DNA from: an uncultured Candidatus Saccharibacteria bacterium
Lineage (GTDB): Bacteria > Patescibacteriota > Minisyncoccia > Phycocordibacterales > UBA9973
Assembly (NCBI GenBank): GCA_964631935.1
Contig: CAZWAV010000001.1
Coordinates: forward strand, 211,460-275,459
DNA: 64,000 nucleotides
Direction of reading: 5' to 3'
In this document: positions 1-64,000 of the stretch, piece by piece
How the letters are laid out: every line of letters starts with the position of its first letter
How positions within the stretch are numbered: the first letter of the stretch is position 1
Translations under genes and position numbers: made by a program
Notes under the pieces: generated by a model
What the model was told of the DNA's origin: nothing
The model's database searches: none
The model's input: the letters and a program-made list of their open reading frames with translations, nothing else

Positions 1-8
1 TTATACAG

Positions 9-341
9 ATGAGTGTAAACCGCCAGACAAGGCGCCTACGCGAAGTGGCCCGCGATGTCGAAGAGATTCAGGAGGATGTGGAAGAAATCCAGGAAGACGT
101 CGAGGAAATTCAGGAGGATGTGGAAGGTATCGAAAAAGACGTTGAAGACATACAAGAAGACGTCGAGGGTATTGAAAAAGATGTGGAGGATATTCAAGAG
201 AATGTTGAAGAAATCACCGAGGAAGAAGACGATACTCCAAGCCATACTCACGATGACGCAATGTTAAGTAGAATCGAAAACACTCTCGGTAAACTCATAG
301 AAGAAATAGCAGAATTAAAGAAGACCAATAAAAAAGACTAG
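9..341 (+). CDS. Acidic heptad-repeat (coiled-coil-like) protein, function unknown
   Basis: 110-aa ORF at window start; central part is 8 tandem 7-aa units (DVEEIQE/DVEGIEK/DVEDIQE/NVEEITE) encoded by 21-nt repeats; very high D/E content. Confidence 0.5.
   Translation: MSVNRQTRRLREVARDVEEIQEDVEEIQEDVEEIQEDVEGIEKDVEDIQEDVEGIEKDVEDIQENVEEITEEEDDTPSHTHDDAMLSRIENTLGKLIEEIAELKKTNKKD
54..221 (+). repeat. 8 x 21-bp in-frame tandem repeat (codon-degenerate) inside the 9..341 CDS
   Basis: gatgtcgaagagattcaggag / gatgtggaagaaatccaggaa / gacgtcgaggaaattcaggag ... read directly; the units differ mainly at synonymous positions. Confidence 0.8.
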
Positions 342-344
342 GTA

Positions 345-929
345 TTAACTAGTCTTTTTTATTTTCACAGCACCTTCTCTTATTATAAACAGCTTTCCTT
401 TCTTATATTCTATTAGAGTAGAGGGCTTTGAATCTTTTGTGCCTACGCATACATAAGCATCTACTTCTTTACCGAAATACTTTCGTGCTTCACTCCTTTT
501 CTTGGCGGGTGGTAGGCCTTGAGGGTTAGCACTTGGAGCCACTAGAGGCCCGACGGATTTTAGAATTTTTAATAAATTTTTATTTCTTGGGCCAATCATT
601 CGAAACGCAATAGTCTTTGTACCTCTATGTAAATAATCGAGCTTTTTTGATGTACAAGGAAGAACCACACTTACCTTTCCAGGCCATACACTCTCTAAGA
701 ATTTTTTCTGCTCGTCATTTATGCTCACCTCAAATTTCTTCAAATCAATAAATGAAGATATGAGCACTATACATGGCTTATTCTTGTCGCGTCCGCGTAT
801 TTTGTAAACTCTCTCTACTGCCTTTTTATTAAAAGCACTTGCAACTAACCCATACAAAGTATCAGTAGGTATTACCGCTACCCCACCTTTCTTTAATGCA
901 TCTTCAGCTTTTTTCCAGTCATTATGCAT
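345..929 (-). CDS. tsaC: L-threonylcarbamoyladenylate synthase (YrdC/Sua5 family)
   Basis: VAVIPTDTLYGL...KIRGR..KP..VLISS is the characteristic YrdC-domain N-terminus; 194 aa is the single-domain TsaC size. Confidence 0.85.
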   Translation of the reverse strand: MHNDWKKAEDALKKGGVAVIPTDTLYGLVASAFNKKAVERVYKIRGRDKNKPCIVLISSFIDLKKFEVSINDEQKKFLESVWPGKVSVVLPCTSKKLDYLHRGTKTIAFRMIGPRNKNLLKILKSVGPLVAPSANPQGLPPAKKRSEARKYFGKEVDAYVCVGTKDSKPSTLIEYKKGKLFIIREGAVKIKKTS

Positions 930-1263
930 CGATCTTTGCCGCTACTATAAAATCATTCTGTGACAATCCTCCTATAGCATGGGTACTTAGAGAAATATTT
1001 ACCTTCCCCCACCCAAGTTCAATATCTGGATGATGTCCTTCTTGTTCTGCAATAGCTCCTACTTTATTTACAAAAGCAAGCGCTTCTTTGAAATCTTTAA
1101 AAGTATACTTTTTAGAAATAGTTTTCGCATCTTCTGATAGAATCCAATCTTTCAAATGAAAAGCGAGCATTGCCTCGGCATCAACTTTTGTCATTGGCTC
1201 CACCCCTCCTTCGCATGGCACACACTTTTGTTCAGTTAAATTCATGAGATCATTATACAACAA
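922..1263 (-). CDS. Pterin-4a-carbinolamine dehydratase (PCD/DCoH)
   Basis: 113 aa; EQEGHHPDIELGWGKV...H....D matches the PCD signature [E]x3-HHP-x5-W...; size typical. Confidence 0.8.
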   Translation of the reverse strand: MLYNDLMNLTEQKCVPCEGGVEPMTKVDAEAMLAFHLKDWILSEDAKTISKKYTFKDFKEALAFVNKVGAIAEQEGHHPDIELGWGKVNISLSTHAIGGLSQNDFIVAAKIDA

Positions 1264-1321
1264 AGATTTTCCTAAAGATAATGGTTTGACAGAGTAAAAT
1301 ATACATAGTAGTCTGAAGAAA

Positions 1322-2221
1322 ATGTATCTTAAATCTCTAAACTATAAAACTTATCATATGAGCATGAGAAACTTAAAAATTATCAAATCTATCACAAACC
1401 GTGAATCATTGGCTTTAGAAAAATATCTAAAAGAAATAGATAAACTAGCTATGATAACACCAGAGGAGGAAGTTATTTTAGCTCAGAAAATTAAGAAAGG
1501 AGATCAGGCTGCATTAGACAAATTAGTAAAAGCCAATCTTCGTTTTGCTGTCTCTGTTGCAAAACAGTACCAGCATCAAGGTCTATCATTAAGTGACCTA
1601 ATAAATGAAGCAAACTTAGGTTTAATTAAGGCAGGAAAACGTTTTGATGAAACAAGGGGTTTTAAATTTATTTCTTACGCTGTTGGTTGGGTAAGACAAT
1701 CTATTTTGCAGGCATTAGCTGATCAGGGAAGATTAGTGAGAATACCGAATAATAGGATAATCTCACACAACAAAGTTAATAAAATATATAACCATCTTGA
1801 GCAAAAATTGGAAAGAGAACCTTCATTAGATGAGTTAACTGAGGAATCTGGTTTAAAAACTCATGATATGGAACTTATACTTCAACTAACCAACAAACAT
1901 TCTTCCTTGGATGCTCCGATTTTTGAAGATGGCGAAACTACAGCTGGTGACCTTATGTCAGGTGTTGTTTCAAAAGTAGATGGGGTTTTAAGTAAAGAGA
2001 GCTTAGATGAAGATATAGAAAGGGCCTTAGGTACTTTATTAGCAGAACAACGAACAGTTGTTAAAATGTACTTTGGTATTGGTTGTGACCCTATGACAAT
2101 CGAAAATATAGGTGATGCAATTTCCAGAACAGGAGAAAGGGCCAGACAAATGTTGCGGTCAGGAATACACAGATTAAGGAGAACGCAAACAAAGTCTCTG
2201 TTAAAAAAGTACATGGGATAA
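1322..2221 (+). CDS. rpoD: RNA polymerase sigma-70 family factor (compact RpoD/SigA-like)
   Basis: Region 2 'DLINEANLGLIKAGKRFDETRGFKFISYAVGWVRQSILQALADQGRLVRIP' and region 4.2 'TIENIGDAISRTGERARQMLRSGIHRLRR'; true start may be the internal Met at ~1361. Confidence 0.85.
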   Translation: MYLKSLNYKTYHMSMRNLKIIKSITNRESLALEKYLKEIDKLAMITPEEEVILAQKIKKGDQAALDKLVKANLRFAVSVAKQYQHQGLSLSDLINEANLGLIKAGKRFDETRGFKFISYAVGWVRQSILQALADQGRLVRIPNNRIISHNKVNKIYNHLEQKLEREPSLDELTEESGLKTHDMELILQLTNKHSSLDAPIFEDGETTAGDLMSGVVSKVDGVLSKESLDEDIERALGTLLAEQRTVVKMYFGIGCDPMTIENIGDAISRTGERARQMLRSGIHRLRRTQTKSLLKKYMG

Positions 2222-2231
2222 AAAAATAAAT

Positions 2232-2270
2232 ATAAAAAAGACCTGGCATATAATATGTCAGGCTTTTTAT
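2232..2270. terminator. Bidirectional rho-independent terminator between convergent rpoD-like and ychF
   Basis: A-run, hairpin cctggcata-taa-tatgtcagg (one G·U), then T-run ctttttattt. Confidence 0.6.
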
Positions 2271-2274
2271 TTAT

Positions 2275-3390
2275 CTATATCTTAAACTCAATCACATCTC
2301 CATCTTTGACGATGTACTCTTTCCCTTCTGTTCTTACCTTTCCTTTTGAGCGGGCTTCACCATAACTTCCGGCTTCTAGTAAATCTTTCCAGAATACGAC
2401 TTCAGCACGAATGAATTTATCTTTGAAGTCCGTATGTATTGCCATGCCTGCTACTGGCGCAGTCGAATCATGTTTGATAGTCCATGCGCGAGTCTCATCT
2501 TCACCTGTTGTGAAGTATGTATCAAGACCAAGTAGTTTGTATCCCTCGCTTATAAGACTATTGATACCATCATCATCTCCGCCAAGCTCTTTACGGAAGA
2601 CTTCTTTTTCTTCGCCTTCGAAATCTTTCAACTCCTCTTCAATTTTTGCATCAAGCACCACGTATCGAGAGCCAGTACTCTCAATATAATTTGTAAGTTC
2701 TTTAAAGATTTCTGGATTCATCTCGTCTAGATTTTTTGCTCCGCCCCTTTTATTTAAACCGTAGAGGAATGGTTTGAGTGTAAGCAAATTTAGCATTTTT
2801 ACTTTTTCCAATTCTTTCTCATCCAAGGCCACAGTATTAGCAAGCTTCCCTTCTTCAAATGCTTGCTCGAGCTTTACGAGTGCACCATCCTCAATGATTG
2901 CTTCTTTGTCACCCTTTTTTACATCCTTATTTATATTATTTTTTCTTTTTGATACTGTTTCAAGATCAGCAAGTATAAGCTCGAGATTTATCACTTCAAT
3001 ATCTCGAAGTGGATCTATATCTCCATAGACGTGTAGTATCTCATTCCCTGTATCGCTCTTAAGTGGAAAGATTCGGACCATTTCAAATATCGCATCTACT
3101 TCACGAATATTTGCGAGGAATTTATTCCCTAGTCCTTCGCCTTTTGATGCACCCTTCACAAGACCTGCAATATCGACGAATTCAATTGCCGCTGGAATAG
3201 TCTTGGCTGATTTTGAAAAATCTGAAAGTTTCCAAAGGCGTTCATCAGGCACAGGAACAATACCGACAGATGGATCAATCGTACAGAATGGATAGTTCTC
3301 GGCTGGGACGCCCTTTTTCGTAAGCGCATTAAAAAGCGTCGATTTGCCGACGTTTGGTAGACCAACAATTCCGATACTCAGTGAAGACAT
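2275..3390 (-). CDS. ychF: Ribosome-binding ATPase YchF (Obg-like GTPase family)
   Basis: N-terminus MSSLSIGIVGLPNVGKSTLFNALT (G1 P-loop), NYPFCTIDP, C-terminal TGS-like tail; 371 aa. Confidence 0.9.
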   Translation of the reverse strand: MSSLSIGIVGLPNVGKSTLFNALTKKGVPAENYPFCTIDPSVGIVPVPDERLWKLSDFSKSAKTIPAAIEFVDIAGLVKGASKGEGLGNKFLANIREVDAIFEMVRIFPLKSDTGNEILHVYGDIDPLRDIEVINLELILADLETVSKRKNNINKDVKKGDKEAIIEDGALVKLEQAFEEGKLANTVALDEKELEKVKMLNLLTLKPFLYGLNKRGGAKNLDEMNPEIFKELTNYIESTGSRYVVLDAKIEEELKDFEGEEKEVFRKELGGDDDGINSLISEGYKLLGLDTYFTTGEDETRAWTIKHDSTAPVAGMAIHTDFKDKFIRAEVVFWKDLLEAGSYGEARSKGKVRTEGKEYIVKDGDVIEFKI

Positions 3391-4978
3391 TGATATTTGA
3401 AGTTACTGGAATACATCCATATACTTGTAAATTCTCTCTCGTTCCGACCACTTTATCTATAATATTATTGATTATGGCCTTTTTAGCACTAAAACTCAAG
3501 TCTTTTAAGGCTTGTGATGCTTTTTCAGCAAAAGCTTTTACTTCATCTAGTTTAGGTAATTCATTTTCATTTACTTCTTCATTTTCTAAGTAAGCCTTAC
3601 CTATCTGATTATTTAATAAAGCTATCTTTTCTTTTAAAGGATTGATTTGTTCTTTAAGCTGGTCAATAGTAAGGATCCCTGCCCCATATGCTTTAGTGTA
3701 ACGATTTTCTTGATCCTTTAATTTTGCTATTTCTTTTTTAGTTTCTTCAATATTTATTGTCGAAGTTTTATCACCTACTCTTTGATTATTAAGCCAACGC
3801 TCAGCTTGCTTCAATAATAGCTCTGGAGAACTCATGAGATTTGTTATACCTTCCCATACTAGCGGATCCAATATTCTAGCATTAAGTGCTTTTTCTTTAC
3901 ATTTTGGTTTTAATGGAAAACTCTTAACTCTATCTGTACATCTATAATATAAGTGTTTACCTTGTTGTGGACCTTCGCCAGCTCTTCTTTTACCGCAATC
4001 ACACCAAAGTTTTCCTGCAAGAAGATATTCATTCTTAGTATTTCTGGAAGACATCTCAAAATTTGTTCTTAGTCTCTTTTCTGCTCGAAAAAATACATCC
4101 CGGTTTATAAGTTTAAGGGTAGGTATAATAATCCATTCACTTTCAGGTCTAAATTTTCTACTAGATTTTTTATGCTTTCTATATGTGTCTTTTTTCCATG
4201 GTTTTTGTGGTACTACAGAATAGGTAGCTCCATAGTGACCCTCGCCAATATATGTTTTATTTTTAAAAAGTGAACTTAAAGTACTAGTGTTCCAAACACC
4301 TCTTTTACTTTTTCGAGGCTGTATGCCTAATTCCTGAAGTCTTCTAACAACCGCACGTAGAGTTAATCCTTCATCTGCTACCCAGGAAAAAATCTTTTTA
4401 ACAATTTGAGCTTCGTATTTATTTATTTCATAATGACCTTGCATAAAGTCAGCATCACCCCTTTTACCTTTCTTTAATATAAAAGTGTAACCATATGGTC
4501 CTTCAGTAGAAAGAATATGACCTTCATTAGCCTTACGAACTTTGCCAAGTCTAAATCTTTCCTTAATCTTCATTCTTTCATATTCAGTGAATACCCCTCT
4601 CATCTTGTACATAATAATATCCTCATCAGTTTTAGGCTGAGGGATCGTAACAAATAAAACATCAATTTCCAGCTCCTTAAGTTCTTCCATGACTACTTCT
4701 TGCCATGATCCACGTCTAGCTAATCTATCAGGATCATAAATAAGAACTGCTTCCCACTCTTTTTTCTTTGCATCAATACGAAGCTGATCAAGTCCTGGTC
4801 TTACAAGATTGTCACCGGACCATCCTTCATCTAAATATTCTTTCACTATAATGTAACCATTCTTTTTAGCGTGCTCTCTTACACTTGAAAGTTGGGTCTC
4901 AATAGTTCCTTCATTTTCTTGATTTGAAGTTGAGACTCTACCGTATACTGCTATTAATTTATTCTTTTCCATAATCAA
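3329..4978 (-). CDS. Large serine recombinase (resolvase/invertase catalytic domain + recombinase domain + zinc ribbon)
   Basis: N-terminus LIAVYGRVSTSNQENEGTIETQ (catalytic Ser motif), ...YDPDRLARR; 549 aa; Cys-rich zinc-ribbon region (LWCDCGKRR...YYRCTDR) and coiled-coil C-terminus. Last ~20 codons overlap the ychF start. Confidence 0.85.
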   Translation of the reverse strand: MIMEKNKLIAVYGRVSTSNQENEGTIETQLSSVREHAKKNGYIIVKEYLDEGWSGDNLVRPGLDQLRIDAKKKEWEAVLIYDPDRLARRGSWQEVVMEELKELEIDVLFVTIPQPKTDEDIIMYKMRGVFTEYERMKIKERFRLGKVRKANEGHILSTEGPYGYTFILKKGKRGDADFMQGHYEINKYEAQIVKKIFSWVADEGLTLRAVVRRLQELGIQPRKSKRGVWNTSTLSSLFKNKTYIGEGHYGATYSVVPQKPWKKDTYRKHKKSSRKFRPESEWIIIPTLKLINRDVFFRAEKRLRTNFEMSSRNTKNEYLLAGKLWCDCGKRRAGEGPQQGKHLYYRCTDRVKSFPLKPKCKEKALNARILDPLVWEGITNLMSSPELLLKQAERWLNNQRVGDKTSTINIEETKKEIAKLKDQENRYTKAYGAGILTIDQLKEQINPLKEKIALLNNQIGKAYLENEEVNENELPKLDEVKAFAEKASQALKDLSFSAKKAIINNIIDKVVGTRENLQVYGCIPVTSNINVFTEYRNCWSTKRRQIDAF

Positions 4979-5165
4979 TTTTTATTACTTCCTCAAATAG
5001 GATATCAAAAGCTTTATCGACATTATTTTCTAATGAAGCTACATATTTATAATCCAAAAAGGGACAACGATGCGACTCTTTGTTGCTACACATCAAGTCT
5101 CGTTGCCCCTTTTTAGGCTCAAAAAAGTTTTTGTCGCATATTGAATTGATGTGTAGCTCATCCAT
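4959..5165 (-). CDS. Hypothetical small protein (island-associated)
   Basis: 68-aa ORF overlapping the recombinase start by 20 nt; no recognisable motif. Confidence 0.3.
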   Translation of the reverse strand: MDELHINSICDKNFFEPKKGQRDLMCSNKESHRCPFLDYKYVASLENNVDKAFDILFEEVIKIDYGKE

Positions 5166-5179
5166 TATATCATTTCTAA

Positions 5180-5851
5180 TTAATTTTTAGTATTGTTATT
5201 CCCCTTAGATTTATCGTCTACTAGTTTAAAAACCCTATAATGTGACTCTTCACTTTGCTTAGATAGCTTTAAATAGCGTTGATACCTTTTAGTAGGTTTT
5301 CCCTTGTAATGCGTACGTTTTATGCTGTATCTAATAGAGGCTAGATCGTCGTCGTTGATGGGCCGTCCAAATAGCCTAAATATCCTACTAAGGTTTCTAG
5401 ACTCATAAGTGAGGTTATGGCAGTGCCTACAGCCAAAATAGTCTCCGTCTTTATACAGAACCCCGACCCTTCTTCCACAAGGAACACCGCTCTTAGAAAG
5501 AGGACATTTAAACCAATACCGAACTCCTCCGAAGTAACAATGTGTAGTTAGTAGGTTAACTTTATAATCAAAGTCCTTCTTCTCTCCTGTCCTTCGAGAT
5601 GTTTGTGTGTATTGAATACGAAGATAATCTTCATCTCCCATAGTTACAACTTCTACGCCCACCCTGCTTCTTTCACGAGACCAATTATGAGGCCAATATA
5701 TTTCTCCAGACCTTCGTCCAATAAAATACTTATACTTGTAGAGAAAGCTGGTACTAAGTGTTATTAAATTTTCTACTTCTGTTTTACTCATATAATTTGT
5801 ATGTTCACCGAAATCAATAGGGATTGATTTGAGTTTTACTATTAATTCCAC
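5180..5851 (-). CDS. Hypothetical protein with C/H cluster (possible zinc-binding), island-associated
   Basis: 223 aa; CPLSKSGVPCGRRV...GCRHCH cluster; basic C-terminus; no family recognised. Confidence 0.45.
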   Translation of the reverse strand: MELIVKLKSIPIDFGEHTNYMSKTEVENLITLSTSFLYKYKYFIGRRSGEIYWPHNWSRERSRVGVEVVTMGDEDYLRIQYTQTSRRTGEKKDFDYKVNLLTTHCYFGGVRYWFKCPLSKSGVPCGRRVGVLYKDGDYFGCRHCHNLTYESRNLSRIFRLFGRPINDDDLASIRYSIKRTHYKGKPTKRYQRYLKLSKQSEESHYRVFKLVDDKSKGNNNTKN

Positions 5852-5953
5852 AAAAAAGGAGGGTTAGGAGGGGGAAATACAACACGTGGCCACAAAGAGA
5901 AATGCAGTTTACTTTAATAGAGAATTCCTAAATTGCCCTCCTAGCCCACCTAA

Positions 5954-7576
5954 CTAACCAGGTGATAAATCAAAATTAAGAAGATTATTATCAACATCTT
6001 GCTGTATGGATGATGTATTAAGTTTCTGATCCTTGAATCTGACACCAATCCAACAATTAACCTGTTCTATCTTTCCTGTCTCAATATTTTTTATGCTTCT
6101 TTTTGCGCTACCAATTGATATAAACTTAGGTAATTGCTTTCCGATTGTTACTTTTGTCATTCCTACTGGAAGATCATTTTTTGAGGCAAAGTTTATAAAT
6201 TCATGTTCCATTTTATCTTTAGTTATATAAACAGACGTGTCTGAAATTACCTCTAACTCACTATAGGCAAATGTTGCTAAACTTGAGGCAGACATACTCA
6301 TTTCTTTCTTTATCTCATCAGCAGACTGGCTGTAACTAAAGTTTTGACTTTGTAATAGATTATGGAGTCCTTCAAGAGCAAAATTTAATATTCCTGAAAG
6401 CTCTAGGTCCGTAGTAATCTTTTCCAACAAGAACTTGTCTGGTTTATCTGTTCTTTGTTCAAATCTTATTAATATCCACCTACTAAAATACGCATCATCA
6501 TCTGTATCCTTAATCGCTGGAATCTTATTACAAGAAAATGTTATTTTTGCATGGTTTTTAAAGGTAAATAAATCACCGAACTTTTTTTCTCCAGTTACAC
6601 CACCACCCCCAGTAAGCATCTTAAATATTCCATTATCGGTAATATCTTTGAAAGAAAGATCATCATAAATATTTGCATGTTTTTGATATAAGTTAGAAAG
6701 CGCAAATTTATCAGAGCTAAGTCTTTGCAAACTTACACCAGAAATATTTTCTTCACCTAAAAACTTAATCAAAACATTAAGTAGTGTTGTTTTCCCCGTA
6801 TCTCTTTCACCCAATAGTATGATTGCTTTTTTAAATGGATAACTCCTATATAAGCAATATCCAAACCACTCCTGTATTACTTTTACAGAATCATCATCTA
6901 GTATTTGATTCAAAAACTCTTTGAATTTAGGGCAATCAATATCTTTACTAAAATCTACGGGAATCTGATAAAGAAATAGATACTTTGGGGAATGAAACAA
7001 AAATTCTTTTGTCATTAAGTTATATACCCCATTCCTAAAATTTATTAGATGTGTATCAGCATTAAAATCTTTCCTTTCCTTGTATGTCTTATCTTTTATA
7101 TTTCTAATAATTTCCTCCCTGTAATAACTTCCACTTAAATTTTCTGTTATTTCCGATATTTCTCTTTTCACTAAACCATGATCAACTACATATACACCAT
7201 TTTTATAAATGTATATCTCTTTAGTGTTATCTCGGTTCCCGATAGTTTTAATGTTATGCTTATCAATCAAATATAAAGCTATGTCCCAAGTACCTTGAGT
7301 TTTATTTGTTTTTAAACTAGTTTTCAGTTCATCTAGCTTTTTTTCTGTATTCAATTCCTCCTTAGTTATATAGTCCTTTAAGTAGTCAAATAAATGAAGA
7401 AGTTCACTAGTTCTAATTAAGTGATTTTTATCTTTATTCCATCGTAATACCTTCGGCAAGACTACCTTATCCCAATCTGTTTTGGGCGTTGATTTAAGAT
7501 TGTTTCCAATAAAGACTTTATACTCAAGTAACACCTTTTCGTCTATTGGCTTTACTGGATTATTTATTTCATTCAT
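5954..7576 (-). CDS. Phage/plasmid primase-helicase, P4/D5 family (D5_N + SF3 NTPase)
   Basis: Walker A LLGERDTGKTTLLNVL followed by hydrophobic-D/E Walker B region, 540 aa, architecture typical of P4-alpha/D5-like primase C-terminal NTPase. Confidence 0.7.
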   Translation of the reverse strand: MNEINNPVKPIDEKVLLEYKVFIGNNLKSTPKTDWDKVVLPKVLRWNKDKNHLIRTSELLHLFDYLKDYITKEELNTEKKLDELKTSLKTNKTQGTWDIALYLIDKHNIKTIGNRDNTKEIYIYKNGVYVVDHGLVKREISEITENLSGSYYREEIIRNIKDKTYKERKDFNADTHLINFRNGVYNLMTKEFLFHSPKYLFLYQIPVDFSKDIDCPKFKEFLNQILDDDSVKVIQEWFGYCLYRSYPFKKAIILLGERDTGKTTLLNVLIKFLGEENISGVSLQRLSSDKFALSNLYQKHANIYDDLSFKDITDNGIFKMLTGGGGVTGEKKFGDLFTFKNHAKITFSCNKIPAIKDTDDDAYFSRWILIRFEQRTDKPDKFLLEKITTDLELSGILNFALEGLHNLLQSQNFSYSQSADEIKKEMSMSASSLATFAYSELEVISDTSVYITKDKMEHEFINFASKNDLPVGMTKVTIGKQLPKFISIGSAKRSIKNIETGKIEQVNCWIGVRFKDQKLNTSSIQQDVDNNLLNFDLSPG

Positions 7577-8364
7577 ACCTTATTTAATCTTATAATTACT
7601 TATAAGGTCACATTAGATATTAGATTTTCTATAAAAGAAAAATCTACTCATAAATCAACAGGCGATGTCCACTCGACCTGTCGATTTATAAATAGACTTT
7701 AGGTGGACACCTCTTATTTTTTTACAACAAAAAACCAACACATTACGTGCTGGTTTCTTTGTGTTAATTAAAAACTTTACCGAAAAAAGAAACTAGTTCA
7801 CGTAAGTGAATCGTTTATTATTTCAGTGAAATCTTTAATTTTCTCTCTTTTGCCTTTTAACGTCCATTTTTTACCGAGAGACTTCTCGTGGCAGTTTAGA
7901 GAATATAAAAAAGTATCCGATCTCTTTAGAATTAAAGAGGAGCTTTCTACAATTTACGCTTTTACCCAATCTCTATGCATAGGTCAAGGCTCTGGACGCA
8001 CCCCCAGAACAAAAAGAAAAATTGTTCAAAATCTCAAATACATATTTGTTTATATAATGTACCGGCTTGCAATACTTACAAGCTATATTAATTATAACAT
8101 AGTTTTTTCATAAAAAGCAAGTTTGATATATTTTTGCCTATAAAAGTGCTAAAATTGAGTTACAAGTTAATAAGGACCTAACCCTTTAGTTTTTACAGCT
8201 AAAGGTATGGTTAAAAGCCCGATCAGAGTAAAAACCCCAACATTAAGGGATTGCTCTGATCGGCCGTACCGGGAAACTGGTATGAGTGGCGAAAGCTACT
8301 GACCCTTGTGTTGGGATTTTTGTTACCCAAACTATAAGGGCATTATTAATATTTAATAATCCTC

Positions 8365-8610
8365 ATGAAAAATAAATCAGTAAACGGGTTGGTATCTGTC
8401 CTATTAAGCCTGTTTCTTATTGAATCTATTCCATACGTAAGTATCGGCTTAACTATATACGGACTATGGTTAGCTAGTATAGTTTTAAAAAATAAAGAGA
8501 CTAAAAAAAGAGATCGCATAATTTCTATTGTTACGTCAGTAATTGGATATGTCCTTATAATTGGACTTTTTGTTATTTATTTCAAAAATATCCTGCATGG
8601 TGCTAGGTAA
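8365..8610 (+). CDS. Small membrane protein (2 predicted TM helices), hypothetical
   Basis: 81 aa, two long hydrophobic stretches; preceded by a structured leader. Confidence 0.4.
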   Translation: MKNKSVNGLVSVLLSLFLIESIPYVSIGLTIYGLWLASIVLKNKETKKRDRIISIVTSVIGYVLIIGLFVIYFKNILHGAR

Positions 8611-8621
8611 TATAAATACTC

Positions 8622-9038
8622 ATGAAAAAAATCATCATTAGAGAAAACAAAATAGTAGTGTCTATTATATTAGGGAGTATTATAATTGGATTATCTTTTT
8701 ATTTTGGCCAAATAGAGAAACATACACAGCAAGCACAAAAAATAAATCAAGAGGAAAATATAAGATGTCAAAAAATAGCTATAGACAATAAAGATACTAA
8801 GGTATCATTCTATAAATTTGAATATCACTATAACCAAAATACTGGTATGTGTATCTTGGCATATATAAAAAACGATTCCTATGGTGGTAGAAACTATCTG
8901 GTTACTGATTTATTCTCTGGTAAAGATATTTATAATAAAATTGGGATAGAACCTGGTGATGAAGCGGTTAGACTATATAACGAATGGGATCATTTATCTA
9001 ATTTATATTTTTATCAAAAAGAAGTAAGAATACCTTAA
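8622..9038 (+). CDS. Hypothetical membrane-anchored protein
   Basis: 138 aa, N-terminal TM helix (VVSIILGSIIIGLSFYF), 11 nt after previous ORF. Confidence 0.45.
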   Translation: MKKIIIRENKIVVSIILGSIIIGLSFYFGQIEKHTQQAQKINQEENIRCQKIAIDNKDTKVSFYKFEYHYNQNTGMCILAYIKNDSYGGRNYLVTDLFSGKDIYNKIGIEPGDEAVRLYNEWDHLSNLYFYQKEVRIP

Positions 9039-9196
9039 AAGGTTAATTATTAGATTTATCATTAAAAGTAGTAGAATCACGATTTACTATTTTATTGGCT
9101 TCAATTTTAACCTTTTCTATCTGTATATTTGGCGTATCACACCAACCAATCCCAGTTATTTTTATTAAGATTTTTCTAAAAAAGTTTTTCATATAA

Positions 9197-9757
9197 TTAA
9201 AGTGAATATTTTGATTCTTTTATCATGCCTTTAGTAAAATCCTTAAATCCTGGATCTTTTGTATCAATAGGAATACTACTTTCACAAAAAGCTCTTAGAT
9301 TATACTTACCATTATTTTCTGTTTTATATATCCAGGCCCAAAATATAGCATCTGGTTTATCGACAAAGAATAGATCAGCTTGCACTCCACCAGTCTCGTT
9401 ATCTTTTGCACTGAGAATAATAAATTTACTTTTATAATAAGATTTATCAAAATTATCTAATCCACACTTTTTACCGCTATCTAAATTACTCTTCTTTATT
9501 GCATATTCATCAACTCCATTATTCGTTCCATCTAGATATGCATTTAGTCCAGTACGGATATGTTTAATATATTCACTGTTATAAACTTCTTCTTCTGTCG
9601 GATTTTCACTAAATTCGGAATGTTTAGCAAGCTCTGTTTTTTGAGAATTAACCTTTGTTTCACTTGATCTGTTTTTTGACATTATAATGTAAATTGCAAT
9701 AATTACCAAAACTAATATGGCGATAACAATATAGAGTGTTTTAGTTTTTCTTTCCAT
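9197..9757 (-). CDS. Hypothetical membrane-anchored protein
   Basis: 186 aa; N-terminal TM (LYIVIAILVLVIIAIYIIM) then soluble domain. Confidence 0.5.
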   Translation of the reverse strand: MERKTKTLYIVIAILVLVIIAIYIIMSKNRSSETKVNSQKTELAKHSEFSENPTEEEVYNSEYIKHIRTGLNAYLDGTNNGVDEYAIKKSNLDSGKKCGLDNFDKSYYKSKFIILSAKDNETGGVQADLFFVDKPDAIFWAWIYKTENNGKYNLRAFCESSIPIDTKDPGFKDFTKGMIKESKYSL

Positions 9758-9807
9758 ATGTAGATTATAACAACATTAAATAAAAGCTGCTATTACAACT
9801 TTTTATA

Positions 9808-10743
9808 TTAATTCCATTCAAATCCTCTACCGAAATGACCCCAGTTTGAAGTTTCTGATAGTTTTACTTCTCCTAATTTTAGATGCTCATAAATCCCTTT
9901 TGGTGTTAGATCATATCCTTCAATTCCCATCTCTAGTCCATCTACTACAACTACTGCCATGATTGGTTCACTCCTACCTATCGCATATGCGAGCTTTGTA
10001 TATACTTCCTTGGCTTTGTACTTCTTAAGGAAATCTACGGCTATTTTACGTGCCATATAGGCCCCTGAACGGTCTACTTTTGTGTAATCCTTACCAGAGA
10101 ATGACCCTCCACCAATAGGCACTTCTGGGCCATAATTATCAATTATTAGCTTCCTACCAGAGAGACCTGTATCAGCATCAAATCCCCCTTGGCTCCACTG
10201 GCCTGCAGGATTAATTAGATACTCTTCAGACTCTATTATACTTTTCACTAAGTTTAGTAATTCATCATTCTTTGTATTCTGAAAACTAGCGACAACAGTT
10301 TTAACCTTACTATTCTCTATTGTTACTTGGGTCTTACCGTCATATGGATAAACCTTAAATATTTTCTGACACAAATCTCTAGCTAGAACATATTCAAGAG
10401 GAAGATATTCATCTGTTTCTCTTGTAGCGTAACCTTTCATTATCCCTTGATCACCAGCACCACCAGTGTCGACACCTTGAGCAATTTCTTTACTTTGTAA
10501 AACGATATTAGAAATAATTCTAAAATTATCTCCAACGATATTTTTGATGACTGTTTCAACATCTGGATTAGCTTTTGAAGTTACTTCCCCATTAATAGTA
10601 ATAAGTCCATGACCTCCCATCACTTCTATTGCACAGCGACTATTTTTATCTCCTTCTAGATATGCATCTAAAATACCATCTGCAATAAGATCACAGATCT
10701 TATCTGGATGCATTGGGCTTACAAACTCTGCTGTCTTTTTCAT
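9808..10743 (-). CDS. metK: S-adenosylmethionine synthetase (methionine adenosyltransferase), short form
   Basis: SPMHPDKICDLIAD, GGAGDQGIMKGYA, INPAG, GLSGRKLIIDNYG, GGGSFSGKDYTKVDRSGAY, YAIG, GHFGR all align to bacterial MetK motifs; only 311 aa. Confidence 0.85.
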   Translation of the reverse strand: MKKTAEFVSPMHPDKICDLIADGILDAYLEGDKNSRCAIEVMGGHGLITINGEVTSKANPDVETVIKNIVGDNFRIISNIVLQSKEIAQGVDTGGAGDQGIMKGYATRETDEYLPLEYVLARDLCQKIFKVYPYDGKTQVTIENSKVKTVVASFQNTKNDELLNLVKSIIESEEYLINPAGQWSQGGFDADTGLSGRKLIIDNYGPEVPIGGGSFSGKDYTKVDRSGAYMARKIAVDFLKKYKAKEVYTKLAYAIGRSEPIMAVVVVDGLEMGIEGYDLTPKGIYEHLKLGEVKLSETSNWGHFGRGFEWN

Positions 10744-10751
10744 ATTAAACT

Positions 10752-10905
10752 AAAAAATTCCTCATAATGAGGAAAGATAGATGACTAGTCTTATCTTTCC
10801 GAATAGTACCTTCGTACTACTTGGTTGGAATTAGCACCTTACATTTGCAGGTTGCTGAACGGATCATTGAGCCAATACTCTACTCGTTCTCTTGATACAA
10901 CTATC
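10752..10905 (-). promoter_or_regulatory. SAM-I (S-box) riboswitch with intrinsic terminator in metK leader
   Basis: Minus-strand RNA reads GUUGUAUCAAGAGA...GGCUCAAUGAUCC...CAGCAACC...GGUGCUAAUUCC...AAAGAUAAG (S-box conserved blocks), followed by UUCCUCAUUAUGAGGAAUUUUUU terminator immediately upstream of metK. Confidence 0.6.
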
Positions 10906-10930
10906 TAGTTGTAAGTATATTATAGCATTA

Positions 10931-11062
10931 TTATAAATCCTGCCAAATCTCTAATGCATCATCTGTATCCAATCCATTCTCATCAGCAAATTCCTGAAGT
11001 TCTTCTGCTTCTTCAAGACTCAAATCATTATCTTTAGCTATTTCGAATGTTTCTTCATCCAT
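10931..11062 (-). CDS. Possible 43-aa acidic peptide (MDEETFEIAKDNDLSLEEAEELQEFADENGLDTDDALEIWQDL), last gene of defence-like operon
   Basis: ORF below track cutoff; starts 2 nt after DUF2726 stop; no independent support. Confidence 0.25.
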   Translation of the reverse strand: MDEETFEIAKDNDLSLEEAEELQEFADENGLDTDDALEIWQDL

Positions 11063-11064
11063 AT

Positions 11065-11565
11065 TTACTTCAATTTTTCTAATACTAATCTCTTAATTTC
11101 TTCTTTATTAAAAGATCCATTATTCCCGAAACGTAATAATGGCATTCCTGCCTCTTGCAGCATTCTTTCCACTTCACTGTCTCGCTCTATTCTATCTGAT
11201 CTTTCGTGCGATCTATCATCGAGCTCGATTGCGAGAAGTGGTTTGATATATGCTTTATCACAGATAACAAAATCTACAGATTTTCCATTTATATGACTAA
11301 ACGCACCCTTCCAACTCTGGCCAGTTATTTTATGATCCAAGATTGTTGGTAAATGAACTTGAGTAAATACTTGATATTGTTTCCCTACTACTTCGACAAG
11401 AATATCAAAAAACTCGTGTTCTGGTCTACTTATTAAGAAATCTTTTCGCTTATACTTATATATGCTTTTTTTCTTACCTTCTTTGTATTCTGAGTCGTTA
11501 GTAAAAAGCTTTATAACTAGTCCAATAGCAATTATTATTCCTATGATTATGTAAAATTTAGTCAT
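11065..11565 (-). CDS. DUF2726-family protein (restriction-endonuclease-like fold), N-terminal membrane anchor
   Basis: 166 aa; TM helix FYIIIGIIIAIGLVI then ...DFVICDKAYIKPLLAIELDDRSHERSDRIERDSEVERMLQEAGMPLLRF typical of DUF2726/NERD-like nuclease-fold proteins. Confidence 0.6.
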   Translation of the reverse strand: MTKFYIIIGIIIAIGLVIKLFTNDSEYKEGKKKSIYKYKRKDFLISRPEHEFFDILVEVVGKQYQVFTQVHLPTILDHKITGQSWKGAFSHINGKSVDFVICDKAYIKPLLAIELDDRSHERSDRIERDSEVERMLQEAGMPLLRFGNNGSFNKEEIKRLVLEKLK

Positions 11566-11566
11566 G

Positions 11567-12316
11567 TTATTTTTCTAATTCTTTTCTTGCATTCCAATAA
11601 GCACACCAGTCACAATGCTCTCCGGATTCTGGTATGGTATCATTGTCTAAACATTTTTTTATCTCAAACAATGTTTTTTCTACCCATGAATCATTACCTT
11701 TATGTTCAATTAAGTTAACATCAAAATCAATTCGCTTATCGAAAGCCTCTCTATCCATTTTCCCAGTACAATAGACAAAATAACCAATATCAGATACCTT
11801 GAGCCCATTCTGTCTCAAAAGCCATTGATACACCTCCATTTGACGTTTATAGCCATCTTGCCACTCTTTATCCAGTGCCTTTACGGCTTCATCCTTTGCA
11901 GTAGCTTTATAATCCACAACAATATATTCATCTTTTCCATTGATCCATAAATCGTCAATTGCACCGGTTACCATGAGCCCTGTTGGTTCATGTAAATATC
12001 TAATACCTCCAAAATTCCTTCGCCACTCATCAAGCTCTTCGTGAGACATAGGTCGTGCATCTATTCCATATTCTTTTTGTAGCGGATGCTGTTCATTCTT
12101 CACGCGGTATGAATCAAACTCTTGTTTAAGAAGATGGTCCACTGCGCTGTTTATGGAAAAAGGAAATCCAGGTACTCTTTTTACACCGAGTTTGTTATCT
12201 ATATAGAAACATCGTGGACACTCTTTGAATAAATCGATTTTAGAACGAGAAAGTTTCCAGTTCTTTCCTCCGTAATTCCACGACTCCATTCTGTTTGGGT
12301 TATAATATTCCGACAT
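11567..12316 (-). CDS. Cas4/RecB-family PD-(D/E)xK nuclease with Fe-S cysteine tetrad (PDDEXK_1/DUF83-like)
   Basis: Motifs GAIDDLW (II), VVDYKATAK (III), QMEVYQW (QhxxY), Cys pairs CPRC (N-term) and CDWC (C-term); 249 aa. Confidence 0.7.
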   Translation of the reverse strand: MSEYYNPNRMESWNYGGKNWKLSRSKIDLFKECPRCFYIDNKLGVKRVPGFPFSINSAVDHLLKQEFDSYRVKNEQHPLQKEYGIDARPMSHEELDEWRRNFGGIRYLHEPTGLMVTGAIDDLWINGKDEYIVVDYKATAKDEAVKALDKEWQDGYKRQMEVYQWLLRQNGLKVSDIGYFVYCTGKMDREAFDKRIDFDVNLIEHKGNDSWVEKTLFEIKKCLDNDTIPESGEHCDWCAYWNARKELEK

Positions 12317-12318
12317 AG

Positions 12319-12978
12319 TTATTTTTTAATTATTGATTCATTCTCCTTATATGCAGAAAAAATTACCTCTAAAGTATAAAAGGAATTCTGAAGTTTAACT
12401 ATATCTAAGTATATATCAATCAAATCCCTTTTATTTATATTTTTTAATATTTCTTTATAATTTAATTTTATTTTAAGGCTATTTTGAGGATATTTAAAAC
12501 TTGTATTATCACTATCTTCAATCTCAAAATTTTTATTTATAATATTTTTAAATGTTTCAAGATTCTGATATTTATTAACAATCATCATTAAATCATATAT
12601 TTTATCTATGATATTATCATGACTTTTGTTTACAAAAACCCAATATTCATTATCCTTATTTTTTTCATAAGTTGTATTAATTACTTTTTTAATTGAACTT
12701 AAATTAGTTAAATTCATTACATCTCTTAATATTTGAAGATTATCATGAGTTTCATATTTTTTAATCAAAGCCTTTTGTTCTAATAAAACAATAAAAAATT
12801 TAAGATACAACTCAATTCCATGTTTTATATTAAAAATCATTGATATGTATAGATCCTCAATCTCAGACTCTACATTATTATATTTTTTATATTGCATCTC
12901 ACTACAAGCCAAAGAAGCTATATTTAAATAATTTCTAGCAAAAATAGACCAGTTTTCTTTTATATCATTGTGTTTCAT
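12319..12978 (-). CDS. Hypothetical protein (N/K/I-rich), operon member
   Basis: 219 aa; no recognisable motif; 4-nt overlap with MTase gene stop, 2-nt gap to nuclease gene. Confidence 0.5.
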   Translation of the reverse strand: MKHNDIKENWSIFARNYLNIASLACSEMQYKKYNNVESEIEDLYISMIFNIKHGIELYLKFFIVLLEQKALIKKYETHDNLQILRDVMNLTNLSSIKKVINTTYEKNKDNEYWVFVNKSHDNIIDKIYDLMMIVNKYQNLETFKNIINKNFEIEDSDNTSFKYPQNSLKIKLNYKEILKNINKRDLIDIYLDIVKLQNSFYTLEVIFSAYKENESIIKK

Positions 12979-15900
12979 TTTTTACTTGAATTTTCTATAA
13001 TTTCAATTTCTTCTGGAGTAAGTTTATAGAGTTTATAAACCAATTCATCTATTTGATGCTCGAGTTTTTTAGTATCATTATCCTTATTTTGTTTTTTATG
13101 ATCAATAACTTGATTAACCAAACCTTCTATTGCTTTTTTTATTTCCAAATTAGTTTCAGCTGGAATAATTGGAAGCTCGTTTACGAATATTTTTGAGATA
13201 TCATATCCTGCATTACCCAAAGATGCACCAATTAATTTGAAGTAGAAAAAATTTAACTTTGAATTTAATATGCCTAATAAGTACTTCAAGTTATTACCAA
13301 TAATAAAGAAACATTTTTGGTTTACAAGAACCCCTGAATCATCATATGCAGCGGCAAATTCTTTATTAATATTTGGATAAATAATTTTATTTTGCTCCAT
13401 TTCTTTAAGATAACGTTCGGAAGGGTTTTGATCTAATTCGATCCAGTTATGATCACCTCTTATAACTTGTGCCCGACTTTCTAAAATTTCTTTATAGTGA
13501 CTTAAATGTTTTTTTATTGCTGGGTATTTATCGATAATTTTATGTGTACCATAATATGTTGTTATTAAATATTTATGTTGCCAATCATAGCTATATTTAG
13601 CAACATCCTTTCCTCTTAAAATTGGTTTAATAAAAACTTCTGAATTTTTATCATTCTTAATTAATTCATTTCTCTTGGCTTCATCTACAATAAAAACACC
13701 TTCCTTTTCACCTGAACTATTTTTAGTATCGTTTCTGCCTGTCAAAATACCATAATTAATTTTTATTGAAGTCCAATCTTTTAATTTTAAACCCCTTGCT
13801 TCAATAGATGCTTTTAAATTAGCAACACTTTGGTCAATTAAGGCGAATGAATTTTCTCCTAAGTCAGACTGTTTCATTTTGTATAAAATATCATCAATCC
13901 GTTGTCCATATTTTAAATAATGTTCTCCGTTTTGTCCTCCTTTTCTAATAATAATTATATTTGTGTCTACAGTAGCAGTTTCAAATTGACCTCCACCCAA
14001 ATCAATTAATACTTCAATTTTAGTCTTGTTTTTTAACAATAGCCTAAGCTTATCACCATATCTTGAACGCATCCATTTGTTACTTGTTATATATGTGAGG
14101 GTTCCGTATTCAGAAAGTAAGTTATAACCTAGTTCATAAAAATAACAGTAAATATCAGCGGTAGTATTTCCAACGTCGTAATTAGAACACAATTCGTCTT
14201 TAAATTTTTTAGGTAAGTCACGGTGTCGAATATATGGCGGATTACCTATCACAATGTCAAAACCACCTTTTTGCTCAAATACATCAGCAAAATGAAGCTT
14301 CCAAAGAAAAAATGGTTTGATCTTGGATTTCTTAAATCCTTCAATTTTGCTCAATTCTGAAGTCTTACCTTGTTCTATTAATGTAGCTTCAATAAGCTCC
14401 CATTCAAGTCTCTCTATTTCTTTTTTAATACTTTCTTTTTTATCTTTCTTGTTTGTCTCAAAAAAATGCTTTTGTAATAACTTTAATTGATCTGCTTTGA
14501 ATTTAGATTCCTTGTGTTTATCAAAATCAAAAAGTCCAGAAACTTCAATATTAACTTTCTCTGTTTTCGTAAGTTTTTTCAGTTGATCATGTATACTTTT
14601 GGCCTCAGTGTCTAGTTCAACTTTCTTTATAGGTGTTAATTTATTATCTGCATTAAGTCTAAAATACTCTTTTTGCAAAACAGACTGTTTCTTTTTTAAG
14701 TCTTCAATTTGTTTTTCTTTATCTGTATCTATAGTCTTTATTATATTTTCATCAAAAAGTTTTACGCCTTCATATTCCTCAAGCAATGAATTACCTTGCA
14801 TAATCTTGTAATCCAAATTCGGAAGCACTGGCGGAGCAATCTTAGGGTCATTTGATTCAAATTCAACTATAAGAGCAAGCCAGAACCGAAGTTTAGCTAT
14901 TTCCACTGCTCCTGGCTCAAGATCAACGGCGTAAATACAATTTTCAAGAGTTTCTTTTTTGATATCATAAAGTGATAATTCTTTCCCTGTATCATTAGTC
15001 TTATGAAGGAAGTTTGTATTCAGATAATGCCTCACAGAAGATATCTCGTTTAGCATACCCATAGGAAATGCCCCAGAACCGACAGCCGGGTCAACAATTT
15101 TTACATTACGAAGTGAGACATCAACTTTTTCTGCAATATCTTTAAGTTCTTGCATCCTCTTTATGATTTCTGTTTTTTTATAATCATCAACTAGTATAGA
15201 TAGATCAGTATCTTTATTTTCAAATAGTTTCCTAATTCTATCTTCAGGAGCAGTATCTTCGGAAACTAAGTGCTGAATTAAACTTTCTCGGCACATATAG
15301 TGCACTATCTCTCTAGGAGTATAGAAAGCTCCTTTATCCTTCCTATCCTTAACCTCAAGAAGATTTTCAAAAATCTTACCGAGCATTTCTGGATCAACAG
15401 ATATTTCCTGGTCAGATGGTGTGTTTTCATCTACGGTAAAATTATATTGGTCAAAGAAATCTAGTAATTTACCCAAAACTTCATTATGAATGTTTATCTC
15501 TGTATTTTTCCAATCATACACACTTTCAAATAAACCTCCATTTAAAAATGGAATTCTACAATTTAACTGCTCAAAAAAATCATCCTCACCTCGTTTCTCA
15601 GCTAAAGCCTCGTAAAACAAAGGCTCAAGATAATCATCAAAATAATTTTGATTAGTTTTTCTACAGGTTTCAAATAAAGATCGCAAATATCCTTGATCTC
15701 CAGTACCCCAATTTTCGTTCGGTCGTACTCCGAGCCAACCTTTTTTTTGAACAAAATATAAAAAGACGATTTGTCCCATTAATTTTTTAACAAAATCAGG
15801 GGTCGTGGAAATACCTGTTTTAACGACTATATTTTGGAATTCATTATTATCTTCAAAATCTTCAAGTATTTCTATAAATAAATCACGATAATTTTTAAAG

Positions 15901-16436
15901 AACTCCTTTGTAACTTTTTCTACTGAAAATAGTTCTTTTAATTCTTTAAAATTTGTAAATTTAAGAGAAGCTACTTGTTGTAGAAAAGTAACATTTTTCT
16001 GTTGTTTAGATACAAAATAAGTGAATCTCCTGAAAGTGCTGTAATTTACTTTTGTACCAACATAATCAGCATAAATCAAACTCATACGAAACCCTCCCTT
16101 ACTATCGTAATAAACAAAAATCCCTGCTCTAGCTTTTGGGAAGTTCTTTAATATTTTTTTCCCTAAATCGTATTGAGTTTTTCTACTTGCTCGTTCATTT
16201 AATGGTGTAAGTGACCGTGAACAAATAACTATAATATTTACATTATCTTCAAGATCGAAATCCCCTAGCTGTGAAAAATCAGTAAATTGTTTGTCGTTAA
16301 ATGTTGGAAGTGGGTTTTGTTGAACTCTAAAAAAATCATGACTCTTAAGTATCTCTGCTAATGAAGCAGCAGAGAAATCATCAATTAGTTTTTGGAATTT
16401 AACCTGGCTCATAATATTACATATTTCTATTTTCAA
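12975..16436 (-). CDS. Large gamma-class N6-adenine DNA methyltransferase (Eco57I/type IIG/PglX/DrmMI-like), 1153 aa
   Basis: Motif I VDPAVGSGAFPMGML followed downstream by motif IV FDIVIGNPPYI; ~400-aa N-terminal and ~350-aa C-terminal extensions of unknown role. Confidence 0.85.
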   Translation of the reverse strand: MKIEICNIMSQVKFQKLIDDFSAASLAEILKSHDFFRVQQNPLPTFNDKQFTDFSQLGDFDLEDNVNIIVICSRSLTPLNERASRKTQYDLGKKILKNFPKARAGIFVYYDSKGGFRMSLIYADYVGTKVNYSTFRRFTYFVSKQQKNVTFLQQVASLKFTNFKELKELFSVEKVTKEFFKNYRDLFIEILEDFEDNNEFQNIVVKTGISTTPDFVKKLMGQIVFLYFVQKKGWLGVRPNENWGTGDQGYLRSLFETCRKTNQNYFDDYLEPLFYEALAEKRGEDDFFEQLNCRIPFLNGGLFESVYDWKNTEINIHNEVLGKLLDFFDQYNFTVDENTPSDQEISVDPEMLGKIFENLLEVKDRKDKGAFYTPREIVHYMCRESLIQHLVSEDTAPEDRIRKLFENKDTDLSILVDDYKKTEIIKRMQELKDIAEKVDVSLRNVKIVDPAVGSGAFPMGMLNEISSVRHYLNTNFLHKTNDTGKELSLYDIKKETLENCIYAVDLEPGAVEIAKLRFWLALIVEFESNDPKIAPPVLPNLDYKIMQGNSLLEEYEGVKLFDENIIKTIDTDKEKQIEDLKKKQSVLQKEYFRLNADNKLTPIKKVELDTEAKSIHDQLKKLTKTEKVNIEVSGLFDFDKHKESKFKADQLKLLQKHFFETNKKDKKESIKKEIERLEWELIEATLIEQGKTSELSKIEGFKKSKIKPFFLWKLHFADVFEQKGGFDIVIGNPPYIRHRDLPKKFKDELCSNYDVGNTTADIYCYFYELGYNLLSEYGTLTYITSNKWMRSRYGDKLRLLLKNKTKIEVLIDLGGGQFETATVDTNIIIIRKGGQNGEHYLKYGQRIDDILYKMKQSDLGENSFALIDQSVANLKASIEARGLKLKDWTSIKINYGILTGRNDTKNSSGEKEGVFIVDEAKRNELIKNDKNSEVFIKPILRGKDVAKYSYDWQHKYLITTYYGTHKIIDKYPAIKKHLSHYKEILESRAQVIRGDHNWIELDQNPSERYLKEMEQNKIIYPNINKEFAAAYDDSGVLVNQKCFFIIGNNLKYLLGILNSKLNFFYFKLIGASLGNAGYDISKIFVNELPIIPAETNLEIKKAIEGLVNQVIDHKKQNKDNDTKKLEHQIDELVYKLYKLTPEEIEIIENSSKK

Positions 16437-19400
16437 CAGCTATTACTACTTCTTGTGTATTTAGTTTTGTTGCTGACTTAATTTTGTCTAAATAATCAAA
16501 ACCGAGATTATTTTTAAGTTCACTTAAGGTTTCTAATATTATTTTAGAGCTGTCTTTTGAATTCTCAATTGTAGGCATATCAGCCAATCGACGAAGTGTA
16601 AAAGTGCTTAACGTCTGGTAATCAGTAAGATCGTCAAGTAAGGTTCGGACAAAAGGAGCAAAGTCTTGTACATCTTCATTAAAGCTTTCAATATTTTGTA
16701 AAAGTGAGTTCAGATTATTAAAAGATTTAGTTTCAATAGCCATTTGTGATGAGTTTTGAGTTCTCTGCTCTATGATTTTTGAAGTTTCATAATTCTCCCA
16801 AAACATAGAACTTCTTGGAATAGATTTTTCATCTGGAGTAGTCTTTATTCTTTCAATAACTTCTTCTAAATTTAAGTCACGTACTTCTTTTTCGTCATTA
16901 ATCATACCTCTGACAAAAAGGGGTCTCCCTTTACGAATAAAAACAAGTAGATCATTTTCATTAAATTTTTTAGCAACTTTAATACGAGCAGGTAATTTCT
17001 TTATTTTTTCGATAACCTCAGGGTGTTTAGTCTTTATTTCATAATATAGACGACGGATTGTGGTAATGAAACTTTCTACTTCAAGTGCTTCTGGGTTTTG
17101 TTGCAACTTCGTAAAGAGTCCAGCAGCAGATGGATTCTCGTCTGGGCTAAATATCTTAGAGTCTTCTCCAAGAGTGCTATGAATCATGAACATCTTATTT
17201 TCAGCAATCTCTCTATTCTTTACGTACTCAGAACCTTTAATTGTTGGAAAGAAATTATAAATATATAAATTTTCAAAAACTTTTTGCCCTATACGGTTTA
17301 TACGACCAACACGTTGGATAACTCTAGTAGGGTTCCATGGAATATCATAGTTTACAACAGCACCACTTTTACTTAAGTTAAAACCTTCTGAAATTTTATC
17401 TGTACCAACTAATATAGAGTAAGTTTCTTCCTGTTTCTTTTGACTAGCATCAAAGTTTTTTAATACTTCATCAATCCGACCAGTAGATGTACTTCCGTAC
17501 ACAGACAACACCTTTCCTTTAAATTTTTTATCAAGACTTTCGAAAACATGTTTTGCGGTATCAGCATATTCAGTAAAGATCACAATCTTTCTATCTGGTT
17601 CACCCTTATTTTCTTTTGTATTTAATATTTCTTCAATTCTATGTGACAAAGCTAATACTTTTGGATCATTTTCTACTAACTTTAATTCATCTAATTCCGT
17701 TTTAATTTTCTCAAATAGCTCTTTATCTTTTTGTAAATCACCTAAGAATTTATCTTTTTCTTTAAAAGAATCAATGTTGTATTTCTTAGACTTCTTATCA
17801 TTAACTAAATCCTCTATAGACTCCGACATTTTAACCATACACTCTATAACTTCATCTTCATCCCCATCTGAAATCGCTTCAATAAGCTTTCTATCTAAAG
17901 TAAACTTACCTCCTGTTTTTTCAATAAAATCTAACGATTTACATGTTATCGCATAAAAATTATTTATACTTTCTGCAAATGCATTAAATGAGCTTTCAAA
18001 ACGTTTTATTAGTAATCTTCGCATGAAGTGAAACAAGTTTGTCTGAGAAATATATTCTAAATTTTCTTCTTCTCCAATAATTCTCTCTCCCTCAGCTCGT
18101 CCTTTTTCATAAACAGATGGACGATACATTGCACCGTTAAACAAACCATCTTCGCCAAAATAATCACTTATAACTCGATCATAAAAATCAGACTGTTCTT
18201 TAGAAAGCTCATAATAAACTTCTCTGGGATCAGAAATTTTAGATAAGTCTTTAACTTCCTTTGAATACTCAGGGTCATTCTTCAAATCGATTCTATTTCG
18301 ACGAATAACCACAGGTTCAATTATTTGGCGTATCCTATTGGAAATATACTTGATACGACCATTAACTTTACCGGTTTCAACTACAGCACTTCCAAACATA
18401 GTTGCATAAGTAGAAATAGCTTTCTCTCTTTTATTTTTATCTGTTGAATTATAGTCTTTATTAATATCACTTAATTTTTTAAACATGTTTTTATAATCTC
18501 TAAATTCAATTGAAAGATTTGGCGCAATAGTGAGCTGCGATTTACCTGGGACAATAAACAACTTTAATAGAGCAAATATATCTGCTGGGGAGTTATTAAA
18601 GGGTGTAGCCGTTAATAAAATTACCTTGCGATTTTTACAAATCATACTTAGTAACTCATAGGCTTCTGTATCTTGGTTACGAAAACGATGAGCTTCATCA
18701 ACAACAATAACATCTATATCGTTTCGTTCTTGAACAAATTTCAATGTACTACGTAGCGTAGCAAGGCCACATGATCTAACTTCCCAACCATACAATTCAA
18801 AGTCTTCTAAATATTTTTTCCAACCTGAAGATTTATTATCATCACCAACCAAGCCAGGAGGACAGATAACAAGACCTCTTTTACCCAATTGCTTTGCAAC
18901 CATGCCTGTAATAACACTCTTACCAAGTCCCACAACGTCAGCTATAATTGCTCCTCCTGACTCCTCAATCATTCCTAGGGCTTGAGAAGCTGCGTCTAGT
19001 TGATATTTGTATGTTATATAGCCATTCTTTTCTAATAGCTCTTTGATGGAACTAGAAACTTCAACTTGAGACTGCGCATCAAGATAGTGTTGGAGGATAG
19101 AAGCATAAGCTTCAAAGGGAGTTGGTTCAGCAATAAGAGTCTCTTGTTTTAATAAGTTAATTAATTCTTGTTTATATTGTTCTGTTTCTGTAATCTTTAT
19201 AGAACTTTCCCAGAGCTCATCAAAATATTTATCAGCGTCTTCTGTGCCAAAATCACCTAATTCTACATTAAATTCATGCTGATTTGAAAGTCCAGAGCGA
19301 GTTAGGTTACTACTTCCTGTTATAAAAACAGATTTTCTAATAGTTGCCAGTTGGTCTTTTATTTTAAATATATAAAGCTTTGCATGATTTGGTTCTAATG

Positions 19401-19779
19401 TTTTACGAATTTGTAGCTGGCCACTATTAATCAAATCAATAAAGAATAATATTTTCTTCTCAAAATCTTCATTATCAAATTCATCACTAGCTAATGAACT
19501 TTTTACAGAACCAAAGTAATTTTTAATTTTCTCTCTATTTGTTAAGTTGTTGCTATTTTCTGAATACTCGAAAAGACCGTGAACCCCCTTGTCTGCATTA
19601 AGTCCAACTAACACATCCATTTTAATATCAGGACGATCTTTTATGCTTTCATACAATTCAGCAATTCCTGAAAAATAGAAAAAACCTACAAGAAACTTCA
19701 GTTCTTTGCTGTTTTCGATTAATTCAACAAGTCGCTTTTTTAGATCCTTCCCTGCCTCATTCGTTATAAAATTAGTCAT
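16417..19779 (-). CDS. PLD-family nuclease domain fused to SNF2-family helicase, 1120 aa
   Basis: N-terminus: NHAKLYIFKIKD...ITGSSNLT (single HxK...GSxN PLD motif). Helicase: VIVVDEAHRFRN (DEAH), ILLTATPFNN, C-terminal helicase motifs (VGTDKISEGFNL, QRVGRINRIGQ). Confidence 0.85.
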   Translation of the reverse strand: MTNFITNEAGKDLKKRLVELIENSKELKFLVGFFYFSGIAELYESIKDRPDIKMDVLVGLNADKGVHGLFEYSENSNNLTNREKIKNYFGSVKSSLASDEFDNEDFEKKILFFIDLINSGQLQIRKTLEPNHAKLYIFKIKDQLATIRKSVFITGSSNLTRSGLSNQHEFNVELGDFGTEDADKYFDELWESSIKITETEQYKQELINLLKQETLIAEPTPFEAYASILQHYLDAQSQVEVSSSIKELLEKNGYITYKYQLDAASQALGMIEESGGAIIADVVGLGKSVITGMVAKQLGKRGLVICPPGLVGDDNKSSGWKKYLEDFELYGWEVRSCGLATLRSTLKFVQERNDIDVIVVDEAHRFRNQDTEAYELLSMICKNRKVILLTATPFNNSPADIFALLKLFIVPGKSQLTIAPNLSIEFRDYKNMFKKLSDINKDYNSTDKNKREKAISTYATMFGSAVVETGKVNGRIKYISNRIRQIIEPVVIRRNRIDLKNDPEYSKEVKDLSKISDPREVYYELSKEQSDFYDRVISDYFGEDGLFNGAMYRPSVYEKGRAEGERIIGEEENLEYISQTNLFHFMRRLLIKRFESSFNAFAESINNFYAITCKSLDFIEKTGGKFTLDRKLIEAISDGDEDEVIECMVKMSESIEDLVNDKKSKKYNIDSFKEKDKFLGDLQKDKELFEKIKTELDELKLVENDPKVLALSHRIEEILNTKENKGEPDRKIVIFTEYADTAKHVFESLDKKFKGKVLSVYGSTSTGRIDEVLKNFDASQKKQEETYSILVGTDKISEGFNLSKSGAVVNYDIPWNPTRVIQRVGRINRIGQKVFENLYIYNFFPTIKGSEYVKNREIAENKMFMIHSTLGEDSKIFSPDENPSAAGLFTKLQQNPEALEVESFITTIRRLYYEIKTKHPEVIEKIKKLPARIKVAKKFNENDLLVFIRKGRPLFVRGMINDEKEVRDLNLEEVIERIKTTPDEKSIPRSSMFWENYETSKIIEQRTQNSSQMAIETKSFNNLNSLLQNIESFNEDVQDFAPFVRTLLDDLTDYQTLSTFTLRRLADMPTIENSKDSSKIILETLSELKNNLGFDYLDKIKSATKLNTQEVVIAVENRNM

Positions 19780-20053
19780 AAATCATAGGATATCAGGTAA
19801 TAAAAACTGTATCGATTATACCACTGAAAGCCTAATTTATAAAGCTGTTTTAAATATAAGAAATATAACAAATCTAGCTGTAAGGTAAATTTTTTTTAAG
19901 TGGTTTAAACCCATAATCCACCCCACTCTTAAGCGGTGGAGGGATCTTTAGAACGAGGGAGAAAGGAATAAAATGTGGGGTTGTACCCATACCATTCCTA
20001 TAGATAATGACATGGATAGAATATAGCAGAAATGGCGATACTTTCAAAGAATA

Positions 20054-20455
20054 TTATTCAGTAGTCACACCATCAAACTCTGGGCTGTCAGCTTCGGCAG
20101 ATGCACGAGTTGCCCTGACTATATTATCTTTGTGATGAGGTGGGGTATACAAAGTGTAGAGTTTTAATGATTCAGTTTGTGAAGTATTTATTATATTGTG
20201 TTTGGATCCAGCAGGGACTATTACGGCATCTCCACCAATGACATCATATTGACTATCGTTAATAATGACCTTGGCTGTACCCTTTTCAAATCGAAAAAAC
20301 TGGTCACCTTTATCGTGAACCTCCATCCCTATTTCTTCTCCGATAGCAATAGACATTAAAACAAGTTGACAATTTTGAGCTGTATAAATAACCTTGCGAA
20401 AATTTTCATTTTCAATGGCCAATTCTTCAATGTTTCCCTTGTATCCTTTCTTCAT
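20054..20455 (-). CDS. Cupin-domain protein
   Basis: 133 aa; G(x)5H(x)H-like EEIGMEVHDKGDQFFRFEKG ... VPAGSKHNIIN two-motif cupin pattern. Confidence 0.65.
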   Translation of the reverse strand: MKKGYKGNIEELAIENENFRKVIYTAQNCQLVLMSIAIGEEIGMEVHDKGDQFFRFEKGTAKVIINDSQYDVIGGDAVIVPAGSKHNIINTSQTESLKLYTLYTPPHHKDNIVRATRASAEADSPEFDGVTTE

Positions 20456-20495
20456 GATTTAATTATACAACGATATTAAACCTAATAAAAGTCTA

Positions 20496-20723
20496 CTACT
20501 GCATTGCGCGCTGGATTTCTGCTTGGTGCATGCGCATGACATGCATAGTAGCAGCCATTTCACTCATGCCACCCTTTGTCATAGCTTTGACTTCATCACC
20601 GATTTTCTTGAAAAGCTCTGGGTTTTCATTTATAAGCTTAATGAACATATCTTGCTGAGATTTCGGCAAGTCTTTCATTTTCGCACGTATTAATTTTTCA
20701 GTTATAAAACTTTTGATTGACAT
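20496..20723 (-). CDS. Hypothetical small protein
   Basis: 75 aa, helical, no motif recognised. Confidence 0.4.
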   Translation of the reverse strand: MSIKSFITEKLIRAKMKDLPKSQQDMFIKLINENPELFKKIGDEVKAMTKGGMSEMAATMHVMRMHQAEIQRAMQ

Positions 20724-20770
20724 AGAGCAAATATAGCAAAAAAATAGGTTTTGTGCGAGTATAAATTTAC

Positions 20771-21664
20771 ATGGTAAATAAGCCCAAAATTATAGTCATA
20801 CTAGGTCAGACTGCCACCGGCAAGAGCGATTTCGCAGTAGAACTTGCCAAAAAAATTGGTGGCGAGGTTATTTCGGCTGATTCTCGACAAGTTTATAAAG
20901 GCATGGATCTCGGTACTGGCAAGATTACCAAAAAAGAAATGCGAGGTATTCCCCACCATCTACTCGATATTGCAAATCCAAAGAAAGTATTCTCCGTCAG
21001 TGATTATAAAAAACTTACTGATAAAAAAATAAAGGAAATCCTCTCTCGAGGGAATGTGCCAATACTTTGCGGTGGAACGGGGTTCTATATAGATGCAGTT
21101 GTCGATGGAGTTATCCTTCCTGAGGTACCACCAAATACAAAACTTCGAGCTACGCTTGAAAAGAAATCTGTCGAAGCGCTTTTCAAAATGCTTGCGAGTC
21201 TTGACCCTATCCGTGCGAAAAATATAGATGCTAAAAATAAAGTTCGTCTTATCCGTGCGATTGAAATCGCAAAGGCACATGGTTCAGTCCCTACGGTAGT
21301 TAAACAAAATAATTATGATGTATTAAAAATCGGCCTCACTCTTCCTGATGAAGTATTGAAAGAGAAAATCTATAAACGTCTGATTACTCGCATGAAAAAA
21401 GGAATGCTCAAGGAAATAGAAAATCTACACAAGAATGGACTTTCCTGGGAGCGAATGGAATCTCTAGGTCTTGAATACCGATATGGTTCACTTTATCTGC
21501 AAGGCAAAATGACCAAGCAGGAAATGATAGAGAAATTAAATACTGAAAGCTGGCACTACGCCAAGCGCCAGAAGACGTGGTTTAAGAGAGATAAAAATAC
21601 GGTTTGGATAGATCCAAGGAAGAAATCTAGATCATTAAAAGATATAAAAAACTTTTTGAAATAA
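20771..21664 (+). CDS. miaA: tRNA dimethylallyltransferase
   Basis: IIVILGQTATGKSDFAVELAKKIGGEVISADSRQVYKGMDLGTGKIT = MiaA P-loop N-terminus; 297 aa. Confidence 0.9.
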   Translation: MVNKPKIIVILGQTATGKSDFAVELAKKIGGEVISADSRQVYKGMDLGTGKITKKEMRGIPHHLLDIANPKKVFSVSDYKKLTDKKIKEILSRGNVPILCGGTGFYIDAVVDGVILPEVPPNTKLRATLEKKSVEALFKMLASLDPIRAKNIDAKNKVRLIRAIEIAKAHGSVPTVVKQNNYDVLKIGLTLPDEVLKEKIYKRLITRMKKGMLKEIENLHKNGLSWERMESLGLEYRYGSLYLQGKMTKQEMIEKLNTESWHYAKRQKTWFKRDKNTVWIDPRKKSRSLKDIKNFLK

Positions 21665-21694
21665 ACCCCTTTTATAGTATACTAACCTTTACAA

Positions 21695-21765
21695 GGGCGA
21701 TTAGTTTAGTGGTAGAACGAAGGTCTCCAAAACCTTTGGTGGGGGTTCGATTCCTCCATCGCCCG
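21695..21765 (+). tRNA. tRNA-Trp (anticodon CCA)
   Basis: Cloverleaf read by eye: acceptor GGGCGAT/ATCGCCC, anticodon stem AAGGT/ACCTT, loop CTCCAAA, T-loop GGTTCGATTCC; CCA not encoded. Confidence 0.85.
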
Positions 21766-21770
21766 CATAT

Positions 21771-21800
21771 AAAAAATACCTCGTTTTGAGGTATTTTTTA
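21771..21800. terminator. Bidirectional rho-independent terminator (miaA/tRNA-Trp and rpmG)
   Basis: aaaaaatacctc-gtttt-gaggtattttttat. Confidence 0.7.
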
Positions 21801-21802
21801 TA

Positions 21803-21967
21803 TTATCCAGTGATTTTAGCTTCCTTGTGTTTGACATTTTTTACACAGGTTTTGCAGAACTTTTTCATCTCGAGCTTTTTAGTGACGAGTTTCTTGTTCT
21901 TGCTTGTATAGTAGTTAGCATTCTTGCAAACGCTACATTTTAGTCTTAAAAGTCTATCTTGTGACAT
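21803..21967 (-). CDS. rpmG: 50S ribosomal protein L33
   Basis: Below ORF-track size cutoff; translated by eye: MSQDRLLRLKCSVCKNANYYTSKNKKLVTKKLEMKKFCKTCVKNVKHKEAKITG with the L33 C4 zinc-ribbon pattern. Confidence 0.75.
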   Translation of the reverse strand: MSQDRLLRLKCSVCKNANYYTSKNKKLVTKKLEMKKFCKTCVKNVKHKEAKITG

Positions 21968-22005
21968 AGTGGGTATAGGATACTATAAACCCTGAAAATA
22001 TGCAA

Positions 22006-23139
22006 CTAGTTAATGATTCTAGGGGTTAAGGGGCTTAATCTGGTCGTAACTTCGTAGTTAATAGTCTGTGTATTCTTGGCTATTTCCTCAGCTGTTATAG
22101 ACTCCCCTTTTTGAGTACCCAAAATCACCACTTCATCTTCAGGTTTTACTCCTTTTATATGGCTGACATCTACGACAAACATATTCATAGCCACACGGCC
22201 TAGAATTGGAGCACGTTTACCTTTTATAAGCACCTCGCCATTATTAGATAAAAGTCTACTCACCCCATTTGAATAACCCTGAGGAATAACAGCAATAGTC
22301 ATATTCTTTCTTGTTGTAAATGAAGCTCCGTAGCCGATAGATTCGCCCACCTGAAGTTCTTTCACTTGGGCAATGTGTGTGACAAATCGCACCACAGGTT
22401 TAAGTTCAATTTTCTTTTTCCAGATCTTTTGCAACTCTTCACTTGGCCACATACCATAGATGCCTATTCCTACACGCACAATATTATGCAAACCTTTCCA
22501 CTTTTCATACGCAAGCACACCAGAAGTTGCAGATATATGAGTCTTGATATTTTTGTATCCATTTTCTCTAAATAATTTTACTGCTTCTTCGTATGCTCTT
22601 ATCTGCTTTGATGCATAAGTAAAATCAGTCGTGTCTTCAATATTGGCAAAGTGCGCATATATTCCATCTATGCTCAAATTTTTCATCTTTTTTATTTCAT
22701 TAAGGAAAGTACTCACTTGTGATGGCAGCAATCCTTCGCGCCCCAAATGCGCATCTACACTAATATGGACTTTCTGTTTCACTCCTAGTTTACGAGCAGA
22801 TTCATTTATAAGTAATGCATGGTGTAAATCAAAGCAAGTTAAAATACATCCAAGCTTTATAGTACGAGGTATATCATTCTTGCATACATATCCGAGCAAC
22901 AGTATCGGCTTCTTAGTATAAGGTTTTATTTTTTCCAATTCTTCTACACTATTTATTTGAAAATAATCTACGTAAGGGTTAAGAATTTTGACTACTTCCA
23001 CATCACCGTGGCCATAGGCATTTGCTTTCACCACCCCGGCAATCTTCGTACCCTGTTTTACAATACGGCGAAACTGCTTGATATTGTGGATCAAATTTTT
23101 CTTAGAGAGTTCTATATATGAGAGGGGTAAGTTTTTCAT
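22006..23139 (-). CDS. alr: Alanine racemase
   Basis: AGVVKANAYGHGDVEV (PLP-lysine motif), 377 aa. Confidence 0.85.
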   Translation of the reverse strand: MKNLPLSYIELSKKNLIHNIKQFRRIVKQGTKIAGVVKANAYGHGDVEVVKILNPYVDYFQINSVEELEKIKPYTKKPILLLGYVCKNDIPRTIKLGCILTCFDLHHALLINESARKLGVKQKVHISVDAHLGREGLLPSQVSTFLNEIKKMKNLSIDGIYAHFANIEDTTDFTYASKQIRAYEEAVKLFRENGYKNIKTHISATSGVLAYEKWKGLHNIVRVGIGIYGMWPSEELQKIWKKKIELKPVVRFVTHIAQVKELQVGESIGYGASFTTRKNMTIAVIPQGYSNGVSRLLSNNGEVLIKGKRAPILGRVAMNMFVVDVSHIKGVKPEDEVVILGTQKGESITAEEIAKNTQTINYEVTTRLSPLTPRIIN

Positions 23140-23302
23140 TTATACGGCTTATTCTAGCATTTTATGTATATTTTGGTATACTAGCCGAGTAAATGCCGGA
23201 GTGGGTCAAAAACAAACTGCTTTGTTTTTGACCAGAACGAAAGTTCTGTGGGCCGCCACTTTAGGCACATAAACAGAGAAATACGCAGTATATTTCTCAT
23301 AT

Positions 23303-23384
23303 GCCGGAGTGGCGGAATTGGTATACGCGCGCGACTCAAAATCGCGTCTCGCAAGGGATGGAGGTTCAAGTCCTCTCTCCGGCA
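23303..23384 (+). tRNA. tRNA-Leu (anticodon CAA), type II with long variable arm
   Basis: Acceptor GCCGGAG/CTCCGGC+A, anticodon stem CGCGA/TCGCG, loop CTCAAAA, long variable arm, T-loop GGTTCAAGTCC. Confidence 0.85.
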
Positions 23385-23397
23385 CAAATCAAATTAT

Positions 23398-24096
23398 ATG
23401 AATTCACAAAAAATCGTTTTTTCTAAGAAAATTATTGAGAAAGATTGTGAGGACATATTTTATAAAGTACTAGAAAAATTCCCGGAGTTTAATAGTGTAT
23501 GTATTTTTGTTAAAAAAATACCATTCTATGGAATACAACATACTTTGCGATCATACGCACCACTACTTTCACTCGCAAATCCAAAACGAAGAAGAGTATA
23601 CCCTATAGTGATAAATAGCAACTCATATACTCCTATATTTTTTGAAAATCTTACCGAGGAAGAAAAGACAGGGGCAATGGCGCACGAATTTGGCCATACA
23701 CTTGAATATACACGCCTCAGTTCAGTAAAGATTGTTCGAATGACTTTACTATTTTTACTATCAGAAAAATTTGTAAAGAAGTTTGAAAAACGAGCCGATA
23801 TGATTGCGATAGAACGTGGATTTGCTAAAGAGTTACTGGCATTTAAAAAAAGAATTTTTAAAGAAGAAAACATAAAACTCTCTGGGTATAGGAGCTTTAT
23901 TTATATGGGTCCAGAAGAAGTTGAAAAGATATTAAAAAACGAAACGAATTTTGATCGCAAAAATCATTCTTATAATAAAATAGTATGGTACTCCTCATTT
24001 CATAAGTTGAGAAGCTTCTACACTTTCTTTCCAAGTATTTGGCAAATGATAATACTTATCTACTTTAAGAAAGTCCACAGGACAGGCCACTTTTAA
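23398..24096 (+). CDS. HExxH-motif protein (putative zinc metallopeptidase-like), hypothetical
   Basis: MAHEFGHTLEY motif; track ORF 23248..24096 starts inside/ahead of tRNA-Leu, so I place the start at Met 23398 (MNSQKIVF...). Confidence 0.5.
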   Translation: MNSQKIVFSKKIIEKDCEDIFYKVLEKFPEFNSVCIFVKKIPFYGIQHTLRSYAPLLSLANPKRRRVYPIVINSNSYTPIFFENLTEEEKTGAMAHEFGHTLEYTRLSSVKIVRMTLLFLLSEKFVKKFEKRADMIAIERGFAKELLAFKKRIFKEENIKLSGYRSFIYMGPEEVEKILKNETNFDRKNHSYNKIVWYSSFHKLRSFYTFFPSIWQMIILIYFKKVHRTGHF

Positions 24097-25118
24097 GATA
24101 CAAACTCTGGCTCGGCTTCAAGCTTAATACCGAACTTATCAAATATAATTTGAGTTATTTCATCACGAACACGCTCTACGTCAGAGCGAGTTGCTCCGCC
24201 ATTATTCACAAGTACCATCGCATTGTGTGAATAAGAAGATATTGTTCCAAAGTTTTTGCCCTTTAGTCCTGCTTGTTCAATAAGGAATCCTGATGGAACT
24301 TTCGTTTCTTTTTCATTTACCGGGAATACTACCATAGTCGGATATTGGTATTTCAATTCATCAGCGACAGGCTTAGGTACAATAGTATTTTTAAAGAACG
24401 ATCCGACACTTGGGATAACTTTCGGATCCGGTAATTTATCGCTACGAATTTCTATAATAGCTTCACGAATCTGGGAAAGGCTTGGGTTATTTATATTGTT
24501 CTCAATAAAATACCTTTTTACTCCTGGGTAGTTCGGTATGCGAGGTGTAGATTTTGATAGACGAAGAGTGATACTGGTAATTATATACCTGCCCTTGCTT
24601 TCATTTTTGAAGACACTATCACGATAAGAAAAACCACATTCACTATTTGTAATTTGGACCATGGATTGAGTAGATGTGTCATATGCTTCCAGTTGTATTA
24701 GTGTATCTTTTATTTCTTGTCCATACGCACCGACATTCTGCACCGGAGTTGCACCTACTGTCCCTGGAATTGCGGACATAGCTTCGATGCCGGAGAGATT
24801 CATAGCGACAGTACGTTCTACAATAGAATCCCAGTTCTCCCCTGCGCCAATTTTTATATCAGTATAGTCATCTGTGTCATTCACAATCTCAAAACCTGGG
24901 AAATTTATTTTTATTACTACACGTTCTAGTACTCCATCGGGGAATACCATATTCGATCCACCACCTAGAATAAAAATGGGTAAATTTTTCTCTTTGGCAA
25001 AATCATAAATTTCCTGAAGATATTTAATCTCTGAAACTTCAATAAAGTAGCGAAACTGACCTCCGACTTTGAGAGTACAGTAGTCTTTGATATCCACATT
25101 TTCTTGAATTTCTAACAT
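24093..25118 (-). CDS. murB: UDP-N-acetylenolpyruvoylglucosamine reductase
   Basis: FAD-binding N-terminus ...NLPIFILGGGSNMVFPDG..., 341 aa, C-terminal MurB domain. Confidence 0.85.
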   Translation of the reverse strand: MLEIQENVDIKDYCTLKVGGQFRYFIEVSEIKYLQEIYDFAKEKNLPIFILGGGSNMVFPDGVLERVVIKINFPGFEIVNDTDDYTDIKIGAGENWDSIVERTVAMNLSGIEAMSAIPGTVGATPVQNVGAYGQEIKDTLIQLEAYDTSTQSMVQITNSECGFSYRDSVFKNESKGRYIITSITLRLSKSTPRIPNYPGVKRYFIENNINNPSLSQIREAIIEIRSDKLPDPKVIPSVGSFFKNTIVPKPVADELKYQYPTMVVFPVNEKETKVPSGFLIEQAGLKGKNFGTISSYSHNAMVLVNNGGATRSDVERVRDEITQIIFDKFGIKLEAEPEFVS

Positions 25119-25127
25119 ATTGCCATT

Positions 25128-25143
25128 ATATCATATATGATAT
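25128..25143. promoter_or_regulatory. Perfect 16-bp palindrome ATATCATATATGATAT in the 38-bp murB<->HTH-murA divergent intergenic region (candidate operator)
   Basis: Seen directly; sits between the two start codons. Confidence 0.4.
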
Positions 25144-25156
25144 ATAATCCCAAAAT

Positions 25157-26671
25157 ATGAAACAAAGCGACCAGGAGAAGATAGGATTCTTTATTAAGGA
25201 ATTGCGTGAGAAAAGAGGCCTTACACAAGGTGCATTTGCCAAGGAATTAGGCACTTCACAGAGCGCTATAGCGCGCATGGAGAAGGGTGAGCAGAACTTC
25301 ACTACCGAGCTATTATCCAAGATAAGTACAGTCCTAGAGCATCAAATAGTCTCTATAAATAACAACAACTCTATAGACTTCCAAATCGTGGGTGGTAAAA
25401 AGCTACACGGTAGTATTACAACAAGTTTTTCTAAAAATGGCTCTGTTGGTCTTCTTTGCGCTACCCTACTTAATAAAGGTATGACAACACTTCACGGCAT
25501 CGCCCGAATTGAAGAAGTATATAGAGTTATAGAAATACTTGAGAGTATAGGTGTGAAAATCGTTTGGACAAATCAGAACACCGTAGAAGTAACTCCACCA
25601 AAAGTTTTCAAACTTAAAAATTTAAACGTAGAATCAGCAATCAGAACAAGATCAATAATAATGCTCATAGGTCCACTTATCCATTTACTTCCTTCATTCT
25701 CAATCCCTCACGCACAAGGTTGCAACTTGGGTAAGCGTACAATCTCTGCTCACAGATATGCCCTTGATGAATTGGGTGTAAAAATTAAAACTACAAATAC
25801 AACATACGACATAACTGTAAATAATTTAAAGCCTGCCGATATCGTAATGTATGAAGCTGGAGACACAGCTTGCGAGAACATACTCATGGCAGCAGCAAAA
25901 ATTGAAGGCAAGACAGTGATTGAATGTGCCAGTGGTAACTATATGGTGCAAGAGGTTTGTTTCTTCTTGCAGAAATTGGGAGTGAAAATCGAAGGCATCG
26001 GAACAGGCACTCTTATTGTGGAAGGAGTGAAAGATATAAATATGGCCGTTGAATATCACAACAGTGAAGATCCTATCGAATCTATGATGTTCATCTCGGC
26101 AGCTATTGCTACTGATTCAACTCTTACTATAAATCGCTGTCCTATAGACTTCCTTACTCTTGAACTATACAGACTAAAAAAGATGGGATTGAAATATAAA
26201 GTTTTGAAAAAATATGTATCAAAAAATGAAAAAACAAAACTCATAGATATAGAAATACTTCCGAGTATATTTAAAGCACCTTACGACAAAATTCACGCTA
26301 ATCCTTATCCAGGAATAAATATAGACAACCTTCCCTTCTTCGTCCCTATTGCAGTCCGAGCTACTGGTACAACTCTTATACACGATTGGTTTTACGAGAA
26401 TCGTGCTATATATGCAACTGAGCTCAACCGCCTTGGAGCCAATGTCACCCTGGCAGATCCACACCGCGTCTATATTACCGGAGGTACCCCCCTTACAGCA
26501 GCTCAAATAGTATGCCCTCCAGCGCTTAGACCATCTATGGTTATACTTATATCTATGATGGCTGCAGAAGGTACTTCAATACTTCGTAACGTCTATATGA
26601 TCAACCGCGGATATGAAGATGTCGCAGCTCGCTTGAACTCCATCGGTGCAGATATTACAATACTCAAGTAA
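25157..26671 (+). CDS. murA: UDP-N-acetylglucosamine 1-carboxyvinyltransferase with N-terminal XRE-type HTH domain (fusion)
   Basis: Residues ~10-60 LRE KRGLTQGAFAKELGTSQSAIARMEKGEQNFTTELLSKISTVL (XRE HTH); remainder is an EPT-fold MurA-like enzyme (VGGKKLHGSITTSFSKNGSVGLLCATLLNKG...); 504 aa. Confidence 0.8.
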   Translation: MKQSDQEKIGFFIKELREKRGLTQGAFAKELGTSQSAIARMEKGEQNFTTELLSKISTVLEHQIVSINNNNSIDFQIVGGKKLHGSITTSFSKNGSVGLLCATLLNKGMTTLHGIARIEEVYRVIEILESIGVKIVWTNQNTVEVTPPKVFKLKNLNVESAIRTRSIIMLIGPLIHLLPSFSIPHAQGCNLGKRTISAHRYALDELGVKIKTTNTTYDITVNNLKPADIVMYEAGDTACENILMAAAKIEGKTVIECASGNYMVQEVCFFLQKLGVKIEGIGTGTLIVEGVKDINMAVEYHNSEDPIESMMFISAAIATDSTLTINRCPIDFLTLELYRLKKMGLKYKVLKKYVSKNEKTKLIDIEILPSIFKAPYDKIHANPYPGINIDNLPFFVPIAVRATGTTLIHDWFYENRAIYATELNRLGANVTLADPHRVYITGGTPLTAAQIVCPPALRPSMVILISMMAAEGTSILRNVYMINRGYEDVAARLNSIGADITILK

Positions 26672-27252
26672 TGACAAAGCGAGAGCAACTTGATGAATTA
26701 AATACCTACTGGAAAGAAAATTGTACATGCGAATTAAAAAAGACTGCTACACAAGCAGTTTTTGGTGATGGAAATGCAAATGCTGAAGTAGTATTTATAG
26801 GCGAAGCTCCAGGTAAGAATGAAGATATCGAAGGTAGACCATTTGTCGGAGCAGGGGGTAAATTCTTAGCAGAGATGCTTGAGAATATAAAAATGAAACG
26901 TGAAGATATTTATATTACAAACATTGTAAAATACCGCCCACCGAACAATCGTGACCCAGAACCCGAAGAAAAGGAAGCCTGCAATGAATGGCTTATAAAT
27001 GAACTAAAAATCATTTCGCCGAAATTAATCGTATTCCTGGGGCGCCACTCAATGGGAAGATTTTTCCCTGGTGAAAAGATATCAGATATTCATGGAAAAC
27101 TTTTAATTAAAAATGTTCCAGAGCTAGGAAAGAAACAAGCATTCCTTCCCCTTTATCACCCAGCGGCAGCACTCTATAATGGTGGCATGCGCGAAACGCT
27201 CATTAAAGATTTTAATAAGATTCCAAAAGCATTGGATAAAATAAAAGAATAG
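26671..27252 (+). CDS. Uracil-DNA glycosylase, family 4
   Basis: [27 protein letters not shown] + HP..AALY motifs of family-4 UDG. Confidence 0.85.
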
Positions 27253-27350
27253 TCTTATCAGAGGGGCTCGTGAAGCTCGACGGAGCGAACAATGAGGAAA
27301 TTTCTAGCAAGAAATTTCCGGACCCGACGAGAAGAGCTATTCTGTATTTT

Positions 27351-28139
27351 TTATATTTTCCTCACTTCCAAACACATGAAAATGGGAATTTCTTTACGAG
27401 CGGTATCTTCAGATATTTGTCTTGGACCTTTTTGACTTTTCTTATGAGATATCCATTCTTCGAGTCGAGCGACAGCAAAACCATTCTTTGATAATAACTT
27501 TACGTAGTATTGGAGTGGTCGATGGAAAGAAATAGTTTTTACTTTCTTCTTTATATCTTTCTCCCCTGGAGTCATGTCGATAGAAATCTTTGATTCAGAT
27601 AAATATTTACCAACAATGCGATACTGAACTCCATCTTTGAAATACCAATCACTTCCTTGTGGCACACGAAATGCTGGGTGATTAATCACGAGCACAATTC
27701 GCCCATTATCCTTGAGTATTCTATTACACTCAGCAAATACACCATTTACATTTTCAATATTCTGAATTGCTAATACTATGACCACTGTATCTATTGATTT
27801 ATCTTTTATGAATTGCGCTTGATCGGCTTTTGATACATAAAATTTTATATCTTTAGGTAACGTTTCAGTTGCTATACTTACTAATTTCCTTGATAAATCT
27901 GAAGCGACAACAGAGGCACCATTACGAAAAAGTAGATCTGCAAAATAACCCTGTCCACAAGCAAGATCATAGACCTGTTCCCCTTTTTTTAGATTTAGAA
28001 TACGCAATAAGTTTGGTGCTATGACTTTGGATTGATAGCTATCATTGTCTGTTGTTAGTAATTCATCATACCATCCAGCTACCTTGTTCCATGAGGTATC
28101 ATCTGGTTTTTTTGATGGAGAATTTTTCGCTTTATTCAT
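27351..28139 (-). CDS. Class I SAM-dependent methyltransferase
   Basis: VYDLACGQGYFADLL (motif I), 262 aa. Confidence 0.75.
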   Translation of the reverse strand: MNKAKNSPSKKPDDTSWNKVAGWYDELLTTDNDSYQSKVIAPNLLRILNLKKGEQVYDLACGQGYFADLLFRNGASVVASDLSRKLVSIATETLPKDIKFYVSKADQAQFIKDKSIDTVVIVLAIQNIENVNGVFAECNRILKDNGRIVLVINHPAFRVPQGSDWYFKDGVQYRIVGKYLSESKISIDMTPGEKDIKKKVKTISFHRPLQYYVKLLSKNGFAVARLEEWISHKKSQKGPRQISEDTARKEIPIFMCLEVRKI

Positions 28140-28177
28140 ATTTGCTCATTCTAGCAAAAAAAGCTTAAAAAATAAAG

Positions 28178-29590
28178 CTATTCCATGATAAGCATATCTT
28201 CAGCTGTCAGATTTTTTTCTTCCTTACTCAGACTTGGGTTTCTCCTATTTAAAATAAAGATCATGAGAGAAGCTACGAAAATAAGGCAAATAAATCCGAG
28301 CCATGCGAGAGCTGAAGTAGAAATTGAAATGGGAGATCCTTCGGCGCTTGCACCGAGGTCATCTAAATTTATAACAGAAGATTCTGGGGTTGTTGGTTTT
28401 AGATCATTTGTTGGTTCTAAAATATTATTTTCTGCTGGAGTAACATATCTTGTACTTTTCACAGATGATGGGTATATCGCTAACGTTTCTCTTTTAGAAT
28501 TAAACAATGTGACATATTTTAAATCTTCACCACTAAAAATGGTAACTCTTGGAGAAAATTTTATCTTCTTACTTGGTAGCAAAATAGTTCCATCAGGTAT
28601 AGTGAATAGATGGATACCTCCTTGTATTATCCATTTTGATAAATCAATTTCAAGCGGTGACTTATTCTCAATCTCTACAAACGGATCATTCGTATTCCCA
28701 ACAGAGCTTATCGTTACATCCCTAGGTATTACTTTTATTGTAAGGCGATCGGTGGCATCAATATCTTTATTGCCATATACGCGATAATAAGAAAGGGTCA
28801 CTACGTATTCACCTGGGTACATATAAGTATATTGGAATGGATCAGATTCTTGTTGTTCTTTTGTCATACCATCACCAAAATTCCAAACGAACTTCCCCAT
28901 ACGAAGTGGTTCTTTCCCATACCCGGCCGTCGTAGCACTGAAGTCTAAAGGAAGTCCTGCGACAGCAGTATTTTTTGCAACAATATTTGTAATTATTTTG
29001 GGAACTTCTATTTCTTTTTTCTTAACTTTAGGGGGAGCTTGTGTCGTAGTGGTAGATGTATCGTCTCCAGTATCTTCTACTCCAGAACCAGCTTTATTCT
29101 CGGCTCCTGGTGTTGGCTTCGCGCTTTGCCACGAGCTACCAATTTTCTGAAGTGAGTCACCGTTGCCTGCTCCGCCCATACTTGAAGTAAAAGATACTTC
29201 ACTTATTATATTTTGATTTGGATCTTTCAGAGCTATTGTTTCTCCGTCATTATTTAACCCAGTCCAACTACTATCAAATAGTAATCCTCCAAAATCAGGT
29301 TGGTCTGCTCTGAAATTTGTCACATTCTGAGCGATAATTGCATATCCACCGGCGGGTACCTGAGGGGCACCTTGAGGAACTAGGGCATGCTTTGTATTGT
29401 CGGTAAATAAATACCAGGTCGATAAATCTGCTGAATCAGATCCAGTATTTTGAACTTCAACCCATTCCCGATTTGTATCTGTACCATCGAGATCATACAT
29501 GATCTCTGTAATTTCAAAACCCGCTTGAGCTACATGAACCCTGGCCCAGAATATTAATAGAGGAAGAATCCAATATTTTATATTTTTCAT
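28178..29590 (-). CDS. Secreted/surface protein with lamin-tail-like and PKD-like domains, C-terminal TM anchor
   Basis: Signal peptide MKNIKYWILPLLIFWARVHVAQA; EVQNTGSDSADLSTWYL (LTD-like); FVWNFGDGM...YTYMYPGEYVVTLS (PKD-like); hydrophobic C-terminus. Confidence 0.55.
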   Translation of the reverse strand: MKNIKYWILPLLIFWARVHVAQAGFEITEIMYDLDGTDTNREWVEVQNTGSDSADLSTWYLFTDNTKHALVPQGAPQVPAGGYAIIAQNVTNFRADQPDFGGLLFDSSWTGLNNDGETIALKDPNQNIISEVSFTSSMGGAGNGDSLQKIGSSWQSAKPTPGAENKAGSGVEDTGDDTSTTTTQAPPKVKKKEIEVPKIITNIVAKNTAVAGLPLDFSATTAGYGKEPLRMGKFVWNFGDGMTKEQQESDPFQYTYMYPGEYVVTLSYYRVYGNKDIDATDRLTIKVIPRDVTISSVGNTNDPFVEIENKSPLEIDLSKWIIQGGIHLFTIPDGTILLPSKKIKFSPRVTIFSGEDLKYVTLFNSKRETLAIYPSSVKSTRYVTPAENNILEPTNDLKPTTPESSVINLDDLGASAEGSPISISTSALAWLGFICLIFVASLMIFILNRRNPSLSKEEKNLTAEDMLIME

Positions 29591-29600
29591 AGAAATATAA

Positions 29601-31880
29601 TTATTCTAATACTTTGCGGAGCACATCTTCAGGTACTTCTTTTGGTGTTTGTCTCTTTTGCCATGTGTCAGTCTTTGGTACTGATTCTTCTTTTTTTATT
29701 GGATTTGGGGTTGGAGTTGATTGTGGCTGAGCTATAGGCTGTGTATTTTGCTTTACTTCTTCTTTTGGTTTTTCTATAGGTGTAGTCGTGTTGTGTTGTT
29801 CTATGTTTGTCTGTGAAATAAAGATTGTTTGGTTGACCGGTGTAGGATTGGTGCTTTCGATTGGCTTAGCGGGAATAACTGGCACTACTTCTACCCTTGA
29901 TTCTATTTTATCTTCTGCTTTAGGTTTTGGAATTATAGGCGTAGCCGCTTGAGGTGTTGATGTAACTTTTGCTAACAAATCTTTCAAGGATGCTTTCTTT
30001 TCTTCAGAAGCTTCTTTTGTAGGTATTGGTATAGGTACTGTTGCGTTTGGACTACTTTCTGATTTCTTAAGAATTGATAGAGACACAGGAGCAGGTGTAG
30101 GTGCTTTTACTTCAGCAACTTTTATTGGTGTATTATTAGGCTTTTTATTTTCTGCATCTATTTTCTCAAGCAACCCTCGCAGGAGTGGCGAAGGGCCAGA
30201 ATGCTTTTTCTCTGGTGGTTTGTAGGGAGTCCTATTATTATTTGTATTAATATTTGGATTTTGTGGTCTTGGTATATTTGTATTATTAAAATTTCTTTGT
30301 GGAGGTCTTGTGTCTACGGGCTTTGGGCCAGATGCCTGGCTGACATATTCAATACCCAAAGCAGCGAGTGGCGCAGTAGAAACTCTTTCGTCTTGGCGAG
30401 CTGATCTTGATGCAACGAAACCACTCTGAGGTTTTAATTCCCCACTCTTTATCTTGAACATACAGTCCTTACAATAAACTGGTCTACCCTCTTTTGGCTC
30501 GAAAGGTACCATGGTAACCTTGCCACAATTTGAACATTCAGCCTTGTACTTTGCTTCACCTTCGCCAACCTGAAGCATTCCACTCCATTTTGATATTTCT
30601 GCTTCGACTTCTTCACGGGGACGAGCGTATAAACTACGAGAAAGTTCTATGATTCTCTCCTTTACGCCTGCGGTCGGATCAATCTTCATAGGCGGTAGTG
30701 TGCTTGCTGAGAATGGACGGCTTGTTACTCCATCTATCATAAGCTTGAGATATACATGATAGTTTGGTAAATTCACCAAATCTTGAGCAGTGAATTCTGG
30801 TTCAAATTCTTTCTCCATAAAATCTGCATCATCAGCTCCTACGCGGAATATTATCATCGTACCGACGTTACCGAAAACCGCATCACGTACAGCTGTACCA
30901 TTTTCATTGGAAAGCTGGGCAGTATATTGGTGGGCAATTATTAGATTGAGACGGTATTTACGCGCCTCGGAAAGAATGTTTGCAAATGAATCAGTAGCAA
31001 AGTTTTGGAATTCGTCTACGTACAGATAGAAATCTTTACGTTCATCTTCAGGTATACGCACACGCTCCATGGCCGCAAGCTGGATCTTGGTAATGATCAT
31101 ACCTCCAAGTAATGCTGAGTTATCTTCACCAACGCGACCCTTCGAAACGTTCACGAGGAAAATTTTCCCTTCGTTCATTATCTTAAATATATCGATTGTA
31201 GATTTCGATTGGCCGACGACGTTACGGATAATAGAAGTAGAGAGGAATTGACCGACTTTGTTTTGAATCGGAGCGATAGCTTCATTTCGGAATTGTTCAC
31301 GCCATTGTTCATATTCGTGGACCCAGAATGCTTTGACTACTGGATCTTTCAAATTGCTAATTATCATCTGACGATAGTCTTTATCAACAAGAAGACGAGG
31401 AATACCTAGAAGTGTGGTACCCGGAGTATCGAGTAGCGCAAGAATAGCATTATTGAGAATATATTCCATACGAGAACTCCAAGCATTTGCCCAGATCTTG
31501 GTAAATATTCCCATGAGGCCAGATGCCACCAAGTGCTTGTACTTAGGATCATCAAGAGCTATGACATTGAAGCCGACATTGAAATCAATATCAGCTGGAT
31601 TGAAGTAAATGACATCTTTAGCTCGATGGTCTGGAATGAGATGAAGGATTTCTTCGACGAGCTCGCCGTGCGGATCAACCACACAGACACCTTCGCCATT
31701 ATTTATATTTTGAACAATAAGATTAGATAGGAGGACAGATTTACCAGTACCTGATTTACCAAGCACGTACATATGCTGGCGTCTATCCTTACGCTTTATG
31801 CCGAAAATAGTATTCGTACTGCGAAAGTTAGTCCTGCCAAAGTAGGTTATATCTCGGTTGTGTGGAATTTCGTTGTCCAT
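29601..31880 (-). CDS. VirD4/TraG-like (T4SS coupling-protein-type) P-loop ATPase, soluble, with C-terminal zinc ribbon and long P/T/N-rich tail
   Basis: GKSGTGKS Walker A, VVDPHGE, DEFQNFAT, LIIAHQ; CSNCGK...CKDC zinc ribbon; ~290-aa low-complexity tail. Confidence 0.65.
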   Translation of the reverse strand: MDNEIPHNRDITYFGRTNFRSTNTIFGIKRKDRRQHMYVLGKSGTGKSVLLSNLIVQNINNGEGVCVVDPHGELVEEILHLIPDHRAKDVIYFNPADIDFNVGFNVIALDDPKYKHLVASGLMGIFTKIWANAWSSRMEYILNNAILALLDTPGTTLLGIPRLLVDKDYRQMIISNLKDPVVKAFWVHEYEQWREQFRNEAIAPIQNKVGQFLSTSIIRNVVGQSKSTIDIFKIMNEGKIFLVNVSKGRVGEDNSALLGGMIITKIQLAAMERVRIPEDERKDFYLYVDEFQNFATDSFANILSEARKYRLNLIIAHQYTAQLSNENGTAVRDAVFGNVGTMIIFRVGADDADFMEKEFEPEFTAQDLVNLPNYHVYLKLMIDGVTSRPFSASTLPPMKIDPTAGVKERIIELSRSLYARPREEVEAEISKWSGMLQVGEGEAKYKAECSNCGKVTMVPFEPKEGRPVYCKDCMFKIKSGELKPQSGFVASRSARQDERVSTAPLAALGIEYVSQASGPKPVDTRPPQRNFNNTNIPRPQNPNINTNNNRTPYKPPEKKHSGPSPLLRGLLEKIDAENKKPNNTPIKVAEVKAPTPAPVSLSILKKSESSPNATVPIPIPTKEASEEKKASLKDLLAKVTSTPQAATPIIPKPKAEDKIESRVEVVPVIPAKPIESTNPTPVNQTIFISQTNIEQHNTTTPIEKPKEEVKQNTQPIAQPQSTPTPNPIKKEESVPKTDTWQKRQTPKEVPEDVLRKVLE

Positions 31881-31930
31881 AGATTAGTTTTATTATACCC
31901 TATCTATATAAAAAAACGAGTGATTATTCC

Positions 31931-32515
31931 CTATTTTGTATGTACTCCGTGAGTCATCCGATATTCCATGATCTGACTAAAGATAACCCCGAAGAAACAG
32001 ATGGCAATATACCCAAGCATAGCTTGCTGGTAAGATATTGGAATACTTTTTAGCATGCCCAATACGAAAGATATAAGCCAGGAAATTAAAGATACAGCCC
32101 CCATCGCAAAAGATATTTTTCTAAATTTAACATACTTATGGTGAACATTATTATCTGTAAAATCTATTTTCTTTAATGCTGGATGTATAAACCGCCAAAA
32201 GGCATAGCCATTCAATATTATAATACCTACAATAGAAATCTTGACTAGAAATTTAGTTGAACTTGCATACTTTATAGGATTTGATAGAAATAATCCGAGA
32301 CCACTAAGAGATATGAATAGCAGACTTGCCCATACAATAACAGAAAGAACTTTTAGTGTTTTGCTTTCTATTGCATTGATTTTTTTATTCTTTAGATAAA
32401 CATTAAATAATATATCTGATATAAGAGCCGCACCCATACCAAATATAACAGCTAAGACATGAATAATAAGGGATATAATTTTATATTCGCCAAAAAAAGC
32501 TATTGTATCTTCCAT
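31931..32515 (-). CDS. Polytopic membrane protein, hypothetical
   Basis: 194 aa, ~5 hydrophobic helices. Confidence 0.55.
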   Translation of the reverse strand: MEDTIAFFGEYKIISLIIHVLAVIFGMGAALISDILFNVYLKNKKINAIESKTLKVLSVIVWASLLFISLSGLGLFLSNPIKYASSTKFLVKISIVGIIILNGYAFWRFIHPALKKIDFTDNNVHHKYVKFRKISFAMGAVSLISWLISFVLGMLKSIPISYQQAMLGYIAICFFGVIFSQIMEYRMTHGVHTK

Positions 32516-32550
32516 ATTTCACTATTATACACGAGTTTTAAATTAATTCA

Positions 32551-34305
32551 TTAAAATACTTCTTTTTTATAACAATCTTCGCAGTAAATATTATCTATAC
32601 CACTATCATACGCGGTTTCAAACACATTAGGGCATCTGGTATTTCCATGAGATGAATGTTCTTCAATATTCTCATATTTAGCATTAACAGAATGTGTTCC
32701 GTTGCATAAACATTGCGACTTTTGCAATCGTGGAGGAACCATGAATTTCTGACGTCTAGCAAATCTACAATCAAAGCAATGGCGTGGAAGTGGCAGATTT
32801 GAATTTTTTAAGAATTGGAATTCATCAAAAATAATACGGTATGCTTTTTTGCAATTCAAACATTCGATAAACTCTTTAGTTATATCAGAACTTGTATCAT
32901 TTATAAATTCCGGTAAATCAAGAGAAGAAATAGTAGTCTCGTATAATCGCTTATTTTGCTCTCGCCATATAAAACCTTCATTTTCTACCTCTTCTTTATT
33001 AGAAGGAAATTGATCATTAAGCAGCGTCTCATTGTATGCGAACGGAGACATCTCTACCGGGAAAAATTCTCCATATTTATATATATTACCTCTTTTGTCT
33101 ACATATGGTACATCATTCATTTGCTGTTTAATTTTAGAAACAAGATTAATATATTCTTCTTTTGAATACTGTATATTAAAAATACAATACTGCTTATCCT
33201 TCATACCAACACAACCAAAACAATTTCTTGAACGCCTCATGTTTATACAATACTCGAGATCCTGACATGCAGGCCAACACTCAAAACAAAATTTAATATT
33301 ATCTGCATACTCACCCACAATCATGCATTCATATATCTGAGAAGCACTAACTCCCCAACATGTATAATCATAAGAATTGCTCGCTCCGCCAAAAGGAAGG
33401 TCTTGGACATATTTTAGATTCTCCCCCTTTTTAACGATATAACTATATTTGACATTTTTACTATCTTTTATGTCTTCTCCTAGGACATCATAATTACGGA
33501 ATCCTAGCATATATTTAATGGGAAATTTTTTCCAAAATTCCTCTGCTTGTTTTCTTGCATTAGAAAATCCTTCCCATGTATCAAGCTTCATTGATTTTAT
33601 CTTTTCTAGGTATTCTTCTTTTGAATATTCTTCGTTAAAAATTTTGTATGTTGAATTCCTAAGATTGACGCAACCAAAGCAATTTGTACACCCCACACAA
33701 TTCTTTGAAAACCATACATCAACACAATTTTCAGACATAATAGAACCAACTGTGTGGTAGCTTTTATCCACTCTTACAGAGTCATAACAAAATTCAGAAT
33801 CATAACAACTCGTAGTATCAAAGCATGTCTTTAAATTACTTGCATTGCAACAATATGCAGAATCTTCTAGAAATGTTGCATTGAAACATAGATATGTATT
33901 TTTCATATCATCACACATGTTGGAGTAGTCAGAATTTACACAGCGTTGCATTGATTTTGCTGGATATGGTATAGAGTGAAATAGATCATTAAATTGATTA
34001 AAAAAAGGAACAGAAAAATTGTATTCTCTGCCATATAAAAGAGAATCCCAATTATCACTTTCCCAATATGAATGTTCATATAATGGAAGGTTTACTTGTG
34101 GTGGAATTCCAGTAAATATCTCTTTATTAGTTACGGCATCTACTCCTCGGAACAAGTGTCGCACATTACGCCAGATTGCTCTTCTTTTATATCTACAGTC
34201 GGGACAAAATGTCGGGGCAGGGACTTTCATTTTTTCATAGAACGAAAAATCATCTGGTTCAATATTGAAATTATTCTTACAGTTTTGGCAGGTTCGAGTT
34301 TCCAT
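32551..34305 (-). CDS. Cys-rich protein, paralog A (zinc-ribbon termini + internal CxxCxxCxxC repeats), unknown family
   Basis: 584 aa; N-terminus TCQNCKNNFNIEPDDFSFYEKMKVPAPTFCPDCR; internal CVGCTNCFGCVNL...IFNEEYSKEEY and CFGCVGMKDKQYCIFNIQYSKEEY repeats; C-terminal CLNCKK...CFDCRF, CEDCY. Confidence 0.6.
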   Translation of the reverse strand: METRTCQNCKNNFNIEPDDFSFYEKMKVPAPTFCPDCRYKRRAIWRNVRHLFRGVDAVTNKEIFTGIPPQVNLPLYEHSYWESDNWDSLLYGREYNFSVPFFNQFNDLFHSIPYPAKSMQRCVNSDYSNMCDDMKNTYLCFNATFLEDSAYCCNASNLKTCFDTTSCYDSEFCYDSVRVDKSYHTVGSIMSENCVDVWFSKNCVGCTNCFGCVNLRNSTYKIFNEEYSKEEYLEKIKSMKLDTWEGFSNARKQAEEFWKKFPIKYMLGFRNYDVLGEDIKDSKNVKYSYIVKKGENLKYVQDLPFGGASNSYDYTCWGVSASQIYECMIVGEYADNIKFCFECWPACQDLEYCINMRRSRNCFGCVGMKDKQYCIFNIQYSKEEYINLVSKIKQQMNDVPYVDKRGNIYKYGEFFPVEMSPFAYNETLLNDQFPSNKEEVENEGFIWREQNKRLYETTISSLDLPEFINDTSSDITKEFIECLNCKKAYRIIFDEFQFLKNSNLPLPRHCFDCRFARRQKFMVPPRLQKSQCLCNGTHSVNAKYENIEEHSSHGNTRCPNVFETAYDSGIDNIYCEDCYKKEVF

Positions 34306-34306
34306 A

Positions 34307-36007
34307 TTAGTTTACTTCTTGCTGATAGCAAGTCTCACAGTACACAATGTCAGGCTGGGTTGATTCATAGCTTGTCTCAAATTCATTTGTACAACCAGAA
34401 TTCATACACGAACGGTGATATAGTTTAGGTTTGTTTATAAACTGGTAGCGATCTAAAAATCTACAATTATGGCATTTGTGGGGCAAAGGTATGCCTATAC
34501 GTTTATAGAATTGTAATTCAATAGGGACTATTCTATATGCACGCTTACAACTCTCGCAAGCAATAACTTCTTTAGTAATATCGTCTGGCACATCGTTAAT
34601 TAAATCAGGTAAATCTACTCCTTTCATCGTTGTTTGAAATTCGCGTGCATTTGGTTCACACCATAGAAATCCTTTTTCTTTTGCTTGCTCAGAATTTAAT
34701 GGCACATAATCTTGGGCCAAGCTTTCGTTATACGCAAGTGGCGAAAATTCAGATGGAAAAAATTCTCCGTATTTATATTCCCTACCCAATGAATCAAAAT
34801 ATGGCATCTCATTCATATGTTCTATAATTTTATCCCGTAACTGGAAATATTCTTCTTTTGTATATTGTTTATTGAAGATACAATATTGTTTCTTTTTAAG
34901 ACTTACACAACCAAAACAATTTGATGACCCTACGCAGTAACTACAGTATTCAAGGTCACGCGATTCTGCCCAGCAATTAAAACAATATTTAAGGTTATAG
35001 GAGCCTTCACCACAAGTTACGCATTCATATGCATTTTCGACTCCCATAAAAAGCTGATTACAGTCGTATGAATTAGCTGCTTTGAGAACGCTGATCTGGC
35101 AATATCGTAAATTTTCTCCTTCTTGTATCGAAACAGAATCTAAGACATTTTTGGAATCACTTATTCGCTCTCCAGTACAGTTTAGGTTTCTTATGCCATG
35201 ATAATACTTTACTGGGAATTTTTGCCAAAATTCTAAGACTGCAGGCCATAATTCCTTAATTGATTCATATGATCCAAGATTTAATTCAGAGATTCTTTTA
35301 TCGTATTCTTCTTTTGATAATGGCTCATTAAAAAAATAATTGGACTTACCCTTTAAATTGACGCACCCGAAACAATCTGTACAACCACGAAGACCTTTTG
35401 AGAACGAGACATCTACACAACTCTCGCAGTCTAGAGAATAAAATGTTCTGTAGCTTTTATAAACCATTACATCCTCATAGCACAGCTCGTCATCTATTAC
35501 TTCATGAGAGTCAAATGAATCCTTCATATTTGTGGCTTTGACTAAATATGCAGAGTTTTCAACAAAGTCTGAATCAAAACATAAGTATGCATTACGTAGT
35601 CTTCCTGCCTCATTGCAATAATCTGAATTAATCATGAATCCTGCGGATGATTTTGCGGGTAGAGGAGTCAAAGACAACAAATCATAGAATTGTTTAAAGA
35701 ATGGTTTAGAGAAATCATACTCTACTCCGTAAGAAAGAGGATTCCATTCATCTCCATGCCAGTAACTATTTTCATAGGTATGTAAATTTGCCTCGGCAGG
35801 AAAACCCGAAAAGGAATCTTGCCCTGTATGAGCGTCTTTCCTACGAAATAGATTACGTTCATTTCTAAATGATAGGCGGCGAACCATCCTACAATCCGGG
35901 CACCATGTCGGAGGTGGTACTTTCATCTTCTCATAGAATGAAAAATCATCTGGTTCGATGGTAAAATTATTTTTGCAATTCTGGCAGGTTCTATTTTCCG
36001 GATTCAT
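34307..36007 (-). CDS. Cys-rich protein, paralog B (tandem duplicate of 32551..34305)
   Basis: 566 aa; N-terminus TCQNCKNNFTIEPDDFSFYEKMKVPPPTWCPDCR nearly identical to paralog A; same internal and C-terminal Cys patterns; 1-nt gap to paralog A. Confidence 0.6.
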   Translation of the reverse strand: MNPENRTCQNCKNNFTIEPDDFSFYEKMKVPPPTWCPDCRMVRRLSFRNERNLFRRKDAHTGQDSFSGFPAEANLHTYENSYWHGDEWNPLSYGVEYDFSKPFFKQFYDLLSLTPLPAKSSAGFMINSDYCNEAGRLRNAYLCFDSDFVENSAYLVKATNMKDSFDSHEVIDDELCYEDVMVYKSYRTFYSLDCESCVDVSFSKGLRGCTDCFGCVNLKGKSNYFFNEPLSKEEYDKRISELNLGSYESIKELWPAVLEFWQKFPVKYYHGIRNLNCTGERISDSKNVLDSVSIQEGENLRYCQISVLKAANSYDCNQLFMGVENAYECVTCGEGSYNLKYCFNCWAESRDLEYCSYCVGSSNCFGCVSLKKKQYCIFNKQYTKEEYFQLRDKIIEHMNEMPYFDSLGREYKYGEFFPSEFSPLAYNESLAQDYVPLNSEQAKEKGFLWCEPNAREFQTTMKGVDLPDLINDVPDDITKEVIACESCKRAYRIVPIELQFYKRIGIPLPHKCHNCRFLDRYQFINKPKLYHRSCMNSGCTNEFETSYESTQPDIVYCETCYQQEVN

Positions 36008-36446
36008 TTGTTTTATTTAAAATTGAAGAGTGTAAAGTATCCCCTTTGTATGGCTTACCATATACAATCTCTATTTCAGGCAAAATACCATTCTCCATAG
36101 CTTCATTTATATTATCAAAAAGTGAGTCCTGGTCATATCCAAGATAAATAATGTTTGGTTTTATTTCTTTTACTATATTATATTTCCCCTCTTCTAGGTC
36201 ACCTAAGAATACAGAATCTATCTCTGGTATTTCTAACAGTGCTTTAATGCGATCAGCTTCATTGTTAATAGGAGGTTTTCTTTTTAAGGTATTTACTACA
36301 CTGTCTCTAGCGACTACCGCCACTAGTCTTTCCCCTTTTTCTTTTGCATCATGTATAAAAGCACGGTGTCCATCATGGATACCATCAAATACTCCAAAAA
36401 TTAAAACAGTTTGAGGATTCATTAGTGTATTTCTTTCATCATCCAC
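35991..36446 (-). CDS. Cytidylyltransferase-like nucleotidyltransferase (HxGH family)
   Basis: VLIFGVFDGIHDGHRAFI (GxFDxxHxGH), 151 aa, single-domain size. Confidence 0.7.
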   Translation of the reverse strand: MDDERNTLMNPQTVLIFGVFDGIHDGHRAFIHDAKEKGERLVAVVARDSVVNTLKRKPPINNEADRIKALLEIPEIDSVFLGDLEEGKYNIVKEIKPNIIYLGYDQDSLFDNINEAMENGILPEIEIVYGKPYKGDTLHSSILNKTNESGK

Positions 36447-36727
36447 TCTTTATAGGGATGGTTAATCCGGCGAACATCTACACCAGCAATCAATGGAATA
36501 CTGTATGTATGATTCTCGTTAATAATATTCGTTACGCTATCAAGCTTGGCCTCAAATGTTGTGATCAGAAGCATTGCTTGAGACACACACTGAAGACCTC
36601 CCTCCCAATTATAGCAAGATTTAATCGGCCAGAAATCCACACAGGCACCAATCTTTTGACCTATAATTATTGAACCTAGTTTCTCTGCTTCCTCCATGCT
36701 TTCACATGTCGTATATATAAACACCAT
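36422..36727 (-). CDS. cutA: Divalent-cation tolerance protein CutA
   Basis: 101 aa; VFIYTTCESMEEAEKLGSIIIGQKIGACVDFWPIKSCYNWEGG pattern typical of CutA1. Confidence 0.7.
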   Translation of the reverse strand: MVFIYTTCESMEEAEKLGSIIIGQKIGACVDFWPIKSCYNWEGGLQCVSQAMLLITTFEAKLDSVTNIINENHTYSIPLIAGVDVRRINHPYKEWMMKEIH

Positions 36728-36793
36728 AAAATATAAAGATTATTAGGCTATACTAAGTGGACCTTTATACTTTAAGTGTAGCACCCTAGTATC

Positions 36794-38272
36794 TTATATC
36801 AAGGGCTCGCTTGCTTTCTCTTCTACTGCTGGTTTAGCACCCTGATCACCATATGCTGAGTTCTTGCCTCCTGTAATTGCGGCCTTTTCTTGGGCCGAAC
36901 GGATGATAGTAGACTCTTCTTCTGCAATTAGTCTCTGGGCATCGCCTGCAGGTATGGCATATTGCCTGCGAGAAGCCTCAATGATGCGCTCTCGGTATGA
37001 AGGATGGGTCGCAGGAAGAACACGCAGAGTCTCTGCTGAGAATGGATCATAGCTTTCTCCATCTATTGTCATCTTTATATAAAATTCTCCGACTCCTAGA
37101 TTGATCATATCTTTCACATCAAAGATTGGAGCAAATTCTGGCTTGAGCTTTGTCGCATCATCACCTCCAACACGGAATGAGATGATAGAACCGACGTTAC
37201 CAAGCACTGCCTGCTGAACCTTTGGTAGAAGCTGGCCGATATATTGGTGAGCCACAGTAAGATTGAGTCCATACTTGCGAGCTTCAGAAAGAATGTTCTC
37301 AAATGTATCTGTAACTATATTTTGGAACTCGTCTACATATAAATAAAAGTCGTGACGATCTTTGGGATCAAGCTTGGCACGAGCCATACCTGCTTGTTTA
37401 ATCTTTGTTAGGAACATCGCACCAAAGAAAGATGAATTCTCTTCCCCTATTTTTCCTTTAGAGAGATTAATGAGAAGTATCTTCTGATCGTTCATTATCT
37501 TTTCGATATCAATCTTGTTTTCTTTCTGTCCGAAAATATTACGGAGCATTGGGTCAGACAAAAATTGTCCGAGTTTATTTACGAGTGGGATGATAGCATC
37601 CGTATCGAACTTCTCAGACCAATCAGCGAATTCTATTGCCCAGAATCTTTTAACCATGTCATCTTCAATATACTCGACAACCTTCTGACGGTAATTACGA
37701 TCAGTGAGCATAGAGATCATACCGCGCATAGTTGCATGAGGATAATCAAGAAGAGCAAGTGTTGTAAAACGAAAGACGTGCTCAAGACGTGGAGTCCAGT
37801 TCGCACCGAACTGCTTACGAAGAACCTCAATGAGACCTTGAGTCAACTGGTGCTTAAAAGTTGGATCAACGTTCGCGAGAGGATTGAATGATGATGGGAA
37901 ATCTATATCCCCGGGGTCAATGACACAAACATCATTAATACGATTCTCTGGAATGAAATTTAAAATATCTTCAATAAACTCTCCGTGTGGATCGATAATA
38001 CAAACACCACAACCATAAGCTATGTCTTGGCGAACCATAAGCTCTTGGAGCTTGGATTTACCGACACCAGACTTCCCTATAATATATAAATGTCTTCGGC
38101 GATCTATACGCTTTATACCGAAAACGAACTTCTTTTCTTCAAGAGAAGCTACGTAGTTTGTCCGGCCAATAAAAGAAACCTCACTCGGATCAGCTTGACC
38201 AAGAGTCGGTAAATCAGGAGGCGGAGGAGCATATTTTATTATTTGAATCTTGTTCGGTTTATCGAGCGCCAT
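36794..38272 (-). CDS. VirD4/TraG-like P-loop ATPase, paralog of 29601..31880 (no zinc-ribbon tail)
   Basis: GKSGVGKS, IIDPHGE, DEFQNIVT, LTVAHQ; 492 aa; same architecture as the other copy through the ATPase core. Confidence 0.65.
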   Translation of the reverse strand: MALDKPNKIQIIKYAPPPPDLPTLGQADPSEVSFIGRTNYVASLEEKKFVFGIKRIDRRRHLYIIGKSGVGKSKLQELMVRQDIAYGCGVCIIDPHGEFIEDILNFIPENRINDVCVIDPGDIDFPSSFNPLANVDPTFKHQLTQGLIEVLRKQFGANWTPRLEHVFRFTTLALLDYPHATMRGMISMLTDRNYRQKVVEYIEDDMVKRFWAIEFADWSEKFDTDAIIPLVNKLGQFLSDPMLRNIFGQKENKIDIEKIMNDQKILLINLSKGKIGEENSSFFGAMFLTKIKQAGMARAKLDPKDRHDFYLYVDEFQNIVTDTFENILSEARKYGLNLTVAHQYIGQLLPKVQQAVLGNVGSIISFRVGGDDATKLKPEFAPIFDVKDMINLGVGEFYIKMTIDGESYDPFSAETLRVLPATHPSYRERIIEASRRQYAIPAGDAQRLIAEEESTIIRSAQEKAAITGGKNSAYGDQGAKPAVEEKASEPLI

Positions 38273-38301
38273 ATATAAAACTCATTGTACCAAATACATA
38301 C

Positions 38302-38333
38302 AAAAAAGACATGCTTAACGCATGTCTTTTTTT
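38302..38333. terminator. Bidirectional rho-independent terminator
   Basis: caaaaaagacatgc-ttaac-gcatgtcttttttt. Confidence 0.65.
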
Positions 38334-38349
38334 AAAATTGATGAACCAA

Positions 38350-38691
38350 TTACTTTAAAACCTCTGAGGTCTTTAGCCTCTTCCATACTCCAAACATTAT
38401 TAATTTCTTGTTTGGATCTTCGCACCTAAGCGATACGTGTGCTATGTGTGAAATAATACCTTTTTCAAGCTCTATTGAAAGAGTAGATGAATGGCTCGCC
38501 ATTCTAACCAAAAAAGTATCTTCAAATTCATCCACTGGCAATTGAATAACTTGCGTTTGTTTTGTAATTTGATTTACAACACCTTCAATACATAAGGCCA
38601 TCTTGGTTGTGATTGGAGACTTAGCATCTTCATGAATAAAGATACTGAAAGTGTGTTTTGTGGTTGTTGGAGCGTCTACAGTTGTACACAT
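38350..38691 (-). CDS. Hypothetical protein
   Basis: 113 aa; no motif. Confidence 0.4.
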   Translation of the reverse strand: MCTTVDAPTTTKHTFSIFIHEDAKSPITTKMALCIEGVVNQITKQTQVIQLPVDEFEDTFLVRMASHSSTLSIELEKGIISHIAHVSLRCEDPNKKLIMFGVWKRLKTSEVLK

Positions 38692-38754
38692 AATTTCTGG
38701 GTTTTTGATTTTAAAATTGAAATTTTCTCTAAGAGTATACTCTAAAAACCCTCA

Positions 38755-40077
38755 ATGTCAATAAAAGCAATAATATGTAGTATAATAGACCCACATATGA
38801 GCGAAGATAAAAAATCTCTACTTACTGATAGTAGTGACTATATAAAAAAACTCGGCCCCGGACTAATCACCGGTGCTGCTGATGACGATCCTTCTGGTAT
38901 CGCCACTTATTCACAGACAGGTGCCCAATACGGCACAAGCTTGCTGTGGCTTGCCGCATGGACATTCCCTCTTATGGCTATGATTCAAGAGATGTGTGCG
39001 CGTATAGCACTCGTAACTGGTCAAGGATTAGCCGCAAACATAAAGCATACTTACTCAAAAAAAGTACTTTATGTATGTACATTTTTACTCTTTATAGCTA
39101 ACACCCTAAACATAGGCGCGGATTTAGGCGCTATGGCAAAAGCCGTCCAACTCATAAGTCCTAAAATTTCATTTGTGTTCTTGGTTATATTTATCGGAAT
39201 AGTCGGACTTCTATTACAAGTATTTATCCCTTATAAAAAATATGCGAAATATTTGAAGTGGCTAGTCATAGCATTGTTCGCATATATAGCCACTGGCCTT
39301 ATTATTCATATGGATTGGTCTACTCTTCTCCGGGATGGAATAATTCCGCATATAACATTTTCTAAGACTCAAATATTGCTCATAACAGGAATACTGGGAA
39401 CTACAATATCCCCTTATCTATTCTTCTGGCAAACATCACAAGAAGTCGAAGAGCAAATAGCTGAAGGAAAAGTAACAGTGAAATCACGCCAAGGTACAAA
39501 TGATCGAGAAATAAAAAAGATGCGCATCGATGTATGGACTGGGATGTTCCTTTCAAATTTAGTCATGTTCTTTATTATCGCTGTATGCGCTAACACACTA
39601 TTTGTCCACGGAATTACAAATATAAGCACAGCTAGTGACGCGGCTATGGCCCTAAAACCTTTAGCGGGGCCTTGGGCTACTGTTCTATTTGCTATGGGCA
39701 TCCTAGGCACTGGTATGCTAGCTATACCGATACTCGCAGGATCGACTTCATATGCCATATCAGAGAGCTTTGGATGGAAGGAGGGTCTATACAGGAAGCT
39801 AAACGAGGCTCGGGCATTCTACGGAGTTATAATCGTATCTATAATAATAGGCATATTTATAAACTTTATTGGCATAGACCCAATAAAGGCACTCATCTAC
39901 TCTGCAATTGGAAATGGTATCATTGCACCTATTGTACTCGTATTCATAGTCCACATTAGTGGAAATAAACAAATCATGGGGCGATACAAGAACTCTCGTC
40001 TTGGAAATGTTGTAGGTTGGATAGTCACTATCCTTATGGGGATTACAGCTTTAGCTGCTATATATTCCTTATTATAA
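38755..40077 (+). CDS. mntH: NRAMP-family divalent metal (Mn2+/Fe2+) transporter
   Basis: GPGLITGAADDDPSGIATYSQTGAQYG...; 11-12 TM; 440 aa. Confidence 0.85.
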   Translation: MSIKAIICSIIDPHMSEDKKSLLTDSSDYIKKLGPGLITGAADDDPSGIATYSQTGAQYGTSLLWLAAWTFPLMAMIQEMCARIALVTGQGLAANIKHTYSKKVLYVCTFLLFIANTLNIGADLGAMAKAVQLISPKISFVFLVIFIGIVGLLLQVFIPYKKYAKYLKWLVIALFAYIATGLIIHMDWSTLLRDGIIPHITFSKTQILLITGILGTTISPYLFFWQTSQEVEEQIAEGKVTVKSRQGTNDREIKKMRIDVWTGMFLSNLVMFFIIAVCANTLFVHGITNISTASDAAMALKPLAGPWATVLFAMGILGTGMLAIPILAGSTSYAISESFGWKEGLYRKLNEARAFYGVIIVSIIIGIFINFIGIDPIKALIYSAIGNGIIAPIVLVFIVHISGNKQIMGRYKNSRLGNVVGWIVTILMGITALAAIYSLL

Positions 40078-40474
40078 AAAAGTGAATCTTAATTGACGTA
40101 GGTTGTTTATGCTGATATAATAAGCTTTAACCTCATTTTTAACGCTTAAATCTAAGCTTATGATCCTTCTACTTTTAATTGGATATTGCATTTTCCGTCA
40201 TATCCAATCAACCAACAAGTTTGCTGATGATGTTCGCCCCGCAAAAGGCTCCTGGAATGATGTCGTTGAAAGAAAAACATTCAAAATGAGCGAGTACCGC
40301 TCTTCTGCCGGACAAGGAGAATCACCAGTTATTAAAGTGGCATAAACCACAAAATGATTACAGCCCGGCTGCACTACTATCCTCTATGGATTCAAGTGCG
40401 AAGGGCTTTTTTTATAAATTCAATGCTCTTGCAAAAATATAAAAATACAGTAAGATAGATAGGTATTTAATTAT

Positions 40475-40547
40475 GGGCCGTTAGCTCATCTGGTAGAGCA
40501 CCTCATTTGCAATGAGGGGGTGGCAGGTTCGAGTCCTGTACGGTCCA
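40475..40547 (+). tRNA. tRNA-Ala (anticodon UGC)
   Basis: Acceptor GGGCCGT/ACGGTCC (one G·U), D-loop AGCTCATCTGGTAGAGC, anticodon stem CCTCA/TGAGG loop TTTGCAA, T-loop GGTTCGAGTCC. Confidence 0.85.
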
Positions 40548-40668
40548 CAACTTGACTTTTAACTAATTTTATGCTATTATGAGAGAGTAGTAGCTCTTTG
40601 ATATTTGTTTTGTTTATTGAGCAAAGAAGATTAGATTAGTCTTTTCTGTTCAAATAAACAAAACTAAA

Positions 40669-40896
40669 ATGAAAAAAATTAACAGAATGTTTAATTTGGC
40701 ATACGCCATACTTTTTGGATTCCCTGCATTTATGTTCCTCGGAACATTTAAATCTGAGATGGTTTATTTTCAAATTGCTATAGCAATAGCAATCCCAGGA
40801 TTTCTTCTTTTTTTTACTGCGCTCCATATGCGCAATATGCACGACAAGGAAATTGCAAGTATGGAAGTATCAATAAACCAAATTGGCAGAAATTAA
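40669..40896 (+). CDS. Small membrane protein, hypothetical
   Basis: 75 aa, two hydrophobic helices. Confidence 0.35.
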   Translation: MKKINRMFNLAYAILFGFPAFMFLGTFKSEMVYFQIAIAIAIPGFLLFFTALHMRNMHDKEIASMEVSINQIGRN

Positions 40897-41109
40897 TTAA
40901 CTAATTCTACTTTGCCATCAGAAAAGCCATCAGCGCTTCTCTGGTGGCTTTTTCTTTATATTCCATTCCCCTATTGTGATATCAATAATCATTTTTAATA
41001 AACAGAAACAAGTCTATTTTCATACACAATACTCCCTTTTATATTCTCAGACGCCTCAAATACCCAGCTTTCTATTTAGTTCCAAGATTTTAAGATATTG
41101 TCAACAATA

Positions 41110-41146
41110 AAAAGAAAACGCCTCAATGAGGCGTTTTCTTTTTATC
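41110..41146. terminator. Bidirectional rho-independent terminator
   Basis: aaaagaaaacgcctc-aat-gaggcgttttctttttat. Confidence 0.7.
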
Positions 41147-41153
41147 TTTATGT

Positions 41154-41504
41154 TTATATCGGAAAATATCTAGACAAACCTCCGACTAGAGGTAATTCCT
41201 TTTCTTTCTCTTGAGCAGCATTTATTATGCCTATAATTGAGAGGACAAATAGAGCTAAATGAACAATCCTATAGATTGGCCATAGAGTCCACATGAACAG
41301 TGATGAACTTAGGACCCATAGTATAACTTCAATACTTAGAAGGACTAGGCCCTGCTTTATGTGAAATTTTACAAAAGGATCGTCCTTCTTCATAAGATAA
41401 GAAATAATAACTAGTGGGCCCAAATAGGAAAGTATTCCCATTAGTACTCTCTCAGTCGATGCGTGCTTTATAGGAGCTTGTGGTGCGTTTTGTGGTGTAT
41501 CCAT
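41154..41504 (-). CDS. DUF4870-like small membrane protein
   Basis: 116 aa; KDDPFVKFHIKQGLVL motif and two TM helices. Confidence 0.5.
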   Translation of the reverse strand: MDTPQNAPQAPIKHASTERVLMGILSYLGPLVIISYLMKKDDPFVKFHIKQGLVLLSIEVILWVLSSSLFMWTLWPIYRIVHLALFVLSIIGIINAAQEKEKELPLVGGLSRYFPI

Positions 41505-41562
41505 ATATAATAATCTATTACCAATAATGCATTAATTATACCACTATAAACTTCGGCTGGCG

Positions 41563-41600
41563 AACAAAAATCACCTCCATTATTGAGGTGATTTTTGTTC
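41563..41600. terminator. Rho-independent terminator downstream of the 1051-aa surface-protein gene
   Basis: acaaaaatcacctc-cattatt-gaggtgatttttgt. Confidence 0.65.
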
Positions 41601-41602
41601 GA

Positions 41603-44600
41603 TTATTTCTTTTTTGGAGCTTCAGGATTAGTCTCTATAGGGACCAATTTAGGAATTGGCAACTTAAGATCTGGACACATGATATTGTTCACTTCAGTTT
41701 GAGTAGTGAGATAGAATATTCCAGTAGGCCCTTTAAATCCCCAAGGATTTAAGACATTACTTGATTGTCTTGATTGGAATTTCTTCACTGCTTTCTCTGT
41801 GCTATTGCCATAGTTTCCATCTTCTTTAAGTCCTGCTTTCATGTAGTCATTCAAGAACTTCTGAAGCTTCTTTACTGCTTCTGTGTCGTTCTTATAGCCT
41901 TTTCGTAGGAACTTATCTATGTAGATTCCGCAGGCAGTAGATGCACCGAGAACCTGACCTTGTGGAGCTATTTTACCGCCTCCTCCACCACCATTATTAT
42001 TATCTGTAATAGTTGGTCCTCCGCCACCTCCTGAATTATTTTCGTCTGTATCATTAGGATCATAAGCTCCACCAAATGTACCCCCTGCATGACAGCCTGG
42101 ATCATTTGAGTCTATAAGTTGATCTGTATCATTATCTAGCCCGTCTGAACATACAGCAGAACTATTTGACTCATCATCATCGAGAGCATTATATGATTCT
42201 GGGTTATTTACATTACCATCACTGTGACAGCCTGGGTCTGCTTGGTCAATAAGGCCATCTTCATCATTACTAATACCATCTGAACACTGAGGACTATTAT
42301 CAACTACTGGAACATATGTATTTGTAACAGTACATGTAGCTGAACCACCTGCAGGAACATTTAAGTCAGTACAAGTTGAGTATTCAGTTGTATAATTAGC
42401 GTAAGAATTTTCAACAACAGTGTGGTTGCCAGCAGTTACAGTAATATGATTCTCCCCGTCAGATTCGAAAGCAACAGCATCTGCACCGTCAACCTTGAAG
42501 CTAAATGTTGAAGGATTTACATCACTATTTAATAATACTTTCTTTACAATAAGAGTGCCTGTTGTTGGATCAACTGGGGGGCAGTCGTTGCTTGTAACAT
42601 GAAGTTTGTAGAGCAAACCAGCTGGATTACTATCAAACGTAGACTCGGCAACTGGCATGTTTGTGACACTAAATGAAAGTGAGTTTGAACCAGCATTTAG
42701 GAATGAGAGTGGATTGTAAGAATGCACAGTATTGTAATTGAACTCTGTAGGGTCTGAGAAGACACTTGAGCCTGCATTAATACTGACATCGTAGCCATTA
42801 TCTGCCGCTACATCGAGCGTCGCAGATGTAGGTGTACCTAATATGTTAAATGTTTTAGTAAATGTTTTTGTCTGTGAAGTAGTTGTATCGAATCCTTCTA
42901 TCACTGACCAGATCCAAGTAGCACCTGGAATGTTTGCAGTCCAACCTGGGTTTATAGAAGCGACAGGAGTAGCATTTACACCATCAACCATATCTTCTGC
43001 GTTACTAAATACATCTAATTCATGGTCTCCACATTGAGGGACATCATTTGGTACACATTGACCATCATTATTTAAATGCATTCCTTCTGGAACTGTAGCT
43101 TGATTCCCTTCAATATTTGGACACATATCAACTGGGGCCTGAGTCTTTAAAGCATTCCAAGCTACGCAGTAGTAATGAGCTCCTGGGACGATCTTTGCTG
43201 TATCTTCATCAGCACCTATACCTTCGTAGTTATCATAGTTATAGATATCGCTTGAACAGTATATCTCAGCAGTAACATTATTTACATTACCAGGGAAATC
43301 TTGAGCTGTGAAAGGAATGTATCCATCCTTTAGAACTTCAGCAAGATGAACTTCGGTAACTCCAGTGATTGGAATATTCATAGTTGTAGTTCCATCTTCA
43401 CCTGTTGATTGATCAAATTTTGTGTATCCAGATGCAAGACCGACAAGAGTGTCAGCTGGCGCTCCAGTGTCTTGATTTCCATATTGGAAATCCCATCCAC
43501 TTTGTAAGTGACAAGTTGGGTGCTGTGCTAGCCAATCAGTTGCAGTAGAAGAATTTATTTCAAATGGTGCACCATTCTCTCCTGTACCCCAGTTTGGAAG
43601 ACTAGTCTCACTATCACAAACTATTTTTGTAGCGGTAACAGTTATAGTAGTAGGAGTCTCTACAACAGGTACATTAAATCCTACGCAATGATAAGTGTGA
43701 TTTACTTGCACAGGATCTATCCAATCATAGTTATCATAATTTAATACATCAGTATTACAGTAAAATTCAGCAGAATTTTTTGAAGCAGTGTCATTTAGAT
43801 TTGTCGTTGCACCAGAGAATGGAACATAGCCAGGCTTCATTTGTTCACGAACCCAAATTTTGTGTCCACTAGGAACTGAAACTGTGGATGTAAATGGTGT
43901 CCATGTACCACCAGCAGCACCTAAGTTATTCCCAGGGTTTGCTGTTGCTTCTGGTGCCCATTCAAAATTCCAAGGCTCTGTGTGGCATGTTGGGTGATTT
44001 GCTATGAAAGTACTTGCTGTTGTAGAAGTTATATCTGCACCTCCTATACCCCAGTTTGGAAGTAGGTCTTCCGTTGGGCAAACTATCTTTGTAGCAGATA
44101 TTGTAGCAGTAGGAGCTGGAGCATGGTTTTCGCACCATTCACTGCCATCATTACTTGGCTTGCCATCTTGTTTAAGTGGTCCAGCGTAACTAAAATCGCC
44201 ATGACCTAGGTGTGTCTGTAGAGAGCTTGAGTCTATTTGGATTGCACTCCAAGGGTGATTTTGAGAGCCAGTTTGGTGACAAATATTCACTTTATTTTGG
44301 TTATTATCTTCATCGTCATCATCGTCGTTATGGGAATTTGTAGCAACCCAAGTAAAAGTGTCATCAGCGCTATCAAAACCAGTGCCTGAAATACTACCAT
44401 TGCCGGCCCTTGTACCAGTAAGGTCAAAAGTATACCCAGCCCCTGTGCCAGTATATAAACCATGTAGTGTTACTGTAGTACCTGAAATAGTACCTGTAAG
44501 ATTCCATGTGGCTGTAGGATCAGATACTGAGTGACCAGTGCCAGAGAGAACACCTGTGCCTAGATTCTCATTTGCAATATTCATCACATGAGGAAAGACT

Positions 44601-44758
44601 GTTCCAGCACAACCAACGAAACCTGTAACACAAGTCAGATTAAGATTGTAGTTACCACGAATATCAACTTGTGCAGCTGAAGTAACTAGTGGTACAACAT
44701 TGAAACCTAACATCATAAACATTAAAACAATCGAACTCAACTTTTTTAGATTTTTCAT
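41603..44758 (-). CDS. Large secreted surface protein with TSP3-like Ca-binding repeats and C-terminal peptidoglycan-binding domain
   Basis: Signal peptide; DQADPGCHSDGN / DSNDPGCHAGG repeats; C-terminal LRKGYKNDTEAVKKLQKFLN...GNYGNSTEKAVKKFQ (PG_binding_1-like); 1051 aa, G/T/N-rich. Confidence 0.55.
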   Translation of the reverse strand: MKNLKKLSSIVLMFMMLGFNVVPLVTSAAQVDIRGNYNLNLTCVTGFVGCAGTVFPHVMNIANENLGTGVLSGTGHSVSDPTATWNLTGTISGTTVTLHGLYTGTGAGYTFDLTGTRAGNGSISGTGFDSADDTFTWVATNSHNDDDDDEDNNQNKVNICHQTGSQNHPWSAIQIDSSSLQTHLGHGDFSYAGPLKQDGKPSNDGSEWCENHAPAPTATISATKIVCPTEDLLPNWGIGGADITSTTASTFIANHPTCHTEPWNFEWAPEATANPGNNLGAAGGTWTPFTSTVSVPSGHKIWVREQMKPGYVPFSGATTNLNDTASKNSAEFYCNTDVLNYDNYDWIDPVQVNHTYHCVGFNVPVVETPTTITVTATKIVCDSETSLPNWGTGENGAPFEINSSTATDWLAQHPTCHLQSGWDFQYGNQDTGAPADTLVGLASGYTKFDQSTGEDGTTTMNIPITGVTEVHLAEVLKDGYIPFTAQDFPGNVNNVTAEIYCSSDIYNYDNYEGIGADEDTAKIVPGAHYYCVAWNALKTQAPVDMCPNIEGNQATVPEGMHLNNDGQCVPNDVPQCGDHELDVFSNAEDMVDGVNATPVASINPGWTANIPGATWIWSVIEGFDTTTSQTKTFTKTFNILGTPTSATLDVAADNGYDVSINAGSSVFSDPTEFNYNTVHSYNPLSFLNAGSNSLSFSVTNMPVAESTFDSNPAGLLYKLHVTSNDCPPVDPTTGTLIVKKVLLNSDVNPSTFSFKVDGADAVAFESDGENHITVTAGNHTVVENSYANYTTEYSTCTDLNVPAGGSATCTVTNTYVPVVDNSPQCSDGISNDEDGLIDQADPGCHSDGNVNNPESYNALDDDESNSSAVCSDGLDNDTDQLIDSNDPGCHAGGTFGGAYDPNDTDENNSGGGGGPTITDNNNGGGGGGKIAPQGQVLGASTACGIYIDKFLRKGYKNDTEAVKKLQKFLNDYMKAGLKEDGNYGNSTEKAVKKFQSRQSSNVLNPWGFKGPTGIFYLTTQTEVNNIMCPDLKLPIPKLVPIETNPEAPKKK

Positions 44759-44974
44759 AAAGAATAATGAAATATATTAATAAATTAAACACGAGCGACT
44801 AAAATTAATAGTAAAAAATAACGAAAACACCATACTTGACAGAACCCTTATCTAAGGCCAAATTACCATAATCAATAAATTTGTCAACGTATTTTGTGGA
44901 TAATAGGTTGATAACTCAAATGCTTATGACACTCTAAAATAAGGCATTTATTAAATTTTATTCCGATAATTATA

Positions 44975-46018
44975 CTATGAGATAAAGCTAGTAACAAACA
45001 TAGCCTTATTTATATAGATAAGGCATAGCATAATTACAAGAGTAAGGACTCCATACATTATATTCTTTGGGTGTCGGCGTCGGAATTCTATTACTGTCAT
45101 AGAAAGCATGGCCACAATAACAACCCACATAATCACATGATATATACGGTCAGCATATGAAGGCAACATAAACATGAGCTTTTCGTTCCATGAGGCATAA
45201 TGAACAGGTTGATCTTTTGGTATTAGGGGTTTTTCTTCTGTGGTAGTATTCTTTACTGCAACAAATTCTTTTGTTTCAGTTATTGTCTCTAAATTTCTAC
45301 TAGGAGAAACTTCTGCACCTTTAACTGAAGGAGTTGAGGCTATCGCTATTGGATTTTCTATTTGTGGTTTTACTACTTTTATTTCTTCTGTCTTTGGTTT
45401 TATTTCAGTTACAACATTGGTCTCTACTTTTGGTTCTTCTTTTCTTGTAATTGCAGGTGAACCGAACATCTGGACTACATAAGTAGTCGGATGTCCTTGA
45501 TAACTTGCATCTACAGTAGCGATACCAATTTCAGAAAAATGACTATTCAAAATATTTGCTTTGTGGGTTGGAGAATTGAGCCATGCTTTCTCTACGTCCA
45601 CTGATTCAGTGAAATCTATGGCCAAATTCTCTCCAGCGTAAACAAAAGAATACCCAGCCTCATCAAACCAATGCCATGGGGTCAAACCAGCAGGACTTGT
45701 ATGGGCAAAATAGCCAAGGCTAGCCATATTTTCAGCTTTTAGGCGGGCTGCTGTATCAAGGACTGAGTTACGGGTTAGAGCTTTTTCGCTATTTGATGTA
45801 CGAGCATCATTTGTAAGATCAACAAGTACAGCTGGTAGCACTGTAGCTGTCATGTTTGTATTTTTTATATAAAGGCTAGTACTGGCTGAAATAGATAGTA
45901 TTACTATAGCAACTACTGTAATAGATATAATAGAAGCCTCACGAAAGAAATGTGGCTTGTAGTCATTGTGTTTATGCGGAATAAATGCGTGTTTAAAGGC
46001 TTTAAAAACTTTATTCAT
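44975..46018 (-). CDS. CAP/SCP-domain membrane protein
   Basis: N-terminal TM, CAP-like core (YFAHTSPAG...GENLA...HKANILNSHFSEIGIA), C-terminal TM segment; 347 aa. Confidence 0.55.
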   Translation of the reverse strand: MNKVFKAFKHAFIPHKHNDYKPHFFREASIISITVVAIVILSISASTSLYIKNTNMTATVLPAVLVDLTNDARTSNSEKALTRNSVLDTAARLKAENMASLGYFAHTSPAGLTPWHWFDEAGYSFVYAGENLAIDFTESVDVEKAWLNSPTHKANILNSHFSEIGIATVDASYQGHPTTYVVQMFGSPAITRKEEPKVETNVVTEIKPKTEEIKVVKPQIENPIAIASTPSVKGAEVSPSRNLETITETKEFVAVKNTTTEEKPLIPKDQPVHYASWNEKLMFMLPSYADRIYHVIMWVVIVAMLSMTVIEFRRRHPKNIMYGVLTLVIMLCLIYINKAMFVTSFIS

Positions 46019-46056
46019 GTTTGGAAATTATACCATAAAATAAATAATAAGCAAGG

Positions 46057-47061
46057 CTAAGACCTATTTAAGGCAAGCCTAATAATATGGTCGAGGAATT
46101 CAGGCATTGTCGCCCCTACTGCGTTTAAAGCTTTTGGGGTAAGAGACTCATCTGTAAGGCCAGGAAGAGTATTTACTTCAAGAGCATATATTCCCCTCCT
46201 TGGGTGGACTATAAAATCACTACGAGAATAGTGGCTAAGGTTGAGCCCAGTATGAATAAGGGAAGCAAGTCTTTCTAGTTCTTCTTTCTCTTCTCTTGTG
46301 AAATTACCAGGACAAATCTCCTCTGAGATTCCAGAATACTTTGCGTCATAATCAAAAAAAGTTTTTGTATTTGGAATTCGAATCTCAATTGGTGGTAAAG
46401 TATAAAAATCTTTTCCTCGCAAACCTTCGACGACAGCAACTGTAGCTTCCTTGCCATCTATCATCTCTTCGACAATAATATTCATATTACTTTCTATGCC
46501 AATCTTAAGAGCATCCACAAGTTCACTAAATGTCTTACATATTTTAACCCCAAAAGATGAACCGCTTGATTGAGGTTTAACCACCCAAGGTGGAGCAAAC
46601 TTCTGCCAAACAAGCTTCGCTCTTTTTTGAGCAAGTTCTTCTATTAAAGGATATGGGTTTTTTTCATCTGCTGTAAATACAACATGGTTCGCAGTTTTTA
46701 TACCTAGTCTAGAAAATTGTTCTTTAGCTAGAGCCTTATTGTAACCTAAGGCTGAAGCAAATGCTCCACTTCCGGTATATGGAATATTCCATTGATCTAG
46801 CATCTGTTGGAGTTTTCCATCTTCTCCAAAATCTCCATGGAGAGCATTAAATATAACATCGACAGACTTAGAGACTTGTTCTAAATCCGTGGGCCTACCA
46901 TTTATATGCCAAGCGCCATCTTTATCTATTAGTATATCTATGGTTTTATACTTTTCATTCATCTTATCACTTCGCAGATGAGAAAGAACATTACCACCAG
47001 TAGCAAGTGATACATCGTATTCAGAACTTATTCCTCCACGAATGACGCCAACTCTAATCAT
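46057..47061 (-). CDS. ddl: D-alanine--D-alanine ligase
   Basis: MIRVGVIRGGISSEYDVSLATG N-terminus; ATP-grasp core; 334 aa. Confidence 0.85.
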   Translation of the reverse strand: MIRVGVIRGGISSEYDVSLATGGNVLSHLRSDKMNEKYKTIDILIDKDGAWHINGRPTDLEQVSKSVDVIFNALHGDFGEDGKLQQMLDQWNIPYTGSGAFASALGYNKALAKEQFSRLGIKTANHVVFTADEKNPYPLIEELAQKRAKLVWQKFAPPWVVKPQSSGSSFGVKICKTFSELVDALKIGIESNMNIIVEEMIDGKEATVAVVEGLRGKDFYTLPPIEIRIPNTKTFFDYDAKYSGISEEICPGNFTREEKEELERLASLIHTGLNLSHYSRSDFIVHPRRGIYALEVNTLPGLTDESLTPKALNAVGATMPEFLDHIIRLALNRS

Positions 47062-47075
47062 TCTTGTATTATATA

Positions 47076-48293
47076 CTATTTCAAAAAATTTTTACCTCTT
47101 TTGTTTTTATGAAATGCAATGCCAAATCTATGAGCCTCACTATTTGAAAGTAGAATTGATTTTTTATGAATTTTAATAATAGATTCATCTCCCACTAAAG
47201 CCTTAGCTTTATGTCTGTCATCTTTGACAACAGCTACTATCGGTATAGAAAACTGGTAGCGATCAAGAACCCTTTTGGCCACATTCATCTGAGCAGTACT
47301 ACCATCAACGACAACAAGAGAAGGTATTCCCCATTCTATATGGCGAAAACGACGAGAAAGCACCTCTTCTAACGCCCCAGTATCATTTGAGCCAGTCTGG
47401 GTACGAATAATAAATTTCTTGTATTCAATCTTTGCAACTTCCCCATTTTCTATGACAGTCATAACTCCAACCATATTCTTGCCAGACATATGGGCAATAT
47501 CGTAAGCTTCTATTCTAAAAAGAGCAGAAGTAATATTTTGCGAAGTATCTTCTTTAATCAGAGCCACATCATTTATATGCTCAAGGGCAAAAATTTTCTT
47601 CTTTATTTCTCCTGCTTTTTCAAATTCTTTTTTATTGGCGAGTGCCATCATCTCTTTCTTAAAATTTAGAATGATTTTTTTCTTTTTACCTTGAAAGAAA
47701 AGTTTTAGGTTAGCGATATTTTTTTTATATGTATTTTTTACTTCTTTACTTCCAACATCTGGTGTAAGTCCGAGCTGGCGATAGAATTCAAAATTGTCAC
47801 GCTTTGCTGATTGAGCATCTATGTATGGGAATATACGGCGGACTATCTTCATAGCATCACGCAACTGAAGACCATTTGGAAATGGGCCATAAGTTGCTTG
47901 GTATTTTTTACTCTCAATTTCTTTTTTGATATTTCTTCCACGCATTATAAGGACTTTTGGTAAATCTTCACGAGTAATACATACATAATTGAAACTCTTA
48001 TTATCTTTCTCTTTTGTATTGTATTTCGGTTGATGTTTTTTTATTAGAGAAGCTTCAAGAATAAGCGCCTCGAGAACACTGTCCGTCTCTTGCCACTTTA
48101 GTTTATCCGCTTGGACAATCATATCAAGTATCAGGGGTCCGCGGGTAGCAATCAAATCTTTCGTAAAATAACTTCGCACGCGGGATTGAAGCGAAGTAGC
48201 TTTACCTATATAGAGAAGGTTTTTACCTTTGTAGAAGAAATATACTCCAGGCTTTTCTGGGATCTTAAGTTTTTTCAGAAATTGACTTTTCAT
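47076..48293 (-). CDS. uvrC: Excinuclease ABC subunit C, short form (GIY-YIG + RNase H-like endonuclease domain, no HhH tail)
   Basis: GVYFFYKGKNLLYIGKATSLQSRVRSYF (GIY-YIG); C-terminal SNSEAHRFGIAFHKNKR (UvrC EAHRFAI motif); only 405 aa. Confidence 0.7.
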   Translation of the reverse strand: MKSQFLKKLKIPEKPGVYFFYKGKNLLYIGKATSLQSRVRSYFTKDLIATRGPLILDMIVQADKLKWQETDSVLEALILEASLIKKHQPKYNTKEKDNKSFNYVCITREDLPKVLIMRGRNIKKEIESKKYQATYGPFPNGLQLRDAMKIVRRIFPYIDAQSAKRDNFEFYRQLGLTPDVGSKEVKNTYKKNIANLKLFFQGKKKKIILNFKKEMMALANKKEFEKAGEIKKKIFALEHINDVALIKEDTSQNITSALFRIEAYDIAHMSGKNMVGVMTVIENGEVAKIEYKKFIIRTQTGSNDTGALEEVLSRRFRHIEWGIPSLVVVDGSTAQMNVAKRVLDRYQFSIPIVAVVKDDRHKAKALVGDESIIKIHKKSILLSNSEAHRFGIAFHKNKRGKNFLK

Positions 48294-48341
48294 TGCCTTA
48301 CTATATGATAAATCTAAGTAAAAAACAAAAAATCAAACCAT

Positions 48342-48653
48342 ATGCCAGGAAAAAAATATGAAAAGCACCCGTTGTTTGATTCTAGTATGAACCACGAAAT
48401 AATTTTCTATTCTGGAATTATAGTCCTTGTCTTAGCTACTATATATTTACTATGGAATACACGTCGTATACCAAAAATTGTATTTATAGAAGCATTATTA
48501 CTTTTAATAGCCTCTTTAGGAGTTTTTTATCTTATATTAAAAGTAGATATGCCATGGCCACTTACAATCATGGCTGGAGCTACTGGGGTCGTAATAACCA
48601 CAATAGTATTAATATTGGTTAAACACGGGAAAAGACATAAAAGCGATAACTAA
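48342..48653 (+). CDS. Small membrane protein, hypothetical
   Basis: 103 aa, 3 hydrophobic helices. Confidence 0.4.
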   Translation: MPGKKYEKHPLFDSSMNHEIIFYSGIIVLVLATIYLLWNTRRIPKIVFIEALLLLIASLGVFYLILKVDMPWPLTIMAGATGVVITTIVLILVKHGKRHKSDN

Positions 48654-48732
48654 TTTCGCTTTTATTTTTTATCTTATTATTGACTTTTCTTAAAAAGTAT
48701 AGTATTATATGAGTGAAACAAAATAATATAGA

Positions 48733-49185
48733 ATGAAAAATATTAAAAAGTGTTTTGGTGGAAGTAGGAAACTAACCCTACCTTCTATTGTTAAAAAAGG
48801 AGAGATAGGCTGGGTATCTGATATTTCAAACACAATACCTGAAGAGATAAAAAGTATAATGAGAAAAATACTTAATGATACAGAAATAATTGATCCTAAA
48901 AGTTTTATACTCCTTATTAATTCTATTATCTTTATAACAAAAGATACTGGGCCGTTAACATTATGGTTTAAGTATACATACAACTTCTGTTATGTGATAA
49001 CTTTTTCAGATAGACAAGATATCGTCTTGAGAAGAAATTATAAAGATACAGTTCTACTTTTTCATAAGGACAATGAAAACATATTAAGCTATTCTGAGGA
49101 TCATTACACTGTCGAAGGTATTATTGTACTTGAAAATTTATTAAAAAACCTTTTGAAATCAAAAGAGCACGAACCGGCTATATAG
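48733..49185 (+). CDS. Hypothetical protein
   Basis: 150 aa, no motif. Confidence 0.4.
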   Translation: MKNIKKCFGGSRKLTLPSIVKKGEIGWVSDISNTIPEEIKSIMRKILNDTEIIDPKSFILLINSIIFITKDTGPLTLWFKYTYNFCYVITFSDRQDIVLRRNYKDTVLLFHKDNENILSYSEDHYTVEGIIVLENLLKNLLKSKEHEPAI

Positions 49186-49249
49186 GTTCTTTTTTTATTG
49201 ACTTTTAGTCAAAAAACTATATCATCAGTTTTAACTAAAATTTACAGCC

Positions 49250-49486
49250 ATGAAGGACTTATTGCATTCTTTCAGTGAACTTTCAGGTTTTAAGAAGTTT
49301 ATTGTGGTGAGTTATTTTTCATCATTCTTAGCCTTATTAATAGGTCTTATTGGGTTCTTTTTTACTGATGAAAAAAACAAGAAAAAATTTGGGTTCTTTT
49401 GTTTTTTATTATTAATTAGTTTAATACTATTTATGATTATTAGCATGATGGACAAAATTGTTTTCTGGGGAAAAATCTTTCAATAA
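49250..49486 (+). CDS. Small membrane protein, hypothetical
   Basis: 78 aa, two TM helices. Confidence 0.35.
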   Translation: MKDLLHSFSELSGFKKFIVVSYFSSFLALLIGLIGFFFTDEKNKKKFGFFCFLLLISLILFMIISMMDKIVFWGKIFQ

Positions 49487-49504
49487 AAACAACACTGAAA
49501 CAGA

Positions 49505-49534
49505 GAAAGAGCTGGATTAACAGCTCTTTTTTAT
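49505..49534. terminator. Bidirectional rho-independent terminator (convergent small ORF / uvrA)
   Basis: aaagagctg-gattaa-cagctcttttttat. Confidence 0.65.
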
Positions 49535-52128
49535 TTCCTCTTCAGAACTTTTTTCAAATACTTACCTGTGTAAGACGCAGGGGTATTGGCAACCTCTTCA
49601 GGCGTACCACGAGCGACAATCTTACCGCCACCTACTCCCCCTTCAGGGCCTATATCGATAATATAATCTGCGCATTTTATGATATCCATATTATGCTCAA
49701 TAAGAACAACCGTGTTTCCTTTATCTACGAGTTTATTTAACACTTCGAGAAGTTTCGCTACATCATCATAATGAAGTCCAACTGTCGGCTCATCCAAGAG
49801 ATATATAGTTTTTTCCAGATGAGGCCGGTAAAGCTCTGAAGAGATTTTTACGCGCTGTGCTTCCCCTCCTGAAAGAGTAGTAGCTGATTGGCCAAGCTTT
49901 ATGTACCCGAGACCTACATCCATTAAAGTTTTCAATCTATCATAAACATTTGGAATATCTTCAAAGAAAACTACCGCTTCTTCGATAGTAAGCTGGAGAA
50001 CTTCGTAAATATTTTTCTTTTTATATTTTATTATTAGTGTCTCTTTATCAAATCTCTTTCCATTACAGACATCACAAGTGACATAGACTGTTGGCAAGAA
50101 GTGCATTTCAACGGCTATCTCTCCATTACCTTCACAGGCTTCACAACGCCCACCTTTCACATTGAAAGAGAATCTGTTGGACTTCCAGCCACGAAGACGA
50201 GCGTCTTCACTGGCCGCGAATAGATCACGTATATGAGTAAATGCTCCTGTATATGTAGCTATATTTGAGCGTGGAGTACGCCCAATAGCAGATTGGTCTA
50301 TAAGAATAGCGCGAGATAAGTACTCAGTACCTGTAAAAGAGGCGCAGTTGTAGACATTGGCGCTACGAGTCTTTCTTTCGTATCTAGTCTGAAGGTTTTT
50401 ATGTAATATCTCGTACATAAATGAACTTTTACCAGATCCGGAAACTCCAGTTATAACTACCATCTTTCCAAGAGGAACTTCTGCGTTTAAATTATCTATA
50501 TTGAAAACTTTTCCACCGACAATTTTAAGAGAACCTTTATCATTTGTCCGACGCTTATCTGGTATTTCGATTCGTACCTCATTGCGAAGATAAGAAAGAG
50601 TACGGGACTTGGAAGGATTTGTCTTCGCTGTAAGCAGAGGCTCCAAATAATCTGACACAATTACTTGTCCACCATGTACTCCCGCTTTCGGACCAATATC
50701 TACGATATAGTCAGATGCATAAATAGTATCTTCATCATGTTCAACAACAATAATCGTATTGCCTAGATCACGAAGATCAAGGAGTGTCTTAATCAATCGC
50801 TCATTATCACGCTGATGTAAACCAATTGTTGGTTCATCAAGTACATACAAAGCACCGACAAGGCGTGAGCCTAGCTGAGAAGCAAGTCGGATACGTTGAG
50901 CTTCCCCACCAGAGAGAGTATTAGCTTTACGATCAAGCGATAGATATTCAAGCCCCACATTCAAAAGGAATTGAAGCCTAGCTTCAATCTCTTTGATTAC
51001 AACTTTAGAAATTTCTTTTTCTTGTTCGTTTAATTCTAATTCAATAAAATAGTCCGCAACTTGCTGTATAGATAAATGCGTAAGCTTTACTATATTTATA
51101 CCTTTTGTTTTACCTAAGAATACATGTAGTGCTTCAGTACGAAGTCTTGCCCCTCCGCAATCATCACAGGCTTCCGTACCACCGAAATATTTCGTACCGA
51201 GGCCATTACATGTAGGACATGCACCATATGGTGAGTTGAAAGAAAATAATCTTGGCTCTACTTCAGGAAATGAAAATCCATCACGAGGGCAAGCAAATTT
51301 TGAAGACATCAAAAATTCTTCATCAGCAATAGAAATAGTCACAAGCCCTTCAGATTCTACAAGAGCGCGCTCAATAGCTTCAGCAAGTCTCATGCGGGCA
51401 TCTTCTGGAGTATCACGAAATTCGTGAATCTGGAAAGAGTCTACTAATACATCAATGTCATGCTTCTTGGTCTTTGATATATCTATACGCTCACGAAGGT
51501 TACGCATTTCTCCGTCCATACGAACTTTTGTAAAACCTTTATTGAGTAAATCGTAAAGGAGCTGATAGTACTCACCCTTTCTACCGCGAATAATAGGAGA
51601 ATAAATTGCAATTGGCGTCTCGTCCCATTCAACACCCATGACCCTCTTTTTACCTGCTGGTTTTTGATGACCTTTGATCTTTTTCAAAACGAAATTCATT
51701 ATTTCTTCATTAGAAAGTTTCTTGATCTCATCTCCACATTCTGGGCAGTGTGGTCGGCCAATGCGCGCATAAAGAACACGAAGATAGTCGTATATCTCAG
51801 TAATGGTCGCTACTGTTGAACGAGGATTATTTGAGCGAGATTTCTGATCGATAGAAATAGCCGGGGAAAGACCAGTAATCTCATCAACGTCGGGCTTTGG
51901 CATTTGATTTAGAAATTGGCGAGCATAAGCAGAAAGAGATTCAACATAACGACGCTGACCTTCAGCAAAAATAGTATCGAAAGCAAGAGAAGATTTACCA
52001 GAGCCAGACATACCAGTAATAACCACCATTTTATTGCGTGGCATTTCTACGTTTATATTTTTAAGGTTATGCGTCCGTGCACCCTTAACTATAATTGAAT
52101 TGCTTATGTCTTTCTTCATAAAAGTCAT
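49531..52128 (-). CDS. uvrA: Excinuclease ABC subunit A (compact, 865 aa)
   Basis: ARTHNLKNI...[37 protein letters not shown]; second ABC module LSGGEAQR; zinc-finger Cys clusters. Confidence 0.9.
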
Positions 52129-52148
52129 TCAGTATAACACTTTTTTAA

Positions 52149-54263
52149 CTATTTTTCCATTCTCCTTTTTAATACCATTATTTCATCACGGAGAATTGCG
52201 GCAGTTTCGAAGTCGAGAGTTTTGACGGCGCTATTCATCTCTTTCTCTTTTATTTTAATTATTTTTTCGTAGACTGATTTATTGCGATCTTCGTCAGATA
52301 GAAGTGTATTTTTAATAGCTTTTGATTCTGTTTTACCTTTATTACTTTTATCTTTAATAAACGCTTTCTTAAATAGCTCTACATCTAGATCAAGCTCCGC
52401 ATTCACAGCTTTCTCATGTTTATTCTCAAGCTCTTCAGTAATATCTTTAATTCTTTTTATAATAGTTTTTGGAGTAATACCGTGCTTCTTATTGTAAGCC
52501 ACCTGTATTGCTCGGCGCCGGTTCGTCTCACCTATCGCACGCTCAAGTGAGCCTGTCATAACATCAGCGTACAGAATCACTTTCCCTTCTACGTTTCTCG
52601 CAGCACGACCTATAGTCTGAATGAGTGAAGTCTCCGAGCGAAGGAATCCTTCCTTGTCTGCATCTAGTATTCCAATGAGTGCAACTTCAGGTAGGTCCAA
52701 TCCTTCACGGAGCAAGTTTACTCCAACCAATATATCCATCTCCCCTTTTCGGAATGCAGTTAATATTTGGATACGCTCAATCGTTTTTATCTCACTATGT
52801 AAATATTCTGCTTTGATACCTTTCTCTTTTAGGTATATTGATAAGTCTTCAGCCATGCGTTTTGTTAGAGTAGTAGCTAAAACCCTAAAACCACTCTTAA
52901 TAGTTTTTTCAGCTTCGGCAATGAAATCCTGTATCTGGCCTGGATAGTTCGAAGGGTCAGCACTAACTGGCCTAACTATTACTTCGGGATCTATAAGACC
53001 AGTCGGCCGAATAATTTGCTCAACTATCTGCTCGCTCACTTCGCGTTCAAGCTTTGATGGTGTCGCAGACACGTAAACTACTTGTCCAATTCTTTCTTCA
53101 AACTCTGGATATTTAAGCGGTCGGTTATCTTTTGCACTTGGAAGGCGAAATCCGAATTCTACAAGAGTATTCTTTCTTGACGCATCGCCGGCATACATTC
53201 CATTTAGTTGCGGAAGAGTTACATGTGATTCATCGATAATAGTTAAAAAATCAAGTTCTCCATCTTTTGTCTTTGGGAAATATGAAAGCAAGGTCTCTGG
53301 TGCTTCACCTTCCTTTTTGCCAGATAGGTGGCGAGAGTAATTCTCAATACCATTACAATATCCAATCTCTTTAATCATCGCTAAATCATAAGTTGTTCGG
53401 CGTTTGATACGCTCTGCTTCTAAGAGTTTGCCTTCTTTTTCAAAATGTTTGAGCTGTAATGCAAGTTCAGCCTTTATATTTTTTACTGCTTTTTCAACTT
53501 GGCCTTTTTCAGTAATAAAGTGCTTGGTTGGGAATAAGAAAACATTCTCTTCTTCTTTTATGATATGCGAAGATACTGGATCAACTTTTGCAATACGCGA
53601 AATAACTCCACCAGCAAATTCTATTTGATACACAAACGTCTCAGACACAGGCATGACTTCTACTTTCGCACCAATGGACCGAAATTGTCCAGAATTAATA
53701 TCTGCATTGGTACGCTCAAAGTGAACTTCGATAAGCTTCTTCATGAGTGTCGTTCTGTCAATTTTCATACCCTTTGCAAGTTTTAGATTTACCTTTTCAT
53801 ATTCTTCAGGCGAACCCAAACCGTAAATACAAGATACTGATGCAACTATGATCACATCTCTACGGGTTAGAAGGGCTTGTGTAGTGGCATGACGTAATCT
53901 GTCAATTTCTTTATTAATCTGCGCGTCTTTTTCTATATACGTATCCGTCACAGGCATATAGGCTTCCGGCTGATAGTAGTCATAATATGATACGAAGTAG
54001 TGCACTGCTGCATCTGGAAAAAATTCGCGGAACTCTTGAGCGAGCTGAGCAGCAAGTGTTTTATTGTGAGCTATCACTAATGTCGGCTTGTTCCATTCTT
54101 CTATGACATTGGCCATAGTAAAAGTCTTACCTGTACCCGTAGCCCCTAGAAGCGTTTGTTTTTGCATACCTTTATCAAGACCCTTGAGCAACTCTGAAAT
54201 AGCCTTTGGTTGGTCACCATCAGGCTTATATTCACTTTTGAGTTTGAAAACTTTATTTGCCAT
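52149..54263 (-). CDS. uvrB: Excinuclease ABC subunit B
   Basis: [17 protein letters not shown]...[15 protein letters not shown]; helicase motifs; C-terminal UVR domain ([12 protein letters not shown]). Confidence 0.9.
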
Positions 54264-55455
54264 ATGTATTTAAAAATTCTTTCTTAAATTCAAAAAACTT
54301 ACCCTCCAAGATTGCTTTCCTCATACAATCAACGAGGTCAGTAATAAAGTATACATTGTGTATTGAAGAAAGTGTAGCAGCTTCCATTTCCTTTGCTCTA
54401 AAAAGATGAGAGAGATACGCACGAGTATAGTTTGTACAGGTATAACATTTACACCCTTCGTCCACGGGGGTAAAATCTTTTATAAATTGTGAATTGAAAA
54501 GATTTATTTTTCCATTCTTTGTGAAGAGTGTGCCGTTGCGAGCAATACGAGTAGGACCGACGCAATCAAAGAGATCTACTCCATTTTCTACTCCCATAAA
54601 TAAATCTTCTGGCTCTCCTATTCCAAGTAAATGCCGTGGTTTATCTTCAGGAAGAATTTCATTTACCCATTTCACCGCAGTACTCATGTCTTCTTTAGCA
54701 AATGAGCCCCCTATGCCAAATCCATCGAAATCCATTTCACCGATAATTTGTGCAGATTTTTTTCTTAGTGTTTCTGAACGTCCTCCTTGGACAATACCAA
54801 ATAGTGCCTGTCTTTCTGAATTATCTTTTGACTTATGATACTCGAGTGAACGTTTAGCCCAAGCATGGGTACGAGAAAGCGCTTCGTCTTGATATAGATC
54901 GGTTTCAGTTGGCGAAGTGCATTCATCAAAAGCAAATATAATATCAGCACCAAGATTATGCTGAATCTCTATGGATCTCTCAGGAGTAATATAATGCATC
55001 GATCCATCTAAGTGTGATTTGAAAGAGACACCATCATTACTAACTTTCGCGAGTGGAATCACACTATCAATAGAACGTTCAGGAATCAGAAAATTTGGAT
55101 CTGTTACTGTTGTGACTTTTGAAATTTCTTTGCCATAGGCAGCTCCTAGAGAAAAAACTTGGAAACCTCCAGAGTCTGTCATTGCCGGCCCATGCCAATT
55201 CATAAATTTATGGAGCCCTCCTGCATCACGCACTAATTCATCGCCGGGCTGTAGATATAAGTGATACGTATTAGCAAGGACTACTTGCGAACCAATATCT
55301 TTCAAGTGCTCTGGAGTTAGAGCTTTGACGCTTGCCTTAGTACCAACAACAACAAAAGATGGTGTCTGTATTACTCCGTGGGGTGTGGTAATGGCACCAG
55401 CTCTTCCAAGAGAGCCTTCAAGCCTCTTTTCTATTTTAAATTCTAAAGCTTTCAT
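54253..55455 (-). CDS. tgt: Queuine tRNA-ribosyltransferase
   Basis: GAITTPHGVIQTPSFVVVGT; zinc site CKCYTCTNYTRAYLSHL; 400 aa. Confidence 0.9.
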   Translation of the reverse strand: MKALEFKIEKRLEGSLGRAGAITTPHGVIQTPSFVVVGTKASVKALTPEHLKDIGSQVVLANTYHLYLQPGDELVRDAGGLHKFMNWHGPAMTDSGGFQVFSLGAAYGKEISKVTTVTDPNFLIPERSIDSVIPLAKVSNDGVSFKSHLDGSMHYITPERSIEIQHNLGADIIFAFDECTSPTETDLYQDEALSRTHAWAKRSLEYHKSKDNSERQALFGIVQGGRSETLRKKSAQIIGEMDFDGFGIGGSFAKEDMSTAVKWVNEILPEDKPRHLLGIGEPEDLFMGVENGVDLFDCVGPTRIARNGTLFTKNGKINLFNSQFIKDFTPVDEGCKCYTCTNYTRAYLSHLFRAKEMEAATLSSIHNVYFITDLVDCMRKAILEGKFFEFKKEFLNTYGK

Positions 55456-55464
55456 TAATATATT

Positions 55465-56262
55465 TTAATTAGTTTTTACTTGTACCCATTTTAGACTTTG
55501 GATATTAATCGGTGAACGAAGAAGAACCTTTTTTACTGGATCCGTAGGGCTTGAGATTAGAGAGTCTACAACAGCAAGAACTTCAGATATAGCATTTGGT
55601 AATACAATAAGCTTTCCATTTTCTGCTGGAAGGTCAATAGGTATAGTCATTTCAAAATTTCCGCCGCCGCGTCCTGTAAGTTCAACGCTTGTATTTGATC
55701 CGTCCATAACAGCTTCTGTAATTTGACCTGGGTTTGAATAGAGCATTACTAAAGAAGCTTTGTCATAGACTTTACTAATCTCACCAATAGGCATATTTCC
55801 ATTTGCAAATACTTGCATACCTTCTGTTATGCCACCGTTACTACCGATATCGATAATAATAGTATCGTACGGTGAACGATTTGGCTTAGTTAGAATAGTA
55901 GCTAAAGTAAAATTATATTTCTGTGGCGCTCTACCCAATAATTCTTTTATCTGTTCATTTTCTGATTTCAATATTTGATAGTCAATCATACTATTTTTGA
56001 GATCAGTATTCTCTTGTTTTAATTTTTCATTTTCGGCAAAAACTGACGCCTTTGTTCTAATTATATATTTTGAATTCTCTGCAGTATAAGTAATAGCATT
56101 CTCTGCTTTCCAAATAGGCCTACCGACTAAATTAAATAATTTACCAGACCAAGAAAAAAATCCCAGAATAGCTAATACTAAAAGAGTACCGATAATTAGT
56201 AGATTACGGATAATATTTTTCCTCTTTGATATTCTTTTTTTATCGCGGAGCTGATGTATCAT
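55465..56262 (-). CDS. mreC: Rod shape-determining protein MreC
   Basis: N-terminal TM, coiled coil, C-terminal beta-domain; immediately downstream of mreB with 23-nt overlap. Confidence 0.8.
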   Translation of the reverse strand: MIHQLRDKKRISKRKNIIRNLLIIGTLLVLAILGFFSWSGKLFNLVGRPIWKAENAITYTAENSKYIIRTKASVFAENEKLKQENTDLKNSMIDYQILKSENEQIKELLGRAPQKYNFTLATILTKPNRSPYDTIIIDIGSNGGITEGMQVFANGNMPIGEISKVYDKASLVMLYSNPGQITEAVMDGSNTSVELTGRGGGNFEMTIPIDLPAENGKLIVLPNAISEVLAVVDSLISSPTDPVKKVLLRSPINIQSLKWVQVKTN

Positions 56263-57286
56263 CTGTGTTTACTAAAACTTCTCTAAAAGATTCAAAATCA
56301 TCAAGTATAACTCCTGTACCTCTTGCCACAGCAGTCAAAGGATCCTCGGCTACATATATTGGTATTTTTAAACTATTACCGATCAAGACGTCAAAACCAC
56401 GCAATAATGCCCCACCACCTGAAAGAACGAGACCTCTATGCATAATATCAGAGAGAAGTTCTGGCGGAGTAGTTTCTAAGACTTCTTTTATACCATCTAC
56501 TAGAGAAAGGACTGATGGCATAATAGCTTCACGAATATCTGAATCAGTTACAATAACTTGGCGAGGCAATCCTGTAACAAGATCACGGCCACGGACTTCA
56601 GCTTCCATTGACTCACCTTCTATGACTGAACCAATAGCAATTTTTACATTTTCAGCTGTTCTCTCGCCTATCAAAAGTTTAAATTCATCCTTCATGTAGT
56701 TTACAATATTTGTGTTGAGTAAATCTCCAGCGATTTTTAAATTTTTTGATCTGACAACACCAGAGAGTGATATTACAGCAACATCGGTCGTGCCTCCACC
56801 AATATCAACAATTACAGAACCCATGGCTTCTTTTACTGGTAGACGAATACCCACAGCAGCACTCATAGGCTCTTCGATAATATGGACTTCCCGAGCACCG
56901 GCCGAACGTGCCGCGTCTTCAACAGCACGAATTTCTACGTTCGTAATACCAGTAGGCACTCCCACAAGAACACGAGGACGAATAAATTTCTTTGACATTT
57001 TTTCTGCTTTACCAATTAAGTATGAGAGCATCTCTTCTGTGACTTCGAAATCAGAAATTACTCCATCTACTATAGGCCGAACGGCACGGACGTGACCTGG
57101 AGTACGGCCAAGCATTGCTTTGGCCTCAGCACCAACAGCTACTATCTGTCCAGTCTTTTGATTTACAACAACAACAGATGGTTCATTTATAACAATACCG
57201 TGCCCTTTTAAATACACGAGCGTATTAGCAGTGCCAAGGTCTATACCGATATCGTTCGAAAACATTTTGTAAAATTTTTTAAACAT
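56240..57286 (-). CDS. mreB: Rod shape-determining actin homolog MreB
   Basis: IGIDLGTANTLVY...; DIGGGTTDVAVISL; 348 aa. Confidence 0.9.
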   Translation of the reverse strand: MFKKFYKMFSNDIGIDLGTANTLVYLKGHGIVINEPSVVVVNQKTGQIVAVGAEAKAMLGRTPGHVRAVRPIVDGVISDFEVTEEMLSYLIGKAEKMSKKFIRPRVLVGVPTGITNVEIRAVEDAARSAGAREVHIIEEPMSAAVGIRLPVKEAMGSVIVDIGGGTTDVAVISLSGVVRSKNLKIAGDLLNTNIVNYMKDEFKLLIGERTAENVKIAIGSVIEGESMEAEVRGRDLVTGLPRQVIVTDSDIREAIMPSVLSLVDGIKEVLETTPPELLSDIMHRGLVLSGGGALLRGFDVLIGNSLKIPIYVAEDPLTAVARGTGVILDDFESFREVLVNTDDTSAPR

Positions 57287-58544
57287 TTTTTAATTCACCG
57301 AGCAGTTGCTCTTTAGTCACAATTTTTCCTCCTTCTTCAGTTCGTCTTTTTATTTCATATCCCCCATCAGCAAGACTTCTCTTTGATACCACAACACGAT
57401 AAGGTATACCTATAAGATCCGCATCAGCAAATTTCTCTCCAGCATTTATTTCATGACGGTCATCAAACAATACTTCTATTCCATTCTGGGTTAGATTTTC
57501 ATAAACAGAATTTGCCTCTTTGATCACATTATCATCTTCACCAAGAACAAGAAGATGAACTTTGAATGGTGCGATTGATTCAGGCCATATAATACCTTTA
57601 CTATCAGATAGAACTTCGACAACCGTACCCATTAATCTACCTGGACCAATGCCATAGCTTCCCATAAATACAGATTTATTCTCACCTCCATCTGTCTGAT
57701 ATTTTAAATTCAGAGCATCAGAAAAACGAGTACCGAGGGTAAAAATGTTACCGACTTCAACAGCACGATTTTCTACAAGAGTTTCCTTTGATAGTCCGAG
57801 GCTTTCTATAACTTCGTCAGTATAAACTTCTTTGTTTATCGCAATACCTTTGTTCTCGTCTACATATATAGTATCTTCACCGGCCCCACTAATAGTTTGG
57901 AATTCGTGAGAGAATTTTGAGAACATACCACCTGAAGCAAAGGTCAGATATGTAAGATGCCCAATACCTACACGTTTAAAGACATTTTTATATGCCTCTT
58001 TAGATTTTTCATAGAATTCATTATGCTCAGTCTCATCTTTTGAGAATGAGTAGAGATCCTTCATTATAAACTCTCGGGTACGCATGATACCGCTTTTCGC
58101 ACGAGTCTCGTTGCGAAACTTTGTTTGAAATTGATAAACATAAAAAGGAAGGTCTCTGTATGACTGCACAAAATCTTTAAGCATTTTTGTCATCGCTGCT
58201 TCGTGGGTTACTGCAAGGCCAAGCTCAGTGTCATTTTTCAATTTAGTTTTAAACCAAACATCAACTTGATCATCACTCCACTGATTGGTCGGTTCCCACG
58301 TAGCACGCTCTTGGAGTGCAGTTAGTGTGACTTCTTGGCCACCTATTGCGTTCATCTCCTCGCGAATGATATTTATAATCTTATTTAAAACACGTAAACC
58401 AAGCGGTAAATACGAATACACCCCCGCCATTTCTTTGTTTACAAAGCCCGCTTTTATTAAAAGTTCAGCATTTAGAGAAACCTCATCTGAAGGATTTTCC
58501 TTCTTTGTTTTAGTGAATAGTTGTGATTGCTTCATATGACACAT
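57279..58544 (-). CDS. proS: Proline--tRNA ligase (short form without editing insertion)
   Basis: Class II aaRS motifs; YSYLPLGLRVLNKI; C-terminal anticodon-binding domain; 421 aa. Confidence 0.85.
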   Translation of the reverse strand: MCHMKQSQLFTKTKKENPSDEVSLNAELLIKAGFVNKEMAGVYSYLPLGLRVLNKIINIIREEMNAIGGQEVTLTALQERATWEPTNQWSDDQVDVWFKTKLKNDTELGLAVTHEAAMTKMLKDFVQSYRDLPFYVYQFQTKFRNETRAKSGIMRTREFIMKDLYSFSKDETEHNEFYEKSKEAYKNVFKRVGIGHLTYLTFASGGMFSKFSHEFQTISGAGEDTIYVDENKGIAINKEVYTDEVIESLGLSKETLVENRAVEVGNIFTLGTRFSDALNLKYQTDGGENKSVFMGSYGIGPGRLMGTVVEVLSDSKGIIWPESIAPFKVHLLVLGEDDNVIKEANSVYENLTQNGIEVLFDDRHEINAGEKFADADLIGIPYRVVVSKRSLADGGYEIKRRTEEGGKIVTKEQLLGELKNV

Positions 58545-58733
58545 ACTACCCTAAAAAACCCTCTTGGTCAAAAAAGATGACTTGCAGAATAATGGTTTTT
58601 CTGGTACTATGACCCTAGGTTCCGTGAGGGATTTTTTAATTTATCTATATTAAAATTTGACCTTGTAAACAAGCTGAAATGCTTAAAAACGGAGCTATTA
58701 TAATTAATTAACCCTTTAATTAGGGATACAAAT

Positions 58734-59432
58734 ATGAGTACACAAAACACAACCGTAGAGAAGATGTTTGAAGCAGGTGCACATTACGGCTACTCGAAGA
58801 GTCGTCGTCACCCATCAATAACACCATACATTTTTGCAACAAAAAATGGTGTTGATATTATAAATATTGAAAAGGGACACGAGCTTCTAGAAAAAGCCCT
58901 AGATACTGTAAGTAAATTTGCAGCATCTGGTAAAACTATTCTTTTCGTAGGTACAAAAGCAGAAGCGAGGCAGCAAATCATAGAAACAGCTTTATCTTTG
59001 AATATGCCTTATGTTGGGGAGCGCTGGGTGGGTGGAAGTTTGACAAATTTCCCTGAAATAAAGAAAAGGATTACAAAACTACTAGAATTCCGAGAACAGA
59101 AAGAAAAAGGTGGACTTGATAAATATACAAAGAAAGAACGCCTACTTATAGACCGAGAAATGGAGGATATGACTAAGAACTTCCAAGGATTAACTGGTAT
59201 TACAAAAACTCCAGATGCCCTATTTGTTATAGATCCTAAAAAAGAACATATAGCAGTTACAGAAGCACATAAGATGAATATTCCAGTTATTGCGGTTCTA
59301 AATACTGACTGTAATCTCAAACAAGTTGAACATCCTATCATAGCCAACGATGCGTCAGTTATGAGTATTAGCTTCTTTTTACAAGCTATTAAGGATGCCT
59401 ACTCTAAAGGATCTCTTGGAGATAAAAAATAA
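58734..59432 (+). CDS. rpsB: 30S ribosomal protein S2
   Basis: FEAGAHYGYSKSRRHPSITPYIF...NGVDIINIEKG. Confidence 0.9.
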   Translation: MSTQNTTVEKMFEAGAHYGYSKSRRHPSITPYIFATKNGVDIINIEKGHELLEKALDTVSKFAASGKTILFVGTKAEARQQIIETALSLNMPYVGERWVGGSLTNFPEIKKRITKLLEFREQKEKGGLDKYTKKERLLIDREMEDMTKNFQGLTGITKTPDALFVIDPKKEHIAVTEAHKMNIPVIAVLNTDCNLKQVEHPIIANDASVMSISFFLQAIKDAYSKGSLGDKK

Positions 59433-59450
59433 AAACTATTAAATAAAATT

Positions 59451-60233
59451 ATGCCAATAAAAATAACAACAGAACAAGTAAAAGAATTAAGAGATGCCAC
59501 TGGTGTATCTGTCATGCAGTGCCGAGGTGCTCTTGAGGAAGCCGAGGGCGACATGGAGAAAGCCCTGATCATCCTTAAAAAGAAATCAAGCTCTATTGCT
59601 ATGAAAAAAGCTGACCGTGAAGCTCACGATGGTACTGTGGTTGTAATGGAAGCTCCAGGAAAAGCTCTTCTACTTACTCTTAATTCTGAAACTGATTTCG
59701 TTGCAAAAAATAGTGATTTCACTGAATTAGCACAAAGCCTTGCTAAAATAGCATTGAATGAGGGAGTACCAACTATGCAAGAAAAAGCTCCAGATATGAT
59801 TAATCCTGTTATACAGAAAGTTGGAGAGAAGATAGAACTTGGTCATGTCGAAGAAGTTACTGGTGAGACAATAGGAAGCTATGTACACAGTGGCAAGAGT
59901 GCAGTAATCGTTTCCCTAAATAAAGGAACACCAGAACTTGCGAAAGATATTGCTATGCATATTGCTGCTATGAAACCTGCTTTTACAACAAGTGACGAAA
60001 TAACCGAGGAAGATAAAAAGAAAGTTATTGAAGTATTTGAAAAAGAAGTTGCTGAATCAGACAAGCCTGAAGATATAAAGAAGAAGATGCTCGAAGGGAA
60101 AATTGCTACATACTTTAAAGAGCAGACCCTTGTAGATCAACCATTTATAAAAAATCCTGATCTAACTGTTGGTAATTTGCTTGCAGAAAGAGGTGCAACT
60201 CTGGTACGATTTATCCGGGAGTCTATCGGATAA
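59451..60233 (+). CDS. tsf: Elongation factor Ts
   Basis: ITTEQVKELRDATGVSVMQCRGALEEAEGDMEKALIILKKK (UBA-like N-term); rpsB-tsf synteny. Confidence 0.9.
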   Translation: MPIKITTEQVKELRDATGVSVMQCRGALEEAEGDMEKALIILKKKSSSIAMKKADREAHDGTVVVMEAPGKALLLTLNSETDFVAKNSDFTELAQSLAKIALNEGVPTMQEKAPDMINPVIQKVGEKIELGHVEEVTGETIGSYVHSGKSAVIVSLNKGTPELAKDIAMHIAAMKPAFTTSDEITEEDKKKVIEVFEKEVAESDKPEDIKKKMLEGKIATYFKEQTLVDQPFIKNPDLTVGNLLAERGATLVRFIRESIG

Positions 60234-60235
60234 TT

Positions 60236-60658
60236 ATGTTATTAACTATTGTCATATTTTTTATAGCTATTTTTACAGCTTTTGGAATGCTTATATTTCG
60301 TGCATGGGAAATACGAACTATGCGTGCAAATATATCAGAAAATCATGACAACAAAATCCCAGATTTAACATTTAGACAGTTGGAAAAAAGTATGCTATAT
60401 TTGACCAAGCATATAGTACAGAGTATTGTACTTGTGGTGGTCAAATATTGGTTTATCTTAACAACTAAGACAAAGAAGAAGATTTCGGATAGTTGGCCAA
60501 AGATACATGCACTAATACAAAAGAAACCTGAATCCCCTGATGTAGTAAATAAGAAGCCTTCATTTTTCCGTAAGGCTATACTAGAATCAGAAGCTAAGAT
60601 AAAACGGATAAAGGAAAAGGTAAAAAAAGAGCATGGGGAAGACGAAGATAAAATATAG
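60236..60658 (+). CDS. Hypothetical membrane protein
   Basis: 140 aa, N-terminal TM helices, basic C-terminus. Confidence 0.45.
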   Translation: MLLTIVIFFIAIFTAFGMLIFRAWEIRTMRANISENHDNKIPDLTFRQLEKSMLYLTKHIVQSIVLVVVKYWFILTTKTKKKISDSWPKIHALIQKKPESPDVVNKKPSFFRKAILESEAKIKRIKEKVKKEHGEDEDKI

Positions 60659-60734
60659 GAATATGCCGCTTTAGTTGTTTTGTGGCAAGAAGCATTAATG
60701 ATAAACAAATAAGTTTAATGAGAAATAGACACAT

Positions 60735-60810
60735 GCCGCTTTAGCTCAGTTGGTAGAGCAACGCTTTTGTAAAGCGAAGGTCCTCAGTTCGAGTCTGAGA
60801 AGCGGCTCCA
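60735..60810 (+). tRNA. tRNA-Thr (anticodon UGU), CCA encoded
   Basis: Acceptor GCCGCTT/AAGCGGC, D-loop AGCTCAGTTGGTAGAGC, anticodon loop TTTGTAA (one A·A at 27-43), T-loop GGTTCGAGTCT, 3' TCCA. Confidence 0.8.
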
Positions 60811-60825
60811 ATAATTAAGTTAAAA

Positions 60826-60855
60826 AGAAGCCCCCTAGTGGGGGGTTTCTTTTTA
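60826..60855. terminator. Rho-independent terminator after tRNA-Thr
   Basis: agaagccccc-tagt-gggggtttctttttatt. Confidence 0.6.
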
Positions 60856-61608
60856 TTGAGTAGTAGGAACTGTTTGTTGTATTGATGTTTCAGTAGTAGG
60901 AACAATTACTGGGGGCGGTGTCGTCGTCTTCTTCTTTATAGGTACAACAGTAGGCTTTATGAGTGATTTGGCTATAGCTGGCTCTATCTTTTCTATATCT
61001 TCTATAGTCTTAAAACCTGTGACCTTATGATCATTTATGACAAGCGCAGGCAGCTTTGTGTCATCAATCTTATAAACTCTTATAAGAGCTTTGAGAGCAG
61101 ACAAGTCTAGATTGTAATCAAATGAGTATACTCTCAGGCTTGGATATTTAGAACGTAGTTCAGTAAGTACATAACCCTGTTTTATACACTCTGCGCAATT
61201 GTTTGCTGTTGTGTAGAAATATAGTATTGGAGTAAGCTTACCTCCGCATTTCTGATTTATCTTTTTAGTTAGGAGATAGTCTTTAATCTCAAGTATAGAG
61301 TAATATCTTTTAAGTTCGATTACATCTGAGTTCCCTTTTAAATTTGTCTCACTGTAGTTTATCTTTTCTGCTAAATCATTTAGCTCAGATGATAAATTTT
61401 CCTGACCATCATCTTGCTCACAAGATAAATCAGACAATAAAGAGAACTGGGTCTCAGAAGACAGGATATCAGTAGCTAGTTTATTTTGAATAGCGCGCAT
61501 ACTCTCTACCTTTTTATCTGCAAAGAAATTAGAAAGTCCTCCAGCTATAGCAAAAAGTGCTGTTGTTATAAAGAATACTATAATATATTTTTTCCAATCA
61601 TTTTTCAT
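60853..61608 (-). CDS. Membrane-anchored thioredoxin-fold-like protein with CxxC motif (putative thiol-disulfide oxidoreductase)
   Basis: N-terminal TM; ...YTTANNCAECIKQGYVL... CxxC; 251 aa; weak family call. Confidence 0.45.
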   Translation of the reverse strand: MKNDWKKYIIVFFITTALFAIAGGLSNFFADKKVESMRAIQNKLATDILSSETQFSLLSDLSCEQDDGQENLSSELNDLAEKINYSETNLKGNSDVIELKRYYSILEIKDYLLTKKINQKCGGKLTPILYFYTTANNCAECIKQGYVLTELRSKYPSLRVYSFDYNLDLSALKALIRVYKIDDTKLPALVINDHKVTGFKTIEDIEKIEPAIAKSLIKPTVVPIKKKTTTPPPVIVPTTETSIQQTVPTTQ

Positions 61609-61610
61609 AT

Positions 61611-62894
61611 TTATGAAGTTACTTTTTTAAGTGGATAATCTCGCTCTGCTGTCCAACTCACCTCACGGGAGAATACTGCATTCCAACACGCTTTAATAAG
61701 CCAAAATGGCGCTATAAAGGTATATATCACAATAAAGAGTATTATGTCTAGTGACAACATTTTCCTGCCATGTATCATTCGTCGTCCATTTAAAAGAGCA
61801 GCGATTACAAGTATGTACAACAAAACTGAAATCAACAAGAATGCTTTTGTATTTATATAAAACGGATCAAAAGAGAAATTACTTCCTCCAAAAATAGACG
61901 AAAACCCTAACGCTTGAGCTTGGACGACTTTATGAGCAATGTAATTATAGATACGAGACACCGTAAATATCATAAGGAAAATGGTACCAGAAATAGAAAT
62001 AAATCCTGATGGTAGAGTAAACATACCAATAGATCCATATGATGGCTTAAAAAATAGATCTCTATAATCAGATGCGTTTTTCAAAAAGCCATATATCCAC
62101 CTAACTCTTTGTTTATAGAGCTTAGGGATAGTATTGGGGCTATTTGTGTATACATATGCATCTGGGCAATGATCTATCCTATAACCATGTCTATGCATGC
62201 GAAGAGCTATCTCTTGATCTTCTGTATGGTGAGCCTTGCGATAATAACCTAGGTCATCGAAAACTTTCTTACGAAATATAGAAAAGGGTCCAGGGGTTAC
62301 ATGTATACCTTGCATAAAAGCTAGCATCTTTTTAGTGTAATGAGCCATGTCATACTCTGCACGTTGCGCATACTGAAGTATACTTTTGGGGTCACGGACA
62401 ACGATAGAAGGCGCAACGGCCATAGTTTCAGGGTTATCAAAAAATGTAATTATGCGTTTTAAGGCCTCAGGATGCACAGATGAATCTGCGTCTAGGCAAC
62501 CTATAAATTCGCTAGTTGTGTTCTCTATTCCGAGATTTAGAGCTGTATGTTTACCACCATTTTCTTTTTTAAATAAAGATATCTGTGGGTGTGAATTATA
62601 ATTATCTTGTAAAATACTCCAAGTCTTATCACGAGAACCATCATCAACGACTATTATACGCAGTTTGTCTTTTGGATAATCTAAAGAAAGCAGCGAATCG
62701 AGAGTTAGAGATACTGTCTTTTCTTCATTGTAACAAGGGACCACTATCGTAACAGTAGGATAGTTAGATAAAGTTATCGGACCACTTCTTATAAAGATTT
62801 TCTTCCTGTTTTCAAAAAAGGTTACAAGAAGAAAAACCTGGACATAGACTGCCAGGAATGAAATACAGTAAAATGATATCAGTAGAATTGACAT
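61611..62894 (-). CDS. Family-2 glycosyltransferase with C-terminal membrane domain (processive synthase-like)
   Basis: TIVVPCYNEEKTV...IIVVDDGSRDKT (GT2 DXD region), QRVRW-like RWIYG motif, multiple C-terminal TM helices; 427 aa. Confidence 0.8.
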   Translation of the reverse strand: MSILLISFYCISFLAVYVQVFLLVTFFENRKKIFIRSGPITLSNYPTVTIVVPCYNEEKTVSLTLDSLLSLDYPKDKLRIIVVDDGSRDKTWSILQDNYNSHPQISLFKKENGGKHTALNLGIENTTSEFIGCLDADSSVHPEALKRIITFFDNPETMAVAPSIVVRDPKSILQYAQRAEYDMAHYTKKMLAFMQGIHVTPGPFSIFRKKVFDDLGYYRKAHHTEDQEIALRMHRHGYRIDHCPDAYVYTNSPNTIPKLYKQRVRWIYGFLKNASDYRDLFFKPSYGSIGMFTLPSGFISISGTIFLMIFTVSRIYNYIAHKVVQAQALGFSSIFGGSNFSFDPFYINTKAFLLISVLLYILVIAALLNGRRMIHGRKMLSLDIILFIVIYTFIAPFWLIKACWNAVFSREVSWTAERDYPLKKVTS

Positions 62895-62983
62895 GGGGTT
62901 CGTACACTATACCACAATTACTCATATATATCAACGTAAAATACCCAAGACTTAGTCTCGGGTATTTTATCTAAAACTCGTAA

Positions 62984-63277
62984 TTACATAGGTGAACTTG
63001 AAGGGCTTCCTCCCATAGGAGCAGAACCTGTCATGCCTTTGCACTTTTTGCATGGGCAACCAAAAATCTTAACCAATGTTGCAATACCTACCAATAGGTA
63101 GACAATAGCAACCACCATAGGCCATGAACCAAGAAGCATACTCACAAGGTTCAAATCTGAACCCATAAGCATACCAAGACCTACAAGACCCCAGTTAAGA
63201 CCACCGATTATAACGAGAACCCAAGCAAACTTTGAAACACCACACTTACCTTTACAATCGCCATTGCATGTCATCAT
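62984..63277 (-). CDS. DUF378-like small membrane protein
   Basis: VLVIIGGLNWGLVGLGML motif; 97 aa; Cys-rich termini. Confidence 0.55.
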   Translation of the reverse strand: MMTCNGDCKGKCGVSKFAWVLVIIGGLNWGLVGLGMLMGSDLNLVSMLLGSWPMVVAIVYLLVGIATLVKIFGCPCKKCKGMTGSAPMGGSPSSSPM

Positions 63278-63396
63278 AATTTGTATTTTTCAACCTCACG
63301 GTTGAAGATTTATTAATAATGGACCTTTTTAACGCCTACATTATAACATATTTATAACTATGGCGCACAAGCAAAGTGGCATGCTATAATAATCCC

Positions 63397-64000
63397 ATGG
63401 AAAACGAAAATACAAACATAAAACCAGTAGAACAGCAGTCAAAAATTTCAACCCCAATGGCTATAGTATTAGCAGGCGTACTTATTATGGTAGGTATTAT
63501 TGCTAGTAAAGGAGGTTCAACTACACCAGCACCAAAAACACTCTCTGAGCAAGTTGGTGTATCTAAGGAAAACTTGCTTGCTTGTATTAAAGGCACAGAT
63601 TTAGATGCACTAAACAAAAGCATTAATGATAGTGTAGATAAAGCTATGGTTAATGTATCCCAGCGTGGTACTCCATATAGTGTAGTTATTGGTAAAGATG
63701 GCGTCAAAACAGAAATCAAAGGAGCTGATTCATATGCAAACGTAAAGCAAATGGTAAATGATGCCTTGATAGGTAAAGTTGCCACAGTATATACAGGAAA
63801 TATTCCTCCAGTGACATCAGACGAGCATATATTTGGTAACCCAGACGCTATCGTAACTATTGTTGAGTATTCGGATTTTGAGTGCCCTTACTGTAAACAA
63901 TTCCAACCGGTATTGAAACAGATAGTTCAAGAATCAGGCGGTAATGTAAGATGGGTTTATCGTGACTACCCTCTTCACCAGCATTCATTTGAAAAACTCG
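63397..64000 (+). CDS. DsbA-like thioredoxin-domain protein (CPYC), 3'-truncated by window end
   Basis: Read by eye: MENENTNIKPVEQQ...TM...IVEYSDFECPYCKQFQPVLK...; open to the window edge; absent from ORF track, probably because it has no stop in-window. Confidence 0.55.
   Translation, partial: MENENTNIKPVEQQSKISTPMAIVLAGVLIMVGIIASKGGSTTPAPKTLSEQVGVSKENLLACIKGTDLDALNKSINDSVDKAMVNVSQRGTPYSVVIGKDGVKTEIKGADSYANVKQMVNDALIGKVATVYTGNIPPVTSDEHIFGNPDAIVTIVEYSDFECPYCKQFQPVLKQIVQESGGNVRWVYRDYPLHQHSFEKL

Follow-up and report, generated by a model that had tools for sequence, protein, structure and literature searches.

A MurA fused to a helix-turn-helix (HTH) domain is encoded beside a conserved palindrome in the 64-kb stretch of Candidatus Saccharibacteria DNA analysed here (the window). 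The reading that we consider probable is that of a bifunctional protein, in which an active MurA carries a tethered XRE-type HTH that would bind the palindrome ATATCA-N4-TGATAT and repress both murA and the divergent murB. In other words, MurA would repress its own synthesis and that of MurB, a negative autoregulation of the first two committed steps of peptidoglycan synthesis.

The fusion gene (25157..26671, plus strand) is a single 504-aa ORF. The sequence-only reading of this DNA had noted that no in-frame stop separates an N-terminal XRE HTH from an enolpyruvyl-transferase (EPT) enzyme, and profile searches bear out both domains. The XRE/Cro-C1 HTH lies at aa 13-60 (25193..25336, plus strand), where Pfam HTH_3 (PF01381) matches with an E-value of 1.2e-13 and 51.3 bits against a cut-off of 23; HTH_31 also exceeds its cut-off (38.3 against 27 bits). 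AlphaFold2 places helices at residues 5-19, 24-31, 35-42, and 50-60, of which the second and third (24-31 and 35-42) form the helix-turn-helix, and the third is the recognition helix QSAIARME (aa 35-42, 25259-25282, plus strand). EPSP_synthase (PF00275) covers aa 79-490 with an E-value of 2.1e-38, and the MurA domain as a whole spans aa 75-502 (25379..26662, plus strand). The AlphaFold2 model (pLDDT 93) consists of two well-folded domains joined by a linker at aa 61-73 (25337..25375, plus strand) that contains NNNN and appears flexible, with a mean pLDDT of 58 over the ten-residue block aa 61-70 and values below 50 at aa 67-70.

The enzyme domain is a MurA of a divergent kind. It scores 313.9 bits against NCBIfam PRK09369 (MurA), above the cut-off of 297, and its best relatives in the PDB are all MurA (e.g., 5ujs, E-value 2.4e-50), although it is only ~33% identical to studied MurAs. 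Its score against the strict equivalog TIGR01072 is 303.5 bits, below the cut-off of 392.7, a shortfall that marks the domain as a divergent subfamily. The equivalents of the E. coli catalytic and substrate-binding residues K22, N23, R91, C115, R120, D305, R371, and R397 are all kept, the catalytic cysteine being Cys189 of the fusion (codon 25721-25723, plus strand). In the E. coli MurA reference used for this comparison, the expected residues appeared at the expected numbers. E. coli D369 is not conserved; the fusion has A or P there, depending on the alignment. The loss is common to the whole MurA subfamily, in which a PPALRP motif replaces D369-L370-R371; members that lack the HTH share it. 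No second EPT gene was found in the 64-kb window. Because the catalytic residues are kept, murB adjoins, and the window holds no other EPT gene, the enzyme domain is likely active. The production of a free enzyme from an internal start was considered and rejected, as the ORF has no Met close to the domain boundary.

The fusion is widespread. Among the matches listed, all of at least 120 homologues of 75-95% identity carry both PF01381 and PF00275, which answers a check for the same fusion in orthologues that the sequence-only reading had proposed. A scan of genome collections gave 445 relatives among species-representative genomes, of which 80 were kept, all of them from Patescibacteria, and no second EPT gene was detected near the fusion in these 80 related loci. 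Fusions extend down to 32% identity and include a cluster of 246 members in Nonomuraea, cultured isolates among them; the pattern of the recognition helix recurs in at least 569 relatives from metagenomes. The assemblies are independent and come from NCBI, JGI, ENA, and Logan. The most conserved segment of the divergent fusions is the motif TSQSA(I/V)(A/N)R(I/M)E.G.QN. In orthologues the HTH is either fused or missing, and none was seen to encode it as a small gene of its own. The fusion is thus both real and ancient. It had been described as a rare arrangement, which holds for MurA proteins overall; judged from these genomes, however, a large clade of Patescibacteria has it as the standard form, and Nonomuraea carries it as well.

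Upstream of the fusion gene lies murB (UDP-N-acetylenolpyruvoylglucosamine reductase, 341 aa; 24093..25118, minus strand), identified by Pfam FAD_binding_4 and MurB_C and by 344 bits against NCBIfam PRK00046 (cut-off 277). The divergent orientation and the 38-bp spacer between the two start codons (25119..25156) are as originally described. The spacer contains both predicted promoters and the putative operator. The predicted murA promoter (25120..25148, plus strand; consensus-scan score 11/12) has a -35 TTGCCA at 25120-25125 and a -10 TATAAT at 25143-25148, separated by 17 nt. The predicted murB promoter (25125..25153, minus strand; 10/12) has a -35 TTGGGA at 25153-25148, a 17-nt spacer, and an extended -10 TGATATAAT at 25133-25125, in which TG precedes the -10. 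The distance from the -10 to the ATG is only 8 nt for murA, which points to a leaderless transcript, and only 6 nt for murB; the two mRNAs are probably leaderless or nearly so. The same geometry is found at several other genes of the window, and leaderless-style promoters with TATAAT 12-14 nt ahead of the ATG are common in this genome, whereas Shine-Dalgarno motifs are rare (4 of 46 window genes). The putative operator fills the interval between -35 and -10 of the predicted murA promoter and, on the other strand, that of the murB promoter. The palindrome arms also coincide with the extended -10 TGATATAAT on each strand.

The palindrome itself was first described as a perfect 16-bp repeat, ATATCATATATGATAT, at 25128-25143. 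It is present and perfect, but the symmetry extends to 18 bp, so that the putative operator is TATATCATATATGATATA at 25127..25144, with arms ATATCA and TGATAT whose centres are 10 bp apart. The window by itself is weak evidence for an operator in a genome of 36% GC. The 18-mer has one match with up to three mismatches in the 64-kb window, where shuffling leads one to expect 0.22, and 22 of 100 shuffled sequences also contained at least one. An origin by chance in AT-rich DNA is nevertheless rejected, because the site is conserved across species and present in GC-rich genomes. Several other candidates were set aside. No second operator that might indicate a wider regulon was found in the 64-kb window at up to three mismatches, and a 1-mismatch match to the arms at 22535, inside alr, was taken as chance; related loci likewise have essentially one exact site each. 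A hairpin or terminator reading was set aside, since a terminator-like site was looked for and none was found, and the sequence was taken as A/T only. At murB-linked loci a DnaA-box-like sequence, ATATCCACA, precedes the operator by 28 nt, but there it is part of the murB coding sequence (codons V-D-I) and was dropped.

Evidence that the palindrome is functional comes from its conservation. In a close set of 78 loci (77 related loci and the window itself), the 18 operator positions are near-invariant, with a mean pairwise identity of 95.6%; third codon positions reach 41% and the flanks 37%. The operator is also more strongly conserved than the -35 and -10 hexamers in the same loci. The palindrome is under strong purifying selection.

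The operator is linked to the fusion gene and not to murB. About 18 loci keep the full operator without an upstream murB. At 15 of these, ARAGORN places a tRNA-Leu(CAA) gene upstream in the same orientation, which in about half of the cases is the immediate neighbour; the left arm thus has no task there as a divergent -10. At L011 and L078, where insertions have put further genes before the fusion gene, the operator heads the operon. In lineages where the divergent neighbour is SHMT, the operator lies 12-13 nt before the ATG of the fusion gene while SHMT is 130-180 nt away.

More distant relatives show the same association, with exceptions. In a diverse set of 76 loci, 43 had an operator match with at most one mismatch, the upstream DNA of the set amounting to 22 kb, as against 8 matches in 512 kb elsewhere. 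Given a right arm, the left arm was matched at 5 or more of 6 positions in 60% of cases and in 5.7% of controls. About 40% of the diverse loci have no good palindrome, and some divergent lineages keep the right arm and the -10 alone (e.g., L123, L140, L151, L162). In Nonomuraea, with 70% GC, the site CATCTCA-TATG-TGAGATG stands 13 nt before the ATG behind a co-directional upstream gene (L081), and similar sites occur in contigs of 55-68% GC; base composition is therefore no explanation for the palindrome. The operator was absent upstream of all five HTH-less relatives checked, which belong to the same MurA subfamily and whose best matches have at least 4 of 12 mismatches, suggesting that the site depends on the HTH.

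Furthermore, the operator co-varies with the recognition helix. Symmetric double changes preserve the palindrome, as in ATCTCA...TGAGAT and TCACATGTGA. The right arm has G at position 14 in 29 of the 78 loci of the close set, with a matching C on the left arm in some. There, in counts uncorrected for phylogeny, the helix variant SQSSxPR is paired with G14 in 21 of 22 loci and SQSAxAR with T14 in 47 of 55. The association between helix and operator is broken at 8 loci. A stricter correlation between ATCTCA/TGAGAT and an Arg in the helix (ERG) did not hold in the diverse set.

A further line of evidence comes from other lineages, in which catalytically dead HTH-EPT paralogues (P0127, P0129, P0137, P0139, P0141, P0214, and P0269) are found beside a canonical murA. 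The HTH is their most conserved segment. In three loci (L083, L085, L089) the dead paralogue is divergent from canonical murA and is itself followed by ddl or mur-ligase genes. Exact operator arms are present at three of five dead-paralogue loci (L083, L086, L089), and the others have near-matches, namely a 2-mismatch variant at L085 and a match of 15/18 at L082. That HTH and operator are kept beside a normal murA speaks for a regulatory role of the fused protein. These paralogues adjoining canonical murA would form a natural series from enzyme to pure regulator.

How would the fused protein act? The sequence-only reading had proposed that the palindrome is the operator of an autoregulator, and conservation, linkage to the fusion, dependence on the HTH, and co-variation with its helix all argue in that direction. 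We infer from them that the fused HTH, rather than another factor, binds the palindrome and that binding there means repression. The HTH, on a flexible tether of ~12 residues, would bind ATATCA-N4-TGATAT. Two copies of the protein would probably sit on one face of the DNA, because the half-sites are one helical turn apart; they would presumably act as a dimer, although MurA is normally monomeric. Since the operator fills the spacer of each promoter, the bound protein should block both, excluding RNA polymerase from the back-to-back murA and murB promoters within 38 bp.

Four other explanations were weighed against autoregulation. The palindrome might be nothing but a compact bidirectional promoter with mirrored extended -10s (TGATATAAT), the HTH binding elsewhere or having a role that does not involve DNA. 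Each arm does contain the TGATAT of an extended -10 on its strand, the leaderless-style TATAAT is a common feature of the genome, and the divergent lineages that keep only the right arm and TATAAT fit such a reading; at murB-linked loci, including the window, promoter function alone could explain much of the symmetry. However, the left arm is kept where there is no divergent gene to serve, as at the tRNA-Leu loci of Paceibacteria, at L086, and in Nonomuraea, the last two having co-directional genes upstream. G14 spoils the -10 at that register and yet is mirrored by C in some loci. The operator is also better conserved than the true hexamers and co-varies with the recognition helix, and it is missing from HTH-less relatives, which need promoters too. 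We therefore regard a promoter-only palindrome as unlikely. That a separately encoded transcription factor binds the site, leaving the fused HTH with another target or none, is slightly less likely still. The DNA surveyed, i.e., the 64-kb window and flanks of a few kb, leaves room for such a factor. But the site accompanies the fusion in different phyla, at different GC contents, and in different gene orders, disappears with the HTH, and changes as the helix changes. Patescibacteria genomes are small, and it would for this reason be less economical if all these lineages, and Nonomuraea too, had conserved a second dedicated factor.

The remaining two explanations concern the protein. The EPT domain may no longer be an enzyme here and may act in sensing or dimerisation alone, within a protein that is purely a regulator, as the dead paralogues of other lineages, the sub-threshold TIGR01072 score, and the replacement of D369 would allow. 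This is very unlikely, because all eight active-site equivalents are kept, just as in HTH-less members of the subfamily, and the PRK09369 score exceeds its cut-off. Dead paralogues, moreover, always stand beside a canonical murA, whereas neither the window nor the 80 related loci have a second EPT gene nearby. That the fusion arose through an error of assembly, reading frame, or start site, the HTH being in truth a small gene of its own, has a negligible probability. Such an error is a general possibility for any single metagenome-like sequence, and either a sequencing error or orthologues with a separate HTH gene had been named as grounds for abandoning the fusion. The same uninterrupted architecture is nevertheless shared by hundreds of assemblies from four sources and by cultured Nonomuraea, and an ORF with no stop is modelled as two folded domains and a linker. 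The artefact is accordingly rejected.

With autoregulation by a bifunctional MurA as the preferred reading, it can be asked whether the enzyme also informs the HTH. UDP-GlcNAc, PEP, and the feedback inhibitor UDP-MurNAc drive the known open/closed change of MurA. Speculatively, which of them the enzyme domain has bound could also tune DNA binding. An extended version, tentative and to our minds more doubtful than not, is a feedback loop in one protein: the open or closed state of the enzyme would gate HTH pairing, so that UDP-GlcNAc, PEP, or UDP-MurNAc would set whether the tethered HTHs pair on the operator, and flux through the first committed wall steps would directly set transcription of murA and murB, in organisms with very few regulators. 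The same scaffold would then have repeatedly become a mur/ddl repressor, repeated loss of catalysis yielding dedicated nucleotide-sugar-sensing repressors of mur/ddl operons. The dead paralogues retain the EPT fold, one weak hint of a switch controlled by substrate or product. If the loop exists, these proteins would be a new family of peptidoglycan-precursor regulators, horizontally spread as far as actinomycetes.

MurA, which fosfomycin targets, controls entry into peptidoglycan synthesis, and control of its level is known mainly from a few model species, where it is post-translational. If MurA brought along a repressor domain and an operator of its own, its level would be controlled differently and with great economy. 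Paceibacteria and their relatives, a large group that is uncultivated and about whose gene regulation hardly anything is known, would have this as their standard solution. Protein and putative operator form a small, conserved, and sharply delimited pair that is open to tests in vitro or in E. coli, with no need to grow the organism; for in vivo studies there is a cultured carrier, Nonomuraea. Patescibacteria also gain from the site a defined model of promoter and operator, with evidence for two promoters that stand back to back within 38 bp and are probably leaderless.

The proposed protein resembles several known systems and differs from each. No description of an HTH-MurA fusion, or of MurA as a DNA-binding regulator, was found in the literature searched. 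BirA (biotin ligase and bio repressor), PutA (proline dehydrogenase and put repressor), and NadR, likewise an enzyme-repressor, are 'trigger enzymes' that combine, as the fusion does, a catalytic and a DNA-binding domain in one polypeptide, and that couple the level or state of an enzyme to transcription, as the fusion would. BirA and PutA act at promoters of their own pathway, often a divergent pair (putA/putP, bioA/bioBFCD), an arrangement to which the putative operator described here would correspond; in BirA the corepressor logic is dimerisation driven by biotinyl-AMP. Their DNA-binding domains are winged helices or ribbon-helix-helices, whereas here an XRE HTH is joined to an EPT enzyme of the peptidoglycan pathway. 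BzdR-type regulators, in which an XRE HTH is fused to a shikimate-kinase-like domain that senses benzoyl-CoA, are built in the same order, with the XRE HTH at the N terminus, then a linker, and at the C terminus a domain that descends from a central biosynthetic enzyme. NCBIfam PRK08154 matched the HTH region of the fusion with an E-value of 6e-7. The dead HTH-EPT paralogues resemble the BzdR outcome in that an enzyme fold is reused as a regulatory domain; the window protein differs from BzdR in having an EPT domain in place of a P-loop kinase, and one that appears still active.

The nearest solved relatives of the HTH include the restriction-modification controller proteins C.AhdI and C.Esp1396I as well as HipB, SinR, and PezA. 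They belong to its family, and each has, as proposed for the fusion, a palindromic operator overlapping the promoter of its own gene. Small autoregulatory XRE proteins of this kind bind as dimers to half-sites about one helical turn apart. They are, however, stand-alone proteins of 70-160 aa with the dimer interface within or next to the HTH, whereas in the fusion a linker joins the HTH to an enzyme of 430 aa. Canonical MurA belongs to the same enzyme family and shares the catalytic residues and the linkage to murB. It is ~420 aa long, has no DNA-binding domain, and is regulated post-translationally, by UDP-MurNAc feedback inhibition and, in Firmicutes, by ClpCP/ReoM-dependent proteolysis; the fusion would add transcriptional self-control. 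We rate HTH-MurA as a putative new variant among the enzyme-repressors.

The HTH-MurA fusion in the window is encoded by a single 504-aa frame without interruption (25157..26671, + strand). In Pfam, aa 13-60 match the XRE-type HTH_3 domain (E 1.2e-13) and aa 79-490 match EPSP_synthase/EPT (E 2.1e-38). NCBIfam assigns aa 75-502 to MurA (PRK09369, 313.9 bits vs a cut-off of 297); the score against the strict equivalog model TIGR01072, 303.5 bits, lies below its cut-off of 392.7. The closest solved structures are all MurA (e.g. 5ujs, E 2.4e-50). An AlphaFold2 model from a 60-sequence alignment (mean pLDDT 93.3) shows an HTH domain of four helices (5-19, 24-31, 35-42, 50-60), then a linker modeled with low confidence (aa 61-73), then the full EPT fold. 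The claim of the sequence-only reading that one murA ORF joins an XRE HTH to an EPT-fold enzyme is thus borne out by Pfam, NCBIfam and AlphaFold2. The murA stop overlaps the ATG of a family-4-type uracil-DNA glycosylase gene (26671..27252, +; Pfam UDG E 8e-34) as TAATG (26669-26673). This gene is probably co-transcribed with HTH-murA and would then fall under the same control.

The fusion is widespread. Both Pfam domains occur in 120/120 listed homologues (75-95% identity), whose source labels read MurA of Patescibacteria or Paceibacterota. Scanning one genome per species turned up 445 stretches that encode a relative; the 80 fetched carry the labels Paceibacterota, Nomurabacteria, Parcubacteria or Minisyncoccia. 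Among cluster representatives at 50% identity, full-length HTH-EPT fusions reach down to 32% identity, and the 246 sequences of one cluster are from cultured Nonomuraea (Actinobacteria), where NCBI calls them either MurA or 'helix-turn-helix domain-containing protein'. Searching metagenomes by the recognition-helix peptide TSQSA[IV][AN]R[IM] gave at least 569 relatives, and the GC content of 80 fetched metagenome contigs ranges from 29% to 68%. The same architecture across homologues, genomes and metagenomes excludes an assembly or annotation artefact, including the sequencing error that had been considered. HTH-less members exist in the same MurA subfamily (e.g. proteins P0122-P0124, 51-57% identity), and therefore the alternative to the fusion among orthologues is the lack of the HTH, not a separate small HTH gene. 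In one actinobacterial locus (L081, Nonomuraea sp. NEAU-A123, JAHFZZ010000002.1), a 51%-identical HTH-MurA with intact catalytic residues and an operator neighbors AMP-binding and formyltransferase/enoyl-CoA-hydratase genes and a phage-type integrase. It may have been acquired by horizontal transfer in this cultured strain and could be either an additional murA copy or a resistance gene.

As the sequence-only reading stated, murB (24093..25118, - strand; PRK00046, 344 bits) diverges from the fusion across a 38-bp start-codon spacer (25119-25156). The 16-bp palindrome that it described is present at 25128-25143, but its real extent is 18 bp (TATATCATATATGATATA, 25127-25144). The exact arms occur once in the window and once in each related locus. 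A consensus scan predicted a murA promoter (TTGCCA-17-TATAAT, 25120-25148, +, 11/12) and a murB promoter (TTGGGA-17-TATAAT with an upstream TG, 25153-25125, -, 10/12), with 8 nt and 6 nt, respectively, between the -10 element and the start codon. Among window genes of at least 120 aa, a Shine-Dalgarno-like motif precedes 4/46, and a TATAAT-like box lies 12-17 nt before the ATG in at least eight (e.g. 9197..9757, 20054..20455, 31931..32515, 44975..46018 and 46057..47061); several genes carry TATAAT itself at 12-14 nt. Because such motifs are scarce and TATAAT is close to the ATG, leaderless or near-leaderless transcripts can reasonably be expected, which suggests that leaderless transcription is widespread in this genome. 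The putative operator covers the -35/-10 spacer in each promoter and reaches into the two -10 regions, so a protein bound there would block murA and murB alike. The fusion protein is inferred to bind DNA and act as a repressor, and it may respond to a ligand.

Evidence for the operator comes from its conservation. The motif TTGCAAT-TATATCATATATGA(T/G)ATA-TAAT heads the transcription unit of the fusion in every one of those among the 80 genome loci that have enough upstream sequence. When 78 loci (77 related loci and the window) were aligned on the site, its 18 positions were near-invariant, with conservation above that of the -35 and -10 hexamers on either side. Mean pairwise identity was 0.956 in the site, 0.41 at third codon positions of the adjoining HTH-coding region and 0.37 in the flanks. 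In ~18 loci murB is absent upstream and the full palindrome is still kept; 15 of these have a co-directional tRNA-Leu(CAA) upstream (ARAGORN), which directly adjoins HTH-murA in about half of the 15 and lies 0.2-1.3 kb off in the rest. The site also remains at the operon head where NUDIX and nucleotidyltransferase genes (L011) or a kinase-like gene (L078) sit between it and the fusion.

Several features of these surroundings can be described. The NUDIX hydrolase and NTP_transferase pair of the close relative (L011, 1724-2986) recurs ahead of a catalytically dead fusion in a distant relative (L082, 2735-3996), a hint that genes supplying nucleotide sugars enter the same regulated unit. Where murB is not the upstream neighbor, a DnaA-box-like 9-mer (TTATCCACA or a one-mismatch variant; background ~0.46 per kb, both strands) lies just upstream of the -35/operator, 6-23 nt from the operator, in L016, L033, L038, L045, L047, L049, L054, L057, L058, L062, L068 and L074; it is absent from the spacer of the window. 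ATATCCACA, 28 nt upstream in murB-linked loci, was rejected as a DnaA box because it is murB coding sequence (window ~25090-25098). Short inserts that resemble small repeats, mobile or structured, occur around the operator or between it and the ATG in L007, L009, L010, L015, L021, L024, L030 and L070; their ends are inverted (...TTCTAACGGGACAAGTATTGC... / ...ACTTGTCCCGTAG...), and with them the leader grows to 100-250 nt. In the window, a 282-aa ORF (23248..24096, +) overlaps tRNA-Leu(CAA) (23303-23385), the tRNA that directly adjoins HTH-murA in several loci lacking murB, and the true start of the ORF therefore lies further downstream; it carries an HEFGH motif, HExxH zinc-protease-like, and had no match in Pfam.

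Further evidence comes from changes in the site. Symmetric double substitutions preserve the palindrome in L039, L045 and L050 (ATCTCATATATGAGAT, whose arms recur in the metagenome locus L132 and in Nonomuraea) and in L079 and L011 (TCACATGTGA). In the close set, the recognition helix SQSSxPR pairs with G at operator position 14 (G14) in 21/22 loci, and SQSAxAR pairs with T14 in 47/55 (Fisher 2e-11, shared ancestry uncorrected); eight loci break the pairing. This co-variation supports the operator reading without deciding it.

The site extends to diverse lineages. ATATCA-N4-TGATAT with at most one mismatch lies within 300 nt upstream in 43/76 metagenome loci with enough upstream sequence, usually 12-13 nt from the ATG; that is 43 loci in 22 kb of upstream sequence vs 8 matches in the other 512 kb. 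Where TGATAT stands beside the start codon, at least 5/6 left-arm positions agree with ATATCA in 60% of cases, compared with 5.7% at other TGATAT. The arms are conserved and the central four bases vary, a pattern that fits a dimer touching two half-sites 10 bp apart. Many of these loci have serine hydroxymethyltransferase as divergent neighbor, 130-180 nt away, rather than murB. Nonomuraea (70% GC) has CATCTCA-TATG-TGAGATG 13 nt before the ATG, overlapping the end of a co-directional upstream gene. In some divergent lineages the right arm alone survives. In a sub-lineage with the helix TSQSA(V/I)NRIEKGKQ (L123, L140, L151, L162), the left arm has given way to another sequence, shared by three of the four (TTTATGC-N7-GTGATATAAT), with CGTATTC at that place in L123, and the operator may have changed or been lost. 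At the HTH-less subfamily members with fetchable loci the site is absent in 5/5 (best match at least 4/12 mismatches).

Is the palindrome a binding site, or is it simply a mirrored bidirectional promoter? On its own strand, each arm also supplies the TGATAT for an extended -10, and a mirrored promoter alone could produce much of the symmetry in the window. This explanation is weakened by the loci without a divergent gene, the G14 variants, the excess conservation over the hexamers, the dependence of the site on the HTH and the co-variation. A minor alternative is that a separate factor binds the site. Another, also minor, is that the EPT domain has a non-enzymatic role in this organism; on alignment to E. 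coli MurA (the reference showing expected residues at expected numbers), K22, N23, R91, C115, R120, D305, R371 and R397 are kept, and D369 is substituted throughout the subfamily, HTH-less members included.

The operator reading also draws on paralogues that have lost catalysis. Seven fusions (P0127, P0129, P0137, P0139, P0141, P0214 and P0269) lack C115, R120 and other catalytic residues, and their invariant positions concentrate in the HTH. Three of the seven (loci L083, L085, L089) are transcribed divergently from a canonical murA that has no HTH and keeps its catalytic residues; downstream of this murA comes murB or a mur ligase gene, and ddl or mur ligase genes follow the dead fusion. The arms ATATCA-N4-TGATAT are exact in L083 and L089 (center TATA) and L086 (center GATA), the L085 site is TATAACATATATGCTATA, and a 15-of-18 match lies upstream of the nucleotidyltransferase-fusion operon of L082. 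That HTH and operator persist after catalysis is lost, beside peptidoglycan genes, speaks for a functional, regulatory pair.

The full-text literature searched describes neither a fusion of an HTH to MurA nor any action of MurA on DNA; the architecture is already in public databases under generic names. It points to a mechanism, open to testing, by which a large uncultivated group may control the first peptidoglycan steps. The nearest systems in function are the enzyme-repressors BirA, PutA and NadR. By itself the HTH is similar to small XRE autoregulators, for example controller proteins, HipB and SinR. The dead HTH-EPT paralogues are closest to BzdR-type regulators, which combine an XRE HTH with a sensor domain of enzymatic origin; NCBIfam PRK08154 matches the HTH part of the window protein.

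Follow-up and report, generated by a model that had tools for sequence, protein, structure and literature searches.

The 64-kb stretch of DNA analysed here (the window) carries a pair of soluble ATPases of the conjugative coupling-protein type together with two large cysteine-rich proteins, and the linkage between such ATPases and arrays of Cys-rich genes is real and recurrent in related genomes. Our best, though still tentative, reading is that the core of the locus is a conserved Paceibacteria-specific module consisting of a pair of motors and their Cys-rich clients, rather than a seven-gene machine.

Organization of the gene block

Seven open reading frames had been predicted on the minus strand between positions 29601 and 38272, and all are present. 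They encode, in order of transcription, ATPase A (36794..38272; 492 aa), CutA (36422..36727), a nucleotidyltransferase (35991..36446), Cys-rich 1 (34307..36007; 566 aa, 33 cysteines), Cys-rich 2 (32551..34305; 584 aa, 35 cysteines), a membrane protein with five hydrophobic segments (31931..32515; 194 aa) and ATPase B (29601..31880; 759 aa). The two reported overlaps (36422/36446 and 35991/36007) are genuine, and the remaining gaps in the seven-gene stretch measure 1–66 bp. As a co-directional block the original prediction holds for strand and order but not for its lower edge, since the block runs past 29601: a gene for an LTD/PKD surface protein (28178..29590), beyond the range first described, begins 10 bp past ATPase B on the same strand and is followed by one for a class I SAM-dependent methyltransferase (27351..28139, minus strand; Pfam Methyltransf_11/25), and the transcription block probably extends to both. 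Convincing minus-strand terminator-like hairpins occur only just outside this nine-gene block. One of them (38302..38332), a 13-bp stem followed by a T run, stands between an upstream 113-aa ORF and ATPase A and is likely the 5' boundary of the block, and the other (27296..27319), after the methyltransferase, is the likely 3' boundary. The overlaps, the short gaps and the restriction of hairpins to the two ends give the block an operon-like layout. An extended -10-like element read by eye, TGGTACAAT (38284..38292, minus strand), lies 11 nt 5' of the ATPase A start codon and is a candidate promoter that may produce a nearly leaderless ATPase A transcript; it is absent from the promoter-scan list because it has no -35 element.

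Peptidoglycan genes and repair genes surround the block, and the synteny is conserved. GC content is 0.315 across 32–34 kb, and the Cys-rich 2 gene lies inside this low-GC stretch. A mobile-element and restriction island occupies 3–20 kb of the window, apart from the ATPase block.

Two ATPases related to coupling proteins

ATPases A and B, products of an ancient duplication, are P-loop ATPases of the TrwB/VirD4 coupling-protein type, and their initial description as soluble paralogs of the VirD4 type is backed by Pfam domains, hydropathy and Foldseek alike. Their sequences share 46% identity across 428 aa (E 2e-139). Both carry the motifs originally listed, GKSG[VT]GKS, DPHGE, DEFQN and AHQ (in ATPase A the Walker A motif is GKSGVGKS and the Walker B motif DEFQN), with residues that are invariant among homologues, and both match the Pfam domains DUF87, T4SS-DNA_transf, TrwB_AAD_bind and TraG-D_C, all four of which exceed gathering thresholds in ATPase A; ATPase B matches TrwB_AAD_bind with an E-value of 4.6e-14. 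An AF2 model of ATPase A, only moderately confident (pLDDT 69), has TrwBdeltaN70 as its best PDB match in Foldseek (E 1e-5, TM 0.49/0.55, 422 columns). Characterised members of the TrwB/VirD4 family are hexameric. ATPases A and B have the fold and domains of these coupling proteins but lack their N-terminal TM helices, as had been claimed, and neither contains a TM-typical hydrophobic window.

ATPase A is 80–94% identical across 80 species (median 86–87%), above the housekeeping enzymes MurA, UvrA, Ddl and MurB in the same loci (56–83%), and is under very strong constraint. Its C-terminus is a conserved EPLI peptide found in 83 homologues. ATPase B continues past the ATPase domain with a CxxC-x17-CxxC treble-clef zinc finger (30453..30548, minus strand; aa 445–476), which matches PF23477 (53–59 bits) and TIGR04272 (56 bits), and with a long, disordered low-complexity tail of ~280 aa that bears conserved short motifs and ends in EVPEDVLRKVLE, a motif conserved among homologues; 61 of 65 full-length homologues of the B type keep this architecture. 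That each paralog has its own conserved C-terminal peptide suggests that these peptides may be tethered docking motifs.

The strongest match of both ATPases is to the C-terminal half of phrog_5156 (E 2e-51 for ATPase A and 3e-62 for ATPase B), a family represented by gp156 of Bacillus phage G, whose gene adjoins a VirB-like gene. The N-terminal half of phrog_5156 corresponds to a protein, here called c15, that is a separate gene in some relatives and is usually membrane-anchored in the Paceibacteria that have it: the c15 profile aligns with gp156 (residues 25–313, hhalign 97%, E 7e-11), and six of seven c15 members match the N-terminal part of the family. Since this half exists as a gene of its own, the soluble ATPases appear to be coupling-protein-like motors that have been split, that is, detached motor halves of a phrog_5156-type protein. 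A fused version of ~910 aa adjoins a Cys pair in one locus (L152), and in two others (L090 and L157) Cys-rich genes separate c15 from the ATPase, the gaps between genes being short. No c15 homologue was found in the window or among the 80 closest loci, so that a membrane-docking step is unsupported for this genome.

The Cys-rich protein family

The Cys-rich proteins, put forward as a pair, are paralogs that share 50% identity from end to end. Cys-rich 1 has an N-terminal zf_Tbcl-like zinc finger, then in its centre two Cys-rich, beta-rich modules, each closed by a CFGC...IFN..KEEY cap and a helix, and finally a second zf_Tbcl-like finger (residues 476–528) and a Cx4C-x17-CxxC finger (residues 528–566); the finger is duplicated internally (hhalign 99.2%). 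The protein has no match in Pfam, NCBIfam, PADLOC or PHROG, and its AF2 model (pLDDT 79, pTM 0.83, with a moderate 55–67 pLDDT in the beta modules) has no fold match in the PDB. Its terminal finger aligns with that of ATPase B (hhalign 95.1%, E 3e-8) and is the same type of CxxC-x17-CxxC module, but this common finger is weak evidence of a connection because such fingers occur in many unrelated proteins. A distant member of the family is named a CxxC-x17-CxxC domain protein in one source, and zinc binding by this domain type has been measured in small proteins of M. mazei (PMC12704099).

The family, whose members have ~570 aa and ~33 cysteines, forms 1,400 or more clusters at a 50% identity level. 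The Cys-rich 1 subfamily is the commonest (22 loci) and the Cys-rich 2 subfamily is rare (2 loci), Cys-rich 2 being an anciently diverged paralog. Arrays hold from zero to eight anciently diverged copies, none of the 323 within-locus pairs being recent duplicates, and the paralogs are under purifying selection. No Sec signal was seen in these proteins, whose C-terminal part is a structured zinc finger carrying an acidic tail.

Linkage of the ATPases to Cys-rich arrays

Related loci numbered 159, of which 80 (each from a different species) were seeded on ATPase A and 79, from metagenomes, on a Cys-rich protein. The proposed partnership recurs among them, and the ATPase paralogs are not scattered singletons devoid of Cys-rich neighbours. 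The lineages sampled are all related, and synteny inherited among them inflates the following counts: ATPase B lies within 10 kb of ATPase A in 52 of the 60 informative A-seeded loci; 116 of the 118 Cys-rich genes in the A-seeded set are on the strand of ATPase A; and in the Cys-seeded set no other non-self neighbour is nearly as common as the ATPase, which occurs in 18 of the 33 loci that span 12 kb or more (rearranged orders included) and is the top recurring family among directly flanking genes (25/178). ATPases make up 37 of 555 non-Cys genes in the Cys-seeded loci (6.7%), against an expected share of ~0.2–0.3% for two genes in a CPR genome of an estimated ~700–1,000 genes. Across the 159 loci, which differ in gene order, the arrays are found next to the ATPases and on their strand; the Cys-rich genes accompany both orders of the pair, A...B and B-Cys(n)-CutA-A.

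These patterns could arise with no functional link, if the ATPases were independent core genes and the neighbouring interval a permissive hotspot that gathers the Cys-rich family, CutA and others, and common ancestry among the sampled genomes may mimic linkage. The interval content is indeed mixed, with CutA, the nucleotidyltransferase and differing small membrane proteins on either strand. Moreover, Cys-rich genes are missing from 19 of the 46 A-to-B intervals, 27 of 80 loci have none within reach, and several Cys arrays (L097, L113 and L148 among them) have no ATPase inside 10 kb, so that the partnership is facultative or acts in trans. We nevertheless consider a mere hotspot unlikely, given that the association survives rearrangements that swap A and B, that Cys-rich genes keep the ATPase strand and are found inserted between the c15 and ATPase halves, that ATPases exceed their expected share near Cys arrays, and that ATPase B has the finger module of the Cys-rich proteins.

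The partnership of the ATPases with Cys-rich genes is conserved; the seven genes, however, are not one obligate unit. CutA (Pfam CutA1, 82 bits) forms part of the block in 45 of the 80 loci and lies directly upstream of ATPase A in the rearranged distant loci L095, L098, L111, L116 and L118. The nucleotidyltransferase, with matches to Pfam CTP_transf_like and FAD_syn and to NCBIfam cyt_tran_rel (47.9 bits, cut-off 27.7), looks like an ordinary HxGH small adenylyl/cytidylyltransferase, RibL/FAD-synthetase-like or RfaE-II-like; it occurs in 42–44 of 80 loci, embedded within Cys arrays in L058 and L146, and is probably a syntenic neighbour rather than part of the system. The membrane protein, its segments assigned by hydropathy, belongs to no Pfam family, is sporadic (11 of 80 loci) and falls outside the conserved module. 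The surface protein has a signal-peptide-like N-terminus, lamin-tail domains (Pfam LTD, 82 bits), a PKD domain also matched in Pfam, and a C-terminal TM anchor (419–451). In 34 of the 44 loci its gene comes no more than 700 bp after that of ATPase B, to which the protein is a partner specific to this clade, and the methyltransferase gene comes next in 16–17 loci.

Secretion, nucleic acids or defence

A role in secretion, in which the soluble ATPases are substrate receptors or unfoldases for a Patescibacteria T4SS encoded at a distant chromosomal site and the Cys-rich arrays are cargo or effectors delivered into the host, seems to us improbable. Effectors are often encoded beside virD4, as are the Bartonella Beps and Xanthomonas X-Tfes, and the coupling-protein fold and domains of both ATPases, the VirB-like gene next to their closest phage relative, and the variable multi-paralog arrays of proteins lacking a Sec signal are consistent with such a role. 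The Saccharibacteria T4SS is essential for epibiotic growth and may export proteins, and its cluster has no recognisable coupling protein (PMC10633639), and coupling-protein homologues are nearly universal yet encoded away from virB4: 5,713 VirD4-like genes occur in 2,918 of 3,035 Patescibacteria genomes, about two per genome, and just 148 are near virB4 (PMC12102498). In S. epibionticum, however, the coupling-protein homologue is reported to be non-essential whereas the T4SS genes are essential (PMC12102498), the present ATPases have no TM domain for T4SS docking, and no T4SS gene (VirB4 included), relaxase or competence gene was found within the 64-kb window. The Cys-rich proteins also make doubtful cargo: their C-terminus differs from the disordered basic T4SS signal, their many structural zinc sites would make them poor unfolding substrates, and their ancient, conserved paralogs are unlike fast-turnover effectors.

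TrwB/FtsK/HerA-type motors pump DNA, and the ATPases might equally be DNA or RNA translocases for DNA uptake and processing or chromosome transactions, with zinc-finger proteins as specificity factors and the LTD/PKD protein capturing eDNA. The match of both ATPases to the TrwB_AAD_bind "DNA-binding domain", the several treble-clef fingers in each Cys-rich protein and a conservation of ATPase A that suits a housekeeping role would fit, as would the LTD gene after ATPase B, LTDs being known from eDNA-metabolism and ComA-like proteins (PMC5118699). We give this a similarly low probability. The block contains no ComEC, ComFA, nuclease or recombinase, and Saccharibacteria transformation depends on ComEC and is non-essential (PMC12857230); the LTD linkage is confined to the clade of the window, the weak NCBIfam matches to the archaeal DNA-import ATPase CedD are far under cut-offs, and zinc fingers also mediate protein–protein contacts.

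Anti-phage defence by a HerA/VirD4-like ATPase with variable zinc-finger effectors or sensors, a context raised by the original prediction and compatible with the variable arrays and with the restriction island in the same window, is very unlikely, as PADLOC gives the ATPases only weak superfamily matches (mad8, E 1e-11 and 3e-17, and HerA models) and the Cys-rich proteins and other block genes none, effector domains of the nuclease, Sir2 or TIR type are missing from the block, ATPase A is near-universal (PMC12102498) and more conserved than the housekeeping enzymes, the Cys-rich paralogs diverged long ago and evolve under purifying selection, and the block lies in conserved synteny.

Proposed role: a motor pair with interchangeable clients

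The slot between and around the motors holds zero to eight non-secreted multi-zinc-finger proteins of ~570 aa. Under the reading that we prefer, a motor pair with Cys-rich clients, these proteins would be interchangeable clients of the ATPase pair, either substrate-recognising adaptors or the cargo itself. We infer a physical interaction between the motors and these clients, and likewise the nature of the substrate and the direction in which it would move: the motors would spend NTP hydrolysis on moving or remodelling a macromolecule, whether nucleic acid or a protein in its unfolded state, on the cytoplasmic side of the membrane. ATPases A and B would then be exapted coupling proteins that act apart from a conjugative relaxosome, and exaptation of the Patescibacteria VirD4-like genes "cannot be ruled out" according to the authors who surveyed them (PMC12102498). 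The VirD4-like genes themselves are already on record; what is apparently undescribed until now is their linkage to Cys-rich arrays.

Organization of the locus

The original prediction described seven co-directional genes at 29601-38272, and an ORF listing confirmed all seven on the minus strand with exactly these coordinates. Read along that strand, they encode ATPase A (36794-38272, 492 aa), CutA (36422-36727, 101 aa), a nucleotidyltransferase (35991-36446, 151 aa), the cysteine-rich paralogs Cys-rich 1 (34307-36007, 566 aa) and Cys-rich 2 (32551-34305, 584 aa), a membrane protein (31931-32515, 194 aa) with five TM-like segments in a hydropathy scan, and ATPase B (29601-31880, 759 aa). The gene overlaps first noted are real and the remaining gaps are 1-66 bp, but the block does not end where it was drawn: the gene for an LTD/PKD surface protein (28178-29590, minus strand) starts 10 bp past ATPase B and is followed by a methyltransferase gene (27351-28139, minus strand), and together these prolong the block beyond 29601. 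Convincing terminator-like hairpins are found on the minus strand only at 38332-38302 and 27319-27296, where they bracket nine genes, and a putative TGGTACAAT element, read by eye, lies just past the upstream hairpin, 11 nt before the start of ATPase A. A promoter scan was uninformative, promoter-like sites being rarer than in shuffled sequence, and the block contains no Rfam element. The CutA protein matches PF03091 with 82.3 bits (positions 2-98 of 99) and lies below the NCBIfam equivalog cut-off (80.5 versus 120 bits). For ATPase B, the public gene call (P0241) has 723 aa, 36 residues fewer than the ORF used here, as would be expected if translation began at Met37. That start would cost the protein an N-terminal segment that aligns with residues 31-60 of ATPase A, and the longer ORF is probably correct.

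The window is a piece of chromosome from a CPR bacterium of the Paceibacteria/Nomurabacteria type, to judge from the source names given for near-identical homologues. The flanks of the block are occupied by housekeeping genes, encoding MiaA, Alr, MurB, an HTH-MurA protein, UDG, Nramp, Ddl, UvrABC, TGT and MreBC as well as ribosomal protein S2, EF-Ts and tRNAs. The MurA-like enolpyruvyl transferase among them (25157-26671, plus strand) bears an N-terminal Cro/C1-type HTH (HTH_3, residues 13-60), an unusual fusion that is kept in 21 related loci (cluster 6). A 282-aa ORF without Pfam match (23248-24096, plus strand) overlaps tRNA-Leu(CAA) (23303-23385, plus strand) and is probably non-coding in at least its 5' part. 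Elsewhere in the window, the region 3329-19779 (about 3.3-20 kb), in which GC falls to 0.27-0.31, appears to be an integrated mobile element or restriction island, with genes for a large serine recombinase (3329-4978), a D5-type primase/helicase (5954-7576), an Eco57I/MmeI-type methyltransferase fusion (12975-16436), a PLD-nuclease/SNF2 helicase (16417-19779), a DUF2726 protein and a PD-(D/E)XK nuclease. Also within this region are a strong match to the LOOT RNA family (RF03000; 8175-8300, plus strand; 90 bits, the gathering score being 46) and a SAM riboswitch (RF00162, 53 bits; 10788-10901, minus strand), the latter directly upstream of a gene for a shortened MetK-like S-adenosylmethionine synthetase (9808-10743, minus strand, 311 aa) that lies beside the methyltransferase genes of the putative island.

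Two soluble ATPases resembling coupling proteins

ATPases A and B are 46% identical across 428 residues. The motifs GKSG[VT]GKS, DPHGE, DEFQN and AHQ reported for them are present in both and invariant in homologues, and the reported lack of N-terminal TM helices likewise held up, neither protein containing a hydrophobic 19-residue window above threshold in a hydropathy scan. Both pass the Pfam thresholds for DUF87 (the HerA central domain), T4SS-DNA_transf, TrwB_AAD_bind and TraG-D_C, with PF02534, PF10412 and PF12696 exceeding their gathering thresholds. Among the coupling-protein models of NCBIfam, both lie far under every curated cut-off, the best T4CP matches being SXT_TraD (50 bits versus a cut-off of 366) and conju_CD1115 (47 versus 250).

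A PDB sequence search with ATPase A alone returned nothing, and a profile search recovered only the P-loop of TrwB. The AF2 model of ATPase A, which is of moderate confidence (pLDDT 69, pTM 0.72), places helices at residues 137-261 between Walker A and Walker B and predicts an inserted all-alpha domain and a TrwB-like overall fold. Foldseek gave TrwBdeltaN70 as the top PDB match to this model (E 1e-5, prob 1.0, TM 0.49/0.55, 422 columns), followed at a distance by the HerA subunit of Nezha (HerA-Sir2; E 0.014). The window ATPases are thus like T4CPs such as TrwB of R388, VirD4, TraD and TraG in their best structural match, in a P-loop domain of the FtsK/HerA superfamily that carries Walker A and B, in a helical insertion that matches the all-alpha domain, and in a TraG-D_C region. 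They are unlike T4CPs in having no N-terminal TM domain, in being just 13-14% identical in sequence to TrwB, and in their surroundings: the Pfam-scanned ORFs of the 64-kb window include neither VirB4 nor a relaxase, and no further T4SS part or competence gene. Unlike the T4CP genes of mobile elements, moreover, they are chromosomal, duplicated and extremely conserved core genes. As judged by median identity to the window protein over the fetched loci carrying each gene, ATPase A (86-87%) evolves more slowly than the adjoining housekeeping genes, for which the medians are 83% (UDG), 81% (UvrA), 76% (MurA), 65% (UvrC), 64% (Ddl), 61% (Alr) and 56% (MurB).

ATPase B has two parts that ATPase A does not, a CxxC-x17-CxxC zinc finger (residues 445-476) and a low-complexity tail of ~280 residues. 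The finger is recognized at residues 444-476 by TIGR04272 (56.2 bits versus a cut-off of 36) and by PF23477 (53-59 versus 27), and it separates the two types of ATPase, being found in 61 of 65 full-length B-type homologues and in none of 97 A-type homologues. The C-terminal ends are also characteristic, A-type proteins ending in EPLI and B-type proteins in EVPE[DE]VLRK[VI]LE. The tail of TraD binds TraM, and by analogy we take EPLI in ATPase A and EVPEDVLRKVLE in ATPase B to be putative tethered docking peptides.

Relationship to phage G gp156

The closest sequence family to both ATPases is phrog_5156 (E 2.3e-51 for ATPase A and 2.9e-62 for ATPase B), the members of which include gp156 of Bacillus phage G (826 aa), hypothetical proteins of SPO1-like Bacillus phages and a protein of Microcystis phage Mwe-JY31. 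The gp156 protein is 27.6% identical to ATPase A over 86% of the latter, and its gene adjoins a "VirB-like" gene in the phage G genome. The match extends over the whole ATPase but takes in only the C-terminal half of the profile (~393-817 of its 824 positions). Each of the phage proteins is one polypeptide of ~825 aa without characterised function; the window ATPases both lack their N-terminal domain of ~390 residues, and the phage proteins in turn have neither the zinc finger nor the tail of ATPase B.

In distant Paceibacteria loci we found a gene, c15, that encodes a protein of ~450 aa with no Pfam or NCBIfam family and usually with an N-terminal hydrophobic anchor, and that lies directly upstream of one ATPase gene, or of a Cys-rich gene which is itself followed by the ATPase. 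The c15 profile aligns to residues 25-313 of gp156 (hhalign 97%, E 7e-11), and 6 of 7 c15 members match the N-terminal part of phrog_5156. The gene is separate in 12-13 related loci (L089, L090, L094, L095, L100, L101, L114, L116, L120, L127, L156, L157), two of which, L090 and L157, have Cys-rich genes inserted between it and the ATPase gene, and a fused c15-ATPase form of ~910 aa is encoded beside a Cys-rich pair at L152:12633-15374. On account of the c15-gp156 alignment, the phrog_5156 matches and the fused form, the soluble ATPases are best seen as motors split off from a protein of the gp156 type, the N-domain having passed to a gene of its own. Neither the window nor any of the 80 closest loci yielded a c15 homologue, and the partner in this genome, if it exists, would be encoded outside the window.

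In four loci c15 is preceded by a gene for a 74-aa two-TM protein (cluster c56). Soluble-type ATPase homologues of 360-726 aa (28-54% identical) are also encoded on 11 IMG/VR predicted viral contigs (L162-L172), on which they have neither Cys-rich nor c15 neighbours, and Cys-rich neighbours are likewise missing from the two phage contexts inspected.

A family of multi-zinc-finger proteins

Cys-rich 1 and Cys-rich 2 are 50% identical from end to end and show no TM-like segments in a hydropathy scan. At normal thresholds their family matches no entry of Pfam, NCBIfam, PADLOC or PHROGs; it has no relative in a PDB sequence search or among IMG/VR viral contigs, and a literature search on it, and on DUF87 in CPR, found nothing relevant. 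It is very large: an exhaustive comparison with 1.84 billion cluster representatives yielded 3,608 matching clusters at E<=1e-3 and, at the stricter E<=1e-30, still 1,402, almost all of them 550-600 aa long. Every named member comes from CPR, with Nomurabacteria, Paceibacterota and Peregrinibacteria represented. When 289 members are aligned, they show a scaffold of fixed length at a median pairwise identity of 41%, with conserved cysteine groups at positions 8/11/36/39, 206/209/212/215, 367/376, 484/487/512/515 and 534/539/557/560 and variable segments at 121-200 and 241-360. The AF2 model of a Cys-rich protein reaches pLDDT 79 and pTM 0.83 overall and just pLDDT 55-67 in two beta-rich Cys modules; a fold search with it gave no match in the PDB and only zinc-ribbon sub-domains among viral structures.

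The N-terminal finger and the finger at 476-528 are duplicates of one type (hhalign 99.2%), which resembles zf_Tbcl (PF13451); that model scores 21.0 and 21.4 bits at the N-termini of the two window proteins (GA 24) and 27.8 bits in the homologue P0119. The terminal finger (residues 528-566, Cx4C-x17-CxxC) appears by an indirect test to be homologous to the finger of ATPase B (hhalign 95.1%, E 3e-8), and it is alone in this: homology of the N-terminal finger to that of ATPase B was considered and is unsupported (hhalign 15%). One source labels a distant member of the family a "CxxC-x17-CxxC domain-containing protein", a domain type for which zinc binding has been measured in small proteins of Methanosarcina (M. 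mazei; PMC12704099). Known CxxC-x17-CxxC and zf_Tbcl fingers are small stand-alone proteins or appendages, whereas in the Cys-rich family they frame a scaffold of ~570 aa accompanied by two more Cys-rich modules, neither of which resembles a known fold.

Grouped at a minimum of 55% identity, 292 Cys-rich members form 129 subfamilies. Recent tandem duplication was considered as the source of neighbouring copies and rejected, since of 323 pairs taken from the same locus not one falls within a single subfamily at this level. Of the two window proteins, Cys-rich 1 is a member of the most frequent subfamily (22 loci) and Cys-rich 2 of a rare one (2 loci), L096 being the sole other fetched locus to carry it. 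GC dips to 0.315 at 32001-34000, where the gene for Cys-rich 2 is located (neighbouring genes, 0.36-0.41), and on the strength of this trough and the rare subfamily the gene may be a more recent acquisition.

Conservation of gene order

Two sets of related loci were compared, for which locus counts do not represent independent events, the sampled genomes all being related. Set A comprises 80 species, seeded on ATPase A and mapped by tblastn, and its genes most often run Nramp(-), ATPase A, (CutA, nucleotidyltransferase), a varying number of Cys-rich genes, (membrane protein), ATPase B, LTD and methyltransferase, with optional genes in parentheses. ATPase B is present in 52 of the 60 informative loci, 46 times downstream and 6 times upstream of ATPase A, and is followed by LTD in 34 of 44 cases. 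Cys-rich genes vary in number: the A-to-B interval holds none in 19 loci, one in 10, two in 12 and three in 5, and whole loci hold up to six copies. Their orientation is nearly constant, 116 of 118 lying on the strand of the ATPases. The proposal of a seven-gene unit therefore finds no support, given the many A-to-B intervals without a Cys-rich gene and the membrane protein at 31931-32515, which as a candidate conserved component proved to be present in only 11 of 80 loci. The position immediately upstream of ATPase B, where the window has this 194-aa protein, is in relatives often taken by an unrelated multi-TM protein of ~195 aa encoded on the opposite strand (clusters c10 and c12; for example L023:8677-9276 and L050:15852-16445).

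Set B, for which the Cys-rich family served as seed, consists of 79 metagenome loci at 42-82% identity to Cys-rich 1. Here the Cys-rich genes stand nearly always in tandem arrays of up to eight copies (L150, L113), and their commonest non-Cys neighbour by far is the ATPase family, found in 26 of the 79 loci and in 18 of the 33 loci of at least 12 kb. ATPases make up 37 of the 555 non-Cys genes in these loci, against a chance expectation of ~0.2-0.3% for two ATPase genes in a genome whose size we estimate ourselves at ~700-1,000 genes; of 178 genes directly flanking a Cys-rich gene, 25 encode ATPases and 8 encode CutA, the next most frequent. The predicted partnership of ATPases with zinc proteins is thus real and recurrent in the synteny of both sets. 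Several lineages (L095, L114, L116, L133, L137, L156, L159) have the rearranged order ATPase B, Cys-rich array, CutA, ATPase A, Cys-rich array.

CutA stands beside ATPase A in both orders, upstream of it in L095, L098, L111, L116 and L118 and downstream in the clade of the window, and the best-supported reading of CutA and the nucleotidyltransferase is that they are frequent syntenic neighbours. A metal-homeostasis theme, suggested by CutA, the divergent Nramp gene and the Cys-rich proteins, was considered and set aside, Nramp synteny being confined to the close clade.

The ATPases and the Cys-rich genes might also be joined by mere hotspot synteny. Several Cys-rich arrays have no ATPase within 10 kb, as such a hotspot would allow; on the other side, the association of the ATPases with the arrays outlasts rearrangement in several lineages. 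We consider this explanation unlikely, and if it is correct the finding would have the modest value of a better annotation for two abundant CPR protein families.

Function of the ATPase pair and the Cys-rich proteins

Of 3,035 Patescibacteria genomes surveyed by Quinonero-Coronel et al. (2025), 2,918 carry VirD4-type homologues, 5,713 in total, of which just 148 lie close to virB4; the authors noted that the homologue of S. epibionticum is non-essential, raising exaptation as a possibility (PMC12102498). These homologues are almost certainly the same gene set as ATPases A and B, and the existence of about two orphan coupling-protein homologues per genome must therefore be regarded as already known at survey level. 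The passages of that paper considered here do not describe the missing TM domain, and neither there nor in our literature search did we find a description of the A/B pairing, the gp156-type split of the N-domain, the finger and tail of ATPase B or the Cys-rich arrays. In the best-supported reading, the two ATPases would be exapted motors of the coupling-protein type, split and kept as a conserved pair specific to CPR, and the Cys-rich proteins would be facultative clients of this pair, serving as adaptors or cargo. In its generic form, as motors with Cys-rich clients, we hold this reading tentatively, at a little short of even confidence.

More specific readings are harder to sustain. Wang et al. 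described an essential T4SS cluster of Saccharibacteria that is without recognisable coupling or relaxase proteins and may export proteins (PMC10633639). Such a system might take the Cys-rich proteins as its cargo, which we regard as rather improbable. A fuller proposal, to which we likewise give little credence, is that the Cys-rich arrays are the missing substrates or adaptors of this essential, cargo-less Patescibacteria T4SS, selected and fed by the split coupling-protein paralogs, or in a variant that a hitherto unrecognised, T4SS-independent and CPR-specific translocation machine would be built from the ATPase pair together with c15 and the Cys-rich proteins. Nucleic-acid handling or uptake is in our view equally doubtful.

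Defence, also raised in the original prediction, is very improbable. Like HerA of the HerA-NurA, Nezha (Sir2-HerA) and DUF4297-HerA systems the window ATPases score above the Pfam threshold for DUF87, but their structural and profile matches to HerA are much weaker than those to TrwB and the block contains no gene for a NurA, Sir2 or DUF4297 partner; we disfavour the idea because in PADLOC-DB v2 the ATPases alone match, and weakly (mad8, HerA marginally, DndH, AbiO), with no match for the other six scanned proteins, because ATPase A is so extremely conserved, and because the Cys-rich paralogs are ancient and conserved.

Patescibacteria account for a substantial part of bacterial diversity, and most of them live on the surface of, or otherwise attached to, other cells. 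Their T4SS, essential in the one genetically tractable member, has neither a coupling protein in its cluster nor a known cargo. The locus studied here shows that the near-universal "orphan" coupling-protein homologues are a conserved A/B pair, probably split from a protein of the phage G gp156 type, and that in Paceibacteria this pair is physically tied to a very large, unstudied multi-zinc-finger family of no known fold. For our preferred reading of the ATPases as motors with Cys-rich clients, ATPase A, ATPase B, c15 and defined Cys-rich subfamilies are concrete, testable candidates in the search for what the motors act upon. Should the Cys-rich proteins prove to be T4SS substrates, the subset of ancient Cys-rich subfamilies carried by each lineage would reflect its host range.

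What the first reader, a model, noticed from the sequence alone, without database searches (positions are those of the whole stretch)
32551..36007. Tandem paralogous ~570-aa proteins with extreme cysteine content and zinc-ribbon-like termini, unknown family
The two genes are separated by 1 nt. Their N-termini are near-identical (TCQNCKNNF[NT]IEPDDFSFYEKMKVP.PT.CPDCR) and they share C-terminal CxxC...CxxC pairs. Each has more than 40 Cys, including two copies of an internal C-x2-C-x2-C-x2-C...IFN..YSKEEY unit. This does not match ferredoxin, radical-SAM or any classic zinc-finger spacing that I recognise. A tandem duplicate with conserved termini suggests a hetero-oligomeric metal-binding complex.
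Basis: seen in the sequence. Interest (0 to 1): 0.7.

Follow-up and report, generated by a model that had tools for sequence, protein, structure and literature searches.

The report
Zinc-capped cysteine-lined solenoid protein family
Two adjacent genes encode members of a very large, unnamed protein family of ultra-small (CPR/Patescibacteria) bacteria, whose zinc-finger-capped, cysteine-lined beta-solenoid proteins usually lie beside a pair of orphan DNA-pump-like ATPases of unknown role.

Summary
Two co-directional minus-strand genes, A (34307-36007, 566 aa) and B (32551-34305, 584 aa), are 1 nt apart and 50% identical. They are about 6% Cys against a window median of 0.75%, but have 33 and 35 Cys, not more than 40. 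No curated family, solved structure or paper covers them. The family is large: at least 1,900 clusters at 50% identity, mostly Paceibacteria.

Each protein has a basic treble-clef zinc finger at the N-terminus and a finger plus ribbon at the C-terminus. Between them lie two homologous beta-solenoid modules. Only the 12 terminal Cys behave as metal ligands. The roughly 20 solenoid Cys sit on a strict 3-residue lattice and swap individually with Ser, Val or Ile, so they probably line the core.

The family forms same-strand arrays of 1 to at least 7 old paralogs under strong purifying selection (dN/dS 0.04-0.08). These arrays lie beside two conserved soluble VirD4/TraD-like ATPases, T1 and T2. 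The link holds when loci are seeded from either gene, and T1 carries the same zinc ribbon as the family's C-terminus.

Most likely these are zinc-stapled cytoplasmic scaffold or adaptor proteins working with that ATPase pair. "Unknown family" and zinc termini are supported. A cluster-rich hetero-oligomeric complex is not.

The parts
34307..36007 (-). Gene A: 566-aa family member, the upstream paralog ('A-type' ortholog group)
   Evidence: ORF. 33 Cys. Orthologs at 71-89% identity. AF2 pLDDT 77.
32551..34305 (-). Gene B: 584-aa family member, the downstream paralog ('B-type' ortholog group)
   Evidence: ORF. 35 Cys and 50% identity to A. Own orthologs at 64-79% identity. AF2 pLDDT 86.6, pTM 0.87.
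35840..35986 (-). A, N-terminal basic treble-clef zinc finger (aa 8-56; Cys 8/11/36/39) with an Arg-rich tail
   Evidence: Translation checked. zf_Tbcl 21.2 bits against a cut-off of 24. Cys 94-97% conserved. Net charge +4.
35318..35632 (-). A, solenoid module 1 (aa 126-230): about nine 12-residue coils with Cys on a 3-residue lattice, ending in CTDCFGC...FFN
35213..35317 (-). A, helical hairpin after module 1 (aa 231-265, SKEEY...)
   Evidence: Helices 232-241 and 247-261 with pLDDT around 90.
34868..35164 (-). A, solenoid module 2 (aa 282-380), homologous to module 1, ending in NCFGC...CIFN
   Evidence: Internal repeat E 1.3e-10. The equivalent region of B is modelled as regular 12-13-residue coils.
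34568..34867 (-). A, conserved acidic helix plus alpha/beta region (aa 381-480; MPY.D..G..Y.YGEFFP)
   Evidence: High conservation. pLDDT 85-95. Net charge -11. No fold or family match.
34412..34558 (-). A, C-terminal treble-clef finger 1 (aa 484-532; Cys 484/487/512/515), a paralog of the N-terminal finger
   Evidence: E 7e-13 against the N-terminal finger. Cys 487/515 co-vary, phi 0.95. Net charge +8.
34310..34408 (-). A, C-terminal zinc ribbon (aa 534-566; Cys 534/539/557/560), the same domain type as the T1 ATPase finger
   Evidence: Cys 97-99% conserved. A profile of this region finds only T1 fingers among 1,762 non-family ORFs. zf_Tbcl_2 below threshold.
34144..34290 (-). B, N-terminal treble-clef zinc finger (aa 6-54)
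   Evidence: zf_Tbcl 15.2 bits.
33625..33939 (-). B, solenoid module 1 (aa 123-227); 12 of 13 Cys share one phase of 3; contains the only full C-x2-C-x2-C-x2-C string
33172..33468 (-). B, solenoid module 2 (aa 280-378)
32554..32862 (-). B, C-terminal finger 1 (aa 482-530) plus zinc ribbon (aa 532-584, with an 18-aa insert relative to A)
36794..38272 (-). T2: soluble 492-aa VirD4/TraD-like P-loop ATPase, upstream in the same gene string
   Evidence: Pfam DUF87, T4SS-DNA_transf, TrwB_AAD_bind and TraG-D_C. Sub-threshold TraD, VirD4 and CedD matches. No TM segment. 66-94% conserved across loci.
29601..31880 (-). T1: soluble 759-aa VirD4/TraD-like ATPase, 46% identical to T2, with a CxxC-x17-CxxC finger (nt 30453-30551) and a Pro/Lys/Thr-rich tail of about 270 aa
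   Evidence: (TIGR04272 56 bits against a cut-off of 36). No TM segment.
36422..36727 (-). CutA1-like small protein, a recurrent neighbour of T2 and the family
   Evidence: Pfam CutA1 E 2e-23. Present in 18/80 family-seeded loci and many T2-seeded loci.
35991..36446 (-). Small cytidylyl/adenylyl-transferase-like gene whose end overlaps the start of A by 17 nt
   Evidence: Pfam CTP_transf_like E 6e-14. NCBIfam cyt_tran_rel. Overlap.
31931..32515 (-). 194-aa multi-pass membrane protein of no known family, between B and T1
   Evidence: About 5 hydrophobic segments. No family hit. Found in 10 related loci only.

Best explanation
A and B are two old paralogs of a very large, undescribed Patescibacteria protein family.

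Architecture. Each is a cytoplasmic protein of about 570 aa. It has a basic treble-clef zinc finger at the N-terminus and a second copy of that finger plus a CxxC-x17-CxxC-type zinc ribbon at the C-terminus. Between them are two homologous flat beta-solenoid modules with coils of about 12 residues, each closed by an NCFGC...IFN..SKEEY cap and a helix. In A and B, three Zn(Cys)4 sites staple the termini. About 40% of relatives have a fourth site. The other roughly 20 cysteines are not discrete ligands. They occupy every third, inward-facing position of the solenoid and serve mainly as small core-lining residues.

Function. The family works together with a conserved pair of soluble VirD4/TraD-like hexameric-translocase-type ATPases, T1 and T2, beside or between which its gene arrays lie. 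The most likely role is as scaffold or adaptor (client) proteins. The basic fingers at both ends would dock onto the ATPase, or onto the nucleic-acid or protein substrate it handles. The rigid acidic solenoid would act as spacer and recognition surface. Different paralogs would provide different specificities.

Shown: architecture, family size, conservation pattern, purifying selection, gene linkage, shared ribbon domain.
Inferred: zinc occupancy, physical interaction with T1/T2, adaptor role.
For: Architecture:
- Internal repeats.
- 12 terminal Cys are 86-99% conserved. The optional fourth site is all-or-none (phi 1.00), and Cys 487/515 are lost together (phi 0.95).
- Solenoid Cys are 30-97% conserved, replaced by Ser, Val, Ile, Leu, Thr or Ala, with weak co-occurrence (phi <= 0.43).
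- 95% of Cys spacings in module 1 are divisible by 3, against 33% expected. The 12-residue register is clear.
- AF2 gives pLDDT 77 for A and 86.6 for B.
- There is no TM segment or signal peptide.
- The fingers are basic (+4, +8) and the rest is acidic.
- zf_Tbcl and zf_Tbcl_2 match 9 and 4 of 35 relatives.
- Proteins carrying the CxxC-x17-CxxC domain bind Zn by ICP-MS (PMC12704099).

Linkage to T1/T2:
- T is present in 44/80 family-seeded species loci and in 26/40 of those >= 15 kb. It is present in 28/48 loci whose seed is <= 61% identical to A. It lies <= 200 nt from a family gene in 20/44.
- Reciprocally, 55/80 T2-seeded metagenome loci carry the family, and 32/39 of those >= 12 kb. Layouts are '1 F F F 2' or '2 CutA Y F.. 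1'.
- The link also holds in a 53% GC lineage (L169).
- All these genes are co-directional, with short gaps in the window.
- A profile of the family's C-terminal ribbon hits 41 of 1,762 non-family ORFs; all 40 listed are the T1 finger.
- A stand-alone copy of the C-terminal fingers sits directly upstream of T in L169.

Constraint: dN/dS is 0.04-0.08 for both ortholog groups.

Literature: Patescibacteria carry about 2 VirD4-like genes per genome. Almost none are near virB4, and their role is unknown (PMC12102498).
Against: - No experiment or interaction prediction links the family physically to T1/T2. The case rests on gene neighbourhood, and many loci are related by descent.
- About a third of the long family-seeded loci show no T within 7 kb. 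Single-copy members in other lineages sit in unrelated housekeeping contexts.
- The best-conserved solenoid Cys (209/212/215, 367, 376; 82-97%) could still form a real metal site, which co-variation cannot test.
- Parts of the solenoid are modelled with pLDDT of only 50-65, and model coordinates could not be inspected.
- T1/T2 fall far below the NCBIfam cut-offs for TraD and VirD4 and have no PDB sequence relative. Their own activity is therefore inferred.
Confidence: 0.45

Rival explanations
1. Metal-filled solenoid. The inward-facing Cys lattice binds a column of soft metal ions or Fe-S clusters inside the helix. The family would then be a metal store, buffer, chaperone or redox wire, functionally tied to the neighbouring metal-ion genes rather than to the ATPases. 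This is.
For: - 6% Cys. One complete four-Cys coil (positions 206/209/212/215; 71-94% Cys) is conserved in about half the family.
- The C-x2-C-x2-C string matches the first three ligands of a ferredoxin motif.
- Metal-ion genes recur beside family members in separate lineages: CutA in 18/80 loci including divergent ones, Nramp in the window, VIT1 in L171, and two CNNM/CorC genes in L174.
Against: - Most lattice Cys are individually exchangeable with Ser, Val, Ile, Leu, Thr or Ala. Their number per module ranges from 3 to 21.
- They show no all-or-none co-variation, unlike the true zinc sites in the same alignment.
- There are no Fer4 or radical-SAM matches at E <= 1.
- Many invariant aromatic and polar non-Cys residues and a fixed 570-aa architecture argue for a more specific role than storage.
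- The metal-gene neighbours are heterogeneous and could be chance.
Confidence: 0.15
2. Exported effectors or surface proteins. T1/T2 act as coupling proteins that hand the solenoid proteins to a secretion route. Outside the cell the Cys lattice forms disulfides, as in beetle antifreeze proteins. The paralog arrays would give host-interaction diversity.
For: - Arrays of paralogs lie next to coupling-protein-like ATPases.
- Beta-solenoids are typical of secreted adhesins and antifreeze proteins.
- The 12-residue coil with small or Cys residues every third position resembles TmAFP (PMC8038014).
- The Patescibacteria T4SS is thought to serve functions other than conjugation (PMC12102498).
Against: - There is no signal peptide, and T1/T2 have no TM segment.
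- No membrane channel gene is consistently adjacent.
- In Patescibacteria generally, only 148 of 5,713 VirD4-like genes are near virB4.
- Zn(Cys)4 fingers at both ends suit a reducing cytoplasm.
- The i/i+6 spacing expected for TmAFP-type disulfides is the least enriched multiple of 3, and no pairwise Cys co-variation is seen.
- Orthologs are under strong purifying selection (dN/dS 0.04-0.08), unlike typical diversifying effectors.
Confidence: 0.1
3. RNA- or ribosome-associated factor, independent of the ATPases. The basic fingers bind rRNA or tRNA, and the family acts in translation or RNA modification.
For: - The treble-clef fingers are basic with Arg-rich tails.
- A 52% GC lineage with flagellar-ATPase and pyruvate-oxidoreductase (POR) genes on the contig, so probably outside Patescibacteria, has a GNAT-family fusion. 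It starts at the stop of the Der GTPase gene, downstream of IscS, MnmA, MiaB and RNase III (L165).
- Another member lies next to YchF GTPase, with TrmD and a Rim-type GNAT nearby (L168).
Against: - This rests on only two such contexts. Other single-copy contexts are unrelated.
- The zinc ligands are partly lost in the GNAT fusion.
- It explains neither the arrays of up to at least 7 paralogs nor the two-way linkage with T1/T2.
Confidence: 0.1
4. Obligate A/B hetero-oligomer. The tandem pair encodes two subunits of one fixed complex.
For: - The 1-nt spacing suggests translational coupling.
- Both paralog types are conserved and co-occur in several genomes (L033 and L063; L018+L058; L017+L061).
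Against: - Copy number per locus varies from 1 to at least 7.
- There are 47 paralog clusters at 50% identity with variable order.
- A- and B-type genes are often on different contigs, and their order is reversed in L033.
Confidence: 0.1

Closest known systems
Treble-clef zinc fingers zf_Tbcl (PF13451) and zf_Tbcl_2 (PF23477; NCBIfam TIGR04272 'CxxC-x17-CxxC')
   Same: - Both have paired CxxC motifs 17-24 residues apart and the F.I...D..FY.K...P.P..CP.CR core.
- 9 and 4 of 35 relatives match the two models (best E 2.4e-6 and 3e-5).
- The family's last ribbon specifically recognises the TIGR04272 finger of T1.
- Small proteins with that domain bind zinc (PMC12704099).
   Different: - The fingers cover only about a quarter of the protein.
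- A and B themselves score below the gathering cut-offs.
- The first Cys pair of the last ribbon is C-x4-C, not CxxC.
- These Pfam domains have no known function, so they explain little.
Tenebrio molitor antifreeze protein (TmAFP, PDB 1EZG): 12-residue TCTxSxNCxxAx right-handed beta-helix
   Same: - Coils are 12 residues long with a small or Cys residue at every third, inward-facing position (PMC8038014).
- There is no classical hydrophobic core.
   Different: - TmAFP is a secreted 8-12 kDa protein with a signal peptide and intra-coil i/i+6 disulfides, which are not favoured here.
- It has a TxT ice-binding face.
- This is convergence, not homology.
Flat two-sheet beta-solenoids: curli CsgA (8c50) and the ryegrass ice-binding protein (3ult)
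   Different: Sequence identity is 7-10%. Those proteins are secreted, Cys-free, and have different repeat lengths. The resemblance is at fold-class level only.
Type IV coupling proteins (VirD4/TraD/TrwB) with their substrates and adaptors
   Same: T1/T2 carry the TrwB_AAD_bind, T4SS-DNA_transf and TraG-D_C signatures. They are encoded next to a variable set of client-like genes.
   Different: - T1/T2 lack the N-terminal membrane anchor.
- No VirB4, relaxase or other T4SS family was found among the 29 window ORFs scanned against Pfam.
- They score far below the family cut-offs.
- The solenoid proteins have no recognised secretion signal.
LIM domain (two consecutive zinc fingers)
   Same: The C-terminal eight-Cys unit gives weak LIM-like matches: 19.8-20.5 bits, and CRP proteins at E 0.025.
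   Different: The score is below the 22.9-bit cut-off. The spacing and ligand set differ. LIM is a eukaryotic protein-interaction module.

Membership tests
zf_Tbcl (PF13451) | Two CxxC pairs about 24 residues apart flanking an F.I...D..FY core | tested here: met
   A: C8-x2-C11-x24-C36-x2-C39 and C484-x2-C487-x24-C512-x2-C515. B has the equivalent.
zf_Tbcl (PF13451) | Pfam HMM score at or above the gathering cut-off (24 bits) | tested here: inconclusive
   Full-length A scores 14.8 bits and B 15.2 bits. The isolated N-terminal finger of A scores 21.2 bits. 9 of 35 relatives match at E <= 0.01, best 2.4e-6. P0119 carries a precomputed PF13451 hit.
zf_Tbcl_2 / TIGR04272 CxxC-x17-CxxC | HMM score at or above cut-off (27 bits) | tested here: not met
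   The C-terminal ribbon of A scores 12.0 bits and the family consensus 15.6 bits. However, 4 of 35 relatives match at 3e-5. A profile of this ribbon hits 41 of 1,762 non-family ORFs; all 40 listed are T1 TIGR04272 fingers.
zf_Tbcl_2 / TIGR04272 CxxC-x17-CxxC | Zinc bound by the four Cys | not testable with these tools
   Indirect evidence only: all-or-none Cys conservation, and zinc binding shown for M. mazei proteins of this domain type (PMC12704099).
Ferredoxin-type 4Fe-4S domain | CxxCxxCxxxCP motif and a Fer4-family HMM match | tested here: not met
   No Fer4 model matches at E <= 1. The strings are CxxCxxC(xxC) with no xxxCP. These Cys are replaced by Ser, Leu or Val in relatives.
Radical SAM | CxxxCxxC motif and a Radical_SAM HMM match | tested here: not met
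   No Radical_SAM hit at E <= 1, and no Cys pair at i/i+4 followed by i+7 in the positions listed.
TmAFP-type 12-residue beta-helix | 12-residue coil with small or Cys residues every third position | tested here: met
   Register. Spacing enrichment of 2.6-4.0x at 3, 6, 9 and 12, with 95% of spacings divisible by 3.
TmAFP-type 12-residue beta-helix | Secretion signal and intra-coil i/i+6 disulfide pairs | tested here: not met
Hexapeptide (LbH) and pentapeptide repeat proteins | Hexapep or Pentapeptide HMM match | tested here: not met
Trm112 / YbaR (the name JGI gives gene A) | Trm112p HMM match at or above cut-off (22 bits) over the domain | tested here: not met
   14.4 bits over 19 residues (475-493). 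The JGI name is listed.
Metallothionein-like metal store | Small protein with a very high Cys fraction and few aromatics | tested here: not met
   566-584 aa, 6% Cys, with many invariant Trp, Tyr and Phe.
Substrate or adaptor of a type IV coupling protein | Encoded next to a T4CP-like ATPase | tested here: met
   (both directions).
Substrate or adaptor of a type IV coupling protein | The T4CP is membrane-anchored and linked to a VirB4 channel | tested here: not met
   T1/T2 have no TM segment. No VirB4-like family appears among the 29 window ORFs scanned against Pfam. In Patescibacteria generally, 148 of 5,713 T4CP genes are near virB4.
Substrate or adaptor of a type IV coupling protein | Physical recognition or translocation by the ATPase | not testable with these tools
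   Needs pull-downs, multimer prediction with interface scores, or secretion assays.
Known anti-phage defence systems | PADLOC model match | tested here: not met
   Only KwaB at E 0.017, 12 bits.

The most novel reading that the evidence does not exclude
The inward-facing, period-3 cysteine lattice holds a stack of metal ions or iron-sulfur clusters along the axis of the beta-solenoid. This would be a protein-sheathed metal column not seen in any solved structure. The expanded family would then be the main metal-handling or redox device of these minimal bacteria, which would explain the recurrent CutA, Nramp, VIT1 and CorC neighbours.
Probability: 0.1. Interest if true: 0.85.

Novelty: new variant of a known kind. 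Interest (0 to 1): 0.6.

Why it matters
Patescibacteria have genomes of about 1 Mb or less, yet some devote more than 12 kb to arrays of this one unnamed family, and every paralog is under strong purifying selection. That marks it as important to their biology.

A 2025 survey found about two VirD4-like 'coupling protein' genes per Patescibacteria genome. Almost none were near a type IV secretion system, and the authors left their role open (PMC12102498). The two-way gene linkage and the shared zinc ribbon found here name a concrete candidate partner family for those orphan ATPases, which makes that question testable.

Structurally, a cytoplasmic beta-solenoid with a strict every-third-residue cysteine lattice, capped at both ends by zinc fingers, has no described counterpart. 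The family also deserves its own domain models. About three quarters of each protein is covered by no Pfam or NCBIfam model.

Tried and rejected
Family and structure databases:
- Pfam, NCBIfam, PHROGs and PADLOC scans of A and B gave nothing at threshold. The PHROG hit phrog_15341 (E 8e-4, unknown function) and KwaB (E 0.017) were judged uninformative.
- PDB sequence searches with A alone and with the family profile gave only chance-level Mdm4, MAT1 and LIM/CRP matches.
- Foldseek against the PDB gave nothing at E <= 0.001.
- The AlphaFold-database library was not available.
- The T2 profile against PDB sequences gave no hit.

Literature: searches for the family, the Pfam accessions, DUF87 in Patescibacteria, and cysteine-rich Patescibacteria proteins found nothing on it.

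Neighbourhood checks:
- Genes interspersed inside the arrays were clustered to look for a hidden conserved partner. They are heterogeneous: membrane proteins, an aminopeptidase-like protein, a hydrolase, toxin-antitoxin modules, an RsmE-like protein. None is consistent.
- The promoter and terminator scan of 27-39 kb gave no more sites than shuffled sequence. It only weakly suggests one transcription unit from about 38300 to 27300.

Rejected readings:
- Ferredoxin or radical SAM (motifs and models absent).
- Metallothionein (size and composition).
- A disulfide-bonded antifreeze-like protein (no signal peptide, no i/i+6 pairing).
- Rapidly diversifying antigen or effector (dN/dS 0.04-0.08).
- Trm112/YbaR, as named by JGI (19-residue sub-threshold match).

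Model coordinates are not exposed, so Cys-Cys distances could not be measured.

Full report

Largely yes. Two minus-strand ORFs sit exactly where stated: A at 34307-36007 (566 aa) and B at 32551-34305 (584 aa). A's TAA stop, one base and then B's ATG give the 1-nt spacer. A and B are 50% identical over their whole length, with near-identical N-termini and matching C-terminal CxxC pairs.

Cysteine makes up 5.8% and 6.0% of the two proteins. The median for 53 window ORFs is 0.75%, and the next highest is 3.96%. The count of 'more than 40 Cys' is wrong: A has 33 and B has 35. The full C-x2-C-x2-C-x2-C string occurs only once, in B module 1.

**2. Anatomy**

Self-comparison shows two internal duplications:
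- The N-terminal finger (A aa 8-56) is homologous to a C-terminal finger (aa 484-532), with E 7e-13 in A and 3.5e-11 in B.
- A middle module (about aa 126-245) is homologous to a second one (about aa 282-400), with E 1.3e-10 and 1.4e-12. Each ends in NCFGC...(I/F)FN...SKEEY followed by a helix.
- A last ribbon (Cys 534/539/557/560) closes the protein.

The fingers are basic (+4 and +8 in A), and everything else is acidic. A has a net charge of -20. Neither protein has a hydrophobic segment, so there is no signal peptide or membrane anchor.

**3. Which cysteines are ligands?**

I aligned 315 full-length relatives.

The 12 terminal Cys are 86-99% conserved. About 40% of relatives carry a fourth site (positions 58/61/79/82) that A and B lack. 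Cys at 61, 79 and 82 are present or absent strictly together (phi 1.00). Cys 487 and 515 are lost together (phi 0.95). That is how true Cys4 sites behave.

The solenoid Cys behave differently:
- They are 30-97% conserved.
- They are replaced one at a time by Ser, Val, Ile, Leu, Thr or Ala.
- Their number ranges from 3 to 21 per module.
- They show only weak co-occurrence (phi <= 0.43), with no preferred partner.

They do sit on a strict lattice. In module 1, 95% of all Cys-Cys spacings up to 24 are divisible by 3, against 33% expected by chance. In module 2 the figure is 62%. Laid out in rows of 12, module 1 shows a clean 12-residue register.

I read these Cys as small inward-facing core residues, not discrete ligands or disulfide partners. 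One caveat remains. The best-conserved positions (209/212/215, 367, 376; 82-97%) vary too little for this test.

**4. Fold**

AF2 of A with 35 sequences gave pLDDT 77. AF2 of B with 124 sequences gave pLDDT 86.6 and pTM 0.87. Both show regular short-strand coils with a 12-13 residue period in the Cys-rich modules. Some stretches stay at pLDDT 50-65.

- phage phi29 gp12, UspA1 heads and LbH enzymes

All are at 5-10% identity. Foldseek against the PDB finds nothing significant. So the fold class is known, but there is no detectable homolog.

**5. Family**

There are no threshold hits in Pfam, NCBIfam, PHROGs or PADLOC, no PDB sequence relative, and no paper.

The terminal fingers relate to the treble-clef models. 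zf_Tbcl matches 9 of 35 relatives (best E 2.4e-6), and zf_Tbcl_2 matches 4 of 35. A and B themselves fall below the cut-offs. JGI's name 'YbaR (Trm112 family)' rests on a 19-residue sub-threshold match.

The family is large:
- 6,922 and 7,976 clusters at 90% identity with E <= 1e-3, among the 8,000 candidates scored in each search.
- 4,521 clusters at 50% identity with E <= 1e-3, and 1,932 with E <= 1e-30. Nearly all are 545-600 aa and match end to end.

Named sources include Nomurabacteria, Paceibacterota, Jorgensen-, Lipton-, Harrison-, Staskawicz- and Sungbacteria. Many automated MAG records are instead titled 'uncultured Candidatus Saccharibacteria'.

A and B each head their own ortholog group, at 71-89% and 64-79% identity. 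dN/dS is 0.04-0.08 with saturated dS. Paralogs within a locus are only 28-60% identical, median 39%. These are therefore old, individually constrained paralogs, not fast-evolving copies.

**6. Context**

In the window the minus strand reads as follows, with gaps of 66, overlap, overlap, 1, 35, 50 and 10 nt:

T2 ATPase - CutA - small nucleotidyltransferase (overlaps A by 17 nt) - A - B - membrane protein - T1 ATPase - LTD/PKD protein

T1 and T2 are 46% identical, soluble VirD4/TraD-like P-loop ATPases. T1 adds a CxxC-x17-CxxC finger (TIGR04272, 56 bits) and a long Pro/Lys/Thr-rich tail.

Across 80 species-representative loci seeded on the family:
- The genes form same-strand arrays of 1 to at least 7 copies.
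- A T gene lies within 7 kb in 44/80 loci, and in 26/40 of loci >= 15 kb.
- It is present in 28/48 loci whose seed is <= 61% identical to A.
- It lies <= 200 nt from a family gene in 20/44.

Taking about 2 VirD4-like genes per genome (PMC12102498) and a genome size of about 0.8 Mb (my own assumption), chance would give about 4%.

The reverse test used 80 metagenome loci seeded on T2. It found the family in 55/80, and in 32/39 loci >= 12 kb. Layouts were '1 F F F 2' or '2 CutA Y F.. 1 L'.

The link recurs in a 53% GC lineage, L169. There a T with an N-terminal DUF8128 extension sits among five paralogs, with a stand-alone copy of the C-terminal fingers just upstream of it.

A profile built only from the family's last ribbon hits 41 of 1,762 non-family ORFs, and all 40 listed hits are the T1 finger. 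The family and T1 therefore share a domain.

CutA is a second recurrent neighbour (18/80 loci), but it tracks T2 as much as it tracks the family. Genes interspersed inside the arrays are heterogeneous.

**7. Mechanism**

Shown:
- a cytoplasmic protein with finger-capped double solenoid architecture
- three all-or-none Cys4 sites
- a Cys-lined core
- strong constraint on each paralog
- two-way gene linkage and a shared ribbon with a conserved ATPase pair

Inferred:
- The sites hold zinc. Small proteins with the related CxxC-x17-CxxC domain bind Zn by ICP-MS (PMC12704099).
- The basic fingers dock onto T1/T2 or onto the nucleic-acid or protein substrate those translocase-type ATPases handle.
- The rigid acidic solenoid acts as spacer and specificity surface.
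- Different paralogs provide different specificities.

I put about 0.45 on this overall. Broken down: roughly 0.8 on the structural description, 0.6 on a functional link to T1/T2, and 0.3 on 'adaptor or client' specifically.

**8. Rivals**

- **Metal or Fe-S bound inside the solenoid (0.15).** Favoured by one largely conserved four-Cys coil and by metal-ion genes beside members in separate lineages: CutA, Nramp, VIT1 and CorC. Weakened by the substitution and co-variation data.
- **Exported, disulfide-bonded effectors handed over by T1/T2 (0.10).** Weakened by the absence of a signal peptide, of any membrane anchor on T, and of a channel gene. Also by the lack of an i/i+6 preference and by the low dN/dS.
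- **An RNA or ribosome factor (0.10).** Suggested by a GNAT fusion coupled to Der among tRNA-modification genes (L165) and by a YchF neighbour (L168). This is only two contexts, and it does not explain the arrays.
- **An obligate A/B hetero-oligomer (0.10).** The 1-nt spacing fits. Copy number, gene order and the location of the two types all vary.

**9. Comparison and novelty**

The parts are known kinds: treble-clef fingers and a beta-solenoid. The nearest analogue of the coil is the 12-residue TCTxSxNCxxAx helix of beetle antifreeze protein (PMC8038014). That protein is small, secreted and disulfide-bonded, and it is not homologous.

The undescribed features are:
- the combination of parts
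- the period-3 cysteine lattice in a cytoplasmic protein
- the scale of the family
- its pairing with the orphan VirD4-like ATPases, whose role a 2025 survey left open (PMC12102498)

I rate it a new variant of known kinds, with interest 0.6.

**10. Limits**

- Everything functional rests on gene neighbourhood, and many loci are related by descent.
- The AlphaFold-database fold library was unavailable.

Noticed in passing
window 29601-31880 (-) and 36794-38272 (-): Two paralogous (46% identical) soluble VirD4/TraD-like ATPases flank the pair. Each is 66-95% conserved across distant Paceibacteria. T1 carries a CxxC-x17-CxxC finger and a Pro/Lys/Thr-rich tail of about 270 aa. They match the 'orphan T4CP' genes noted in PMC12102498.
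   Followed up: yes
window 8175-8300 (+): LOOT RNA (Rfam RF03000, 90 bits against a gathering score of 46). It lies in the gap after a D5_N/DUF5906 primase-helicase (5954-7576, -) and a large serine recombinase (3329-4978, -). This is probably an integrated mobile element.
   Followed up: partly
window 10788-10901 (-): SAM riboswitch (RF00162, 53 bits) directly upstream of a short (311 aa) S-adenosylmethionine synthetase gene at 9808-10743 (-).
   Followed up: partly
window 11065-19779 (-): Likely defence cluster. It comprises a DUF2726 nuclease-like protein and an Eco57I/TaqI_C type IIG methylase (12975-16436). The methylase gene overlaps that of a PLD-nuclease plus SNF2 helicase fusion (16417-19779).
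   Followed up: no
window 25157-26671 (+): An N-terminal HTH_3 (XRE-type) domain fused to an EPSP-synthase/MurA-fold enzyme. This is an unusual fusion, and it also appears in related locus L002.
   Followed up: no
window 41603-44758 (-): 1051-aa protein with acidic double-disulfide repeats (NF033662) and a peptidoglycan-binding domain. It is probably a cell-surface protein.
   Followed up: no
window 28178-29590 (-): A secreted LTD plus PKD domain protein lies immediately downstream of T1. The '1 L' pair is conserved in many loci. From memory, not tested here: lamin-tail domains often accompany extracellular DNA-handling proteins. That could point to a DNA-related role for T1.
   Followed up: partly
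L165 8001-10196: In a 52% GC lineage that is probably not Patescibacteria, a family member is fused to an N-terminal GNAT acetyltransferase and has lost several zinc ligands. Its gene starts at the stop of the Der GTPase gene, downstream of IscS, MnmA, MiaB and RNase III.
   Followed up: partly
L120 9345-9707; L169 6072-6575: Natural mini-versions of the family. One is a 120-aa protein made only of the N- and C-terminal fingers. The other is a stand-alone C-terminal double finger directly upstream of a T ATPase that carries an N-terminal DUF8128 extension.
   Followed up: partly
L169 and L170: Toxin-antitoxin modules (Gp49/HTH, ParE, YafQ) are interspersed between family paralogs in higher-GC lineages.
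   Followed up: no
window 38755-40077 (+); L171 2259-2996; L174 3185-5796: Divalent-metal transport genes lie next to family members in separate lineages: Nramp, VIT1 and two CNNM/CorC genes, besides the recurrent CutA. This could be chance or a metal link.
   Followed up: partly
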